Of a stretch of DNA of 64,000 nt, positions 1-64,000 are shown one piece after another. This DNA is from a virus, in the IMG/VR virus record IMGVR_UViG_3300042868_010125, positions 1 through 64,000 of that record; one strand, given 5' to 3'. Made by a program: the position numbers and the translations under genes. Numbering within the stretch: position 1 is the first letter of the stretch; each line of letters opens with the position of its first letter. The notes under the pieces are model-generated. The model saw only the letters and a list, made by a program, of their open reading frames with translations. It did no database searches and was not told where the DNA came from.

Positions 1-456
1 TGGGTCGAACAAGTCTTTATTGGAGTTAAGTTCGTACTTATCACGCCGTGCTACGCCTAATCCACCAATCATGTTGATTTGGAAGATGCCGTATGAATTA
101 TCTCCTGTTTTAACATTGCCATTAAAGGCTAGGGGGCGTCCATTTGACTCTTTCTTGACAACTGCCCACGCTACTTTGAGTGCCTTACCTTCAAACCCAA
201 CGGTGCTTAGCATCTTGGCTAACTCTTCATCGGTAAAGGGAGTTCTTTGTTCAGCGAACTTCTTCAACTCTAGGTCCCTAATTTTTACTTTATGCGCCTC
301 GATTTCTTCTTCAATCTGGGCTCTTACATCTTCTTTACTTTCCATTGTCTGTTGTGCGTTTGATGCTTGGATATATGTAGAGAAAGCGGATACGAATACC
401 ACCGCAATTAAGACACTTACTATTTTTTCGACAACTCTATTGTTTGATTTGTGCAT
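1..456 (-). CDS. Lytic transglycosylase (SLT/lysozyme-like), N-terminal TM/signal; runs off the window
   Basis: Manual translation MHKSNNRVVEKIVSVLIAVVFVSAFS...AWAVVKKESNGRPLAFN...SYGIFQINM shows the ES catalytic motif and GxxQ motif. Not in the ORF track because it is truncated. Confidence 0.75.
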   Translation of the reverse strand, partial: MHKSNNRVVEKIVSVLIAVVFVSAFSTYIQASNAQQTMESKEDVRAQIEEEIEAHKVKIRDLELKKFAEQRTPFTDEELAKMLSTVGFEGKALKVAWAVVKKESNGRPLAFNGNVKTGDNSYGIFQINMIGGLGVARRDKYELNSNKDLFDP

Positions 457-548
457 TTATTTTCCTTTGTTAGGGGACAGAGACAAGGTTGCTCAATTAG
501 CCAACCCGTGCCACCCGCTCTGGGGAGACAGGTATTACAACTACCTTT

Positions 549-587
549 CTAATGCGTCTTTAGGTCGTAAGTCATTTGGTCGTTCAT
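549..587 (-). CDS. Possible leaderless 12-aa leader peptide MNDQMTYDLKTH
   Basis: ATG lies 7 nt after TAACCT (600-595), upstream of a structured leader of the transglycosylase gene. Confidence 0.3.
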   Translation of the reverse strand: MNDQMTYDLKTH

Positions 588-766
588 TGGTACTAGGTTA
601 CCACAATTAGTGCAGGAAAGTAGAGTTTTGGCTCAGCAATCCTCGCAAATAAGCCCATTTCTGTAGTCTCTCTCGTCTACAGCCATAGATTTACCGCATT
701 TCCAACAAGAAATATAAATGATTTGTTTTTTGATGGTTTTCATCTAAATACCCCCCTTTAGGTTAA

Positions 767-795
767 ATAGTACCACCTTCCTGACAAATAGTCAA
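767..795 (-). promoter_or_regulatory. sigmaA-type promoter
   Basis: TTGACT-17-TACTAT. Confidence 0.7.
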
Positions 796-1043
796 AGACA
801 CGCCGAGACAGCAAAAAGCCCCCTAGTCCCAAACAAAGTTTCAGGCAACAAACAAAGTTTTTAGGGGGCTTCTTGCCAAACCTATCTTTTCGGCTTACTT
901 CTCTCTGCTAGCCAGAGTAGCCGTAGCAATGGATGTAAGACCAAACGCTACCGTGTAAGTCATATTGTCCTGCCAAGCCGAGACTAGGGTTGCAAAACCT
1001 AGTACCAGAGTTCCAACAGCAGTCCAGACTATGTTTAAGTTAT

Positions 1044-1241
1044 TCATTTGTTGCCCTTCTTTTTAGGTTTAGTCCTACCCCTCAGGCGAGAAGAAGGATC
1101 TCTTAGTTGCGCTCCACCATTACGGATAGCCTTCCTAGCAGTTCTATAACAAACTCCTAGTTCAACCGCAACACTATCTATAGCCAGACCAGAAGTATAA
1201 AGTTCTGCAGCCCGACCCTCAAGTTTTTTACTTTTTGCCAT
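1044..1241 (-). CDS. Small helix-turn-helix DNA-binding protein
   Basis: AAELYTSGLAIDSVAVELGVCYRTARKAIRNGGAQLR, an actinobacterial HTH pattern. Confidence 0.65.
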   Translation of the reverse strand: MAKSKKLEGRAAELYTSGLAIDSVAVELGVCYRTARKAIRNGGAQLRDPSSRLRGRTKPKKKGNK

Positions 1242-1590
1242 TGAATCCAGAACCCTTTTTTCTCTTAACGGCTCTGTAAATTAAAACTCCAAACAAAACC
1301 GCGAGTGCCGCAGGCGTGTAGACGGAGATGTCAAAGAAGTTACTAGACAACTCAATCCACTCAAACCTACAAGCAAAATCACAGTCAAGCAGTATTTCTG
1401 TTTCTTCCATTAGATTCCTTCTTTCACTTTGTTGTAATGAAGTTCAGCCAGTTCCTTGCGTAGTCTGTTGTTCTCCTGTAATAACTTACCCTGAGCCCTA
1501 ATACCAACCACCATGACAAAGCATGAGCCGGCGAGCGCAATCATAATTCCAATAAGTGTTCCCGTGTCAAGAACCATTTTTTACTTTTTC

Positions 1591-1842
1591 CTACCTTTCC
1601 TGTTTTTCCAGTTTGATAAACATTTCATTGGTTCTCATCTGAGGCATTGGTATCGCTTCCATAAATGCTCTTGCTTCAGCACTTGTTTTTAGTTCAGACC
1701 ATTTCTCAAACTGTTCATCACTCATAGACGCAAACTTAATCAGAAACTCGGCGCGAGGTATGTCAATACTCTGCCTGTCTTTGATAAGAAAGCCTTCTTT
1801 TTTTGCTAAAGCATTTGCTTTTTTAGTTCTCCAACCTGACAT
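1591..1842 (-). CDS. Hypothetical protein
   Basis: ORF with AAAAGGGGG RBS. Confidence 0.6.
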   Translation of the reverse strand: MSGWRTKKANALAKKEGFLIKDRQSIDIPRAEFLIKFASMSDEQFEKWSELKTSAEARAFMEAIPMPQMRTNEMFIKLEKQER

Positions 1843-1867
1843 TATTTACTACCCCCTTTTTTCGTTT

Positions 1868-2023
1868 TTATGGATAAAGCAAGTCTAAGCAGAATTGGTT
1901 CATCTGCTCTGTTGGCACTTTGCACTCGGCAGGTGTTGTCGCGTTATTAGCCCAAGCAACAAGTCCAAGAAAAACAAGTGCTACCGCTACTCTGCGTCTA
2001 ATGTACTTTGCCTTCGTTTTCAT
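1868..2023 (-). CDS. Small membrane/secreted protein
   Basis: Basic N-terminus plus TM segment; RBS AAAGGGGG before ATG 2023. Confidence 0.6.
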   Translation of the reverse strand: MKTKAKYIRRRVAVALVFLGLVAWANNATTPAECKVPTEQMNQFCLDLLYP

Positions 2024-2252
2024 ATAATCCCCCTTTAACCATATTGACAATTTGCCAATAAGATAATTATACAGACTTTCCTGACAAAATCAACTTACCT
2101 GACTTTCGGCGTGTCGCTCTTTTGCTCATATATACGATTAACTACCCAGCCATCTACTTCCATTTTGCTTGCTCTTTCTTCAGCGATTTCCAGCGAAGAT
2201 GCTCGTATAACTTTTGTCTTGTTCTTCTCCAAGATAATCTCGTATCTAGGCA

Positions 2253-2786
2253 TTAGTTTCTCCAAGCCTCGACGCTTGCCTCTTTAAGCCACTTCTCAAA
2301 GCGACCATTGAACAAGGCGTGCTTGCTTCTATTGGCTCTAATCAAGTTAATGGCATCTTCAGCCGTGTAACCCTCACGAATAAGAACCAAAGCCATAATT
2401 AGTCCCGAGCGGTTCATACCTGCTTGACAACGAATTAAGACACGCTGACCGCGCTTCCACTCGGCATGTGCCATGCGAACAATCGGTTGTAAGTCACTAG
2501 GGTCAAAGTCCCTCATATCGCTATCGTAAAATCCAAAGCGTAGTTCTTTCACAAACCAATCAACAGGGTTTGCTAATGAGTAAGCGGTAACCACTAGGTC
2601 AAAATCTTTCTTAGTAATCATTGGCTTTTCTAATTGGTCAAAGACATCATTATCATCAGTTCCACCCTGCCATAAGCCCGGAAGAACCTCTGACCACAAG
2701 TCTTTTGGATAGTCAATCGTGTAAGAGCGTGGTGCTATTTTTGTTTCTAATAGTTCTAATGCTTCGTCTTGCGAGGAAATTGTCAT
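2253..2786 (-). CDS. Dual-specificity protein phosphatase (PTP/DSP)
   Basis: CX5R motif RCQAGMNRS; start moved to ATG 2786 (GAGGGGG RBS). Confidence 0.85.
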   Translation of the reverse strand: MTISSQDEALELLETKIAPRSYTIDYPKDLWSEVLPGLWQGGTDDNDVFDQLEKPMITKKDFDLVVTAYSLANPVDWFVKELRFGFYDSDMRDFDPSDLQPIVRMAHAEWKRGQRVLIRCQAGMNRSGLIMALVLIREGYTAEDAINLIRANRSKHALFNGRFEKWLKEASVEAWRN

Positions 2787-3031
2787 TTGGTTTCCCCCTC
2801 TCTTTTTGTATTTTAGTAAGTAATTAAACATTTGTCAAATTACTTTTCTTATCTAGTTGTTTTTGTATTGCCTTGTTTATCATGTGATTTAAGAAGTCCG
2901 CAGTTGCTTGATAGTCTTTAACACTACGACGCTTTTTGTTTTTCATGTGCTTCATGCGACCATAAGTTCCTAGTATCGCACTATCAGGTAACCCTTTCAT
3001 TTAATCCCCCTTTTTCTTACCTTGTTCCATA

Positions 3032-3060
3032 AGGATAGCACTTTCCTGACTTTTTGTCAA
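3032..3060 (-). promoter_or_regulatory. sigmaA-type promoter
   Basis: TTGACA-17-TATCCT. Confidence 0.7.
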
Positions 3061-3274
3061 GAAGGCAACAATTTTTACAGTTACCAAGCGCTGACTTCCT
3101 ACGCTCAATTTGAGCCCGCTTTGAAATCTACAAACAACTTACGCAGCCAGACAGCCAGGCTGCTGCAATTTTTTTACTTTTTGCTATGGGCCCTGGTGGA
3201 AAGGATCATGATCTAAAAACAACTTTTGGTTCTGCCTTCCGCCTTGATGAAAAAAATGTTAAGTTTTTTCCAAT

Positions 3275-3311
3275 AAAAAACTCCCTGCCGTATAAAGACA
3301 AGGAGTTTTTT
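3275..3311. terminator. Intrinsic terminator, probably bidirectional
   Basis: AAAAAACTCC...GGAGTTTTTT hairpin with A/T tracts on both sides. Confidence 0.6.
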
Positions 3312-3322
3312 GTTTTATTTAA

Positions 3323-3556
3323 TTATCTATCTAACCTAAGTATGCGTACGAGTTCACTAGCAGTTATTTCCCAGCCAGCATCTGTTTTAACGGCAGTAGC
3401 AGGGTGGGGTTCTATGTCAGAAGGTAATACAACTACCTCGTCATAGTTTTCATCTTGATAGAGTTCCCAAGCCTTGATAGCAGGTTCTGCATAGTCAAGT
3501 GGTAGCGGTGGATAAAAGTTTCCCCGTAAGTGGTAACTCATGTTAATTGTGTCCAT
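3323..3556 (-). CDS. Hypothetical early protein
   Basis: ORF with AAAAGGGGG RBS, own promoter and terminator. Confidence 0.65.
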   Translation of the reverse strand: MDTINMSYHLRGNFYPPLPLDYAEPAIKAWELYQDENYDEVVVLPSDIEPHPATAVKTDAGWEITASELVRILRLDR

Positions 3557-3660
3557 TGTTTCCCCTTTTTGTTAGGTTCGGTAGGGAGTCGTATTGTTTC
3601 CCACCCTCTAGAGTTAAAGTGGTTCAGGTGACCAGCGACTTCCCCCTACCGAATAACTTT

Positions 3661-3689
3661 AGTATAGCAATTGTCCAAAGGAAAGTCAA
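3661..3689 (-). promoter_or_regulatory. sigmaA-type promoter
   Basis: TTGACT-17-TATACT. Confidence 0.8.
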
Positions 3690-3800
3690 GTATCTATAAA
3701 CAACTCATTTACCAAGATCCTTAGTAAGCAGCGACAGCAGCACTAGCAAAAAGTAAAAAATATATCTTCAGCAGCCAGATGGCCTAACTACAAACAACTT

Positions 3801-4373
3801 TTAGGATCCGAAGTGCTGCACCGAGATGTTAATCGGCAGCCCCGTGCTTGGATCTAACTTGGCTGCAATAGTTATTGCTTGTCTAATAACATTCTTGGCT
3901 GTGCCTAAGGTTTTCTTTTTGTTATCTAGGCTTGCCAGCATCGCTCCCATAGCGTAGCCACTACCTGAGCCTATGGCGTATACGCCTGTTTCGTCATGTG
4001 CCCAGGAAAAGTCATCACCAATCTCGTAGACAGTCCCATTAACCGCAACCATTATCTGAGAGTCATGCTCTCCGTCTTTACTGTAAGAGTTCTCCTCGAA
4101 GCAACGCTTCATATCTTGGATAAAAACAGAAGATATAAACTTGTCTAACTTTGCCCCGTAAAGGTTTGGATTTATCGCAGGTGGCTTAAAAACATGTGTA
4201 AGTATGTTAATAGCACGCATATCTCCTGCCGCACCAATTAAGTATGGACCGTTTTTATTTACTTTTCCGTTGTCTTTGGGTAGCGTATATATTTTGCTGT
4301 TGTCTTCAGTTAGCCTTGAGTCATAGCCTATGGCAACCCAGTTCTCCCCCTGTATGGCTGCAATAGTTGTCAT
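3801..4373 (-). CDS. Ntn-hydrolase peptidase (proteasome-beta/HslV-like)
   Basis: N-terminal MTTI (Thr1 nucleophile), DSR motif, AIGSGS motif. Confidence 0.8.
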   Translation of the reverse strand: MTTIAAIQGENWVAIGYDSRLTEDNSKIYTLPKDNGKVNKNGPYLIGAAGDMRAINILTHVFKPPAINPNLYGAKLDKFISSVFIQDMKRCFEENSYSKDGEHDSQIMVAVNGTVYEIGDDFSWAHDETGVYAIGSGSGYAMGAMLASLDNKKKTLGTAKNVIRQAITIAAKLDPSTGLPINISVQHFGS

Positions 4374-4405
4374 GATTTTTCCCCAATTGTTTTTTTACTT
4401 TTTGC

Positions 4406-4651
4406 TTAGTTTAGAAAGCCGTCCCACAAATCTTCTCTGAGTTTTTCATACTTATCTCCGTGGTATCCGTTGTTTCTCGCAGAAACATCCTCATCCCGAA
4501 GTAGAGAGTCTAGCGAAAGGACAGCCGTAAAGTCCTTCTCATCAAACATAATAACAATCTTCGTGTCGCCGTCGGCAGGATCATCAACAAGGGCTGCAAT
4601 AAAAGGAACGGCTGACCCGTTGGCGTGATAATACTTATCTACGATTTCCAT
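4406..4651 (-). CDS. Hypothetical protein
   Basis: ORF; leaderless-type -10 TATTTT 6 nt upstream. Confidence 0.55.
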   Translation of the reverse strand: MEIVDKYYHANGSAVPFIAALVDDPADGDTKIVIMFDEKDFTAVLSLDSLLRDEDVSARNNGYHGDKYEKLREDLWDGFLN

Positions 4652-4695
4652 GGTTAAAAAATACCCTACTCTCGGAAGGGTGATTTTGAGTTATT

Positions 4696-4800
4696 AAACA
4701 CCAAACCCCCCAGATCGGTGGGGGGTTGGCGGAGCATGAAGGGGTAGTCCCTGCTCTCAACTTGGGGCGGAAAAGGGGATTAACCGCTACCCAAGGTGAG
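4696..4800 (-). ncRNA. Candidate sRNA with two C-rich (anti-SD) loops and a terminator
   Basis: -10 TAAACT at 4810-4805; hairpin loops UUAAUCCCCUUUU and ACUACCCCUU; C6/G6 terminator stem followed by UGUUU. Confidence 0.6.
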
Positions 4801-4845
4801 AATTAGTTTAGCCTGATTTTTTACTTTTTATTTCCCAAAAGGCGT

Positions 4846-5673
4846 TTAGATTTTATCAACTATTGCCACTGGGACGACCACATTGGCAGAGTAAATCTCT
4901 CCTTTAGAGTTTGTTCTAGAGAATCTTCCCTTAGGTTTATCAAAAGAAATACTGATTTTACTTCTCCTGATAGCAACCACAGTTGCTTCTTCTCCTATCA
5001 AATACTTTGTTCCGCACTTATCGTTTAGGACAACTTTGTCCCCAACTACGAAATCCTTTATATCCGCATCTACTCTTAGGGTGCTAAGTCTTTCCTCTAT
5101 GAGTTTTTTAAGTGGGATTAGTTGTCTATCCAGTTCTCCACCAGCAATAGCATTACAGGTTTCGTCAAACAAATCTATGGAAGTTTTAATCATTTTCTTC
5201 TACCATCCCGTCTTCATTTACAACCCCGATACTATTAGAAACTGACGCTACATCAAATCCGTAGTATTCGTTCATAAATACAGAAGCAACACGAACAGCA
5301 AAATCGTTATCTGCTTCGTTTTCTTCTCTGAGTTTCTCATCTAAGACTATTGTTGTCATTAGCGTAAAGTAGTCACCAACGAACATTACTGTTCGACTCG
5401 GTAGGATATTGTCCATTATTAGTCCGCGTCCTTTAGGTGTTCGGCAATATCTTCAGGATCTGCCCCCATAGATATTAGAACCTTGCGCCATAAACTAGCG
5501 ACTCCAACCTTCGTGTCCATAAGAAAAAATAACTTATCCACAGAAGAATCTTTCTTGTTCTCCCACTTCTCAATATCACTTCTCAACATCTCCAGTAGTA
5601 GTGCCAATCCCATATTTAGGAAAGCACCTTCTTCGGAATCTACTTCCAACATCATTGTTTCTTTGTCACTCAT
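4846..5673 (-). CDS. Three coupled hypothetical genes (5419-5673, 5186-5416, 4846-5193)
   Basis: Tightly packed ORFs; first has AAAAGGGGG RBS. Confidence 0.6.
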
Positions 5674-5724
5674 TTGAGTAACCCCCTTTTCTTAACATAA
5701 GTATCTCATGTAATTTGTTTTTTG

Positions 5725-6111
5725 TCAAGCACCTTGTGGCGCATACTCGACAACGCGAACAATCGCTTCTCGTTCTATTGAGCCAAGATGAACCCATGAA
5801 GTTGCATTTCCAAAAAACTTAGGGTTGTGGTCTGTTCCAACTTCCCATTTGGTTTTGCCAGTAATTTCTGTATCTATCTGATACACAAGCAAAGTGTCAT
5901 GCTCTACATATACGGGGTCGTTGCCTTCTTTAACAAAGTGGAAGTGTGACATCAACCTAAAACCCATAAAGGTTAAACAATCGTTTTCACTTTCGCTTGC
6001 ATAGACTTCGCCAAAACTTGAGATAAGTCCGCGTTCATCTATGCTCTCTCGATTACAGACCGCACTCGCATGGTAAAGATAGCGTGGCAGATTTTTACTT
6101 TTTGTTACCAC
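5725..6111 (-). CDS. Putative ADP-ribosyltransferase-fold / Tpt1-like protein
   Basis: LYHAS...NRESIDERGL...VYAS pattern. Confidence 0.4.
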   Translation of the reverse strand: MVTKSKNLPRYLYHASAVCNRESIDERGLISSFGEVYASESENDCLTFMGFRLMSHFHFVKEGNDPVYVEHDTLLVYQIDTEITGKTKWEVGTDHNPKFFGNATSWVHLGSIEREAIVRVVEYAPQGA

Positions 6112-6413
6112 TCAGACCCCTGTTCTATCAGTTGCTCAAACCCGTCATTAGGATTTTCGTGATTAGTGGTGACTGCTTGTATAAATCTAAGACCGCAAGA
6201 ATCCTCGAACCACTCCTGTAGGGTGGCTAGCATTTCTTCAGGTGTTGCTTCCACATTTGTTATTAGTGGGTCGTACTCGTACTCGCGCATTAGTTCTACC
6301 TGCTCGTCGTCCATTAAGACATAAATCTTGTGGCAGGTGTCCCAAGCGATAGCCTTTGCTTCGCTCACTCTTTCTTTTATTAGTTCCAAGTTATTCATTA
6401 CCCAACCTCGCAA
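6105..6413 (-). CDS. Hypothetical protein
   Basis: ORF overlapping its neighbours. Confidence 0.6.
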   Translation of the reverse strand: MRGWVMNNLELIKERVSEAKAIAWDTCHKIYVLMDDEQVELMREYEYDPLITNVEATPEEMLATLQEWFEDSCGLRFIQAVTTNHENPNDGFEQLIEQGSEW

Positions 6414-6761
6414 TCATGTCCGTAGGCATACATCTCTGAGTCTGTTGGATCTGCTAAATTAAAAACTCTTTCACATTCAACGCACTTTACTTTCATTATT
6501 GCCCCTTTATTCAGTATTGGTTTAAGTATAGCAATTTTTATAAAAAAGTCAAGTTTATTTAGGAAGAATCTTTTTGTGTCTTAAATCACACAACTAATCC
6601 TCCAAAAAAACTGACATTTTTTTCGCTAAGGTTTTTGGCGTATTTAACTAAATAAGTTGTTTGTAGTTTTACCTAGTCACTAGCGATCTTGGTAATTTTT
6701 TACTTTTTGCTAGGACCAGAAAAAAAGAAACCCGGCGTCTAGCCGGGCTTCTCTTTTTGTT

Positions 6762-7229
6762 TTAGATTTCTACTTCTGAGTTTTCCTTTGTACGAACAAT
6801 CACCTTACTGTGTATTTCGTTTCTTGTTTCAGCGAAGTCGCTTGACTTCCAGCACTCATGTTCGTAGGCGCGAACTAGAAGTTTTGCTAATGAGTGTTCG
6901 CTATCTATTTCTAACGCTTTATTTAGGTTGTTAATAGATAGTTCTTTTTCCCCGTTCTCGTATAGGAACGCAGATGAAACTGAATAGAGATTAAGAAGTT
7001 CGGACTGATTGACTTCCTCTATCATTTTTTTACATAGAGAAATCATAAAAGTTAATCCGAAATCGTTCGGCATACCCATAAAGTAATCACGAACAAGTAG
7101 ATTTTTACTTATTGCTCTACTAGATACCTCTAACGCTTCTTTATCTAACTCTTTTGTTTCCATAAAGTTAGTAGCAAGAAAGTTAAGGGATTTTATTGCT
7201 TCACCTATTGTTATTGTCTTTGTTGTCAT
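6762..7229 (-). CDS. DUF4192-like helical protein
   Basis: VRD...ALEIDSEHSLAKLL resembles the actinobacterial DUF4192 C-terminus. Confidence 0.45.
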   Translation of the reverse strand: MTTKTITIGEAIKSLNFLATNFMETKELDKEALEVSSRAISKNLLVRDYFMGMPNDFGLTFMISLCKKMIEEVNQSELLNLYSVSSAFLYENGEKELSINNLNKALEIDSEHSLAKLLVRAYEHECWKSSDFAETRNEIHSKVIVRTKENSEVEI

Positions 7230-7290
7230 TTTTACCCCTTTGTTTTTTAAGAAACCCCCCGCCTTGTGCGGGGGGCTTCCCTTTTAATTA

Positions 7291-7695
7291 TTACCGAGTT
7301 GTTTTTAGAACTGTGTTGGTGCTTTCTGAACTGAAAGCCTCAACTAGCGGTAGGAGTTCAGGATTTTCCTGTAAGAACTTTTCTTTATCAAAGTTTGTAC
7401 GAGTTTGTGTTCCTACTTTGATAACGGAAACTCCGTCAATAGTGCCTTCGTTTGCGACACCAATCCACTTATCGCCAACCTTCTTGTATCCAAGAAGTGA
7501 ATAGATTTCGGCTTGTAGTGATTTGTATTGGGCTTCTAAGGTTGCCTTATCTGCCTTGTTTGCCTCAAACTTCTCTAGAAGTTCTTTGGCATTAGTTTCG
7601 TCAAGAGCGACTACTTTTGTATCGTTCTTGATAGTTGTAGTAGTAGTGCGAACTGCGACTACTGTGTCTACAACACCTTTAACTGTGTTTGTCAT
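7291..7695 (-). CDS. Hypothetical coiled-coil protein
   Basis: ORF with its own promoter TTGACT-17-TATTGT (7773-7745). Confidence 0.65.
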   Translation of the reverse strand: MTNTVKGVVDTVVAVRTTTTTIKNDTKVVALDETNAKELLEKFEANKADKATLEAQYKSLQAEIYSLLGYKKVGDKWIGVANEGTIDGVSVIKVGTQTRTNFDKEKFLQENPELLPLVEAFSSESTNTVLKTTR

Positions 7696-7942
7696 TTGTG
7701 TCTTTTTCCTTTCGGTAAGAGAGAGTTTCTCACTTACATAACGGACAATACACGACTATTTCAGGGAAGTCAAGTCTAAAAGGCAGGAAAGTCTAAAATA
7801 CTTTTATACCCCCGCAGCGGCAGCCTAGTGCTTTTTTTACTTTTTGCTATGCCAGATTTCCTGGAGCCGCAGACTTCCAAACAACTTTTACAAAAAAAAA
7901 GAAGACCTAGCGTTAGCCAGATCTTCTTTTTTCGGGAAGTTT

Positions 7943-8317
7943 TTAGATATACATACCGCTCAGTAGGAAAGAAGCAGGTATAACTTTTTTATCGTAGTTC
8001 AGCCAATAAGCGACTTGTTCATCAGTAAGACCTAAAGTCTCACCCTCATCATCACAACTGCCAGTAATAATCACATTACCGAGAATTGGATTACTAGCGT
8101 TAAAGGCATCTGAGTAGATAGCCGAAGCAATCATATTTAAGGGAAGACCCTCAGCGATGCCGTTTTCGTTGCACCACAAGTCTGCGCCTTCTAAACCAAC
8201 ACACTCAATCATGCCACCAACGGCATCACTTAGTAGTTGGTAAGACTTACCAAAATCAAACTCAACAACGGATTTGTCTCCGTCTGTTGTAATGATTACT
8301 GCTTTTTGCTTTTCCAT
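7943..8317 (-). CDS. DUF3846-like protein
   Basis: LSDAVGGMIECV...LWCNENG...LPLN...ILGNVIITG...LGLTDEQ; promoter TTGACT-17-TACTAT (8374-8346). Confidence 0.7.
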   Translation of the reverse strand: MEKQKAVIITTDGDKSVVEFDFGKSYQLLSDAVGGMIECVGLEGADLWCNENGIAEGLPLNMIASAIYSDAFNASNPILGNVIITGSCDDEGETLGLTDEQVAYWLNYDKKVIPASFLLSGMYI

Positions 8318-8548
8318 TTTTCCCCCTTTACTTGTTGTTGGCTCAATAGTAACAACTAAAAACAAAGAAGTCAAGTACTGACCGCAAGTCTTTAATTTTT
8401 ACTTTTTGCTTTTACGCCGATACTAGTACTCGTGGGTAGTGTGGTTTTTCTACGCCTCTATCCCAGAAGCACACCGCACCGCCCATGTTGTCTACCCACA
8501 AATCAAAGTCGGCTGTGATATCCCAACCGCAACTTTTGCAAGTTACCA

Positions 8549-8770
8549 TTATTCGTTCTCCAATCCTGCCACCATACTCTCCCAGCATTTGGGATGAGTT
8601 CCTGAAATAATCTGTTCCCTTAAAGACATATCCAGTTCAGAGAAAGCCTCTTGTACCGACGCACCCTTTTTGCGTGCCATATACCCTTCAGAAGAAACTT
8701 CTACGAAGCCTCCCTTACCGCACATAGCGCAGGTTGGTGTCCGCATTAAAACTGTTGTGTTGCTTGCCAT
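8549..8770 (-). CDS. Small Zn-finger-like protein
   Basis: CxxC...HxxC; RBS AAAGGGGTAGTT. Confidence 0.55.
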   Translation of the reverse strand: MASNTTVLMRTPTCAMCGKGGFVEVSSEGYMARKKGASVQEAFSELDMSLREQIISGTHPKCWESMVAGLENE

Positions 8771-8812
8771 AACTACCCCTTTCCCTTTAGACATATTATT
8801 TCAGAATAATCT

Positions 8813-9250
8813 TTATTTGTCAAGCATATCAAGAAGCGTCTCCGCATCAAAATACTCCTGATAGACATAATTTTGTGCCGCACAAATAGCATCATCTAAA
8901 GTGTGGGTTACCGCATCAAGGTGTTCTCCGTAGCAATAAAGGTCGAACCAAGAGTTCATATCCATAATTAAAGTTTCGTTCTCTACTGCTTCATTAAACT
9001 TACTGTCCGTATCAAAGCCACCTCGTATTAAATCCGAACCACCCATGTAGTACTCGTCTGTCTTTCGGTTGTGTATCTTTGTATCTCCGTCACAATAAAT
9101 ATCAACGGCAAAGCCTTCGTATGAAACCGTTCCTATTAAACCTTCTCCAGCATAAAAACAAGCATCATATCTTTCGGTAACTGAAGGAACAAGATGAGAT
9201 GCGTATTTGATAACAAACTTGCTTTCGTCCCGCATCTGATATTTTTTCAT
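8813..9250 (-). CDS. Hypothetical protein
   Basis: Start moved to ATG 9250 (MKKYQ), directly after the 14-bp motif. Confidence 0.55.
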   Translation of the reverse strand: MKKYQMRDESKFVIKYASHLVPSVTERYDACFYAGEGLIGTVSYEGFAVDIYCDGDTKIHNRKTDEYYMGGSDLIRGGFDTDSKFNEAVENETLIMDMNSWFDLYCYGEHLDAVTHTLDDAICAAQNYVYQEYFDAETLLDMLDK

Positions 9251-9334
9251 TTTTACTTTTTGCTTTCGCCGCGGCCGCAAAGGGGAAGCAAAGTGGAACT
9301 CCAAAGGGGTAGGAGTTCCACTTGCTCTTTTTGA

Positions 9335-11110
9335 TTAAGCACTTTCGCGCTCACCAATTCTTGTCATAACCGCTTGTGCCGATCTACCAATAACTTCGGC
9401 AGTTTCCGCAGGTTGATTTATGTCTAGAACAATCTCGGCATAATCTCCACCAATATCTTTCGCGCCTCTGCCGTTATCAAATGGCAACCACAAAATCGCA
9501 ACGCCTGACGCTTTACATTTTTCTACAACTTCTCTCGCTCTCTTAGTTTCTTCAGGAGTGTATTCTCCGTCCGAAACAATTACGAGAAGTCTTGCGCCAT
9601 TTCCATTGAGTAGATTTAGTGAGCCGTCCAACGCTTGGAAGGCTTTCTGAAACTTTTCAGTTCCGTCGGAAGCGGAATAAACATTTACTTTATCTAATCT
9701 TTGTCCAACAGATAAAGTTGGGAATACATCATTTCCGTAATAAACCATAGCGCAGTTGCCCTGAATACGATTTACTGCTTCGCTCATTACCCACGCAGTT
9801 GTTGCCATTGGGTTCATAGCACTTCCCATAGAACCTGAAATATCAACCATTACACCAACATTAAGAGTTGGTTCGTCTGTGTGTTTGCGAACTGTTCTAC
9901 GGAAAGGTTTGGCTTGTGCCATTTGTCCCCTTGCACGATAGGCAGTATTTTGGACAATAGCGCGAGCGCGAAGTCTTCCGGGTGGCACGATACTAGAAAC
10001 CTGTATCTCATCTCTTTCGCGATACTTGGCTTTTTCTAGTGCTTCGCCAATAATTAAAGAAGCACGAAGTTCCTCAAAGGTAGGTTCTCTACTTTCAGTT
10101 AGAGTGCTTCGTGTACCTGAATTGCCCGGACCTGAAGTTTTACTAAATACTTTCTTAGCAACTTCTTCATTTTCTTTCTGCTCTTCAGCCTCAGAAGCCT
10201 TAGCCTTAACTTCATCTTTCCAATCTTCAGATTGTTCTTGGTCGGCAAGTTCACCAAAGTTATTTAGTTCTACTGAACTACTTGCTTCTCCAAGTGCGCC
10301 CAAGATTGCTTTAAGAAGTTCCTTAGGTATATTCGCACCTTCTTGATTACTTTCGTCTCCACGCTCTTTAGCAGTATCACGAACAATCTTCGCCCACTCT
10401 TTTGCTAGTGGATAAAGTTCTGTGGCATCTCTGTGATTGTCATGAAGTTGTGCTTTGCGAACTATTTCTCTCAACTTAGAAACAACATCAAGACCAAGTT
10501 GGTTCTCAACAAGTGTAGTTACATCTTTAACTTCATGTGCATCTAAAATACCAGCGTCAATACGAGCATGAACAAGACCAACAAGATTGCTTAAAGATTG
10601 TGTCTGTGTTTCATTTTCCATATCTTTTGTATCGCCAATAACAATTTCCATAGCGCAAGCGCGAAGAAAAGCGCGAGCCTTTGGGTGAGAAACGCTACCC
10701 TGATACTCAATACGACTTTCCTCTAATAAAATTAAGGCTTTGTATTCATCTTTTTCTAATTCTTCATACGCCTTAGGCATAGACCAACCTGAGAAGCGAG
10801 CATGAAACGCTTCGTGAATAATTGCGCCAGTTGCTTTAGGAAACTCATACTGAGTAGCGCGATTAGAAATATCGCCAATCTCTAGTGGACTAATTCCTTT
10901 TCCGAAAGCCACATCAACATTTACTTCTATTTCTGCGGTGCTTGGGTTGTAACAAGCAGGCGCAGGACCGCCAGCACCAGGTCCAACATAGGCAACAAGG
11001 TCGTCACGAAGCGACCACTTGTTTGCTAACTGACCAATATCTCTACCAACTCCTAACCACTCTTTAGGTGTGGCTTCGGCGCGAGTTTCACTCATTTTAA
11101 TATGAGCCAT
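9335..11110 (-). CDS. VWA-domain protein with N-terminal HExxH metallopeptidase-like region (MoxR partner)
   Basis: HEAFH; MIDAS motif DISGSM; IVSDG. Confidence 0.85.
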   Translation of the reverse strand: MAHIKMSETRAEATPKEWLGVGRDIGQLANKWSLRDDLVAYVGPGAGGPAPACYNPSTAEIEVNVDVAFGKGISPLEIGDISNRATQYEFPKATGAIIHEAFHARFSGWSMPKAYEELEKDEYKALILLEESRIEYQGSVSHPKARAFLRACAMEIVIGDTKDMENETQTQSLSNLVGLVHARIDAGILDAHEVKDVTTLVENQLGLDVVSKLREIVRKAQLHDNHRDATELYPLAKEWAKIVRDTAKERGDESNQEGANIPKELLKAILGALGEASSSVELNNFGELADQEQSEDWKDEVKAKASEAEEQKENEEVAKKVFSKTSGPGNSGTRSTLTESREPTFEELRASLIIGEALEKAKYRERDEIQVSSIVPPGRLRARAIVQNTAYRARGQMAQAKPFRRTVRKHTDEPTLNVGVMVDISGSMGSAMNPMATTAWVMSEAVNRIQGNCAMVYYGNDVFPTLSVGQRLDKVNVYSASDGTEKFQKAFQALDGSLNLLNGNGARLLVIVSDGEYTPEETKRAREVVEKCKASGVAILWLPFDNGRGAKDIGGDYAEIVLDINQPAETAEVIGRSAQAVMTRIGERESA

Positions 11111-11232
11111 TTTTACTACCCCCTTTGTTAATCTAATTATTGCATACTAGGTATCTATTGTCAAGTTAATAAGGGGGGCGCATTTCACCTAGAGAAATAC
11201 GCCCCACCCCCCAGCCAAACTAATTTAATAAA

Positions 11233-12285
11233 TTAGATTTTGGCAGGCTTGGCTTCTAACCCATAAGCGCGAGTTAGAACATCTGCGACTACCGCCCTAT
11301 CGTCATTTGGGGCTGACGCGATTAAGTTTGCGATAGCGAACTCAGTTCCGAAAGTTGTTGCTATGTCACGGAAGGCGAGAAGTTCTCGCATCTGTGGCGA
11401 CCAACTTATTCTTTCTTTATTCAAAACCTTGCGATATAAGTTTTGTGCGCAAGTAACCATTTGTGTTGGAACTCCTAAAGTACGAGCCAAGTTCCAATCA
11501 GTTGTCATTTCTGCTTGGACAACAAAGCGAGATAGTAACGCTTCGCTAAGTCTTACGCCCGGAGCCTTTGGATTTGTCGCTGCGACAACATAGAAGTCAG
11601 GGTGAGATTTTACTGTTCCTCTTTCAGGATTAGCAGTAATTGTGATTTCTCTTTTTCCGTCCATGAGATTGTAAATAACTGAAAGAACCTTAGGGTCAAT
11701 CAGACCAATCTCATCTATGAAATAAACTTCGCCATTTTCCGCAGCCTTAACTAAATCTCCGTCCACCCACTCAAAGTTTCCACTAGGAGTTTGGACATAA
11801 GAACCAATCAAGTCAGCAACTTCTACATCACCATTACCAAGTAGTGTGCGAACACCTTCACCGAAAGAAGCCTCAATCAACGCAGTTTTACCTGTGCCGG
11901 GAACTCCATAAAGCATGGCGAACATTGGTTGTCCAACACCAGTTAGAACTGATTGCTTTGTTGCTTCTCTTGCTTTGCGTAGAACTTCTACATCTTTGTT
12001 TTGACCCCATACGCGAGCATGGTAGGCAGAACCATTTGGACGCAAGTAGACACTTTCGCCACCTAAAGCATCAACACTCATTAGAGCATCTGCCTTTGGT
12101 TTGCGTGACTTTCTATCAGCACCAATCGCTCTTTCAACATAGCGACCTTGTGGAAGCACATTGGTAGACAACTGCTTTGACGCATTATCATTTACTCCTT
12201 GCGTTGCCACATCTATAATCATTTCCCAGTAAGTTGGAGAAAGATTAGGACTTAATTCTTTATATCTCTCTTTTAGAGTATTCAT
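11233..12285 (-). CDS. MoxR-family AAA+ ATPase
   Basis: Walker A GVPGTGKT, Walker B FIDE, ATNP, ALLSRF; adjacent to the VWA gene. Confidence 0.9.
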   Translation of the reverse strand: MNTLKERYKELSPNLSPTYWEMIIDVATQGVNDNASKQLSTNVLPQGRYVERAIGADRKSRKPKADALMSVDALGGESVYLRPNGSAYHARVWGQNKDVEVLRKAREATKQSVLTGVGQPMFAMLYGVPGTGKTALIEASFGEGVRTLLGNGDVEVADLIGSYVQTPSGNFEWVDGDLVKAAENGEVYFIDEIGLIDPKVLSVIYNLMDGKREITITANPERGTVKSHPDFYVVAATNPKAPGVRLSEALLSRFVVQAEMTTDWNLARTLGVPTQMVTCAQNLYRKVLNKERISWSPQMRELLAFRDIATTFGTEFAIANLIASAPNDDRAVVADVLTRAYGLEAKPAKI

Positions 12286-12303
12286 AGTTTATCCCCTTTT
12301 CCC

Positions 12304-12759
12304 TTATACCAATTCAGGAAAGCCAAGTGCTTTCCTAGAAATGTGAATACGATAAATTACCTTGTTAGGTGTTTTGCTCTTTCCAATATCATCAGCATCA
12401 TGGCGAGATATTTCTGTAAGGATAGGAGTTTTCTCCATAGCCCAACCATTGGAAATAAGAGTGTCAAAGTAAGAAGTTGTATAGCGCATACGATTTTCCG
12501 TAAAGGTATCTTTATCGCTATCAGGAAGAAGTTGATTGTTGTCAATCAAATCTTTTACTTCTTTAGAGTTAATGGAAGTAGTTCTCCATTGTCTTTTAGG
12601 TGTAGCAGGTGTAACCACTCTTCGGTGGAAAGACATTGGAACTAGACTTCCCGAAGTGTTGTATGCGTCAGGTGTTACAAGTATCTGCATGACTTGTCCC
12701 GGCTTTCGGAACTCGGCATACACCGCAACTCCCTGCACTTTCTTTTCTTTATCCAGCAT
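12304..12759 (-). CDS. Hypothetical protein
   Basis: ORF upstream of the ATPase. Confidence 0.6.
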   Translation of the reverse strand: MLDKEKKVQGVAVYAEFRKPGQVMQILVTPDAYNTSGSLVPMSFHRRVVTPATPKRQWRTTSINSKEVKDLIDNNQLLPDSDKDTFTENRMRYTTSYFDTLISNGWAMEKTPILTEISRHDADDIGKSKTPNKVIYRIHISRKALGFPELV

Positions 12760-12806
12760 TTCTTTTTCCTTTCTAGGTTAAGGTTTCTTGCTAGGTATAA
12801 GTATTA

Positions 12807-13205
12807 TTACATACTTTTGATTATTTTGTCAAATTGCTCTTTTACCAGCGTGTCTGATTGGCAGAAGGTTTCTAGGCTTATCTCGTCTAGAACATTGTCA
12901 GGGTTATTGGTTTCACGAATAGAGACTTTCCCTGAGTGCCACTCAACTACCTGAATTGTGTCGTAGTCAGGTGAGCAGAAATGATTTACTGAAATGCCAT
13001 GTCCCAAAGTATCGTTCCAATTAGCACCCACAATTTGTGAGATACAAATACGAGTTGCGTAGTCAGAGTCGGACCAGCGACTTTCTGCTTTTTGTAAAGC
13101 ATGAGCCAAGATTTCTTTTTGTGCTTCTCCACCCCATTGGGAGTAGATGTAAATTATTGGGTCGGCAGGTTTTGCCTGAAACCCAATCACCATACGATCA
13201 CCCAT
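12807..13205 (-). CDS. Hypothetical phage protein
   Basis: MGDR...YIYSQWGG...RWSDSDYATRI; AAAAGGGG RBS. Confidence 0.65.
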   Translation of the reverse strand: MGDRMVIGFQAKPADPIIYIYSQWGGEAQKEILAHALQKAESRWSDSDYATRICISQIVGANWNDTLGHGISVNHFCSPDYDTIQVVEWHSGKVSIRETNNPDNVLDEISLETFCQSDTLVKEQFDKIIKSM

Positions 13206-13250
13206 TTTATTTCCCCTTTTCTTTAGGCTTGGCAGAACTCTACCAAATTG

Positions 13251-13898
13251 TTATTCCTTTGTCAAGACCAAATCCTGCTTGGCGTGAAGTTCTATTGGCT
13301 TCAGGTTCTCAGGACAATCGTCGTAAAGGTCGTCGTAATCGCCATCAAAGTTTTCACATCTCCAGCAGTAGTTGTCATTGGCTTCCATCTCTTCTTCATG
13401 AGTTGATGGAATATCCCACTCTCTAATAATTTCGGTCGTTGAGCCCTGAAAGTTTATTTCTGCTCCCCAGCCCTGTTCTTCACGAAACTCCAAAGTCATG
13501 TTCACATTAGGATTTTGTTGTGCCAGTTTTTCTATGACCTGAGTTGGTGAAGACCACGCAGTATCAAACTTATAGTGAAGAGATGTTTCATCTTCTTCTA
13601 GAAGTTCTACCTCGCAGGCATCCCACTTAGTTCCCCACTCACGATTATTAAAGTTATACCAGTTGTATTCGCTATCACCTTGCTTTTTTCCGTCAGCGAA
13701 CCCATGAGTTCCATAGTATTCATCTAACTTGTCTGCTGGTGGTGGAAGGATATTCATAAAAGAAAAAATAGGTTTTTTCTCTACTTCTTCTTTATCCTCA
13801 TACCTAGTTGTAATGCTTGCGCCAACCTGCGCTTTTAATTTTGCTATGTCTTCTTTAGAACCATCTACTGATAAATGATTAAACACCCAATTAGGCAT
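13251..13898 (-). CDS. DUF1281/YubB-like ferredoxin-fold protein
   Basis: MPNWVFN...WYNFNNREWGTKWD...FDTAWSSP. Confidence 0.75.
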   Translation of the reverse strand: MPNWVFNHLSVDGSKEDIAKLKAQVGASITTRYEDKEEVEKKPIFSFMNILPPPADKLDEYYGTHGFADGKKQGDSEYNWYNFNNREWGTKWDACEVELLEEDETSLHYKFDTAWSSPTQVIEKLAQQNPNVNMTLEFREEQGWGAEINFQGSTTEIIREWDIPSTHEEEMEANDNYCWRCENFDGDYDDLYDDCPENLKPIELHAKQDLVLTKE

Positions 13899-14157
13899 TT
13901 TTACCCCCTACTAAGTTTTCACGAAACTCGGGTAAAGTAAAATCAGGAAGACCAAACATAAATCCCCCACCATTACCCTCTTCATCTTGCGAGAGAACAA
14001 GTTCAACAAGTTCTCCATTTGTAAGTTTTGCTATGAACATTGGAAAACCGCGACCACCAAAATCATCAGGGTCAGTTCCCTTGAACCTAATAATTGTTGC
14101 GCCTTCAAGTTGTTTGTAATAGCCCATGTTCCAGCGTTCCTGTGTATCGTCTTTCAT
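13891..14157 (-). CDS. Hypothetical protein
   Basis: SQDEEGNGGG motif; promoter TTGACA-17-TATGAT (14273-14245). Confidence 0.65.
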   Translation of the reverse strand: MKDDTQERWNMGYYKQLEGATIIRFKGTDPDDFGGRGFPMFIAKLTNGELVELVLSQDEEGNGGGFMFGLPDFTLPEFRENLVGGKNA

Positions 14158-14533
14158 ATTGCCCCCTTAGTTTTATAGTCCGTGTTCGCAAGTAGCGGAC
14201 TAACCCACCTTCACAAATCGCTCATACAAGCGGTGCGAAACGCCATCATACAAGAACCGCATCTTTTTGTCAAGTATCCTTGTCCCTCGTTCAGATGACA
14301 AACGCCGGAATACCAGACATCACAACAACTTCGGGACCTTCGCTTTTTTTGACAGCGGCAATTTTTTTACTTTTTGCTTGCGTGCCCGCATACAATTTTT
14401 ACTTTTTGCTAAGGAGTCTTCCAACTTTCGGAGTAGTGTATAAACAATTTTTATAGTTTGATGACTCGGGTATTTGGATGGGAAAATACAAAAGGCGTGC
14501 CTTTTCAGACACGCCTAAAGTAAGTTAAAAGTA

Positions 14534-14923
14534 TTACACGGTGGCTCTAGTTTTCCAACCCTCGCCAGTTATTTTTATTCTGAACACAGACTCGAAAGCC
14601 GTAGCAACCAAATCTGTTATATCTACCCACTTATCCGTTGCATTAAACAAAAGACTCGCATTAGGGTAGTCAGGCAAATCCGCATCCGATGTGTAGTCAC
14701 CAAGCACTACAACCCTGTCGCCAGCCCAACGCCCAGAGATACCCGTATCAGGTAAATCCCCGTTGCCTCGGTTAGGACTTGTCATTGTTAAGATATACAT
14801 GGCGTCGGCAAGCGTGCCGTTGAATTCGCCAAGATGTTCATATTGCTTTAGACCCAAGCCGAGCCCGTGTGGTGATACAACTTCTTCTTTATCTAGATTT
14901 ACTAGAACATGGTATTGACCCAT
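14534..14923 (-). CDS. Hypothetical phage protein
   Basis: MGQY...VNLDKEE...GRWAGDRVVVLGDY. Confidence 0.7.
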   Translation of the reverse strand: MGQYHVLVNLDKEEVVSPHGLGLGLKQYEHLGEFNGTLADAMYILTMTSPNRGNGDLPDTGISGRWAGDRVVVLGDYTSDADLPDYPNASLLFNATDKWVDITDLVATAFESVFRIKITGEGWKTRATV

Positions 14924-15138
14924 TAGTTAATCTCCTCAAGTGAGATTGTTAAGTTCGATGTTGAGTACTCCTCGTCATCTCCCTCATGTGTAGCAGGTTC
15001 TTCAATCTGCGGTGCAACATGCCCGATTAGATTATCTTCTTCTTCAGACGAAAGTACTTTGTCCGTATCAAAAGAAATCACCATTCGATATCTAGCCATT
15101 TGGCTTCCCCTTTCTAGGTATCTTTATCTTAGCAGTTT

Positions 15139-16065
15139 TTAGTTGTTTGTCAAGTTAAATTGCTTAGGGTAAAAGAGTGTCGTGGTTTTGTAGGCATTGA
15201 CTAAGGAAGCATTAACGCTAGCCATAACCGTACTTAGGTTCTCGCCACCAGAGAGTCTTTTATTTAGGTAAGTAGCAAAAGCCACAGTTGCGTTAGAAGT
15301 TCCTAGAGATAGGGACTTCTTGTCTGATATATCAGTTGTGATGTATTTGCCGTAAGTGTAAAGGTCAAGGTCAGCACCATTGTTAGATGTAGCCATAATT
15401 GGGTACACCCAACCTGAGACTCCTCGCATTGAGTATCTGTCCTCGGTTGCGCCCACCGCAATCGCTTGTGGGATACAAGCAGGGTAGTCAATCTTTGTGG
15501 CGTTGCCACCATTACCAGCAGAGATAACAACTGCTACATCTGAAGCAATAAGGTTTGAGATTTGAGTTTGAAGTTTTGTCTCTATTGGACATGAAGCCTG
15601 TGAGTAGGCTCTACCTAGAGAGATAGATACCGCACCAACATTTAGTCGTGTCTTATTCTTCTCAACATAATCCAAAGCCCAAGATATTGCTTTAGTTGTG
15701 TAAGGAGTCGGCACACCTCGTGGAGTCATGCCAGCAACTCGGATAGAAACAATTTTTACATTTGGGTCGATGGCTACTGCTACTGAAGCCATTTGAGTCC
15801 CGTGACTAAACGAACCAGCAGTTGTCATAGCAGGAGTAATCTTTGATGCGCCAGCGCCAGTCATTTGTGAAAAGCCATTTGGACATCTGTGAAACTCAAG
15901 AAAGCACGCTTCATCTACAACCGCACTTTTAGCCCAAGCCAAATCTGTGTTTATGCCTGAGTCGATAATTACTAAAGTTTTCTCACCAACCGCGCTCGCG
16001 GTTTGGGTGGGAATTAAAGTTACCGAAAGGGCAACTACCATAAGTATAATTTTACTTTTTGTCAT
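15139..16065 (-). CDS. Secreted subtilase (S8 serine peptidase)
   Basis: Signal peptide; IIDSG, HGTQMA, SAGN, GTSNA. Confidence 0.9.
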   Translation of the reverse strand: MTKSKIILMVVALSVTLIPTQTASAVGEKTLVIIDSGINTDLAWAKSAVVDEACFLEFHRCPNGFSQMTGAGASKITPAMTTAGSFSHGTQMASVAVAIDPNVKIVSIRVAGMTPRGVPTPYTTKAISWALDYVEKNKTRLNVGAVSISLGRAYSQASCPIETKLQTQISNLIASDVAVVISAGNGGNATKIDYPACIPQAIAVGATEDRYSMRGVSGWVYPIMATSNNGADLDLYTYGKYITTDISDKKSLSLGTSNATVAFATYLNKRLSGGENLSTVMASVNASLVNAYKTTTLFYPKQFNLTNN

Positions 16066-16230
16066 TTGTTTAACACCAATCTTTGTCCTGCCCCTAACCC
16101 CAGCCCAACGCCAAAGTTTTCAAAACAATGTTGGCACATGTTTGCCCATGGTCCAATCTTTGTTCGTGCATCATAATTTGCTACTTCACCGCAGAAATCG
16201 CAGTTAGGTAAATTAACTACTTCTACTTGC

Positions 16231-16548
16231 TTAGACATTTAGTTCCCTTACGCTATCTGCCATTGCTTTAGCATCAACTAGATTGTTCCAGTCTTCTGCT
16301 CTAATGTCAAGTAGGAACTGTATTGGTTCGACGTCATTTCCGACGTGAGCCAGGACGAGTGCCCTGTGATGGACAATGTCTTTGTTTGTATGACCTTGGT
16401 GGTCGAAGACAACCATTTGTAAAACATGGATGCCATTTGTAGAGAGAAAAGGCGCCCTCTCTGGGTACTGATTAAAATTAAGCACCTGTGCTGTCTTGAT
16501 TAATTTTTTCAGTGTATTTGAGTTTACTGCTTTGTATTTGTTTGTCAT
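16231..16548 (-). CDS. Hypothetical protein
   Basis: ORF with TTGACA upstream. Confidence 0.55.
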   Translation of the reverse strand: MTNKYKAVNSNTLKKLIKTAQVLNFNQYPERAPFLSTNGIHVLQMVVFDHQGHTNKDIVHHRALVLAHVGNDVEPIQFLLDIRAEDWNNLVDAKAMADSVRELNV

Positions 16549-16774
16549 AGAAGTATCTAACCATATGTTTAAACGTTTGTCAAATCAACCTTCGATGCGA
16601 CATCTCTCATGCTCATTCATACAGCAAACACAGTAATTCTCATGAGCATCGTGACTACAGCATTTATCGGGATCTACTTTATCTAAAAGATTATTTAGCC
16701 AGCGATTTATTGTGTCAGCGGTTCTGACATTTAAATCGGATGTCGGTTCTAGTTGTTGCTGAATTTCTTTTAAT

Positions 16775-17137
16775 TTATACGCTATGTAACCTAGAAGTAT
16801 CATCCGCTTGTTCTCCCGATATCTCTGCTGTGTCAATTGAATTCTTGAATCTGACTATACCCATCCGTTCATCCTGTGTCAATCCACCCCACACACCGTA
16901 GTTCTCTGGCACCGCTAATGCGTGCTCTAAGCACTCCGTCTTAACTGGGCATGCCGTGCATATTTTTTTAGCGGCACTCTCCCGTGCCTGCTTCTCAAGT
17001 CCTCGGAGCATGTCGTCATTAAAGAAGACGGTTGCATCCACGCCGTCACTTCTACACAAGCCGTCGTCTTGCCATGACCAATGACTGGCAATCGGTATTA
17101 ATGCATCGTTCATATTAAACACGGGGTCTGGGTTCAT
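16775..17137 (-). CDS. whiB: WhiB-family Fe-S transcription factor (WhiB3/WhiD-like)
   Basis: WQDDGLC...AKKICTACPVKTECLEHAL...YGVWGG; leaderless promoter TTGACA-18-TAGCAT-6-ATG. Confidence 0.92.
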   Translation of the reverse strand: MNPDPVFNMNDALIPIASHWSWQDDGLCRSDGVDATVFFNDDMLRGLEKQARESAAKKICTACPVKTECLEHALAVPENYGVWGGLTQDERMGIVRFKNSIDTAEISGEQADDTSRLHSV

Positions 17138-17158
17138 GCCGTTATGCTAGCAATGGCT

Positions 17159-19132
17159 CAAGCCGTTTGTCAAGAACCGCTGTAGCAAGCCGCTTGCCGC
17201 TCAAACAACATCTCAATAATTTTAGGTTCTCAACTTTACGCCGCATGCTGCGTAAAGCTATCCTATCAGGCCTGTCAAGCCGTTGAGCACGCCGAGCTAA
17301 CCAGGTACAACCGTAAACAACTTTTGTAGATGGCAACCTCGACAGCTGCTGTACCAAGCCGCTTTTTTACTTTTTGCTATTAACAGCTCCAGGTACCTGG
17401 TCAGATACAAACAACTTTCTCAAGTGCTGTGCCATCTGGTGAAACCTCCGCCACCACCGCCTCCATCACCAGAGCCTCCATCGAGCTGGGAATCTAAAAA
17501 CAACTTTTGAATGTGCTGCTCTTGTTTAATTTTTGAGCGTCAAGCTGCAGGAGGATTTTTCATTTGCACACTACAAACAACTTCGACATCTACCAGCTCC
17601 AGATGGCAAGCCGTTGAATTTATACATACTTAGAATTAAGACTGTACGAATTTAAAGAATCTCTGACGCTTAGCGGTTCTTCCCTAGGAAGGGGGTGATA
17701 GGACTGAAGTCGTCCTCGTCGCTCCACTTACCCGTTGAGTATCCGTTATCCGATTCTCTCTTGCATCTGTGTGCACCGTTTAACTTCGCGCTCTCGTAGG
17801 ACTCACCACAGAAGTAGCAGGCCGTTAGTATCCGTTCCATATCCACGATGTCCCCCTATCTCCCACGCCGTTTTTTATTTTTGTGCTTCATCTGGTCTAT
17901 ACCGTCAACATTGTCGACAAAGTCGGGTACCTCGTACTCGCTCAAACAGTCACCGTCAAATAATCCCATACCCGTCCTTTCCCACGCCGTTTTTTACTTT
18001 TTGCTCTAAGCCCCGAGCCGCTCATCCAACATCTTGATATTGTTTAGAAGTTCGACAGCCTCGTTAGCTCGAGCCGTTACCCGTATGTGTTCAGCACGGG
18101 TTGAGCATAGAACGATGTCTTCCTCAAGCCGCTTTGCTAGGCGAGCCGCTAGTTCTTCTAAGTTGTTTATACTCACGGGTAGGTTTCCTCCTGGCTTGCC
18201 GCTTCATCCGTTTTGTCAACGGGCGCTTCGTACGCACCGTCTTTGTTCATCTCTAACTCCACTAGGTGCTGAGCACCAGCGGCTAAACGGGCAAGCCGTT
18301 CTTTAATAATTTCATGTGGGCTACGCACCGTTACGTCCACGCCGACATCTAACTCCACGCCGCCTCGGACTCCAGCTCGGTCAAGGATTTCCGTTGATGC
18401 TTTTAGTCTGACGGGTTCGGATTGGGCAGACTCCATTAGTTCTTCTAGGACATCGACAGCGTATGGTGCAGATTGCAATAACTTCTGTCGTGCCCGTTCG
18501 ACGTCAGCTCCAGGCCGTCTATTGGTACGAAGGTGGACACGACACAAGCCGTCATCTTTCGGACGCCCGCTACTCCAGAGTAGACATCTCAAGCCGTCTT
18601 GTTTAATGATTCGACAACGGTGAGGTTGTGAAGCCGGCGCTCGCTTTTCGGACTTGGGCCCGCCGCTCTCTTGTTCTGCTAAATAGGCACGGGTCGCGCC
18701 GATAACCCAAGGGGGTGTAATTCGGCAGGCCTTGTCGTCGACGATGAGGTCGAGGCCCGTTAAGAAATCTGAGTTGTTATTTTCTGGTTCCTGTAGAAGC
18801 ACCCGTTTCTCAGAGAGAGAAAGCAGACGCCGTTCTTTGAGGGACTCCCTAGACCTAGCAACAATGAGGCCCGTTGGCATCCCAAGTTGATCGTAGACTG
18901 GGTCCCAGTTCAGGCTGGCCTGCCGTAAGGCGGCACGGTTTTCGTAACTGTCTAAGCAGACGCCGCGTTCGTCTTCGATGATGCCGATTTCTGTTAAGTC
19001 AGGCCGCAGGTCGTAAGGGGTCGCAATATCAGGAAGGGAAAGGGAAGTGTCTTCTTTCTCCTCAGGAGAAGAGGAGGAGATATCAGAGGACATTTTTACT
19101 TTTTGCCTTTCAAAAAACTAAGAGGCAAGCCG
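17159..19132 (+). repeat. Strand-biased heptamer CAAGCCG x10
   Basis: Copies at 17159, 17186, 17276, 17355, 17607, 18125, 18292, 18545, 18590, 19126. Confidence 0.75.
18173..19093 (-). CDS. Possible terminase small subunit-like DNA-binding protein
   Basis: C..KQDG.RC...GLCRVH Zn motif followed by AVDVLEELM...VRLKASTEILDRAG; GC-richer than flanks. Confidence 0.4.
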   Translation of the reverse strand: MSSDISSSSPEEKEDTSLSLPDIATPYDLRPDLTEIGIIEDERGVCLDSYENRAALRQASLNWDPVYDQLGMPTGLIVARSRESLKERRLLSLSEKRVLLQEPENNNSDFLTGLDLIVDDKACRITPPWVIGATRAYLAEQESGGPKSEKRAPASQPHRCRIIKQDGLRCLLWSSGRPKDDGLCRVHLRTNRRPGADVERARQKLLQSAPYAVDVLEELMESAQSEPVRLKASTEILDRAGVRGGVELDVGVDVTVRSPHEIIKERLARLAAGAQHLVELEMNKDGAYEAPVDKTDEAASQEETYP

Positions 19133-19196
19133 CCCCCAGGAGATTATTTTGGTTATTTTTTATCTGGGAGCGAGCTTGCCAAACTAGATAAGTTGT

Positions 19197-19475
19197 TTAC
19201 TTCTTCTTCTTTGAAGCTGCTGCTTTTGAGATTTTCTTTGTGATAGTAGCCGTTGCTGTCTCTGCGAAAGGACCGAATGCTGGGTCTTTCTTATTGACGT
19301 AGCGAAGGACTGTTGGGATTGCTGACGCCCAGAGGGAGTTGGCTACTAGAAGCCATTCGCTCTGACCAAAATCTAAAGGACTGCCGATGCCTGTAGTTGA
19401 TGAGACAACTACAATTCCGCCGACGACCTGACCAAGCAGGTTACGTGCATAGGACTCGAGCATTGCTTTGTTCAT
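19197..19475 (-). CDS. Holin-like membrane protein
   Basis: Two hydrophobic segments, RYVNKKDPAFG, Lys-rich tail. Confidence 0.5.
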   Translation of the reverse strand: MNKAMLESYARNLLGQVVGGIVVVSSTTGIGSPLDFGQSEWLLVANSLWASAIPTVLRYVNKKDPAFGPFAETATATITKKISKAAASKKKK

Positions 19476-19703
19476 GTGTCTTACTCCGTTTCGCGAATCT
19501 ATAATGGAAGTGACCCGCATTAGACACTAAGTTAGCATGGGTGATGTGAAAAGATTTTGGAGAAAGTTGTGTGAGAAAGCAGCCTATTACATAAACAAAT
19601 GCCATTTGAGCCTAATTTACTTGCGTGTTTCAATAAATCTATTATAGAGAAAATACTTCCAATAAAACCTTTAAAACTGCTCTTGCATTTTATTAAAAAG
19701 CGG

Positions 19704-20336
19704 TTAGGGAGATTGAGTTTTTCTTTTGTTTTCCCAGTGGGTTATGTCAATGGGGTAATCAAAATCATCAGTCCAGTCATCTATCTCTGTAAAGAAGTCA
19801 CTCTCGTATTGTGGTTTTAGTTTGTTAAAAAGGTGCCAACCGCCTGCTGTTAGTGGTGCATCAGAGGTCACTATCTCGAGTATGGTTTCTTTAAGTTTTT
19901 CTGAAAAGGAGCCATTAAAGGCTATAGAAAATATTTCCCCCCATGGCTTATCAGTTATTTTGGAGCCTTCCATTCTTAGGAAGAAGGTGAACTCTCTACT
20001 ATCTTTCATAATTGTTTCTACTGCTTCATCTGTGAAGTAGGTGTCTCCGAAGACAAGAATTGTTCTATCCCTTGACCAGACATCCTTTGATGACCAGAAT
20101 TTACCCATGTCTTTGAAGTTAATAGTTTTTAGCGGAACATAGAGAGTGGTTCCATCTATTCTATAAGATTCATCATTGCCAACAATCACTATGTCGTCTG
20201 AGTATTTAGAGAACTGCTTAACAATTCTTTCAAGCAGGACCTCACCTTCTATAACAACTTTATGTTTTTCCGTGCCCCTGTATTTGTTCCAACGCACACC
20301 GTCTCCCGCTGCAAGGATAAGAATACGTACTGACAT
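19704..20336 (-). CDS. Sugar/choline-phosphate nucleotidyltransferase (NTP_transf)
   Basis: ILAAGDGVRW...K...FGDTYF...DFDYP. Confidence 0.8.
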   Translation of the reverse strand: MSVRILILAAGDGVRWNKYRGTEKHKVVIEGEVLLERIVKQFSKYSDDIVIVGNDESYRIDGTTLYVPLKTINFKDMGKFWSSKDVWSRDRTILVFGDTYFTDEAVETIMKDSREFTFFLRMEGSKITDKPWGEIFSIAFNGSFSEKLKETILEIVTSDAPLTAGGWHLFNKLKPQYESDFFTEIDDWTDDFDYPIDITHWENKRKTQSP

Positions 20337-20441
20337 TATGGCTCTTTTCTTTGATTAATTATTTCTAGCCATAGGGAAAGCATCTCTTTTTTGATTGGAC
20401 CACTGTCGAACCATGCTTCTATCTGCTCTTGGCTTATAGAG

Positions 20442-21734
20442 TTACTGATTTTTCTTCTCCCTAAAATCTTCTCCTATAGGTTGATATTCATTTTTTGGGA
20501 CTCCCTTTATGGCATCTATAGAGTGCCTAATCCCTAGGGTGTATAGGCTTTTATCATCATCGCCCATAGCCGTTTCCCAAGCCAAAGCCTTCTGACCTAG
20601 TTCATCTACCAAGGACTTTTCCCAGTTGGTGAAGGCTTCATCTATAAACTTAATTAGTTCTGGAACTGCTGAGGCTTCTATAGTTTTTGAGTAAACCATA
20701 GACTGGAGGTGTTCTGCATACATTTTTCTGAAGTTTCTTTCTTTATCCATTAGAGGTTCTCTTTACAGGAGACACAGAGGAAGACATCGTATCCAGTTGG
20801 CTCTGTTGCATAGAAACCATTTTGGGTAACTAGACAAGGAACTACTTGATCGGTTGAACCGCACTTGGTTCCGTTCTTTTGGTAGTCACATGATGGTGGC
20901 TCTATCCAAGAAATATCAGCATCAAGTTCTATGGCTTTTCTAAACCCTTGCATCAAAGCATGAGCAGAACCTGACCCTAGGCTTTTTCTCATAAAGGGTC
21001 TCACATTAGAACAAGTCAAAACAGGTCTGACCGCTTTACATGGACAAGCCATTCTAGAAGGCTTACATAGGACATAACCATTTACAGCAGTATGTTTATT
21101 CATGCTATGACCGCAGATACATACTCGGCTATCTTTTGGGGCTTCTTTCAATAAAGCAGCACCAACATCTTGTAACTCTTCTAACTCAATACCAGTCATG
21201 GCTAGAGCATCTATAGATGATTGCTTCATTGGGTATCCCTTCTCAATCTCTCGATAATCTCATTGAACTCTTCTTCGGTTTTTATCTTGGTATTTACATA
21301 GTCAAGGAACTCTTCTATTGCCCTTTTCTTTTTCATGCTCTTTACCAAGGAATCGGTTGCAACCACAAAATAGACTCCCACAACTACCATGAGAAACACG
21401 ACCAGCAAATCTGTGTATGTCAAAGTCAGGTTCATAGGGCTGTACTCTCTCCTATAAATTTTTTCTCTATTAGGTGGGATATCACAGCAGAAGCATCTGC
21501 AACCGCTATCTCAACCCACTGCTCGTAATCATTTTTATCTTTAGGTGGGTGATTTGGAAACCATCTAGCAAGTAAAGCAAGTGATGCTTCTTCAACTAAA
21601 AAGTCAAAAGTTTCTGGCGAAACAGCATCTTTTTCCCCTTCACCTTCAATTAATGTAAGGTGTTCTTTATCTTTGTCGTTTGTCATTTTTGTCCTTTTTT
21701 CGAAGTTGGTAAGAACCTCTGTCACTATTTCCAT
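20442..21734 (-). CDS. Four coupled hypothetical genes, including a Cys-rich protein (20750-21229)
   Basis: Overlapping ORFs 21432-21734, 21226-21435, 20750-21229, 20442-20750. Confidence 0.6.
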
Positions 21735-22112
21735 TATATAATACTCCCTCTTTTTTCTATAGTCTAATCCACCAGAAACATCTATTGAATATAGACTTTT
21801 AACTATTCACTATTAACTATAGCATATAAAAACAACATAATGACTATACTCAACTATTTTTCCCTAACGCGTTATGCATATATTCTGTAAGGTTCCGTAT
21901 TAATACTTAAGAATACACATTATGTCGTATAGTGTAATAGTCGGATGGACTAAAAAATTCATTTATAAAATGGAAAAAGTTGTCCATAATTCACTGATTT
22001 GACAGGAAATCGGACATATAGTAGTGTCACTAAAAATCACAGTTTTTTGCCCATTTTTAGGGCTTTTCATTATAGAATATCGACCTAAAGTCTATACCAA
22101 TACTTTAGACTT

Positions 22113-22146
22113 TTAATAGCCCGTTTTGACTTTCACGGGCTATTAA
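22113..22146. repeat. Perfect 12-bp inverted repeat in an AT-rich non-coding gap
   Basis: TTAATAGCCCGT-10 nt-ACGGGCTATTAA. Confidence 0.75.
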
Positions 22147-22264
22147 CAGGCATTAAAAAAGCCTTACAAACCCCACTTGATGAAGCACTCTAGAATAAAC
22201 TTATACATCTCTAAATCTAATAAATACCATTGCAACTGCCAATATATGTCAACCATTTGTTCTC

Positions 22265-22924
22265 CTATTCAACTACGTAGATTGTCTCTTTATGATGCTT
22301 TACCTTCACTGTAGGGTCTACCCAAATTTTAAACCCAACATCTTTAGCCCCCTCACACCAGGAGTAATCTTCACCCATATTTACAGAAAAGTCAACATCA
22401 TCCCACTCGACTTCTCTAATCTTAAACCAAGGTCTCTTCATTTTCTCGAAGACACCATACTTCATCCCTACAAATCCAAAACCAACTCCACCCACCTCGA
22501 CAGGTTCCCAGTGAAGTAAAAAGTCGACTTTATTAACTTTTGTTGGTCTACCCTTAGGGTCCGTCAGATTTACCGCAACCGTTCCGTTAGGGTGCGTTTG
22601 GTATACCCCAGAGACGACATCTAACTCAGAATCATAGATTTTTATAAAGTCTTCAGGGGTCCACTCAATATCTGAATCTATCCAGATTATCTTCTTGTAA
22701 CTTATCTTCCCCCCACACAACTCCCTACTCTGCCAATCATGCGAGTAGGAATCAGTAGCCGTTAACTCTCTGGCACTTGGAACAAATGAAGAGTACTTGC
22801 TCAAAAAGTAGTATGAAATACCCTTTTCATTTAATACCTTAGTTGTCTCTACCAAACTCCTGACATACTCCTGCTTGAACATGGAGCCAGGGGTAGCAAT
22901 TAAAACGTCATAGTGTGTTTTCAC
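22265..22924 (-). CDS. GT-A fold glycosyltransferase (GT2-like)
   Basis: WIDSD (DxD), GFGF, GEDYSWC, WVDPTV..H. Confidence 0.8.
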   Translation of the reverse strand: MKTHYDVLIATPGSMFKQEYVRSLVETTKVLNEKGISYYFLSKYSSFVPSARELTATDSYSHDWQSRELCGGKISYKKIIWIDSDIEWTPEDFIKIYDSELDVVSGVYQTHPNGTVAVNLTDPKGRPTKVNKVDFLLHWEPVEVGGVGFGFVGMKYGVFEKMKRPWFKIREVEWDDVDFSVNMGEDYSWCEGAKDVGFKIWVDPTVKVKHHKETIYVVE

Positions 22925-23306
22925 ACTCTTACAATATCACCGCTGCTAGTCTTATTCCATGCCTAACGCGCCCCAGAAAATACGTTGCGATTGGGATAAC
23001 TGCCCCTCACACACAAGAATCAACGTTAGGGGTAAGGACTTCATAACAATTATTTGGGCTAAGCAGGTTAGGTACTTCCACTCCACAGATTGCCTTGCTT
23101 TGTGGGCAGCCAGTTTTCCGATAGGATACGTCTCCACGGGAGCAGAGATTGGAGAATCAGATGCCCTTGATTAAAAAGTTAAAAACTTTTTCTTTTACCT
23201 ATCCAGTATTTGTTAGAGATAGAAGTAGAACTTTAGTTAAATTTACTTGCTCCCACTGCTCAAAAAAATATGCCTCAACTAGGGAAAACATACGTGTAAC
23301 TAATCT

Positions 23307-23854
23307 ATGTTTGGAGTGCAGATGATGGACAAGAAAACTATAAGAAAGTCCACCCAATACATAAACTTTTTAGTTGAACAACTTTTAGAGATGCGTGGCT
23401 ACTCTAAAAATGACGAACCTCAACATAAAAAAATAAAAAAAGAATTAGAAGAAGTTTTCTCACTATTAGAGATAGAACTTATTCTCTGCGGAAACTGCGA
23501 AGAAGACGATCTTTTTATACCTACACACAGTTGTAGAATAGATGCAGTAGAGTTAAAAACAGAAAGCATAAAATAAGAGTAGGGTTCAACTAAAGGTTTA
23601 GGCTGCTATAGGAATAGGAGTTGTTTATGACATATGAAGGTTCTCTATACTGGAGCAATTACGACTCTGTAAAAGATATTATAGAATACGAACTTAGAAT
23701 GAAAATGTACTCCCTCATTGAAGAAGAGATGAAGAAAGCAGTTGCTTTAGGACTGCCACATACGTACATAGATGGCATGGACTATATAAAAACACTATTG
23801 TTAGACACCCATAAGGAAAAAGAGGATACGGTTTCACAACCTACCCTTCTCTAA
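23307..23854 (+). CDS. Two hypothetical genes (23307-23576, 23621-23854)
   Basis: ORF track. Confidence 0.5.
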
Positions 23855-23932
23855 TTTGCTGTAAGATTTGCGTCTAGGGTTTCACTTTAGATAAGTTTAA
23901 TTATTCGTACATTCACATAGAGGAGTTTTTTC

Positions 23933-25975
23933 ATGTCTGTTGCTTTCTCATTTCATCTTTCAGAAGATTTCGTAAATGGTTATAAAAGCAAAAAAGCGCC
24001 ATTTGGTTATCGAGATGCAGCAGGAAACTCAGTCGGAGAAATTACATTCTTACGCACATACTCACGCTTAAAAGAAGATGGAACCAAAGAGACATGGGTT
24101 GATGTTTGCGAACGAGTTATTAATGGAATGTACTCTTTACAAAAAGACCACGCGAAAACTAATCGACTACCTTGGTCTGATACTAAAGCCGCAGCTTCTG
24201 CTAAAGAAGCATTTGAGCGTTTGTTTGAATTGAAGTGGTCACCACCAGGACGCGGACTTTGGGTAATGGGAACTCCTATTGTTATGGCGCAACGTAACTC
24301 TGCAGCGTTACAAAACTGCGCTTTCGTTTCAACAAAAGAAATGACAAAAGCAGATCCGTCACGACCATTTACATTTTTAATGGAAGCATCAATGCTTGGC
24401 GTTGGCGTTGGCTTTGATGACAAAGGTGCTGACAAAGATTTCCAAATCTATGAACCACAAGGAGAAGAAACATATGTCGTCCCAGATACCAGAGAAGGTT
24501 GGGTTAAGTCACTTGAAATCATCATCAATGCCTACCTCAGAGCAGATCAGAAGAATCCAGTATTTGATTACAAAGAAATCCGCCCAGCAGGTACTCCAAT
24601 TAAAACATTCGGAGGAACAGCAGCAGGACACGAACCGTTAGAGCGTTTACACAAACACATAACTAAATTATTTGCAGGACGCTCTGGAGAAAAAGTAACT
24701 CGCAGAGATATTGCTGATATTGGAAACATGATTGGCGTTTGCGTTGTTAGCGGAAACGTTCGACGCTCTGCTGAACTTCTTATTGGTCGCATTGACGATA
24801 AAGATTTCCTCAACTTAAAGAATGCAGAGATTTATCCAGAGCGTAACTCTTACGACCCAGCATCTCCTGGTTGGGCGTGGATGTCTAACAACTCAGTTGA
24901 AGCATATGTTGGCGCTGACTTAGACCCTATTGTTGAAGGCATTGCTCGTAATGGAGAGCCAGGAGTTGTTTGGCTAGATGTATCTCGTCAATACGGACGT
25001 CTGGTTGACCCACCTAACAATAAAGATTATCGCGTTGAAGGTTATAACCCTTGCGCTGAACAATCACTGGAGTCTTACGAAATGTGTACTCTTGTTGAAA
25101 CATATCTCAACCGTCACGACTCATTAGAAGATTACAAACGCACTCTTAAGTTTGCTTATCTTTACGCAAAAACTGTAACACTTCTACCAACTCACTGGTC
25201 GGAGACAAATGGAATTATGCAACGTAATCGCCGTATCGGAACCTCGATGTCAGGCGTTGCTAACTTTGCAGATAACCGTGGTCTTCCAACTTTAAGAGAA
25301 TGGATGGACGAAGGTTATAAGACAATTAAGTACTATGACACCACCTACTCTGAATGGCTTGGCATACGCGAGTCAATCAAGACAACTACTGTTAAACCGT
25401 CTGGAACAGTTTCTATTCTCGCAGGTGAATCACCTGGCGTTCATTGGACTCCTGGTGGTAAGTATTTTATGCGTACTATTCGTTTTGGTAATTCTGACCC
25501 TATGTTGCCTTTATTTAAGATGGCTAATTATAAAGTTGAACCAGCGTCGGAGAATCCAGAAACAACTTCGGTTGTTTACTTTCCTATCAAGTCTGAATCA
25601 AAGCGGGCTGAGAAAGACGTCTCAATCTACGAAAAGATGGCGCTAGCAGCATATGCACAACGCTACTGGTCTGATAACTCTGTCTCTGTAACTATCTCCT
25701 TTAATCCTGAAACAGAGTCCGAAGCAGTAGGAACAGTCTTGCATCTTTATGATGGTCAACTAAAGACAGTCTCATTCCTACCGTCAGGTAATTTTACATA
25801 TCCACAAATGCCTTATACACAAATTACCGAGAAAGAGTATGAGGACGAGGGAACTTTACGTCTATTTCCTATTGACTTCTCTGGCGTGTATGCTGGTATG
25901 GCTGCTGATGCAATTGGTGAGGCTTACTGCACCACAGACGCATGCGAGGTGAAACTAATTAAGGAGAATCAATGA
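23933..25975 (+). CDS. nrdJ: Class II (adenosylcobalamin-dependent) ribonucleotide reductase, monomeric RTPR type
   Basis: RTYSR, PPGRGLW, NCAF, GNVRRSA, NPCAEQ, TTVKPSGTVS, C-terminal CTTDAC. Confidence 0.95.
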   Translation: MSVAFSFHLSEDFVNGYKSKKAPFGYRDAAGNSVGEITFLRTYSRLKEDGTKETWVDVCERVINGMYSLQKDHAKTNRLPWSDTKAAASAKEAFERLFELKWSPPGRGLWVMGTPIVMAQRNSAALQNCAFVSTKEMTKADPSRPFTFLMEASMLGVGVGFDDKGADKDFQIYEPQGEETYVVPDTREGWVKSLEIIINAYLRADQKNPVFDYKEIRPAGTPIKTFGGTAAGHEPLERLHKHITKLFAGRSGEKVTRRDIADIGNMIGVCVVSGNVRRSAELLIGRIDDKDFLNLKNAEIYPERNSYDPASPGWAWMSNNSVEAYVGADLDPIVEGIARNGEPGVVWLDVSRQYGRLVDPPNNKDYRVEGYNPCAEQSLESYEMCTLVETYLNRHDSLEDYKRTLKFAYLYAKTVTLLPTHWSETNGIMQRNRRIGTSMSGVANFADNRGLPTLREWMDEGYKTIKYYDTTYSEWLGIRESIKTTTVKPSGTVSILAGESPGVHWTPGGKYFMRTIRFGNSDPMLPLFKMANYKVEPASENPETTSVVYFPIKSESKRAEKDVSIYEKMALAAYAQRYWSDNSVSVTISFNPETESEAVGTVLHLYDGQLKTVSFLPSGNFTYPQMPYTQITEKEYEDEGTLRLFPIDFSGVYAGMAADAIGEAYCTTDACEVKLIKENQ

Positions 25976-26424
25976 AAAAGGGATTAACACCTTTTGTAAT
26001 TGTTTTTCTTTTTTTAACTGGTTTTATATTTTTAAATAAACCTAACGACACCTGCGTCAATCTTTATGTTGATTATGGTTCATTAGACAATAAAGCCGTA
26101 TCAACAGAGTGCATTACTGTTTCTAACAAAACAAATGCTTTAGATATTTTAGATAGAGCCGAATATAAAATAGAAGGCACTCAAAAATATGGAAATGCTA
26201 TTGTTTGTAGAGTTAATGGGTTTCCAGATAAAACAGTCGAGTCTTGTGAAATTATGCCACCAGAAAAGGCTTTTTGGGCGGTGATTATAAAAAAGAAAGA
26301 AATATTTCCACTACTTAGTTCCGATTGGGGTTGGGCGCAAAAAGGTATAAATGAAACATATTTATCACCAGGTGACTCTTTAGGTTTAGTATTTTCAACA
26401 AACGGAGAAGTTAGATGGCCTTAA
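25972..26424 (+). CDS. Membrane-anchored SCO2322/DUF4430-like putative cobalamin-binding protein
   Basis: N-terminal TM; VDYG, VCRVNGFP, C..MPP..AFW, W.WAQKG, PGDSLG. Confidence 0.55.
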   Translation: MKKGLTPFVIVFLFLTGFIFLNKPNDTCVNLYVDYGSLDNKAVSTECITVSNKTNALDILDRAEYKIEGTQKYGNAIVCRVNGFPDKTVESCEIMPPEKAFWAVIIKKKEIFPLLSSDWGWAQKGINETYLSPGDSLGLVFSTNGEVRWP

Positions 26425-26555
26425 AAACTTTAAATAAAAATACTAAAAATAAAGTCTCTGTTAAAACTCTTTTTCAATTAGCAATAACTTTATTTTCTTT
26501 ATATGTAGCCAACAAAATTAGTGTCGATGTTTGGCGCTCAATGACTGGACACTAA
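26415..26555 (+). CDS. 46-aa single-TM peptide
   Basis: MALKTLNKNTKNKVSVKTLFQLAITLFSLYVANKISVDVWRSMTGH; overlaps the upstream gene and is TAATG-coupled to pduO. Confidence 0.55.
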   Translation: MALKTLNKNTKNKVSVKTLFQLAITLFSLYVANKISVDVWRSMTGH

Positions 26556-27142
26556 TGGTTCGTCTAACTCGTATTTACACAAAGACAGGTGATGACGGAA
26601 CTACAGCACTTGGTGACAATTCTCGTACATCTAAAAACGACCCACGCTTAGAAGCATTCGCAACCGTTGATGAAGCAAACTCAAATATTGGTGTAGTAGT
26701 TTCTACCGCACTCGAGTCAGAAATAAGTAAACTACTTACAGTAATACAAAACGACTTATTTGATGTTGGTGCTGACCTATGTACTCCAGTTGTTGATAGT
26801 CCAGAGTATGAACCTTTAAGAATTACAGAAGAGCAAATAACTTGGTTAGAGTCCATGATTGATAAATACAACGCATCCCTTGCTCCACTTCAATCATTTG
26901 TACTTCCATCTGGCACCCCAACGAGTGCTCAGTTGCATGTTGCTAGGACAGTTGTTCGTAGGGCAGAGCGAGAGACTTGGAGAGCAATCAGTCAGTTTGG
27001 AGCAGGAGTAAATCCTCTTACAGCCAAATACCTTAATCGCCTATCTGATTTATTATTCGTACTTGCCAGATGGTCTAATCAAGAAGTCGGCGATATTCTT
27101 TGGATGCCAGGAAAGAATCGCAACACAGATTCGACACTCTAG
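26555..27142 (+). CDS. pduO: PduO-type ATP:cob(I)alamin adenosyltransferase
   Basis: RIYTKTGDDGTT, VDEANS, QNDLFDVGADL, FVLP, RTVVRRAER, YLNRLSDLLF. Confidence 0.95.
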   Translation: MVRLTRIYTKTGDDGTTALGDNSRTSKNDPRLEAFATVDEANSNIGVVVSTALESEISKLLTVIQNDLFDVGADLCTPVVDSPEYEPLRITEEQITWLESMIDKYNASLAPLQSFVLPSGTPTSAQLHVARTVVRRAERETWRAISQFGAGVNPLTAKYLNRLSDLLFVLARWSNQEVGDILWMPGKNRNTDSTL

Positions 27143-27259
27143 AGTTTTTTCACATTACTTACTCACTAAGCATGTATGCTTTTCCAAACGCTAATGCAAC
27201 CTAGCCCTCACGCAGAGTCACGGCTGCAAGTGAGGTACGACTAATTAAGGAGAATTCAA

Positions 27260-27367
27260 ATGGCTAACAAAGAACAAAAAGAACCTACTAAAAAGAAGAA
27301 GCCTGCACAATCAACTCTTAAAGAAAAGCGTGCAGTAAAAGTTAAGAAGAAGACAAAAGTTAAGTAA
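27260..27367 (+). CDS. 35-aa Lys-rich peptide
   Basis: AAGGAG RBS; MANKEQKEPTKKKK...; TAATG-coupled to speD. Confidence 0.55.
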   Translation: MANKEQKEPTKKKKPAQSTLKEKRAVKVKKKTKVK

Positions 27368-27750
27368 TGTCTGTCGAACACAAACATATACTTATCAACG
27401 CTAGAGTAAATAATTCTTTAGCAAGTACAGAAGACGCGGTATCTTTTCTTAAAGATTTGGTTGATAGAGTAGGAATGAAAATTCTTATGGGACCTCACGC
27501 GACTTATGTAGACGCACCTGGTAACAGAGGCGTTACAGCAATTGTTGGTATAGAAACCAGTCATATTGCTTTCCACGTCTGGGATGAGGAATCCCCAGCA
27601 AGGCTTCAGTTTGACCTCTATACCTGCGGTTCCCTAGATAAAGATGTAGTAATAGGGGCAGTTAAAGAGCGTTTTGAGTTAGTTAGTGCTGACTACAGAA
27701 TGTATGACAGAGAGCATGGCTTCGTCCTTCTAGAAGAGGGAACTCTTTAA
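27367..27750 (+). CDS. speD: S-adenosylmethionine decarboxylase proenzyme
   Basis: GVT...ETSHIAFHVW...DLYTCG (pyruvoyl SH motif). Confidence 0.85.
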   Translation: MSVEHKHILINARVNNSLASTEDAVSFLKDLVDRVGMKILMGPHATYVDAPGNRGVTAIVGIETSHIAFHVWDEESPARLQFDLYTCGSLDKDVVIGAVKERFELVSADYRMYDREHGFVLLEEGTL

Positions 27751-27813
27751 ACTTCATAAAATCACTCTTTCCTTCCGCTTGTACAATAGTGTTTTAAGTG
27801 GAAGGAAAGACTG

Positions 27814-28038
27814 ATGTCCAAAGTCAAATTTCTAGTAGGCATTGCTTTGAGCGCCCTACTGTTATCTAGTTGTGGGTATCAGGGTTTCTATAGATATCCT
27901 TGTCAAAACCCAGAAAATTGGAAAAATGCTGAATGCAATCCTCCAATCTGCGAAGCATCTGGAACATGCACAAAAGACACACTTGAAATAAATCCAAATT
28001 CAGACGTAGATACAACAGGGGGAACAAGCAATGGCTAG
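27814..28038 (+). CDS. Small Cys-rich lipoprotein
   Basis: Lipobox LSSC. Confidence 0.7.
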   Translation: MSKVKFLVGIALSALLLSSCGYQGFYRYPCQNPENWKNAECNPPICEASGTCTKDTLEINPNSDVDTTGGTSNG

Positions 28039-28438
28039 ACAAAAACTAACGCCACAAGATTTAGATGCACGCTTAAAATTTATTTTAGGCATTACATTAG
28101 GTTCAATTCTATTCCTTACATCAGTAGGAATTCTGTATGGTCTTTTATTTGTTAGCCAGCCAATCGGAACTCAATCAGAGAACGACAAAATGTTCTTTAA
28201 CGTTCTTGGCTCAGTTGCAACATTTATTACAGGAACTCTTGCAGGTCTTTTGATTGGCAACTCTGGTGCTAAAGACATTATGTCTGCCCAACTTGCTAAC
28301 AAAGAGATGGATGCAAAAAACACTCAGGCAGATAAAAAACTTGAAGCAGAAATTGATGCAACCGCTGCACGTCTAGCGGCTAAACCAGATGGCGCAATGC
28401 CAGAAGAACAACCAGTTGATACAGATTGGGATAAATAA
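28031..28438 (+). CDS. Two-TM membrane protein (holin-like)
   Basis: Two TM helices; next to the lysin. Confidence 0.55.
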   Translation: MARQKLTPQDLDARLKFILGITLGSILFLTSVGILYGLLFVSQPIGTQSENDKMFFNVLGSVATFITGTLAGLLIGNSGAKDIMSAQLANKEMDAKNTQADKKLEAEIDATAARLAAKPDGAMPEEQPVDTDWDK

Positions 28439-28516
28439 TATGTGTGCAACATGCGGATGTGGACGTGGTATTCCAAAACCAAAACCAACAAAAAAGCCTA
28501 AGGGAGGTATGTAGTA

Positions 28517-29107
28517 ATGGCAGAGCAAGGAACAGCAGCTCGTTTAATTGAAGTTGCTACAGCCGAACTAGGAACTATTGAAGGTCCTAAAGATAACGAA
28601 ACAAAGTATGGCGCTTTTATGAAGGCTAACTTTCAACCATGGTGCGGAAGTTTTGTTAACTGGTGTGCAAACGAAGCAGAGGTAAAAGTTCCTAATACTG
28701 TTTACACTCCAGGTGGTGCAGCAGCATTTAAGAAAAAAGGCGCATGGATTGATGGAGACATTGCAGATCCAGAACCAGGAGATATTGCCTATTTTGATTT
28801 TCCATCAGATGGTGTTGACCGGATTAGTCACGTTGGAATTGTTGTAAAAGATAATGAAGATGGAACCGTTTGGTGTATTGAAGGAAATACATCTTCAAAA
28901 AAATCTGGAAGCCAAAGAAATGGCGGAGAAGTTTGTAAGCAACTTCGTGCTTTTAAAAAGAACAAGGCTGGCGTAATGATTTCAATTGTTGGTTTTGGTC
29001 GTCCTAAGTTTAAGGGTGCAGGAGCCGCAGCATCAGCACCAGCATCAGCACCAGTTTCAAAATCAACAAGTAAAAAAGTAACTAAGTGCCCGACTTGTGG
29101 TAAATAG
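28517..29107 (+). CDS. CHAP-domain endolysin
   Basis: PWCGSFV, SHVGIV, IEGNT. Confidence 0.85.
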   Translation: MAEQGTAARLIEVATAELGTIEGPKDNETKYGAFMKANFQPWCGSFVNWCANEAEVKVPNTVYTPGGAAAFKKKGAWIDGDIADPEPGDIAYFDFPSDGVDRISHVGIVVKDNEDGTVWCIEGNTSSKKSGSQRNGGEVCKQLRAFKKNKAGVMISIVGFGRPKFKGAGAAASAPASAPVSKSTSKKVTKCPTCGK

Positions 29108-29222
29108 TGACGAAGAACGTATTAAGCCTTGGCTATGTGCTTTGTGCAAAAAACGTTACGTTGTCCAAAATTTAGCACGTATGTGTGAACAAAAACATCT
29201 AGAGGAAGAGTATTCATAAATT

Positions 29223-29630
29223 ATGTACGAGTATCGCGTAAAAAAAGTTTCTAATGTAGTTGATGGAGACACGATTGATGTTGACATTGATTTAGGTTTT
29301 AACATTGCTTACTCTCAGAGAGTACGTCTTGCTGGTATTGATACCCCAGAATCTCGCACTACAGATAAAAAAGAAAAGGCTTTAGGACTTGAATCTAAGC
29401 AAAGACTAAAGGATATTCTTGCTAAAGCATCTGTCGTTGTTATTCGTACTCAGAAGCCAGACTCTACTGAAAAGTATGGTCGTGTTCTTGGTTGGCTTTT
29501 TGTTGATGGAGCAGAGCAATCTGTCAATGAAGCACTCATTGCTGATGGATACGCTTGGGGCTACATGGGAGAAACTAAAATTAAAGACTTTGCACTACTA
29601 GAGTCAAAACGTAAACAATCAGGTAAATAA
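29223..29630 (+). CDS. Thermonuclease (SNase-like)
   Basis: VVDGDT, RLAGIDTPE, KYGRVL. Confidence 0.9.
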   Translation: MYEYRVKKVSNVVDGDTIDVDIDLGFNIAYSQRVRLAGIDTPESRTTDKKEKALGLESKQRLKDILAKASVVVIRTQKPDSTEKYGRVLGWLFVDGAEQSVNEALIADGYAWGYMGETKIKDFALLESKRKQSGK

Positions 29631-29665
29631 TAAAAAGTAAAGTAAACATTAAATAAATTTATATT

Positions 29666-29848
29666 ATGGCTACATACGAATACGTCTGCGAAACAGGGCA
29701 TAGAGTCATTCAAGAAAGATCTATGAATGAAGAACAAACAGACTTTTTATGCTCTGCTCCTGAATGTCAAGCGCAGTTAAAAAGAGTTTATTCAACACCT
29801 GGAGTTATGTTTAAAGGAAGTGGCTTTTACTCTACTGGAGGACGCTAG
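29666..29848 (+). CDS. FmdB-like zinc ribbon protein
   Basis: TYEYVC...C..C...FKGSGFYST. Confidence 0.8.
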   Translation: MATYEYVCETGHRVIQERSMNEEQTDFLCSAPECQAQLKRVYSTPGVMFKGSGFYSTGGR

Positions 29849-29860
29849 AATACTGTTCTT

Positions 29861-29934
29861 GCGAATGTAGTTCAATGGTAGAACTTCTGCCTTCCAAGCA
29901 GATAGTGAGAGTTCGATTCTCTCCATTCGCTCCA
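29861..29934 (+). tRNA. tRNA-Gly (UCC), CCA encoded
   Basis: Acceptor stem GCGAATG/CATTCGC, anticodon arm TCTGC-CTTCCAA-GCAGA, GTTCGA T-loop. Confidence 0.95.
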
Positions 29935-29958
29935 TTAAATAAGAGATAAACTTTACCT

Positions 29959-30189
29959 ATGAGCGATTCGATGTTTGATACATCCACAGATTCTAAAACT
30001 TATAGTGAGAATGGTGATCACGATCGTTTCGCTCACTACGTTGATAAAGAGAGTATTACCGAAGCATTAGTTAATGGATTCCCCTGTATTGCTCTCTGTG
30101 GTAAAGTTTGGATTCCTTCCAGAGATCCAGACAAATACCCCGTTTGTCCAGAATGCAAAGACATATTTGAGCAGATGGGTGATTTATGA
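29959..30189 (+). CDS. DUF3039 protein (actinobacterial)
   Basis: GDHDRFAHYV...ALCGKVWIPSRDP.KYPVCPECK. Confidence 0.85.
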   Translation: MSDSMFDTSTDSKTYSENGDHDRFAHYVDKESITEALVNGFPCIALCGKVWIPSRDPDKYPVCPECKDIFEQMGDL

Positions 30190-30413
30190 GCACAGAAACT
30201 GGCGTTGTCGATAAAGTAATAACACCTCACGATTATTGCGATCGTTGTGTTGCTAAGGCTTATTTTTTAGTTTCACTTAGCAGTGGAGATTTGTATTTTT
30301 GCGGACACCACTTCTCTAAATACGAAGATACATTAGTTGATTTAGCACTTAACATCTATGGTCACTCCGATTCAAAAGAGGAAGAAAAACCTAGACTTTT
30401 GGATACGGAATAG
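30186..30413 (+). CDS. Small Zn-binding protein (CxxC...FCxHH), paralog of 35330-35536
   Basis: DYCDRC...LYFCGHH. Confidence 0.65.
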   Translation: MSTETGVVDKVITPHDYCDRCVAKAYFLVSLSSGDLYFCGHHFSKYEDTLVDLALNIYGHSDSKEEEKPRLLDTE

Positions 30414-31017
30414 TTTTATATTTTAACTTTTTAACTAATTCTTTCTTACGTCTTTTATCACAATTAAAGTATATGTATCTATGTTTACGTGGTCTATCTA
30501 CAAAAGTAACATTCTCTGCGCCAAACTTCTCAATTACTTGAGCATTAGTTAATCCGTTTGCATATGTAGCGTGGTGCATATTTTCTTTACCTACAACCTT
30601 CGGATCTTTAAACTTTGCTGAAAGTCCTGTGTAAATAAAGTTTGCGGCCTGATAAACAACCCCTCTGTGCCCCTGGGATGTATCAGCGAATGAGACAATA
30701 ATCTGCCTATCTAATAAGCACATGGTGTTAGCAATTAAAAAACTCTCCCCGTTCTTGGCAACCTTGTCATCTACCCATAATCTATTTAACTCATAGACAT
30801 TCTTAGCCTCTTCAGGTCCACATATACCTTTTAAGAGCGTAGATGAAGGGCTGACCCCATATGTGACCACCCCAACCAACTCACCCCCAACCTTTTCAAA
30901 TAACCCATACGCATGGCTCACAGGGCACTTACGATGTAAATAATGTTTTTCAACCACAACTTCCATTGCTTGCTGATAAGTAATTTCTTTTACTTCATAA
31001 CTTTCTCTCAGCCCCAT
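30391..31017 (-). CDS. Mom-like DNA adenine modification enzyme (GNAT fold)
   Basis: HYLH, ELNRLW, ESFLI, SFAD..QGHRGVVYQAANF.YTG. Confidence 0.75.
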   Translation of the reverse strand: MGLRESYEVKEITYQQAMEVVVEKHYLHRKCPVSHAYGLFEKVGGELVGVVTYGVSPSSTLLKGICGPEEAKNVYELNRLWVDDKVAKNGESFLIANTMCLLDRQIIVSFADTSQGHRGVVYQAANFIYTGLSAKFKDPKVVGKENMHHATYANGLTNAQVIEKFGAENVTFVDRPRKHRYIYFNCDKRRKKELVKKLKYKTIPYPKV

Positions 31018-31116
31018 ACAGAAAAGCGTACCGGAAACTTCTCCATGTTCAGCGTAAACGCACAAAGACAAAGAAAAAACTTGGTGTAAAATAGAGACTT
31101 AATAAAGGAGACTGAC

Positions 31117-31242
31117 ATGCTAGTACTAGGAACAGCTTCATCAAGTTCACAGGTACCAACCACTTGGGAAAAGGTTTCACCTTCATTGCAATGGGGACAG
31201 GTGCCTTCATCGGCTACATGGTCTTCAACCGTTAAAATTTAA
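31117..31242 (+). CDS. 41-aa peptide: MPILG-like N-terminus plus Trp repeats
   Basis: AAAGGAG RBS; MLVLGTASSSSQVPTTWEKVSPSLQWGQVPSSATWSSTVKI. Confidence 0.6.
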   Translation: MLVLGTASSSSQVPTTWEKVSPSLQWGQVPSSATWSSTVKI

Positions 31243-31261
31243 CCATAAGGAATAGATAACC

Positions 31262-31966
31262 ATGGCAACAACTACCAACTTCGGCTGGTCCACGCCGGAC
31301 GATTCATCAGCCGTTAAAGATGGCGCCTCCGCCATCCGCTCCTTAGGCACAGCCATTGACACTTCTCTATTAGACCTTAAAGGTGGCACGACAGGTCAAG
31401 TCTTATCAAAGGCTACAAATACAGACATGGATTTTTCATGGACTACCTCATCTAGCGGTGGTATGACTTTATTAGCAAGTTCTATCAACACAAGCGGTAC
31501 AAACACTATTACTTTTAATAATATAAATCAAACTTATGTTGATTTGTACATATATATAAATGGACTACAAAATCTAACCACTAATATGTCTGTCACAATG
31601 TCATTAAATAATAGTCAAACTAATACTAATTATTATAGTAATCAATGGTTAAACAGTGGCGGTACATTATCAGCAGGTAATACTGGAGTAGGGCTTCCAC
31701 TACTTACTGTAGGAGGAAATATTTTAAATCCTAGTGGTAGAAATGCTTTTACAAGTGTTATTAAAGTATACAGATACGCATCAACATCATCACAATCAAC
31801 TCAGTTCTATGTTGAATCAAGAGCTAATACAATTGCCCATATTAATAATGGAGCCTTTAGTGCAAATGGTTCTGACACTCCGTCAAATACTGCAATTACT
31901 AGGATTGACTTTGTTACAACTCAGACTTTAACTGCTGGAAACTTTTTTCTATATGGAGTAAAATAA
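31262..31966 (+). CDS. Putative tail fibre / receptor-binding protein A
   Basis: Conserved MATTTNFGW.TPDD N-terminus, variable C-terminus ending LYGVK. Confidence 0.65.
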   Translation: MATTTNFGWSTPDDSSAVKDGASAIRSLGTAIDTSLLDLKGGTTGQVLSKATNTDMDFSWTTSSSGGMTLLASSINTSGTNTITFNNINQTYVDLYIYINGLQNLTTNMSVTMSLNNSQTNTNYYSNQWLNSGGTLSAGNTGVGLPLLTVGGNILNPSGRNAFTSVIKVYRYASTSSQSTQFYVESRANTIAHINNGAFSANGSDTPSNTAITRIDFVTTQTLTAGNFFLYGVK

Positions 31967-31977
31967 GGAGAATATAA

Positions 31978-32193
31978 ATGACTAGGCCAAATACACGTAT
32001 TATAAATGTAGAAACTGGAGAATTCATTCAAAGAGAAATGAATGATGAAGAATTTGCTCAATACGAGTTGCATCAAGCAGCATTAGCTACACGTATTACA
32101 GAAGAACAGGCTAAAGCTGAACAAAAACAATTGTTGCTAGACCGCCTAGGAATTACTCAAGAAGAAGCACAACTACTGTTAGGTGGTAACTAA
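31978..32193 (+). CDS. Putative fibre chaperone/partner
   Basis: NVETGE...LLDRLGITQEEA; paralog of 32912-33145. Confidence 0.55.
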   Translation: MTRPNTRIINVETGEFIQREMNDEEFAQYELHQAALATRITEEQAKAEQKQLLLDRLGITQEEAQLLLGGN

Positions 32194-32195
32194 TA

Positions 32196-32906
32196 ATGGC
32201 AACGACCAGTAATTTTGGGTGGACAACACCGGATGATTCATCAGCCGTTAAGGACGGAGCAGCGGCGATACGTTCACTGGGAACCGCCATTGATACTTCT
32301 TTATTAGATCTCAAGGGTGGCACAACAGGCCAGACACTAACTAAGGCAACTAACACTGACATGGATTTTGCGTGGGCTACTCCTTCTTCTGCTCCTTTTT
32401 CTCTTATTGCATCAACAACAGTAACATCAGGTGCAATAACATTTTCAAGCATTCCAACACATAAGTCGTTACGTGCTGTAATTTACGGAACAGCAAGTGC
32501 TCAACAACCTGGTCTTGGAGTTACATTTAACGGAATTACTGCTGCTTCTTACATAACTCTTCTTCTTGGATATAATGCATCAAGTCCTTTTGTTCTTTTA
32601 CAAAACCCTGCTGGCGGAGCATTACACACCCAACCAAATAGTTTTTGGTACGTAAATAGATTCCTTGGAAGTGGAGCAGTTTTTAATGCCATAGTAGATT
32701 TTCCAAGTTCAGGTATGGTTAAAACACAAAAAGCCATGATGGGTTGGTCAAACTATGATGGAAATGCTGGTGTAACAACACCTACCTGGTCAACTGGAAC
32801 GCATACACTAGGAAGTGCTGCAGCAATAACCTCGCTAACTTTCTTTCCTGCTGGTGCTGCAGGCTCTGGCAACTCTTCAACTATTGATCTTTACGCTTAC
32901 CTATAG
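32196..32906 (+). CDS. Putative tail fibre / receptor-binding protein B
   Basis: 54/60 aa identical N-terminus to 31262; divergent C-terminus. Confidence 0.65.
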   Translation: MATTSNFGWTTPDDSSAVKDGAAAIRSLGTAIDTSLLDLKGGTTGQTLTKATNTDMDFAWATPSSAPFSLIASTTVTSGAITFSSIPTHKSLRAVIYGTASAQQPGLGVTFNGITAASYITLLLGYNASSPFVLLQNPAGGALHTQPNSFWYVNRFLGSGAVFNAIVDFPSSGMVKTQKAMMGWSNYDGNAGVTTPTWSTGTHTLGSAAAITSLTFFPAGAAGSGNSSTIDLYAYL

Positions 32907-32911
32907 GAGAT

Positions 32912-33145
32912 ATGATGACTGATATAGTAGAAACTATTTATAACTGCGAGACAGGCGAAGTAACATACGTAACCACTAACCCAGAGTCTGCATCAATTGC
33001 AGCAATACATCAGGCTTCACTTGAAGAAGCACAAGAACGTATTGCTCAAGAAGAAGCTGCAAAAGCAGAAATTAAGGCTTCAGCAACAGCAAAACTTGCA
33101 GCTCTTGGTTTAACAGCCGAGGAAATTGCTGCGTTAAGCAAGTAA
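32912..33145 (+). CDS. Putative fibre chaperone/partner
   Basis: NCETGE...KLAALGLTAEEI. Confidence 0.55.
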   Translation: MMTDIVETIYNCETGEVTYVTTNPESASIAAIHQASLEEAQERIAQEEAAKAEIKASATAKLAALGLTAEEIAALSK

Positions 33146-33175
33146 GTAATTTAGAGATAAACAACAGGAGATAAC

Positions 33176-34810
33176 ATGCCAATTCTCGGATCCGTCTCTG
33201 GCGGAGGTGGAAAGCCAGGAGCACCGACGATTGGCGCTGTCGCAGCAGCTGGGTCCACCAGTGCGACCGTGGCATTCACCGCTCCTTCATACACAGGCAA
33301 AGGTGGCACAGTTACCTATGTTGCAACATCATCTCCTGGTGGAATAACTGGTTCTAACACAACGTCTCCGATTACCGTAACTGGGTTAACTACTGGAACC
33401 GCGTATACATTTACAGTTAGCGCTACAACATCCTACGGAGTTAGTTCAAGCGCTTCTTCTGCGTCAAGTTCTGTGTCACCAGTTGGTTACTATGCTGCTG
33501 CTATATACGGAAGTTCCGAGGAGGAACAGACAGGTTATGTAACATCAGATTCTTCTGGTAATTCTTATATTGGATACAGCAGTTATACTAACGTTGGTGC
33601 TGTAATGGGTATTGGTATAGCAAAATATAATTCTTCAGGAACACTGCAATGGCAGAAAAAACTTACTAATTCTGGTGTCCTCAAATATTATGATGTACAA
33701 CAAATAGCAGTTTCATCAACTGGTGATGTTTATATTACTGGTCTTGCCTCAACAATTACTCCAGGAACACCTGGCGATAAAGGTTATGTTACAAAACTTA
33801 ATTCTTCTGGAGTAATGCAGTGGACAAGAACAATTGTTGGAAGTCCTGGAAACTCATCATCTATAATTGGGTTAGCAGTTGACGCTTCAAATAACGTTTA
33901 TGCTGCTGGTTCATACTACGATGGCTCTTTTAATAGACTAACGTTATATAAAATAGACTCTTCAGGAACAACGTTAGCAAAACAAGGTTACACAACATCG
34001 TGGTTTATAAACCCAAATAGACTATTTATAGATAGTTCTGGAAGTATTCTTGTTGCTGGACGTGGTAATAATGGTAATCCTATGAGAGGTTTTCTTGCAA
34101 AAATATCTGCTGATTTAACAACTATCTCTTGGTCAAACCTTAGAAGTGACCCAGGAGGAAGTTACTTTGAGTACTATGGGGTATGGGCTGATTCATCAAA
34201 CAACGTGTATGTTGCTGGACAAGGCGGTGGAGGTCTTTCTTACATTGCAAAGTTTAATTCTTCAGGAACACTACAGTGGGAAAAACTAGTTGATGCTTTA
34301 GGTTCTGCAAATGCTAATAGTGACTATCCATACGGCGGTATTTACGGCGATTCTTCAGGAAATATTTATATATCAGGTACAAATACTACAGTTAATGCAT
34401 CAAAGGGTGTTAGCCAACAATTAGCAGGTTTTGTAACAAAGTATAATTCTTCTGGCACTAATCAGTGGACTCGTAGAATTTCTTCATCGGTATCAGGAAG
34501 TGTTTCAAATTACGGTATTGCAATTGATTCAACAGGTCGTATACTTGTAGGAAGTTGGCAAAATCAACTTTCTGGTGGAACAAGTTATGATACTTTACTT
34601 TTTGCTCTTCCAACAGACGGAACAAAAACAGGCTCAATTACAGTAGGTGGTCGTGGATTTAATTATGCATCTGCAACTTCAACAGAAACGTCAATAACAA
34701 CTAATACCACTACACCAACTTTAACTGCAGACGCAGGTTCACCAACTATGACTACTGAAACATTTACTGCTTCAAATGGTGCGGGTTCTGCAGAAACTAT
34801 AACCCTCTAA
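33176..34810 (+). CDS. Virion protein: MPILG N-terminus, FnIII domain, beta-propeller repeats
   Basis: TGLTTGTAYTFTV (FnIII); repeated KYNSSGTLQW and DSSxNVYVAG. Confidence 0.75.
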   Translation: MPILGSVSGGGGKPGAPTIGAVAAAGSTSATVAFTAPSYTGKGGTVTYVATSSPGGITGSNTTSPITVTGLTTGTAYTFTVSATTSYGVSSSASSASSSVSPVGYYAAAIYGSSEEEQTGYVTSDSSGNSYIGYSSYTNVGAVMGIGIAKYNSSGTLQWQKKLTNSGVLKYYDVQQIAVSSTGDVYITGLASTITPGTPGDKGYVTKLNSSGVMQWTRTIVGSPGNSSSIIGLAVDASNNVYAAGSYYDGSFNRLTLYKIDSSGTTLAKQGYTTSWFINPNRLFIDSSGSILVAGRGNNGNPMRGFLAKISADLTTISWSNLRSDPGGSYFEYYGVWADSSNNVYVAGQGGGGLSYIAKFNSSGTLQWEKLVDALGSANANSDYPYGGIYGDSSGNIYISGTNTTVNASKGVSQQLAGFVTKYNSSGTNQWTRRISSSVSGSVSNYGIAIDSTGRILVGSWQNQLSGGTSYDTLLFALPTDGTKTGSITVGGRGFNYASATSTETSITTNTTTPTLTADAGSPTMTTETFTASNGAGSAETITL

Positions 34811-34814
34811 TAAA

Positions 34815-35288
34815 ATGACTAAACAGTGCGGAACATGCACTAAATGCTGTGAAGGTTATATTCCTGGTAGTATTAACGGTATAAAAATTTTTGCAGGAAA
34901 TCCTTGTTCTTATATTAAGGATAGTTGTTGTAGTATTTATTTGAATAAACCAAACAACTGTACTGTTTACAAATGTGAATGGCTTACTAATAACGATATT
35001 CCAGAATTCATGAAACCAACATCTATAGGATTTATCCTAGACTCTCAGGAAACTAGTTTTAGAATAATTGAAAATATACGAAAAAAGTTCAAATATCTTA
35101 GAGTTACACAATGTGAGCCAAGATTTAATAATTCTTCTTTTGAAAATATACTAGAGTACGTTACTATTAACAAATTTAATGCTGTATGGAAAAAAGACAA
35201 CCAATTAAACTGGGCAGGCTCGGAAGAGTTTTGTAATGCCCTAAACTACACATTTAAAGTTAAAGAATTAAATTTAGAATTATGGTAA
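34815..35288 (+). CDS. YkgJ-like CxxCxxCC Fe/Zn protein
   Basis: CGTCTKCC...C.IY...C..YKCEWL. Confidence 0.7.
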   Translation: MTKQCGTCTKCCEGYIPGSINGIKIFAGNPCSYIKDSCCSIYLNKPNNCTVYKCEWLTNNDIPEFMKPTSIGFILDSQETSFRIIENIRKKFKYLRVTQCEPRFNNSSFENILEYVTINKFNAVWKKDNQLNWAGSEEFCNALNYTFKVKELNLELW

Positions 35289-35620
35289 CAACTACATTAT
35301 TTTAGTAAAAACTAAAGCGAGCAAAACGCTTACTCAGGCTTAGGCGGCAAAATATCTAAACGGTCATAGACCGCCGTTGCTGCCTCCCAAATTGTGTCAC
35401 TGTGAACGAAGGCATGGATATCGCATAAAAAGATAATCTTGTTCTGTATCTCAGCCTTGACCGCTGCAAGAGACGGGCACATGTCGCAGTAATCGGTAGA
35501 AATTATCGGTGAGATAAGCCCATACGTCATTGCCATTACTCTATTTTATACCTATTACCTAACCCCTATAACTGCCCTCGAGCGCGAAAAAAGACTTTTT
35601 GCTCTCTAGGGTGATACTGT

Positions 35621-36100
35621 TTGAATATGAAGAACAAAAAAGTAAGCGACATAATTACTGACACATCTTTGCGCAACAAAGGTTATATGACCTCCGATGA
35701 GTTTGTAGACAGACTTGTTCCTGGACTTAAAGAGTATCTGCAAAGAAATTGGGGAGTTCAGAACAAAAACGAACTTCATAGTCCAGAAGACCTTATTTCA
35801 AATGCGACTGTTTACATGGAAGTTGCCTATCATGTTATTGTTGATTTTGGTGTTGTTCCACAAAAAGAAAGAGAATAAGTAGACACAATGACACACACAG
35901 AATTATTAGAAAGCATTAGCACTAAAGAAACCTTTCCAATTGAATATAGAAAGACTCTTCAAGAAATAGCAGAACTACACACCTACGTCCTCACAGGTAA
36001 AAAGATGCGAGGAAAATCAGGACTAAGCAAAAGATGTACGGAGTGCGGTTTTGCCTACCCTTGCTCAACAATTCAAATCATAGAAAAAGAAATTAAATGA
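35621..36100 (+). CDS. Two hypothetical genes (35621-35878, 35888-36100)
   Basis: ORF track; second has CxxC..YPC. Confidence 0.55.
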
Positions 36101-36281
36101 CAGAGTGCACAGTCTGCGACCCTAACGCAAAGACCCCCTGCAAACTTGCAAGCACCACCTGTCCCTACCGAGACATCAACACCCTCAACTAACCTCCCCC
36201 CAAATTTATTCTTTGCCTCTTCTTCCGTTTACGGACAGAGAGCGCGAAAAAACGCATTTTTTGTTATTTAGTTATATAGTT

Positions 36282-37169
36282 ATGCCTATGACTCAAGCAA
36301 GTAACTCGGTAAATCTTGAATTTATCGACAAAAAACTAGGTTTTTTATTATATAAATGTAAAACTTGCGGGGTAGAAAAACCTCATACAAAAGAGTATTT
36401 TTATTTATATAACTCATCAAAAGTAAAAAATTCTTTTATAAGACTTCACTGCAAAGTTTGCGATAAAGCAAAGGCAAATTATAGTCGTAATATTCGTCAA
36501 ACAATTGCCAGAGTAGATAAATACGAAAAAAGACTCATTGCCACTATACAATTATCTGTTGCTATAGAAACTAATAATCTAAAAAAGTACAATAAAAAAC
36601 TAACAGTAGAGCAGAAAAAACAACTGCATAAATATCTAAAAAATCAACATATAGAGGCTTTACAAGAAAATAAAAAATTTGATAAAAATGCAAAAAAAGA
36701 AAAAAATAGAATAAATAGAAATCTTAGAAGAAGAGAGTACGAGAAACAGCGTCGTTTAAATGGTTATCGTAAGTTGCTAACTCCAGAGCAAAAAGAAAAG
36801 AAAAGACTTCAAAATAAAAAATGGCGTGAAGAAAACCCTGAACATGCAAAATTTCTTGCAAAAGAATGGAATAGAAAAAACCCTGGAGCAGCCTCCCGCG
36901 CAGTCATGAGACAAAGAGCAAAGAAACGATCCAATGGCTATGAAAAATATAATGAAAAAGATGTCATAGAAATGTACGGAATTGTTTGTTATTTATGCAA
37001 TAAAGAGATTGATATCACTCTTTCAAGAAAAGTTGGCTCGGAGCGTTGGCGAGAAAGTCTTCAAATTGACCATGTAATTCCAGTATCTAAGGGGGGACCT
37101 GATTTTTTAAGTAATGTTAGACCTACCCATGCTTTATGTAATAATTTAAAAAACGATAAAATTATATAA
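36282..37169 (+). CDS. HNH endonuclease
   Basis: CYLC...IDHVIPVSKGG...NVRPTHALCN; start moved downstream of the repeat element. Confidence 0.85.
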   Translation: MPMTQASNSVNLEFIDKKLGFLLYKCKTCGVEKPHTKEYFYLYNSSKVKNSFIRLHCKVCDKAKANYSRNIRQTIARVDKYEKRLIATIQLSVAIETNNLKKYNKKLTVEQKKQLHKYLKNQHIEALQENKKFDKNAKKEKNRINRNLRRREYEKQRRLNGYRKLLTPEQKEKKRLQNKKWREENPEHAKFLAKEWNRKNPGAASRAVMRQRAKKRSNGYEKYNEKDVIEMYGIVCYLCNKEIDITLSRKVGSERWRESLQIDHVIPVSKGGPDFLSNVRPTHALCNNLKNDKII

Positions 37170-37310
37170 ATTATGTCTAACAACCACCCTTCCCCCCTCT
37201 CCCCCCCCCCTTTTTTTTCTCTTCCGATTCCTCTTACGGAAAGGGAGCGCGAAAAAACGCATTTCTCTGCTACTCTTCAATCAATAACTCCTACGAAGGA
37301 AGAATCTACT

Positions 37311-37511
37311 ATGGCAAAGCAAGACATTAAGACAAAAGAAAAAGACTCAACTAAGTGCTACACATATGCAGTAACTATGATTATTCAAGTCATTGCAGAG
37401 AGTGAACAATCCGCTAAAGATAAGTTAGATAAAGAAGGCGGATACGTAACAAATAGAGTGATTAATCTTGTTGATAGTGTCTCTTTGTATAGTGGAGAGT
37501 CTAAAGAGTAA
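37311..37511 (+). CDS. Hypothetical protein
   Basis: AAGGAAG RBS before MAKQD. Confidence 0.55.
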   Translation: MAKQDIKTKEKDSTKCYTYAVTMIIQVIAESEQSAKDKLDKEGGYVTNRVINLVDSVSLYSGESKE

Positions 37512-37771
37512 TAGGCTTTAAGAGTTAGTAATTCTTTGAATTAGCCACATCACTACTGAAATCATCAAGGCTCTTAGTAATATTCTTGCAAGGGTAGGAC
37601 CTGCCCCATCTTCATACAGCCTATCTTTTTTGCCCATGCAGGTAGGGTACAAACACGAATAGCCTTTGTCAAACGCTTAAAAAGTCAGGAAGATAGCTCA
37701 GTTTGCACTTTTTGTAAAGCCCCTGATACCCTTTGCCTCTAATAACAAAAGAGAGAGAAAAGGTAGTACAT

Positions 37772-38356
37772 ATGAAGACGCCCCAAGGATATACAAAGAC
37801 GAATGCAAAATTGCCTGAAGAGGTATATGAAAATTTTAAAAAGATTGCATCTGACTTAGAACTTCGTAATGCTTACATTAAAGAGTTAAGAGCAGCGTCT
37901 TGGAGTCTTCAAAGTATTGCAGATGCAGCAGGCATCTCTAGTAGAGAACGAGTTCGTCAAATTATTGAAGGACGCTATAAACATTTAAGTTCTTCTAAAG
38001 TATCTACTGACTTCTCTGTTCCTGCACTGCCTTTAAAAGAGGTTAAGCAACCAAGAGTTATTACCGAGCCTTCAGAACAAACTCTCTCTAAGTTATTAGA
38101 ACTCAAGCCTAGTGCTCAAAAGGTACGCTCACACTCTCCTAATTTTAGAAAAGAAGCAGAGCAGTACACCGAGTTAATTAACCATGCCATTACCGTTGAA
38201 GGAGTAAGTGTCCGACACTTAGGTAAGCGCTTAGGTGTCTCTCCAAGTGCTCTTCGTTTTCGTATGGCTAGATATGGTTACATTACTAGTCATGATGGAA
38301 AGAGTATTTGCTACAAACCAATCTTAGATAAAAACAGATACGTCTTGCAGTCTTGA
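37772..38356 (+). CDS. Tandem HTH DNA-binding protein
   Basis: WSLQSIADAAGISSRERVRQ and VSVRHLGKRLGVSPSALR. Confidence 0.7.
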   Translation: MKTPQGYTKTNAKLPEEVYENFKKIASDLELRNAYIKELRAASWSLQSIADAAGISSRERVRQIIEGRYKHLSSSKVSTDFSVPALPLKEVKQPRVITEPSEQTLSKLLELKPSAQKVRSHSPNFRKEAEQYTELINHAITVEGVSVRHLGKRLGVSPSALRFRMARYGYITSHDGKSICYKPILDKNRYVLQS

Positions 38357-38634
38357 TACAAGAAGATGTAATTGTTTTTCATCCTCATCGCTCAGACGGG
38401 TTTAGGATTCAAGGGCAAACAATAAATACGCTGACCAGTTTTATGGGAACAGGTGGGCTCAACATGTCCATGGTTGCCACAGAAAATATTCGAAGAATCA
38501 CCCCTGAAGAGTGCGAAACTCTGCAGGGGTTTCCTTTAGGATGGACTAGTACCCAAGCAGATACGCACAGGTACAAACAACTAGGTAATGCTGTAACTGT
38601 CAATGTTGCAACATGGTTAGGTAATCGAATATGA
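38353..38634 (+). CDS. C5-cytosine MTase C-terminal module 1 (motifs IX-X)
   Basis: RRITPEECETLQGFP...RYKQLGNAV. Confidence 0.75.
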   Translation: MIQEDVIVFHPHRSDGFRIQGQTINTLTSFMGTGGLNMSMVATENIRRITPEECETLQGFPLGWTSTQADTHRYKQLGNAVTVNVATWLGNRI

Positions 38635-39359
38635 GCACATTCGTTTCTTTATTCGCTGGCGTTGGTGGTTTCGATCTTGGCTTTGAAAAAGCAGGGCACA
38701 CTTGTGTTGGTCAAGTAGAGATAGATAAAAATGCTCAGAAGATATTAAAAAAACATTGGCCTGACATTCCATTACATGATGATGTTAAGACAGCAATAGA
38801 GTGGGCAAAGGAGAGTGATTTAATTGGAAAAGTTGACATCGTCTGCGGAGGATTCCCTTGCCAAGACGTCAGCGTCGCTGGAAAGCGTGCTGGTATCGCT
38901 GGGGCAAGAAGTGGACTCTTCTGGGACGCAATACGATTTGCGCAGGAAGTCAAAGCACACACTATCGTCTTGGAAAATGTGCCAGGACTTTTATCAAGCA
39001 ACGAAGGACGCGATTTTGGAGTCGTCATCTCTGAAATGGCCAACGCAGGGTATAGCCACATCGAATGGCGAGTTTTGGATTCGCAATTCTTCGGAGTCCC
39101 CCAACGTCGTCGTCGAGTCTTCATTGTTGGAAGTGTTGGAGACAGAAGTAAATCCCCGATACTTATTGAGTCCGAAAGCCTGCGAGGGGATAATGCGCCG
39201 AGCAACTCGTCGCGGAAAAACTCTTCCACCAGCGCTGGAAAAAGCACTGTTGCAAGGATGCGAGGGTTCGGAGACTACGAAGTAGATACTGTTGCATCCA
39301 CTTTGAAGGCGAGGGACTATAAAGATGTCACAGACATCGTGGTTCGTCAAAGTAATTAG
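38631..39359 (+). CDS. dcm: C5-cytosine MTase catalytic part (motifs I-VIII)
   Basis: SLFAGVGG, GGFPCQ, ENV, PQRRRRVF. Confidence 0.9.
   Translation: MSTFVSLFAGVGGFDLGFEKAGHTCVGQVEIDKNAQKILKKHWPDIPLHDDVKTAIEWAKESDLIGKVDIVCGGFPCQDVSVAGKRAGIAGARSGLFWDAIRFAQEVKAHTIVLENVPGLLSSNEGRDFGVVISEMANAGYSHIEWRVLDSQFFGVPQRRRRVFIVGSVGDRSKSPILIESESLRGDNAPSNSSRKNSSTSAGKSTVARMRGFGDYEVDTVASTLKARDYKDVTDIVVRQSN
38824..39285 (+). CDS. Nested alternative-frame ORF inside dcm
   Basis: 153 codons open; C-terminal LLEVLE..V..RYLLSPKACEGIMRRA.RRGK.LP..LEKAL. Confidence 0.5.
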   Translation: MEKLTSSAEDSLAKTSASLESVLVSLGQEVDSSGTQYDLRRKSKHTLSSWKMCQDFYQATKDAILESSSLKWPTQGIATSNGEFWIRNSSESPNVVVESSLLEVLETEVNPRYLLSPKACEGIMRRATRRGKTLPPALEKALLQGCEGSETTK

Positions 39360-39873
39360 AAGTGGTGCAAGATATGAAGATGGAACACTTCCGCCAGAAG
39401 TATGGCGCGAGAGAGTTATTTGTCCTACTTTGAATGCTTTTGATAATAGTGGAGACTCCAGAGCAGTAGTAACAATTGTTCACTCTATTCAAAATACTGT
39501 AATTGGTAGAGCAGATACCGCTGGTCCTCAAGGGAAAGGGTATGGAGAAGTGACTGACCCAATGTTTACTGTAGACACATCTTCTCCTCACGCTGTATCA
39601 GTTACACCTATTCAAGATGCAAGAGAAATTGATAAAAAACAAAATGGATTAGGAATAGCAGAGGCTGGCGCTCCTGCATATACCGTTGACACAATCTCAC
39701 ATCAGGCAGTTAATTTTTCAACAATAGTAAGAAGACTCACTCCTAGAGAGTGCGAGAGACTACAAGGTTTTCCAGATGACTGGACTGGCGATCAATCAGA
39801 CTCTGCTAGATATAAACAAATGGGAAATGCAGTTACAGCAAATGTCGTTGAGTGGATAGGGAGAAGATTATGA
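39325..39873 (+). CDS. C5-cytosine MTase C-terminal module 2 (TRD-like repeats, motifs IX-X)
   Basis: RRLTPRECERLQGFPD...RYKQMGNAV. Confidence 0.8.
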   Translation: MSQTSWFVKVIRSGARYEDGTLPPEVWRERVICPTLNAFDNSGDSRAVVTIVHSIQNTVIGRADTAGPQGKGYGEVTDPMFTVDTSSPHAVSVTPIQDAREIDKKQNGLGIAEAGAPAYTVDTISHQAVNFSTIVRRLTPRECERLQGFPDDWTGDQSDSARYKQMGNAVTANVVEWIGRRL

Positions 39874-40034
39874 ATAAATTAGAGCCTAAATACGGCTGGG
39901 GATGCAAAGATAATCACGTAGACAAACAAGCGTTGGCTACTCAGATAGAGCAATTAGAAATTGATATCTCTTTGAGCCCTACTGAAGTCCTTGCTTATGT
40001 TGCCAAACTTGTAAAAAGACTATAGTATTCTTTT

Positions 40035-40203
40035 TACCGATAGGGGTTGCGATGAGCCCCGTACTTTAGCAAAAGACTAAAGACGCTGGAAACCTATAAC
40101 AATGGGCAAGGATATACGTGGGATGCGAGCTATAGCCCATGATTGGACAAGAGGGGAGCCTAACTTACGGTTAGGCTATAAGAAACCCACCTGCGTATAT
40201 CCG
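40035..40203 (+). ncRNA. Candidate structured non-coding RNA, class unknown
   Basis: Nested stems ATAGG/CCTAT, CTTTAG/CTAAAG, GGATATACG/CGTATATCC, GTGGG/CCCAC, AGCCTAAC/GTTAGGCT; TATAGT upstream. Confidence 0.5.
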
Positions 40204-40211
40204 AATTACTT

Positions 40212-40526
40212 TTATTCATATCCTTGGTTTTTAAAAAATATCAATCCTTCTTCAGTAGCAGAGAACACTGCTTTAAGATCTTCGTTATATTCAATTTTGA
40301 TAAGACCCATTTCATACAAATCAATTAAATTATCGTTTATTCCATTCATAATTTCATCGTACATTTCAGGAAGTAGAATTTTCATTAACTCAAAGTTATA
40401 TGTGTAAGTGAGTTCCCCATCTTCATCAAAACCATCTTCTATTAAAATTCCAGCCTCAATCATGCGTTCTACAAAATCATCCGCCTCGTCATCCGAGAGA
40501 TACTCGAAGTCTTCCATGTCATCCAT
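40212..40526 (-). CDS. Acidic hypothetical protein
   Basis: Leaderless -10 TAAGAT. Confidence 0.6.
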   Translation of the reverse strand: MDDMEDFEYLSDDEADDFVERMIEAGILIEDGFDEDGELTYTYNFELMKILLPEMYDEIMNGINDNLIDLYEMGLIKIEYNEDLKAVFSATEEGLIFFKNQGYE

Positions 40527-40556
40527 ACTAGAAATCTTAACTGATATACTGGATAT

Positions 40557-40796
40557 ATGATTTATTCTAAGTTTGGCGAGTCGGATGTTTATGTTTACTC
40601 CATCGCTGGTCGCGGCCTTGTATGCGCAATGTGTTACTTTGGTGACGAGTTAGAAGTTTCCTTTAATGCAGAGTCAACGCAAGAAATGATTGACCACCTT
40701 AACGCCCACCAAAAAATTGGTCACTCCCTCCCTCCCAATCTCCTTAACCTCCTCCTTCTCGATAACCTAGTTAATTATCCCGATTCTCTTTCTTAG
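40557..40796 (+). CDS. Small C2H2-like protein
   Basis: SDVYVY...CAMC...HL.AH; leaderless TATACT. Confidence 0.6.
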   Translation: MIYSKFGESDVYVYSIAGRGLVCAMCYFGDELEVSFNAESTQEMIDHLNAHQKIGHSLPPNLLNLLLLDNLVNYPDSLS

Positions 40797-40863
40797 TACG
40801 GAACGAGAGCGCGAAAAAACAGATTTTCAAAGCAAGGTATAATTAACTTCTTTAAGGAGTTTC

Positions 40864-41763
40864 ATGCCAATCCTAGGAACATCTGCGTCGGGATACGTTG
40901 ATCCTTCGTACACACTTTATCAAACATTTAATGCATCTGGAACATTCACTATGCCTAATACTGCAACGCAGGTGGCAATTTTTATTATTAGTGGCGGAGG
41001 TGGCGGAGGTGCTGGCGGAAACGTTGGAAACTTAAATACTAAATTCCAAACTTATAACACTGGTGCATCGGGAGGTGGTGGCGGTGCGTCTGGAATTGTT
41101 GCCGCTGCCCAAGATGTGACATTAACTCCTGGAGCAACTTATCCTATAGTCGTTGGTGCAGGTGGCACTGGCGGTACTAAAGGTTTTGTACCATATAACG
41201 GTGGTACAGGTGGACAAAGTTCATTTTCTAATAACAGCAGCAGCCTGATAACAGTTAACGGTGGTGGAGGAGGTACTAGTAACTATGCAACTAGAACAGG
41301 TGGTCCTTCTGCCGGAGGAACTGTCGGTAGTATCAGCGCAAACGTAGTGTATAACTCCGCTTCACCGCAGGCAGGTGGAGATAGCGCAACAGCACAAGGG
41401 AGCGCGGCCATATCAAACAACACCGCAATTAACCTAAGCATGACACTTCCAGGAGCAGGAACAGTCAATAAACAGATAGGCTCCGGCGGAGCGGGTGGAG
41501 GGTCAGGTGCTTCTGGTCGTAACGGAGCAGGACTAAATAACGGTGGGTCATCAAGCAACGGTGGCGGAAGCGGAGGTAACGGCGGTAACGCTACTACTAA
41601 CGCCGGATCGACCGGTAACATCGGAAACGGTGCTAATATTATTGGTGGTGGAGGAGGCGGTGGTGGCGGTGCAGGAACTCCTTCCACTGACGCTGGAAAC
41701 GTAGGAGACGGAACAAACGCCGGGGCAGGACAAGCTGGACAGGTAATCATCTACGTTAAGTAA
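40864..41763 (+). CDS. Glycine-rich virion protein (MPILG family)
   Basis: Poly-Gly runs; GQVIIY C-terminus. Confidence 0.75.
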   Translation: MPILGTSASGYVDPSYTLYQTFNASGTFTMPNTATQVAIFIISGGGGGGAGGNVGNLNTKFQTYNTGASGGGGGASGIVAAAQDVTLTPGATYPIVVGAGGTGGTKGFVPYNGGTGGQSSFSNNSSSLITVNGGGGGTSNYATRTGGPSAGGTVGSISANVVYNSASPQAGGDSATAQGSAAISNNTAINLSMTLPGAGTVNKQIGSGGAGGGSGASGRNGAGLNNGGSSSNGGGSGGNGGNATTNAGSTGNIGNGANIIGGGGGGGGGAGTPSTDAGNVGDGTNAGAGQAGQVIIYVK

Positions 41764-41837
41764 TAACATAAATCTTTCACCGCAGGTCAGACAAATTCAA
41801 ATAAAATATTTAAGAACCTGCTACTAAATAAGTAATT

Positions 41838-42305
41838 TTACTTGTTGTGTTCCTTTGCCATCTCTGCAAGAAAATCAGGGGTGCCTATCCAGTTTTTAGC
41901 GCCGTCAACAGCCCACATAAGATTTAACTGCTTACGCAACGCGTACATAAGTATCCACGTCAATGTTCTTGAGTCAAGAGTATTGCCTGCCTCAACGAGA
42001 GATAGAAACTCGATATCCGTATCAGGAAGCTTCTTTCGCATAACTATCGCATTAACCTGGTTAGGTTTTAACCACTCGGGAAACTCAGAGTTATCCAGCC
42101 ACTCGCACTTAAACGAGACGCACGGTTCCTTTGGCCGCTGTGAGTAAATAGTGCATCCTGTTCCAATAGCAATAAAGTGACATGGACGACCTGGATAGAA
42201 CTCGTGCCCGTGTGCACTTCCTGTCAGATAACCTTCGCAGCACTTCGTGCAATCACCACAACTACGTTGCACTGGTTTTAACTCTAACTTTACTTTATTG
42301 CTCAT
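41838..42305 (-). CDS. YkgJ-like CxxCxxCC protein, paralog of 34815
   Basis: CGDCTKCCEGY; leaderless start MSNKV. Confidence 0.7.
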   Translation of the reverse strand: MSNKVKLELKPVQRSCGDCTKCCEGYLTGSAHGHEFYPGRPCHFIAIGTGCTIYSQRPKEPCVSFKCEWLDNSEFPEWLKPNQVNAIVMRKKLPDTDIEFLSLVEAGNTLDSRTLTWILMYALRKQLNLMWAVDGAKNWIGTPDFLAEMAKEHNK

Positions 42306-42432
42306 TATGAAATCATACCACCTTCCCCCTCCTTTTTTCATCCTCTTCTTCTTTTTCTTCTCCTTACGGAAAGGGAGCGCGGAAAAACGCATTTTTAATC
42401 TAAGGTATAATTAAGCATCTTTAAGGAGTAAC

Positions 42433-43257
42433 ATGCCAATTTTAGGAACAGTAAGTTCTGGATATGTGCAACCAGTGTACTCACTTGCGCTAACTGCTAA
42501 CAACACCCAAAACTGGACCGTACCTGCGGGAGTGAGTAGCATAGTTGTAGTTACAATTGGTGGAGGAGGATCAGGAAGCTCTATAAGTAATAATGGAAGT
42601 CTATCTGGTGGTGGAGGCGGAGGTGCAGGTGGAGCAGCAGCAGCAATCATCCCTGTAACAGCAGGACAGACATACTCTGTTACTGTAGCAGGTGCGTCTG
42701 GGACATCAAAGATTACATCACCTAACTCTGTTGATTTGGTAACTGCAAACGGAGGAAGTAACGTTGCCACTGTTACGCAGAACGGTGGAAGTGGTGGCAA
42801 TGGAAGCTCTAATATTGAAAAATCATTTACAGCATCTGGTGGAAGTGGTGGTAACGGTGGTAACTACTCAACCTCAAGTGCGTTAGGAAATAACGGTGAT
42901 AATGGAGGAGCAAATTCCACTGGAAACTTTGCTATTGACGTAGCAGGACTACCTAACTACGCTGTTTCCTTATATGGTGGAGGCGGTGGCGGAGGCGGAG
43001 CTTTTGCCTCTGGAAGCAGACTTGTCTCAGCTAAAAGAAACGGTGGAACTGGCGGAGGAAACGCGGGAAATGGAGGAAGTGGCTTTTACCAAAATAGCAC
43101 TAACTCACCTGTAAGTGCTAATGCTGGTAACGCAGGAACTGTAGGCGGTGGCGGAGGTGGAGGCGGCGGTGGTTACTTTTTTATTAGCGTAGAACAAGGT
43201 AGAGGTGGCGATGGTGGAGCTGGATCAAACGGACAGGTAGTAATATATTCTGCCTAA
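42433..43257 (+). CDS. Glycine-rich virion protein (MPILG family)
   Basis: Poly-Gly runs; GQVVIY C-terminus. Confidence 0.75.
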   Translation: MPILGTVSSGYVQPVYSLALTANNTQNWTVPAGVSSIVVVTIGGGGSGSSISNNGSLSGGGGGGAGGAAAAIIPVTAGQTYSVTVAGASGTSKITSPNSVDLVTANGGSNVATVTQNGGSGGNGSSNIEKSFTASGGSGGNGGNYSTSSALGNNGDNGGANSTGNFAIDVAGLPNYAVSLYGGGGGGGGAFASGSRLVSAKRNGGTGGGNAGNGGSGFYQNSTNSPVSANAGNAGTVGGGGGGGGGGYFFISVEQGRGGDGGAGSNGQVVIYSA

Positions 43258-43339
43258 CTAGCATATCATTTATTTTTAGGATATGTAAAGTAAGATTATA
43301 ATTTTAGCGATAAAATTAACAAGTACGAAAGGAAAAGAT

Positions 43340-43639
43340 ATGGGTACATACGCGGTTATTGAGAACACAAAGGTAACAAACGTTATCGTAGCGGAGTCTA
43401 GGGATATCGCCGAGGACGTGACAGGACATACGTGCGTCGAGTACACCGAGTCAGATCCTGCAGGAATCGGCTGGGACTATGACGGAGAGATGTTTATCTC
43501 ACCTCGTCCCTTTGCATCATGGACCTTTGATAGAGCTACAAAGACATGGAACGCTCCAGTTCCTATGCCTAAAGATGGGCTTTATACTTGGAACGAAACA
43601 ACTGGCTCTTGGGATGTTGTAGCACCAACTGAAGAATAA
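43340..43639 (+). CDS. Partner/chaperone of Gly-rich fibre
   Basis: AGIGWDYD...FISPRPFASW...W.APVPMP. Confidence 0.55.
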   Translation: MGTYAVIENTKVTNVIVAESRDIAEDVTGHTCVEYTESDPAGIGWDYDGEMFISPRPFASWTFDRATKTWNAPVPMPKDGLYTWNETTGSWDVVAPTEE

Positions 43640-43694
43640 ATGTAATAGTATAGTTTTCTTGCGTAGACTTAGCTCACAATAGAAAAGACGTACT

Positions 43695-44423
43695 ATGACA
43701 AACATTGTTTTTACCGATACTTTCGGTGTACCTGAAGAATATATACCTAAGCCTGCAACATCTTTTGTACCTGACTGGTATAAAAATATGGAGTCATATA
43801 TTACAGGTGAAAAAACTCCTGACGGAAATGGAATGACAACTGGTACGTTAAAACGTTGTATGCCAGTCTTCGACTCTATTACTGCAGGCTATATTTTGAC
43901 TACGTACGTTGATGTTTATGTATCACAAAAAGATGGAACGTCGATAAGTAAAAGTACAGGTAGAAAGAAAAAGATAAAGGTACCTTGGTACGAGTGGCCA
44001 TCATATGGGCCAATACAATTTCACCCAGTTGAGCAAGCCCCAGAACACCCTCTTGCAAATGGTTTTTCATACCCTAAATGGATTAATCCATGGAGCATAA
44101 CTACACCTCCTGGATACTCAGTTATGTTTACAGCGCCAGTTCATCGCAAATCAGTCTTTACAATACTAGATGGGGTAGTAGATACCGACACTTACACCGC
44201 CCCTGTTAACTTCCCTTTTGTGCTTAAAGACCACACATACGAAGGGCTAATCCCTGCAGGCACTCCTATGGCACAGGTAATTCCATTTAAACGCGAGTCC
44301 TGGGAAATGACAATAGGAAATAACGAAGAGTTACTACAGCAAAACAAAGTAACAACTCTCTTACGCACAAAGTTTTTTGACTCATACAAATCTCAATTTA
44401 GAACTGTCAAAGAGTACAAATAA
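43695..44423 (+). CDS. Hypothetical protein, possible dUTPase-like beta-clip fold
   Basis: KRCMP..D, GVVDTD, IPAGTPMAQVIPFKRE. Confidence 0.5.
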   Translation: MTNIVFTDTFGVPEEYIPKPATSFVPDWYKNMESYITGEKTPDGNGMTTGTLKRCMPVFDSITAGYILTTYVDVYVSQKDGTSISKSTGRKKKIKVPWYEWPSYGPIQFHPVEQAPEHPLANGFSYPKWINPWSITTPPGYSVMFTAPVHRKSVFTILDGVVDTDTYTAPVNFPFVLKDHTYEGLIPAGTPMAQVIPFKRESWEMTIGNNEELLQQNKVTTLLRTKFFDSYKSQFRTVKEYK

Positions 44424-44531
44424 CCCCCTCCCCCCTTTTTTACTCTCTGCTGCCTCCTCTAACGGAACGAGAGCGCGAAAAAACGCATTTTTAAACTGCG
44501 CTATAATTAGCTATCTAAACAAAGGATTCCC

Positions 44532-45374
44532 GTGCCACTTTTAGGAACTTCTGCTTCTCAGAATAGCAAATCTTTCTTAAATACCCCTGTCGAGTTACTT
44601 GTAGTTGGTGGTGGTGGTTCAGGTGGTGTTTATTGGGCTGGTGGTGGTGGAGCTGGTGGATACAGAACTTTTTCAAATTTAAGTGGAGTAAAGGGAACTA
44701 CTTACACAATTGTTGTAGGCGGCGGTGCAGCAGCTAGAACAACAGGTCAACAAGGTGGACGTTCAGGCAGCGCTAGTTCTGCATTTACATATAGTTCTGC
44801 TGGTGGTGGTGGTGGCGGTGGAGATAACGGCGGCGAAAGAATTGGTCTTGCTGGTGGTTCTGGCGGAGGTGGTGCTGGCAATGTAACTTCCGCTGGTGGT
44901 GCTGGTAATACTCCTTCAACTTCTCCTTCACAAGGAAACAATGGTGGTAGCGGTGACGGTAACGCTGGTGGCGGAGGTGGTGGAGCTGGAGCCGTTGGCG
45001 CAAGCGGCTCAGGAAACGCAGGTAACGGTGGCAATGGAGCAACTTGGTCAATAAATGGAATAACTTATGCAGGCGGAGGCGGTGGAGCTGCAACCAGTGG
45101 TAACCGTGGATTAGGTGGAACAGGTGGTGGTGGAAATGCTGACCCAGCTGCGTTTTCTAATGCAAGTCCAGGAGCTGCAAATACTGGTGGTGGAGGCGGT
45201 GCGCAAAGACAAAATGGAATGGGTGACTCAGGAGCAGGTGGCTCTGGTGTTGTCATAGTTGCATTTCTTTCTTCTTACCCTACTGCCGCATCTACAACAG
45301 GCTCACCGACAGTTACAACAAGCGGAAGTTATCGTCTATACACTTTTACAGCTAACGGAAGCATCACGTTCTAA
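44532..45374 (+). CDS. Glycine-rich virion protein (MPILG family)
   Basis: Poly-Gly runs; YTFTANGSITF C-terminus. Confidence 0.75.
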   Translation: MPLLGTSASQNSKSFLNTPVELLVVGGGGSGGVYWAGGGGAGGYRTFSNLSGVKGTTYTIVVGGGAAARTTGQQGGRSGSASSAFTYSSAGGGGGGGDNGGERIGLAGGSGGGGAGNVTSAGGAGNTPSTSPSQGNNGGSGDGNAGGGGGGAGAVGASGSGNAGNGGNGATWSINGITYAGGGGGAATSGNRGLGGTGGGGNADPAAFSNASPGAANTGGGGGAQRQNGMGDSGAGGSGVVIVAFLSSYPTAASTTGSPTVTTSGSYRLYTFTANGSITF

Positions 45375-45420
45375 AAACAGTATAAAATAGGACTAGCAAT
45401 CGTTTCAATAAGGAGACAAA

Positions 45421-45753
45421 ATGGCACATTGGGCAGAAATAGACGAGGACGGAATCGTTCTTCGTGTAACCGTCGGATCTAACAATGACGCCGACGAAGG
45501 CTATCAGTGGCTCATCGACAACCTAGGTGGAACCTGGGTTAAGACAAGTTACAACACACAAGGCGGAGTTCACACAAACGGTGGAACACCTTTAAGAAAA
45601 AACTACGCGGGTATCGGGTATTCATATGACTCCGAGCGCGATGCGTTTATCCCGCCTAAAGCTAGCTGTCATGACGAGGAAACACTAAACGAGGACACAT
45701 GTCTTTGGGAGTGCGGTAACGAAGAGCACACCGCGCCTCCACAAATAAGTTAG
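45421..45753 (+). CDS. Partner/chaperone of Gly-rich fibre
   Basis: MAHWAEID...WVKTSYN...RKNYAGIGYSYD...DAFIPP. Confidence 0.6.
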   Translation: MAHWAEIDEDGIVLRVTVGSNNDADEGYQWLIDNLGGTWVKTSYNTQGGVHTNGGTPLRKNYAGIGYSYDSERDAFIPPKASCHDEETLNEDTCLWECGNEEHTAPPQIS

Positions 45754-45767
45754 GATAAAATAAGCCT

Positions 45768-46634
45768 ATGCCAATCCTAGGAAACACATCATCTCACGGT
45801 AAAGGCTCACGTATGGTTACGCCCAACGTTGAGTATCTTGTAGTCGGAGGTGGTGCAAGTGGCGGCTCTGGAGGTCGCGCTGGTGGAGGTGGCGCAGGTG
45901 GTTTTAGAACTGCAACAGGTCTTGCAGTAACTGCTGGAACACCTTTAACTGTAACTGTTGGTGCTGGCGGTGCTGGTTCTACTGGTAACGGAAACAATGG
46001 AAATGCATCAGTATTTGGATCTATTTCTTCCGCTGGCGGTGGCCGCGGTGGCGCAGGCATTAATGGACAAGTGGGAGTTGCAGGTGCGGCTGGCGGTTCA
46101 GGCGGCGGCGGTGGTTGGACTAACGGCGGTGGTTCTCCTGTTGGAGGTGCTGGTAATACTCCTTCTGTTTCTCCTTCACAGGGGAACAGTGGTGGTAACG
46201 GCGCTAATGACAGAGGTGCTGGTGGCGGGGGCGCTGGTGGCTCTGGTGACAGTGGCAATGGAGGTACCGGTGGCACTGGTGGTGCTGGAACTTCATCATC
46301 TATAACAGGAAGTTCTGTTGGATACGCAGGCGGTGGTGGTGGTTCAGGTGGCGGAGGTGGCGGAAGCGGTGGTGGAAGCGGAGGCGGTAACGGCGGTAAT
46401 GCTTTTGGAGGCCTAGGTACTGCTGGCGGAGTAAACACTGGTGGTGGCGGCGGTGGTGGCGGTGCAGAAGGCGGCACTACTTATGCAAGCAGAGCAGGCG
46501 GTTCAGGATTTGTAGCAATTAGATATGCAGACAGTTTCCCTCTAGCAACCGCAACAACTGGTTCACCAACTGTTACAACATCAGGCGGATATAGAATTTA
46601 CCAGTTTACAGCGAACGGGAGTATAACCTTCTAA
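45768..46634 (+). CDS. Glycine-rich virion protein (MPILG family), paralog of 44532
   Basis: Shared GGAGNTPS.SPSQGN.GG and FTANGSITF. Confidence 0.75.
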   Translation: MPILGNTSSHGKGSRMVTPNVEYLVVGGGASGGSGGRAGGGGAGGFRTATGLAVTAGTPLTVTVGAGGAGSTGNGNNGNASVFGSISSAGGGRGGAGINGQVGVAGAAGGSGGGGGWTNGGGSPVGGAGNTPSVSPSQGNSGGNGANDRGAGGGGAGGSGDSGNGGTGGTGGAGTSSSITGSSVGYAGGGGGSGGGGGGSGGGSGGGNGGNAFGGLGTAGGVNTGGGGGGGGAEGGTTYASRAGGSGFVAIRYADSFPLATATTGSPTVTTSGGYRIYQFTANGSITF

Positions 46635-46766
46635 TTGTCAATAGACAGTTTTACCCTCAGATTGAGCGTGTAAAGGTAAGAAATCGTCCAATGTGACACT
46701 TAAGAAATCTCCCTAGGGGAGGCTATTAAATGTACAGTTTTAAGTCTAAGTCTGTATGATACAGTC

Positions 46767-47513
46767 ATGAATATGCTCAATAAAATCCATAATGAAGACT
46801 GTTTAGCAACAATGGCTCGTATGCCTGATGGTTTTATTGACCTAACAGTCACATCTCCTCCTTATGACAATTTACGCAAGTACAACGGTTACTCTTTTGA
46901 TTTCGAGACCATAGCCAAAGAACTATATAGAGTTACAGCAGATAACGGAATGCTTGTGTGGGTTGTTGGTGATGCAGTCATCGCTGGCTCCGAAACTGGG
47001 ACAAGTTTCCGACAAGCACTCTTTTTCAAGGACATTGGTTTCAAACTCCACGACACAATGATTTACGAAAAGAACAGCCCTGCCTACCCAGCAAGTTCAA
47101 TAAGTAACCGTTATACGCAAATCTTTGAGTATATGTTTGTCTTTGCCAAAGGTCAGGTTCCTAAACACCTTATCTGCGATAAACCAAATAAGTGGGCTGG
47201 CTTTAAGGATTTCTCTGGAAAACTTAAAAACCCAGTTCCAGATTTTTCACCTAGAAACAATATCTGGAAGTACACAACATCTTTTAACGGAGTGAAGCAC
47301 CCTGCCCCATTCCCTGAATCTTTAGCGCAAGACCACATCCTTAGTTGGAGTGACGAGGGAGCCACTGTCTATGACCCATTTATGGGAAGCGGAACGACAG
47401 CAAAAATGGCTGCTTTATTCAATAGAAATTTCGTTGGTAGCGAAGTAAGCAGTGAATACTGCGAACTAGCCAATGAAAGACTAAACAAAACACATGACGA
47501 GAGAAGGAAATAA
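46767..47513 (+). CDS. Amino-DNA methyltransferase, beta class (SPPY; likely N4-C, possibly N6-A)
   Basis: TSPPY precedes HPAPFP and DPFMGSGTT. Confidence 0.9.
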   Translation: MNMLNKIHNEDCLATMARMPDGFIDLTVTSPPYDNLRKYNGYSFDFETIAKELYRVTADNGMLVWVVGDAVIAGSETGTSFRQALFFKDIGFKLHDTMIYEKNSPAYPASSISNRYTQIFEYMFVFAKGQVPKHLICDKPNKWAGFKDFSGKLKNPVPDFSPRNNIWKYTTSFNGVKHPAPFPESLAQDHILSWSDEGATVYDPFMGSGTTAKMAALFNRNFVGSEVSSEYCELANERLNKTHDERRK

Positions 47514-47764
47514 TGAATCTAGATAACTGGACACAACCTTTCGAGATTGCCTTTAAGTTGGCTATGTTCTCTTTAGGTTGGCTACTTGTATTGCTAATTG
47601 GGTTTTTTGTACTTGCACTTTCAGTTGCACTTCTAAAATCTGTCCCTGCATTATTTAAGGGCAAAAAGAAATTAAAAAAGGCTACCTTAGAAGACACCTA
47701 TAACGATGCTATGAATCGATTTGCTAAGGCAAAGAACTTCAAGGTTGTAAAAGACGAAGAATAG
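47513..47764 (+). CDS. Membrane protein
   Basis: Long hydrophobic segment. Confidence 0.55.
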   Translation: MNLDNWTQPFEIAFKLAMFSLGWLLVLLIGFFVLALSVALLKSVPALFKGKKKLKKATLEDTYNDAMNRFAKAKNFKVVKDEE

Positions 47765-47827
47765 TCTTGTATACCGATTCTATATTAATAGCATATAAAG
47801 CATATCTAGAGAAGGGTTGTTTTTTCT

Positions 47828-48484
47828 ATGACAGAAAATAAAAAGATAGCTTATTGCTATGCAAGAGTATCTACTCAAATGCAGGTTGACGACGGGGTCA
47901 GTCTAGATGCTCAGGAAAAACAACTTAAGTATGCAGCAGAGTCTCAGGGGTATGAGGTAGAGATGCTTCGTGAAGAAGGTCGTTCAGGAAAAAATATCAC
48001 TGGGCGACCTGTATTAACTGCTGCATTAGAGAGTCTTGATAAAGGTGAAGCAGAGGCTTTGTTTGTTACACGTCTCGACAGACTTGCTCGTTCTACTAGA
48101 GACTTTCTTAGCATTGTCGATCGTTCACATAAGTACGGCTGGCGTCTAGCACTTCTTGATCTTGGTTTAGATACTGCTACGTACCAAGGTCGTTTTGTTG
48201 TAACCATTATGTCTGCAATGGCAGAGATGGAACGTGGAATGATTTCACTTCGGCAAAAAGATGTTCATCAAGATAGACGTGATAATAAAAAAGTATGGGG
48301 TGTTGATTTAGGACCACTACCTTTAGTAGATAAATCAATTTCAGATAGAATATCTTCTGATAGAGATTTAGGTCTTTCTTATAAATCAATTGCAGAAAAA
48401 CTTAATAGCGATGGGGTAAAGACAGTTTTAGGTGGAGTTAAGTGGTATGCATCAACTGTACGACATATTTATTTAAGGAAATAA
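47828..48484 (+). CDS. Serine recombinase (resolvase/invertase family)
   Basis: YARVST, SGK...RP, RLDRLARS, AEMER. Confidence 0.9.
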   Translation: MTENKKIAYCYARVSTQMQVDDGVSLDAQEKQLKYAAESQGYEVEMLREEGRSGKNITGRPVLTAALESLDKGEAEALFVTRLDRLARSTRDFLSIVDRSHKYGWRLALLDLGLDTATYQGRFVVTIMSAMAEMERGMISLRQKDVHQDRRDNKKVWGVDLGPLPLVDKSISDRISSDRDLGLSYKSIAEKLNSDGVKTVLGGVKWYASTVRHIYLRK

Positions 48485-48566
48485 ATAACGTAAAGTATAA
48501 TTAGGGAGTAATTTAGTAAAAAACTAAATTAATAAGACATAAAACCCTACCCCTGGGGGACTCTGA

Positions 48567-51206
48567 TTGACTAACTTTAAACGCAAAGTTTTCTTGTTTA
48601 TTGGTATAAGTCTATGTATTACAGTTTTTTCAATAATGTCGCCAGATAATGCCAAGGCTACAGATAACCAAGAGCAAGTTATTGTAAGCCCTGCTCAACA
48701 AGCAGTTAACTCTGCCCTTTCAACTGCCACTATAGAGGTTCAGCAGGCTATCACAGCCACAGATAGCGCGGCAGTAGAAGTGGCACAAGCACAAACAGAA
48801 TACTCTCAAGCACAATCTATCACCTCAGAATTAGCATCAAAAATATCTTTGGCTAATGCAGAAATAAATAATGTTCAAACTGCAATTAATACTATTAATA
48901 ATGTTGACTTATCTGTTACTCCGATAAATCAAAGTTCTCAAGTAGTTCAAGATGCAAAGGCTACAATAACTGTTGCAACTACAGCTATAAGTAATGTAAC
49001 AACACAAATAACAGAGGCTCAGACAGCAATATCTGAAGCTGTTGCAGCAAAAACAGAAGCGTCTACAGCTCAAGCAACTGCTCAAACCGAATTAACTCAG
49101 GCAAACCTTGCTATTGATGCTGCTCAAACAGCAGTCAATAATTTACAAGCCACTATTGGAACTAGCACAAATGTTTTGGCTGGAGTAGATGATGCTGGTG
49201 TTCAAATGAATCTTCCGTTCGGAATGCAAATGGGTGGAACTGTTTACAACAATGTATTCGTTGGATCAAATGCAACAATAACATTTGGAACAAATGAAGG
49301 ATGGGTTTACCATACAACTCCAGGCGCACCGTCAGTATCTATTGCTGGATGGGACTGGACTACTTGGAGCACAGGAACTGGAATTACTTATGCAACAACT
49401 GGTACAAGTTTAGATATTGCCTGGGACCTTAGACCTTTTCCTCAACAAGATGCTTCTACGCAGATGGTTCAAATAAGATTTAATGCTGATGTGAATCCAA
49501 ATGATGGTGCATGGATAGCAAATGTAACTGCTAATGGACCAATACCAAATCAAGCGAGATTTAATGTTAGAGAAACAACCAACGGTGCACTCATTCCAAT
49601 TACAGATACTAATGCTGGAGCAGGCTTTGCTGGACAAATAAGTCAAGGTGCAGCATTTACTCCGTATGTGGATCCAAACACAGAAACAGTTCAGGCAGCG
49701 GTTGACGCAGCAAATGTAACGATTGCACAATTAAACTCAAGCCTTACCCCAGTCGTTGCCCAGAACACTACAAACACGTCAGCAATAAATGCTATTAACA
49801 CAACATCTTTAACTAATACCGTAAACTCAGCGGTATCAACAAAGACATCTCTTGAGTCATCATTAAACACTAAATCAAGTCAATTAGTTACTGCAATTAA
49901 TAACAACATTCCAACCCCTGCCCCAATAATTTTAACTCCAATTGTTGCAGGAACTACTGCAACTATTACACCGTCTTTACCTGAAGGATACACAGCAAAC
50001 ACTTGGTTTTATCAAGTAGTAACAGATGATCCAGATGCAGAAAATCCATACGAAGGTGGAACATATAATACAGATGGTGCACCAGCATCTATTCAATTAA
50101 CTGGTTTGACAGAAGGCGCTACCTATACAGTTAGAGTTGCTAATTGGTCTGGACCTGTAAGTCAATATACTGAGACTGTTATTTCTGTACCCGCACCACA
50201 AGGCTCCAATTTAACTACTGGTGGAAATAGTTCCCCAATAGATACAACTCCAATAGATACAACTCCTGTTGACACAACCCCTGTAGATACAGAACCAGTA
50301 GACACAGAACCAGTAGACACAGAACCAGTTGATACAGAACCAGTAGACACAGAACCAGTAGACACAGAACCAGTTGATACAGAACCAGTAGACACAGAAC
50401 CAGTAGACACAGAACCAGTAGACACAGAACCAGTAGATACTCCTGCAGAAGAAGTAGAGGCTGTATTTGAAGAAAGCGAAGTATCTATTGAAGAAATATC
50501 AGAAAGTAATGCAAACCTTTCTGTAGAAGATGTTCAAGAAATTATTACTGATTTAATTAGTGATAGTGGTTTAGACGCGTCTGAAGTTTCTGCAGTACTA
50601 GAAGCAATTGCTGAAGGTGGAGAAGTGTCTGCAGAGATTGCCGCTGAGGTCTCATCTACATTATCAGAGGGCGGAATAACAGAAGCGGAAGCAGAATTTA
50701 TTACAGAAATGCTTTCTGCAGATGGAGAAATAACAACTTCTGAAGTTGTTAATCTATCAGAAGCATTAAACGAAGACGGTAAATTTACTTTAGTAGAAAA
50801 AGATTTAGTTGCAGATGTATTAATCTCATCAGCAGAGGGGGAACCAGTAACTGCTGCCAACATAGAAGCAGCAGGGCTTGAGTATCGCGACCTTCCTCCA
50901 ACAATTCCAGTAGAGGTAAGAGAAGATGCAAATGGTAATCCAGTAGTTATTCAAGCAGAGGTGGCATCTGCACTGCTTGTATTAGAAAGTCCAGCAGCAC
51001 TAGCAGGTGCAATTGCTGCTTGTTTTAATCCAGATGAAGCAATTGAAGGATTAACAGAAGAAGAAAAATGTGAATTAGGCAAGGCACTACTTAACATGGG
51101 TGCTGACATGTCTATACCAGAACGTGAAAAAGCAGAAGACATCGTAGTTGTAACCGTAATTGCTGGCCAGATAATTCTTGGTACAGCATATAGAAGAAAG
51201 GTATAA
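48567..51206 (+). CDS. Large exported/surface protein: coiled coil, FnIII, PVDTE repeats, acidic C-terminus with hydrophobic tail
   Basis: Signal peptide; LTGLTEGATYTVRV; repeat linker. Confidence 0.7.
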   Translation: MTNFKRKVFLFIGISLCITVFSIMSPDNAKATDNQEQVIVSPAQQAVNSALSTATIEVQQAITATDSAAVEVAQAQTEYSQAQSITSELASKISLANAEINNVQTAINTINNVDLSVTPINQSSQVVQDAKATITVATTAISNVTTQITEAQTAISEAVAAKTEASTAQATAQTELTQANLAIDAAQTAVNNLQATIGTSTNVLAGVDDAGVQMNLPFGMQMGGTVYNNVFVGSNATITFGTNEGWVYHTTPGAPSVSIAGWDWTTWSTGTGITYATTGTSLDIAWDLRPFPQQDASTQMVQIRFNADVNPNDGAWIANVTANGPIPNQARFNVRETTNGALIPITDTNAGAGFAGQISQGAAFTPYVDPNTETVQAAVDAANVTIAQLNSSLTPVVAQNTTNTSAINAINTTSLTNTVNSAVSTKTSLESSLNTKSSQLVTAINNNIPTPAPIILTPIVAGTTATITPSLPEGYTANTWFYQVVTDDPDAENPYEGGTYNTDGAPASIQLTGLTEGATYTVRVANWSGPVSQYTETVISVPAPQGSNLTTGGNSSPIDTTPIDTTPVDTTPVDTEPVDTEPVDTEPVDTEPVDTEPVDTEPVDTEPVDTEPVDTEPVDTEPVDTPAEEVEAVFEESEVSIEEISESNANLSVEDVQEIITDLISDSGLDASEVSAVLEAIAEGGEVSAEIAAEVSSTLSEGGITEAEAEFITEMLSADGEITTSEVVNLSEALNEDGKFTLVEKDLVADVLISSAEGEPVTAANIEAAGLEYRDLPPTIPVEVREDANGNPVVIQAEVASALLVLESPAALAGAIAACFNPDEAIEGLTEEEKCELGKALLNMGADMSIPEREKAEDIVVVTVIAGQIILGTAYRRKV
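50235..50441 (+). repeat. 15-bp coding tandem repeat, ~14 units of P(I/V)DT(T/E)
   Basis: CCAGTAGACACAGAA units. Confidence 0.95.
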
Positions 51207-51213
51207 TAGGAAT

Positions 51214-51399
51214 ATGAAATCGCTAAAGAAATGGGGCTTTGCAGCTCTAAATGAAAACTTTACATTTCTTGGTTTTTTTGTCGCCTGGGTTGTACTAGAG
51301 GGCAGTGCAAAAACAGTTGTAGGGTATGTAACAATAGCCTCAGTCGCCCTGTGGTTTGCCACTATAGGAATTAGAGAAAAAGCTGAAAAAGAAGAATAA
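51214..51399 (+). CDS. Small two-TM protein
   Basis: Leaderless TATAAT-6-ATG. Confidence 0.55.
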   Translation: MKSLKKWGFAALNENFTFLGFFVAWVVLEGSAKTVVGYVTIASVALWFATIGIREKAEKEE

Positions 51400-51496
51400 T
51401 AGCTTTTATACTAAAAATATATTGCCTAGCGAGTCGTAAAACCCGTAGCCTAAAATCTCTAGTATGCTATAGATACAATAAGCATAATGGAGAATA

Positions 51497-51964
51497 ATGA
51501 GTTCAGAGCTAGTAGCCGAATATAAGGTTAAAATTGAAGCACTTTTTCCACTGGCAAAAAAGGCTTACGGCTCAAGAAAACAAGACACTCCTGCTCATAG
51601 AGCAAGTAGAGAGTACACAAGACTTTTAGTTGAGTTTTCTTCTTTAGACGGGAATCTTCCTGAACTAGCAAAAGCACTCAAAGTTGCATACCCTGGAATT
51701 AGACGAAGAATTATCATGGAAAAAGTCTCTATCTCAAGCATTAAACAAGAGAGAAAAGCAGATATATCAGAATTGCCTAATGCAATAGAGAGAATAAAAA
51801 AAGCAAAAGAAGATGGTGGATCTGTTTTTTATCATAATCAACTTACAAAAGAATATATAAATGGATTTTCTTTACAAGATTTAGCAAAGGGATTAGGGCT
51901 CAATTCCGCGGCTCCTTTATATTATGGAGTACAAAGAAGTCTTAGTAGAGCGAGTAGAGTTTAA
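51497..51964 (+). CDS. Tandem HTH protein upstream of TerL
   Basis: LPELAKALKV and FSLQDLAKGLGL; resembles 37772. Confidence 0.6.
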   Translation: MSSELVAEYKVKIEALFPLAKKAYGSRKQDTPAHRASREYTRLLVEFSSLDGNLPELAKALKVAYPGIRRRIIMEKVSISSIKQERKADISELPNAIERIKKAKEDGGSVFYHNQLTKEYINGFSLQDLAKGLGLNSAAPLYYGVQRSLSRASRV

Positions 51965-51966
51965 GT

Positions 51967-53385
51967 ATGGGACAAAGTTTTATGGAGAAGATATCTCTTC
52001 TTTCTCCAGAAGAAAAAGCTGCAATACTTGCTGACTTAGACCCAGAAGTTCTTCTCTGGGATTGGCACTCTTGGGCACGTCCAGAACAACAATCCCCTGA
52101 AGGTGATTGGAATATTTGGATTTATCTTGCTGGTCGTGGTGCTGGAAAAACAAGAGCAGCAGCTGAGTGGGTAAGAGAGACAGCAAAGTACACAAACACT
52201 GGTCAAAGACGTTTTGCACTTGTTGCTCGTACTGCAGCAGATGTGCGTGACGTTCTTGTTGAAGGTGAATCAGGAATTATGAATGTGACTCCACCAAGTG
52301 AGCGTCCATTGTATGAACCATCTAAACGTCGATTGACTTGGCCTAACGGAAATACTGCAACCTGTTTTACTGCTGATGAACCAGACTCACTTCGTGGACC
52401 CCAATTTACACATGCTTGGGGGGACGAAGTAGCCGCATGGAGACAGACTCCAGATGCTGCTGGTATGACTGCTTTTGATAACTTACGTGTGGGAACTCGT
52501 TTAGGTGCTAACCCACAAATTATGATTACAACAACTCCTAAGCGTGTACCGCTTCTTTACTCTTTGTTAGAAGAAGAAAAGAAAGGTAAGAAAGTTGTTG
52601 TTACTAGAGGCTCTACTATGGATAACTCTGGAAACTTGAGCTCTGCATATCTAGACACAATTATGGGAGTTTACGAAGGCACACGGCTAGCAAAGCAGGA
52701 ACTCTATGGAGAAATGCTTGACTCCATTGAAGGTGCATTGTGGACAATAGAGATGATAAGTAAGGCTAGACAAAATGTTTTACCACCTCACACTCCTTTA
52801 AGAGTTATTGGCGTTGACCCCTCCGTTGCAGAAAATCCTCGGGACTCCTGTGGAATTGTTGTAGTTGCATCTACTGCTGATAGAGATTTATATAAACGTC
52901 ACGCTTGGGTTTTAGAGGATGCAACCATCCACGGTTCCCCAGAAGTGTGGGCAAATAAAGTTGTAGAGATGGCTAGACGCTGGGGGGCACCAGTTGTAGC
53001 AGAAGTAAATCAAGGTGGAGCACTAGTTACTAATGCTATTAATGCTATTGACCCCAACGTAAAAGTATTTGAAGTTCACTCTAAGCATGGAAAACAACTT
53101 AGAGCAGAGCCAGTAGTTCTTGCATATGAACAAGAAAGAGTTCATCATATTGGATACATTGCAGAGTTAGAAGACCAAATGACTGCATGGATTCCTGGTG
53201 AAGGAAAGTCTCCAGATAGAGTAGACGCTTTAGTCCATGCTTTAACGGCTTTACTTATTAAACCACCTAAAGGATTTATTGGTGGAAAGTTAACCGCAAA
53301 ATCTCCAGCCGCCAGAAGACTCCCAAGTTTTAGAGGCGGTTCAGGTGGAAGAAGTGGTGGGTCTAGGGTTTTTAAGGCTAATTAA
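51967..53385 (+). CDS. terL: Terminase large subunit
   Basis: GRGAGKT, LRGPQ, WGDE, TTTPK, IGVDP, SPDRVDA. Confidence 0.92.
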   Translation: MGQSFMEKISLLSPEEKAAILADLDPEVLLWDWHSWARPEQQSPEGDWNIWIYLAGRGAGKTRAAAEWVRETAKYTNTGQRRFALVARTAADVRDVLVEGESGIMNVTPPSERPLYEPSKRRLTWPNGNTATCFTADEPDSLRGPQFTHAWGDEVAAWRQTPDAAGMTAFDNLRVGTRLGANPQIMITTTPKRVPLLYSLLEEEKKGKKVVVTRGSTMDNSGNLSSAYLDTIMGVYEGTRLAKQELYGEMLDSIEGALWTIEMISKARQNVLPPHTPLRVIGVDPSVAENPRDSCGIVVVASTADRDLYKRHAWVLEDATIHGSPEVWANKVVEMARRWGAPVVAEVNQGGALVTNAINAIDPNVKVFEVHSKHGKQLRAEPVVLAYEQERVHHIGYIAELEDQMTAWIPGEGKSPDRVDALVHALTALLIKPPKGFIGGKLTAKSPAARRLPSFRGGSGGRSGGSRVFKAN

Positions 53386-53405
53386 AATTTATTTAGCATT
53401 AAAAG

Positions 53406-56024
53406 TTATCTAGCAAATCTAGATGCAACAGACCAATCTACTTCTCCAGAAGGAACTGCTCTCGGAATGAGAGAACGTCCACCAACTGTTGCTTGAGAAC
53501 CAGAACCAACAATAGTTAAGTTTCTATCCATAAGTTTTCTGTGGAATGCAATCTGAGTAAGTGGCTTTTCTCCACGTTCTTCACTCCATGCTCTGTAAAC
53601 AGTGTAAAGCGTTTTTACAGATAAAGTAGAGCCCGCATTTTCATTAGTCTCTTCATTTAAGAACAAACCAATTCTGTCTTCATTCTTTCTATATATCTCG
53701 GCCGCTTCGCTAACAACTCGACACCAACCAAGACCATCTTTAGAGCCAGAGCCTAAAACTTTAATTGCTCCTTCTACTGCCCAAGCAAGAACAGCACTGA
53801 GTGCACCATCTGGGTCAAATATGTATTCTTTTAACTCTGGGTCAGGACTTTCTGGCACATGCAAAAATGGAACTGGTCTAATACGTCTCCACATAGCATC
53901 ATCAGTAATTACTGGTCTGTGATTAGTACTTACCCATAGTTTTGCACGAGAACTAAAAGTAAAAGGTTTTTCACCAGGAGAACGAGCAGAGATTTCAGAA
54001 GAACCAGTTAATTTCTTAACTGAGTTTTCTTTTAGTCTTTCAGACTCAGGTAACTCATCTACCCACACCATTCGACGTCCACGCAACTCAGCCCAGTGGT
54101 AAAGGTCTTGGCTATTTGCTCTACCATCATTTTGCGCAAGAATACTTGAGTCCAAAGGCCAAGCATATTGCTGGGTACCTAAACACTTAACTAGTGCTTC
54201 AACAAAAGTATTCTTACCAGAACCAGCAGGACCGTAAACTAGAAACATAACATCATATTTTCTAGAACCAGTGAGAGAGTAACCAGCAGCACGTTGTAAC
54301 CACTCTTGGAACTCTTTATCTCCATTAGTAGCAAAGTCTAAGAATTGTTCCCAACGGACATTTCTTTGACCAACAATGTATCCAACTGGTGCTCTTCTAG
54401 TTATAAATAGGTCAGGACGATTCTTTAACAACTCTCCTGTTTTAAGGTCAATAACACCATTCATTACACCTAATAAATTTTCATCCTTGTCCCACTCTTC
54501 TACATATCTATTAATTCTAGGGTCAGAGTTTCCTGCTTCAATTGCAGAGCGAAGACGACCAATTGATTTTGTTTGCTGAGCCCACTTAATAACTTCGCCT
54601 TGTTTATCTGGGTCATCATATTTAACAATCTCGCTGGCAATAAGAGTAGGAATCATTTTTGATAACTCTTTAACTTCTAAGCCTTCGGCATCTGGTTTCC
54701 AGTAACCATTATTCCAATGAAACCAGCCTAAACCAGGTGTATACCTAACTACATCTCTAAAAGTATCTACTAATCTACGACCATTTCCAATATCTGTAAG
54801 ACTTCGCTTACCTTCTTCTCCACCATCTTCAACAGATATCGCATCCGTATCTTGAGGGATGTCTAAATTCTTAGCAGATAAAACTTGGTCGTTTGTGTAG
54901 CCACTTTCAATAGAACTAGTTATTGCACTATTTCTAGTGCTAGGAGTAGGAGGATGAACAACTCCCAAAACTGGTGTTATTTTTTCTACAGATGTTCCCT
55001 TTGAAGACGCTCTAGATTCTTCTTGAGAACGTACAGACCATTCTTGAAGCCCAGGCCATACTCTATTTGATTTAGGATTTTTTATAACAAAATCAATTGC
55101 ACGTCGAGTGTGCATCATTACGCTGTTAGTTCCCTCAAGTGGCATAGGAGGCTTAACTTTTTCAGCATTGAATCGAATCATCAAAGACTCAACAGCAAGA
55201 CGACCTGCTTCAGTATTTACAGGAAACTTATTTGCAAGTGCACAAGCAAGTTCATAAAGACCGACTGCACGGTTACCTTCTTCAATACCTTCTTCAAGAA
55301 CTTTATCAATATCAACTTTTTTACCTGAGTACTCTAAATCTTCAAATATTGAAGACCAATCTCCAGTACCAACATCAGTACCGCTAGACCTCTTTGTTCT
55401 TTTTCTTAAAACACTTAGTAGCTCTTCTGGCGCTTGAGCCATTTCCATTTCATGAGGGCCCTTGCCCTTTACCCACTCATAACAGTGACCTGAAAAGTGT
55501 CTAGAAGGTGCAATAAGAACATAACCATTGTGCTTAATATCAACGCCTTTTAAGCCTTGTTTATTTAAGTTTCCAACTAAATCTTCTGACTCACTGCACT
55601 TGTAAAATAAGTGACGACCACGCATGGCTTTTCCGCCACCAATTGTGTATTCACCAGTTATCGCTTCTACAGTTGGTGGAAGTGCTCCTTCAATCAGCTC
55701 TTCAAACTTTTCAAATGATTCTGGGCCACCAGCACGTGGGTCAATATCAATTACTAAAAATCCACTAGGACGACAGAAAACACCAATGTTGTAATCAGGT
55801 TGAGACGCCCACCATTCAGAAACTTTATTTACATCAGATGTAGCAGATGTGTTCCATTGATTTATTGCTGGGTGTTTACCAGTATCTTTTGGTTCTGCGT
55901 GTGAAGAGTTACAACTACATCTTCCATTTGCTATTCCATAACATGGAAGAATTTTCCAACCTTGTTCTGCATACCATTGCGCCCCTGGTGCAAGTCTGTT
56001 ATTTGCGTACTCCCATGTACTCAT
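53406..56024 (-). CDS. Bifunctional primase-polymerase fused to D5/P4-type SF3 helicase
   Basis: GKHP, NIG, DIDPR, GRHLFY; GPAGSGKNT, DAMWRR. Confidence 0.9.
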   Translation of the reverse strand: MSTWEYANNRLAPGAQWYAEQGWKILPCYGIANGRCSCNSSHAEPKDTGKHPAINQWNTSATSDVNKVSEWWASQPDYNIGVFCRPSGFLVIDIDPRAGGPESFEKFEELIEGALPPTVEAITGEYTIGGGKAMRGRHLFYKCSESEDLVGNLNKQGLKGVDIKHNGYVLIAPSRHFSGHCYEWVKGKGPHEMEMAQAPEELLSVLRKRTKRSSGTDVGTGDWSSIFEDLEYSGKKVDIDKVLEEGIEEGNRAVGLYELACALANKFPVNTEAGRLAVESLMIRFNAEKVKPPMPLEGTNSVMMHTRRAIDFVIKNPKSNRVWPGLQEWSVRSQEESRASSKGTSVEKITPVLGVVHPPTPSTRNSAITSSIESGYTNDQVLSAKNLDIPQDTDAISVEDGGEEGKRSLTDIGNGRRLVDTFRDVVRYTPGLGWFHWNNGYWKPDAEGLEVKELSKMIPTLIASEIVKYDDPDKQGEVIKWAQQTKSIGRLRSAIEAGNSDPRINRYVEEWDKDENLLGVMNGVIDLKTGELLKNRPDLFITRRAPVGYIVGQRNVRWEQFLDFATNGDKEFQEWLQRAAGYSLTGSRKYDVMFLVYGPAGSGKNTFVEALVKCLGTQQYAWPLDSSILAQNDGRANSQDLYHWAELRGRRMVWVDELPESERLKENSVKKLTGSSEISARSPGEKPFTFSSRAKLWVSTNHRPVITDDAMWRRIRPVPFLHVPESPDPELKEYIFDPDGALSAVLAWAVEGAIKVLGSGSKDGLGWCRVVSEAAEIYRKNEDRIGLFLNEETNENAGSTLSVKTLYTVYRAWSEERGEKPLTQIAFHRKLMDRNLTIVGSGSQATVGGRSLIPRAVPSGEVDWSVASRFAR

Positions 56025-56269
56025 TTTGACCCACTTACATAAGCAGTTTCTAGAGTAATTGGTAGTGAAGAAAACCAGTTATCCGCATCTTGAATAAGAA
56101 TATAAACTCTTTCTCTTCCAGTTTCAGTAGTTGTTTTAATTGCACTTAATTCTCCGAGCCATACCGCTCTGGCAACAACTCTAGATGGTATTCCGTATCT
56201 TAGAGCAGTGGCTCTTATGCTTAGTCTTTTTTGTCCTTGTATCAAAGCCACGGCCCCTTCCTTACACAA
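56021..56269 (-). CDS. Small DNA-binding (excisionase-like) protein
   Basis: LSIRATALRYGIP. Confidence 0.45.
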   Translation of the reverse strand: MCKEGAVALIQGQKRLSIRATALRYGIPSRVVARAVWLGELSAIKTTTETGRERVYILIQDADNWFSSLPITLETAYVSGSK

Positions 56270-56459
56270 ATCGTTGACGAACTATAGACCAGGTTTTGAT
56301 AAATTTGAACCATTTACGCAATATTAAAACTATAGAGCTTTTAAAACAAAAAGGGAAGAGACTCGCCAATATAAAAAAATAAGATACCCAAATATATGTC
56401 AAAATTAGACCATTAGTCAAAAGTCACTATAACAATAGTCAGATAGGTGCTCCCACTTC

Positions 56460-56798
56460 ATGTTCAATGGTACTCAAGTTTGGTATGAAATAGTAGGTAT
56501 AACAGGAGCAATCTCAGCCCTTTGTATTTTTATGTATTCAGTTTACAAAATAGCAAAAAGGATAGATGGCTCCATTGGGGTAGATGGAGAAGGTAGAACT
56601 CTATCAGAGAGAATGGATAAAGTCGAATACCAACTTTGGCCTAATGGCGGTCAGTCTATGGCTGACAGGGTTAACTCCATAGACAAAACCAATAATCAAA
56701 TGATGACAGAAGTTAAGATTATCAAAGAACTTGTCCTCGGGATGATAGATACAAATCATCAAGCATCTGTAGAGGCAAAAAAGAACAACTTAGCATAA
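56460..56798 (+). CDS. TM plus coiled-coil protein
   Basis: N-terminal TM; PNGGQSMAD. Confidence 0.55.
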   Translation: MFNGTQVWYEIVGITGAISALCIFMYSVYKIAKRIDGSIGVDGEGRTLSERMDKVEYQLWPNGGQSMADRVNSIDKTNNQMMTEVKIIKELVLGMIDTNHQASVEAKKNNLA

Positions 56799-56925
56799 AA
56801 AGGACACGCCGAAAAAAAGTTTGCTTAGGTGCTATGAAAAAGTAGCACTTACCGTTAAAGTACCCGTATGAAAACAGTGTTTACTTACACGAACACTTAC
56901 TTACATATGAAAGGGGTACTTTAAA

Positions 56926-57231
56926 ATGAGCCTATCGGAGAAGCTAAAAACAGCAACTAGGTCTGAACCAGGCCTTCCTTGTGGGGTATCTAGATTATTA
57001 CTTACAGTAAGTGATGAAGATCGTGAGGCTTTAGAAGCAATCTTTTCTACTAAAGCTGGTAACGGGTCTGTATCCAATTTAAAGATTCATGAGATTATAT
57101 CTAGTGAAGGCCATAACATTGCATTTGCTTCAGTAAGACTTCACAGAGCAAGAGCCTGTAGATGTTTTATAGGGAAAACTAATCAATTAAAAAAACATTT
57201 AAACGATAAGTTAGAAAAAAATAATGACTGA
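56926..57231 (+). CDS. Hypothetical protein coupled to the nuclease
   Basis: C...HR..C.C motif. Confidence 0.55.
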   Translation: MSLSEKLKTATRSEPGLPCGVSRLLLTVSDEDREALEAIFSTKAGNGSVSNLKIHEIISSEGHNIAFASVRLHRARACRCFIGKTNQLKKHLNDKLEKNND

Positions 57232-58426
57232 GTCTATGGCTGAAAGGTTAGCCGCACTTATATCTCCTGGAGAGTCGGGCTCGGATATAAGAAAAAATAA
57301 TACTCCAGAAGCGTGGCGTCCCCGCATGGAGATAGATGAGGCTGGCGGATACCTAGTATCTATTCCTAGATCAGAAGGAAACTTGCCAGATGCAATAGAA
57401 ATTTTAAAAGAATTTAATTTAGACCCAAAGGACTGGATTGTTCGCTCGGTTCGTAGATCTAGATGGCAAAGATATGACGGTGAGTGGTTAGAGTCGGCAA
57501 GAATAAATGTAGTTGCAGCCGAGATGATAAGAAAAGAAAATGATTTAGATTTAGAAAAACTTATAGAGGACATAAAAAAATGGAGACCTGCCGCTAGAGA
57601 AACAAAAGTAGCGGGAGAGTTTGCTTTTGTCTTTGCTCCCAGTGACCAACAAATTGGTAAAAAAGGTAGCGGCGGGGGGACTTTAGAATCAGTAGCAAGA
57701 ATTCATCAAACTACTGAGGGTGGAGTCCATAGATTAAAAGAGTTACGCAAGATAGGTAGAAGCCTAGGAACAACTGTGATTGCATTATTAGGAGACCATG
57801 TAGAAGGAAATGTTTCTCAGCATGGAAAACTACAAGGTCAGGCTTCATCAGATTTAGGGCTCACAGAGCAAACAAGAGTTGCCCGTAGACTATTAATGTC
57901 TCAGATAAAAGCATTTGCTGAGATATCAGACAGAGTAGTTGTCCCAGTAGTTAACGGAAACCATGACGAGGTAACTAGGCAAGTAGTGGCTAATCCAGCA
58001 GATGGTTGGAACACAGAAATTGCTAGCGCTGTGCAAGATGCTTGCGCAGAGAATCCAAATTTAGCCCACGTTGAGTTTAGATATCCAGAAAGTGACCATC
58101 AAACTTTAGCAATAAATATAAATGGAACTATGCTCGGCTTATTCCATGGTCATCAATCTAGAGACCCAATTAAATATCTTTCAGGTCAAGCGGCGGGACA
58201 AACAGCGCTAGGCAACTGCGATGTTTGGTTATCTGGCCACTACCACCACTTTAAAAGTATGGACATTGGTCCTCGCTTCTGGGCGCAGTGCCCGACTCTA
58301 GATCCTGGCTCTGCTTGGTTTAGAGATAGAACAGGGCTCGAATCTCCTGCTGGAGTTTTAACAATGGTTATCGGTGAAGGGTATGACCCTCGCAGAGATA
58401 TAAGCATTATCCCAGCTAGCAGGTAG
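57224..58426 (+). CDS. Metallophosphoesterase / Mre11-like nuclease
   Basis: DQQIG, GDHVEG, GNHD, HGH, GHYH. Confidence 0.85.
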   Translation: MTESMAERLAALISPGESGSDIRKNNTPEAWRPRMEIDEAGGYLVSIPRSEGNLPDAIEILKEFNLDPKDWIVRSVRRSRWQRYDGEWLESARINVVAAEMIRKENDLDLEKLIEDIKKWRPAARETKVAGEFAFVFAPSDQQIGKKGSGGGTLESVARIHQTTEGGVHRLKELRKIGRSLGTTVIALLGDHVEGNVSQHGKLQGQASSDLGLTEQTRVARRLLMSQIKAFAEISDRVVVPVVNGNHDEVTRQVVANPADGWNTEIASAVQDACAENPNLAHVEFRYPESDHQTLAININGTMLGLFHGHQSRDPIKYLSGQAAGQTALGNCDVWLSGHYHHFKSMDIGPRFWAQCPTLDPGSAWFRDRTGLESPAGVLTMVIGEGYDPRRDISIIPASR

Positions 58427-58572
58427 AAAAGTGCTCTATAATAAAGGTAGATTTATAAACACTTTTTTATAAAATAAAAAGTAAGAGTACTAAAAATCTT
58501 GTAGAATAGGCAAAGACCTGCTTAGTTTTATCTCGTTCAGACGTGTTCGAGTGAGAGTATTTTGGAGATTTA

Positions 58573-60873
<2,301 letters not shown>

Positions 60874-60889
60874 AAGGAGCTGTTAAAAA

Positions 60890-63079
<2,190 letters not shown>

Positions 63080-63172
63080 TTTAATAAGAATTTAGAGTTT
63101 AATTTTATTTTAATCACCTTTTTTATTTAGGGTAAAATTGGCTTTGGGAATCATCCCACTCGAGTGAAATGA

Positions 63173-64000
<828 letters not shown>

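Follow-up and report, generated by a model that had tools for sequence, protein, structure and literature searches.

A conserved C-loop RNA family of lake actinophages and its possible action as a mimic of the anti-Shine-Dalgarno sequence

The C-rich loops of the actinobacterial small RNA 6C (B11) pair with G-rich ribosome-binding sites (RBSs), such as the AGGGGGG of panD, without Hfq or ProQ (PMC6486639). The RNA is encoded by a chromosomal gene of Actinobacteria and folds into two stem-loops with about six or more C residues per loop, the second stem-loop doubling as terminator. In mycobacteria 6C represses dnaB and panD. Small RNAs with UCCC/CCCC motifs are also found in the Firmicutes, where they include RsaE/RoxS and other Rsa RNAs (PMC2790875) and RNAIII (PMC2837412). 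RsaE/RoxS, RNAIII and the LhrC RNA of Listeria occlude Shine-Dalgarno (SD) sequences by means of unpaired C-rich loop motifs. Among phages, the c4 RNA of P1 and P7 is a small RNA whose loops pair with RBS-overlapping sequences in an mRNA of its own phage, and the RegA protein of T4 is a repressor that shuts off the translation of many early mRNAs late in infection by way of their initiation regions. Little is known about regulatory RNAs in lytic phages, and the literature that we searched describes none for actinobacteriophages; within that literature the statement of the original prediction, that no phage small RNA silencing a class of early mRNAs by RBS type had been described, holds.

The window, by which we mean the whole stretch of DNA analysed, comprises the first 64 kb of the 101.6-kb record of an uncultured virus. 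The host is almost certainly an actinobacterium, because the genome carries three WhiB-family genes, which are markers of actinobacteria and actinophages, and its large terminase has its nearest relatives in actinophages, the closest being that of the lake 'Actinomycetia phage DSL-LC01' (76 %; PMC10611076), followed by those of Microbacterium, Gordonia and Arthrobacter phages. The left arm also holds an early set of genes for protein modification or degradation. The genes concerned are as follows.

16862-17074 of the window, minus strand: WhiB-family gene
84989-85186 of the genome, minus strand: WhiB-family gene
86023-86226 of the genome, minus strand: WhiB-family gene
2253-2831, minus strand: dual-specificity phosphatase
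3801-4373, minus strand: HslV-like peptidase
11233-12285, minus strand: MoxR-type ATPase
9335-11110, minus strand: VWA-like protein, adjoining the MoxR-type ATPase
15139-16065, minus strand: subtilase

The RNA element lies within a 194-nt gap (4652-4845, minus strand) between minus-strand ORFs of 115 aa (5193-4846) and 81 aa (4651-4406), the second of which is followed by the HslV-like peptidase gene. Neither the acidic 81-aa protein nor the 115-aa protein gave a PHROG, Pfam, PDB or Atlas lead, so that we see no sign of a partner RNA chaperone. The original prediction placed on the minus strand a TAAACT box followed by three hairpins, two of them with C-run loops and the third a C6/G6 terminator, and on folding all of these parts are present. 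They are arranged as listed here, together with the neighbouring features to which we return below.

4818-4829, minus strand: imperfect version AAAAAGTAAAAA of a 14-mer of the left arm (GCAAAAAGTAAAAA), lying 7 nt ahead of TAAACT and invariant in clade A
4805-4810, minus strand: -10-like hexamer TAAACT (TANNNT type), with neither a -35 box nor TGn
4755-4801, minus strand: hairpin 1, whose stem varies with pairing preserved
4771-4783, minus strand: loop 1, UUAAUCCCCUUUU, with the family core C4-6 then U2-5
4732-4756, minus strand: hairpin 2, GAGCAG../..CUGCUC (GAGCGG/CCGCUC in clade B)
4739-4748, minus strand: loop 2 region, ACUACCCCUU, with the family core ACCC(C)
4699-4731, minus strand: hairpin 3, terminator-like, with the conserved base CGCCAAC/GUUGGUG
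4693-4698, minus strand: short U-rich tail UUUAAU after hairpin 3, the probable 3' end
4656-4681, minus strand: fourth small hairpin, ACCCU/AGGGU plus U6, directly ahead of the SD-less ATG at 4651 of the 81-aa gene

The minimum free energy of the element is -49.6 kcal/mol (z = -3.76), and none of 200 shuffled sequences gave an equally good fold. Hairpin 3, directly followed by UGUUUAAU, was detected as terminator-like by a terminator scan, in keeping with the role first assigned to it; the terminator features at the 3' end are this hairpin and the U-rich tail, the latter being weak or absent in some clade B members. Its inner stem is C6/G6 here, and in clade B a U/C-rich arm is paired with an A/G-rich arm. 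Loop 1 has an unpaired probability of 1.0 in this genome and of 0.89-1.0 over all 22 variants of the family. The C-run of loop 2 is paired in this genome with the GGG at 4751-4749 (unpaired probability 0.29), a partial sequestering that is confined to the sub-lineage of the window; in other members loop 2 is fully open. The fourth hairpin is weakly supported, its stem being broken in relatives L063 and L086.

The 81-aa gene always comes next after the RNA, and in both clades it lacks a Shine-Dalgarno sequence (window 4651-4681; in clade B, for example, L051:8075-8103). A TAnnnT hexamer (TATTTT, TAGTCT or TACCCT) stands 6-7 nt ahead of its ATG, and together with the missing SD this suggests that the gene may be translated from a leaderless mRNA.

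Relatives of the element were collected by three routes: the flanking proteins led to nine close and five distant IMG/VR contigs, a family-specific pattern to 28 further metagenome loci, all of them true members, and a looser pattern in viral contigs to five true members amid chance matches. The family so assembled comprises 43 loci, among which we count 30 different 235-nt versions and 22 different RNA sequences, and it is spread over about 35 contigs of lake phages; its pattern occurs on phage or metagenome contigs only, and searches with the family model R1 find one copy per genome and no paralogues. There are two clades. Clade A resembles the window, its left arm showing an overall identity of about 85 %. 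Clade B, which blastn does not align, was recognised by its synteny upstream of homologues of the 81-aa and HslV-like proteins, by the blocks GAGAGC, GCUCCGCCAAC and GUUGGUGU that it has in common with clade A, and by weak to moderate matches to R1 (E from 0.7 down to 3e-4). The order of element, 81-aa gene and HslV-like gene is common to both clades.

All 22 distinct members share the three-hairpin fold, and their stems have been rewritten with pairing retained. Within clade A, pair 8-40 of hairpin 1 is U-G in six cases, C-G in six and U-A in three; one sequence has jointly lost one G and one C from the stem (GGG/CCC to GG/CC), and exchanges of G-C with G-U and of A-U with G-U occur several times in the stems. 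Clade B has a hairpin-3 pair that is C-G in four cases and U-A in two. From one clade to the other, hairpin 1 exchanges its inner stem GCGG/CCGC for GGUG/CACC, GGAAC/GUUCC or GUGGAG/CUCCAC, and in hairpin 2 an A-U pair gives way to G-C; this between-clade co-variation is taken from folds of the individual sequences, since the alignment made with MAFFT (A3) is not faithful to the structure when both clades are in it, and a model-fitted alignment (A4) was left out of the counts on account of two spurious rows. The C-run of loop 1 is present in all members and ACCC(C) is kept in loop 2 of all. Conserved loops with co-varying stems, the pattern that the original prediction suggested looking for in related phages, are what the 22 variants display. 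Over its 110-nt core the element is 93-95 % identical to its relatives, against a left-arm mean of 85 %, which places it in the top 4-10 % of windows; the bases right after the upstream stop codon and right after the terminator are variable. As judged by these comparisons, it is well supported that the element represents a conserved, structured, non-coding RNA family of lake actinophages, and the view that the C-run loops are under selection while the stems co-vary is likewise supported.

The intergenic region between the MoxR-type ATPase and VWA-like genes (11111-11232, minus strand) likewise ranks near the top of the left arm in conservation over 110-nt windows, with 98 % identity to relatives; it contains a strong terminator hairpin with G-rich and C-rich arms, then a TTGACA promoter and then a GGGGG RBS.

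The resemblance to 6C lies in the actinobacterial setting, in the tandem hairpins that expose C-runs and in the terminator hairpin at the end, and true 6C RNAs, when folded, show this design of tandem C-run loops. The phage RNA differs in having three hairpins, with a terminator loop that is not C-rich, and shorter C-runs (C4 and C4 here, C4-6 and C3-4 in the family) followed by U-runs; it is also phage-encoded, and it was not found in 185,579 species genomes, where the only two matches to the family pattern were chance ones inside high-GC coding DNA. A search with the Rfam 6C model, suggested together with the original prediction, gave no 6C match at E<=10 on 4400-5100. Over the whole genome this model (RF01066) has a single, unrelated 14-bit match (7231-7283, plus strand) and does not match the element; its gathering cut-off is 47 bits, and true 6C RNAs score 70-92 bits. 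In our search 6C itself was located in 8 of the 151 Actinomycetota genomes sampled, each of them large and presumably of high GC. At gathering thresholds, Rfam 15 finds only a tRNA-Gly (29861-29931) in the whole window, and a permissive scan of 4400-5100 returned LhrC, CRISPR-DR18 and snoRNA, all as sub-threshold noise. The LhrC model (RF00616) scores 17.8 bits on the element (E 6.3) against a cut-off of 110 bits. The terminator hairpin of LhrC resembles the inner part of hairpin 1 almost base for base; however, the hosts of RsaE, RNAIII and LhrC belong to a different phylum and the matching hairpin is the terminator in LhrC, and the resemblance is most likely convergent. No match to the locus was obtained by blastn among 50,697 phage records. 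In DSL-LC01, the nearest named phage, R1 has no match near the HslV gene and the gaps between the genes of the early block contain no C-loop RNA; we give this single, confounded comparison no weight. Judged by these searches, the RNA family is new and uncatalogued, and in kind it is a variant of the known C-loop regulatory RNAs. The analogy with 6C, RsaE and RNAIII that was drawn at the outset fits to the extent that the C-loop design is shared and the host is actinobacterial.

A -10 box had also been noted for the element; the hexamer TAAACT is present, but in clade A it would be a putative promoter at most, the -35 box and TGn of the phage's left-arm promoters being lacking. Those promoters form a tight class of about eight, TTGACw-N14-TGnTAnnnT (-35 box plus extended -10), seen on the minus strand between 760 and 17200 ahead of the starts at 743, 3000, 3556, 6496, 8317 and 17137. 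The hexamer, TAAACT in clade A and TAAAGT in clade B, has the same spacing to hairpin 1 in the two clades. In clade A no standard promoter was found before or after the element, nor between it and the downstream genes, and there the element may therefore be just an internal part of an operon transcript. In clade B an extended -10 sequence, TGTTAAAGT, precedes hairpin 1 by 7 nt. The genes upstream, save for a doubtful 59-aa ORF with a TTG start, are encoded on the opposite strand, and a canonical TTGACA-N16-TAnnnT promoter serving an 80-aa gene follows hairpin 3; these last two features place the element outside the mRNAs of both neighbours. Actinobacteria commonly have promoters that consist of TANNNT only, and terminators whose U-tail is poor. 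The RNA may arise from a non-standard and perhaps regulated promoter or by excision from an operon transcript. Assembled contigs of relatives about 90 % identical span the region in two metatranscriptomes, one marine and one freshwater, and since they carry no information on ends, strand or expression level they are uninformative as to a discrete RNA.

Most of the left-arm promoters listed stand after a terminator-like hairpin and before an RBS of the GGGG type. The early block of DSL-LC01 (L102, OQ999401; 18000-44000) has TTCTAAAGATGTTATAAT promoters about 20 times after terminators, and the RBSs of that phage are of the GAAAGGAC type. We considered the 14-mer upstream of TAAACT as a -35-like promoter element and ruled it out, because its other copies, about 20 in number, are not accompanied by a -10 box at constant spacing. 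These copies of (A)GCAAAAAGTAAAAA (280-19104, minus strand) are confined to the left arm and co-oriented with its transcription, and some abut or overlap start codons (1577, 9250 and 19093). A second dispersed motif, AAGTTGTTTGTAG, occurs in left-arm intergenic gaps (for example at about 3190, 3790, 6660, 7870 and 17400-17700), often near the 14-mer, with several copies co-oriented and one reversed.

The genome uses two RBS dialects. That the early genes share a GGGG type of Shine-Dalgarno sequence complementary to the loops was implicit in the original prediction, and for the left arm the RBS counts bear it out: on rough gene calls, GGGG occurs in the RBS window of 14 of 42 left-arm genes against 4 of 96 elsewhere (Fisher 1.2e-5), and GGAG/GAGG in 2 of 42 against 27 of 96 (p 0.0013). 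Five further GGGG sites stand ahead of starts that the gene caller missed (743, 2786, 3556, 6496 and 8317). These minus-strand starts, with GGGG(G) 5-9 nt upstream, are likely to be true ones that longest-ORF calling missed or misplaced, 2786 and 8317 being the probable starts of ORFs 2253-2831 and 7943-8374. On the sense strand of the left 16.6 kb, 19 of the 44 runs of four or more G residues coincide with RBS positions, whose share of the sequence is about 4 %. Predicted duplexes of loop 1 with the RBSs average -7.3 kcal/mol for left-arm genes and -3.7 kcal/mol for the others (p 1e-5), and for the best targets the predicted loop duplex is 3-5.6 kcal/mol better than that with a generic 16S tail. 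Host-type promoters suggest that the left-arm genes are 'early'. In clade B the GGGG RBSs are a minority (5/24, 5/21, 1/14, 1/10 and 1/11) and the large genes use GAGGAG; DSL-LC01 (55 % GC) has GGGG in 1 of 60 RBSs, a single, confounded comparison that carries no weight.

Particular pairings of 10-13 nt with individual RBSs had been put forward as the targets, and the quoted complementarities are all present in the sequence of this genome. The candidate sites are these.

3001-3013, minus strand: AAAGGGGGATTAA, directly before ATG 3000; loop 1, 13/13 with one G:U, the best match at -16.3 kcal/mol
2024-2036, minus strand: AAAGGGGGATTAT, before ATG 2023; loop 1, 12/13
12288-12300, minus strand: AAAAGGGGATAAA / AAAAGGGGAT, MoxR-type ATPase gene (12285); loop 1, 10 contiguous nt
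11115-11125, minus strand: AAGGGGGTAGT, 591-aa VWA-like gene (11110); loop 2, one G:U
1848-1858, minus strand: AAGGGGGTAGT, before ATG 1842; loop 2, one G:U
8772-8781, minus strand: AAGGGGTAGT, before ATG 8770; loop 2, 10/10

With up to two mismatches, the complement of loop 1 occurs seven times in the window against 2.7 +/- 1.7 expected, one of the seven being the RNA gene itself; two of 100 shuffles reached this count, which is a modest statistic alone. A comparison of orthologous start regions in five relatives showed no co-variation of these sites with the loops, and in this respect the proposed targets gain no support. The RBS of the VWA-like gene (11110) is invariant in all five, yet four of these have AACACCCC in place of ACUACCCC in loop 2, with which the pairing drops from 10 to about 7. 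At 3000 the RBS flank ATTAA has become ACTCA in relatives with loop 1 invariant, and at 2023 the RBS has changed with the loop unchanged. The RBS at 8770 differs in all five relatives, including one with the same loop 2, and the gene at 1842 is absent from four of the five. The RBS core of the MoxR-type ATPase gene (12285) is conserved. The sole conserved pairing is that of the core, AAAGGGG:CCCCUUU (7-8 nt), which is little diagnostic because any Shine-Dalgarno core would be conserved anyway. From this comparison the long exact matches are best treated as lineage-specific or due to chance. The RNA thereby differs from c4, which has one dedicated target and matched sequence pairs in the same operon; for the phage RNA the proposal is a class of RBSs recognised by their short G-run, and the five relatives revealed no dedicated target that co-varies with it.

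The reading that we prefer is that the locus encodes a small RNA similar to 6C, one that would imitate the anti-Shine-Dalgarno sequence and cover RBSs with G-runs; on the models and comparisons described, we hold the case for it to be evenly balanced. The locus would be the gene, or an excised segment, of a phage small RNA some 100 nt long (minus strand, about 4798 to 4696), in which two hairpins would display single-stranded loops of a C-run plus a U-run, CCCCUUUU and CACCCCUU, and a third would end the RNA. The two loop sequences resemble CACCUCCUUU, which we take to be the anti-Shine-Dalgarno tail of 16S rRNA, with C replacing the central U. Most probably they would base-pair with AAAGGGG-type Shine-Dalgarno sites, borne by about 19 left-arm (early-type) genes, and so exclude ribosomes. 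Since CCCC is a better partner for an all-G run than the ribosomal CCUCC, and GGAG would mismatch the loops, the GGGG class could be damped selectively; exposed CCCCUU loops that mirror the GGGG RBSs of early genes would probably damp their translation. The fold, the accessible loops and their conservation, and the split in RBS types are what the sequences show; we infer that the RNA is a discrete species and acts in trans, and likewise the identity of its mRNA partners. The chemistry and the tandem C-loop design are those of 6C, so we read the element as a phage-encoded anti-SD mimic that is like 6C but not a member of its family. A further step, in which the two SD dialects (GGGG for early genes, GGAG for the rest) and a CCCC mimic that outcompetes ribosomes on the GGGG class alone together make a class-wide switch-off of early translation, is plausible, if on balance less likely than not; an RNA without the early promoter signature would fit delayed expression. 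Such a role would be like that of RegA, with the difference that RegA is a protein and the agent here would be an RNA mimicking the anti-Shine-Dalgarno sequence. Several findings tell against an anti-SD mimic that acts on phage mRNAs: co-variation of loops and targets is missing in the five relatives, clade B has few GGGG RBSs and large genes with GAGGAG, loop 2 is largely self-paired in this genome, and TAAACT falls outside the left-arm promoter class in an element that is perhaps operon-internal in clade A. Moreover, any pyrimidine-rich loop appears complementary to RBSs.

The invariance of the loops while the phage RBS flanks drift, and their retention in clade B despite its few GGGG-RBS genes, would be expected if the RNA were a functional mimic of actinobacterial 6C that shuts down host genes with G-rich RBSs, the match to phage RBSs being incidental. 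The RNA might also act on phage and host mRNAs alike. The host is indeed actinobacterial, and 6C too consists of tandem hairpins with C-run loops that act on G-rich RBSs. We nevertheless regard this explanation as unlikely, for it names no host target and leaves the concentration of G-runs at the phage's early RBSs unexplained, the element resembles 6C neither in sequence nor by covariance model, and 6C turned up in only those few sampled actinobacterial genomes mentioned above, all of them large. The clade A arrangement, an element between co-directional genes with no standard promoter on either side, invites the alternative that it acts only in cis, as a 3'-UTR or inter-cistronic element that terminates, attenuates or stabilises the operon transcript or guides its processing, with no target in trans. 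The terminator-like hairpin 3 and the gene order kept in both clades agree with this, as do, weakly, the metatranscriptome contigs that run through the element. Hairpins that terminate or stabilise need no loops of fixed sequence, however, and here it is the loops that are fixed and the stems that drift; clade B, moreover, has its canonical promoter between the element and the downstream gene and its upstream genes on the opposite strand. A purely cis-acting role is in our judgement decidedly unlikely.

Nor do the loops have to act on RNA. Dimeric RNA-binding proteins typically have sites in which neighbouring hairpins carry two similar loop motifs, and the junction GCUCCGCCAAC and the base of hairpin 3 are fixed in sequence beyond the needs of pairing, as might be the case in a decoy or scaffold whose C/U-rich loops bind a KH or poly-C-binding protein, ribosomal protein S1 or a phage regulator. 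We found no candidate protein, the conserved neighbours (81 aa, acidic, and 115 aa) being without family or structure match, and the known C-loop precedent in the phylum is one of RNA-RNA pairing; we consider a protein-binding role very unlikely.

In summary, if the anti-Shine-Dalgarno mimic outlined above is real, a virus would time a whole class of genes through an RBS 'dialect' and one small RNA that mimics the docking sequence of the ribosome. This would be an RNA counterpart of T4 RegA, and it would extend the chaperone-free C-loop mechanism of the 6C type from actinobacterial chromosomes to the viruses of these bacteria. Even without that mechanism, the element constitutes a structured-RNA family that can be added to RNA databases and used in the annotation of lake viromes.
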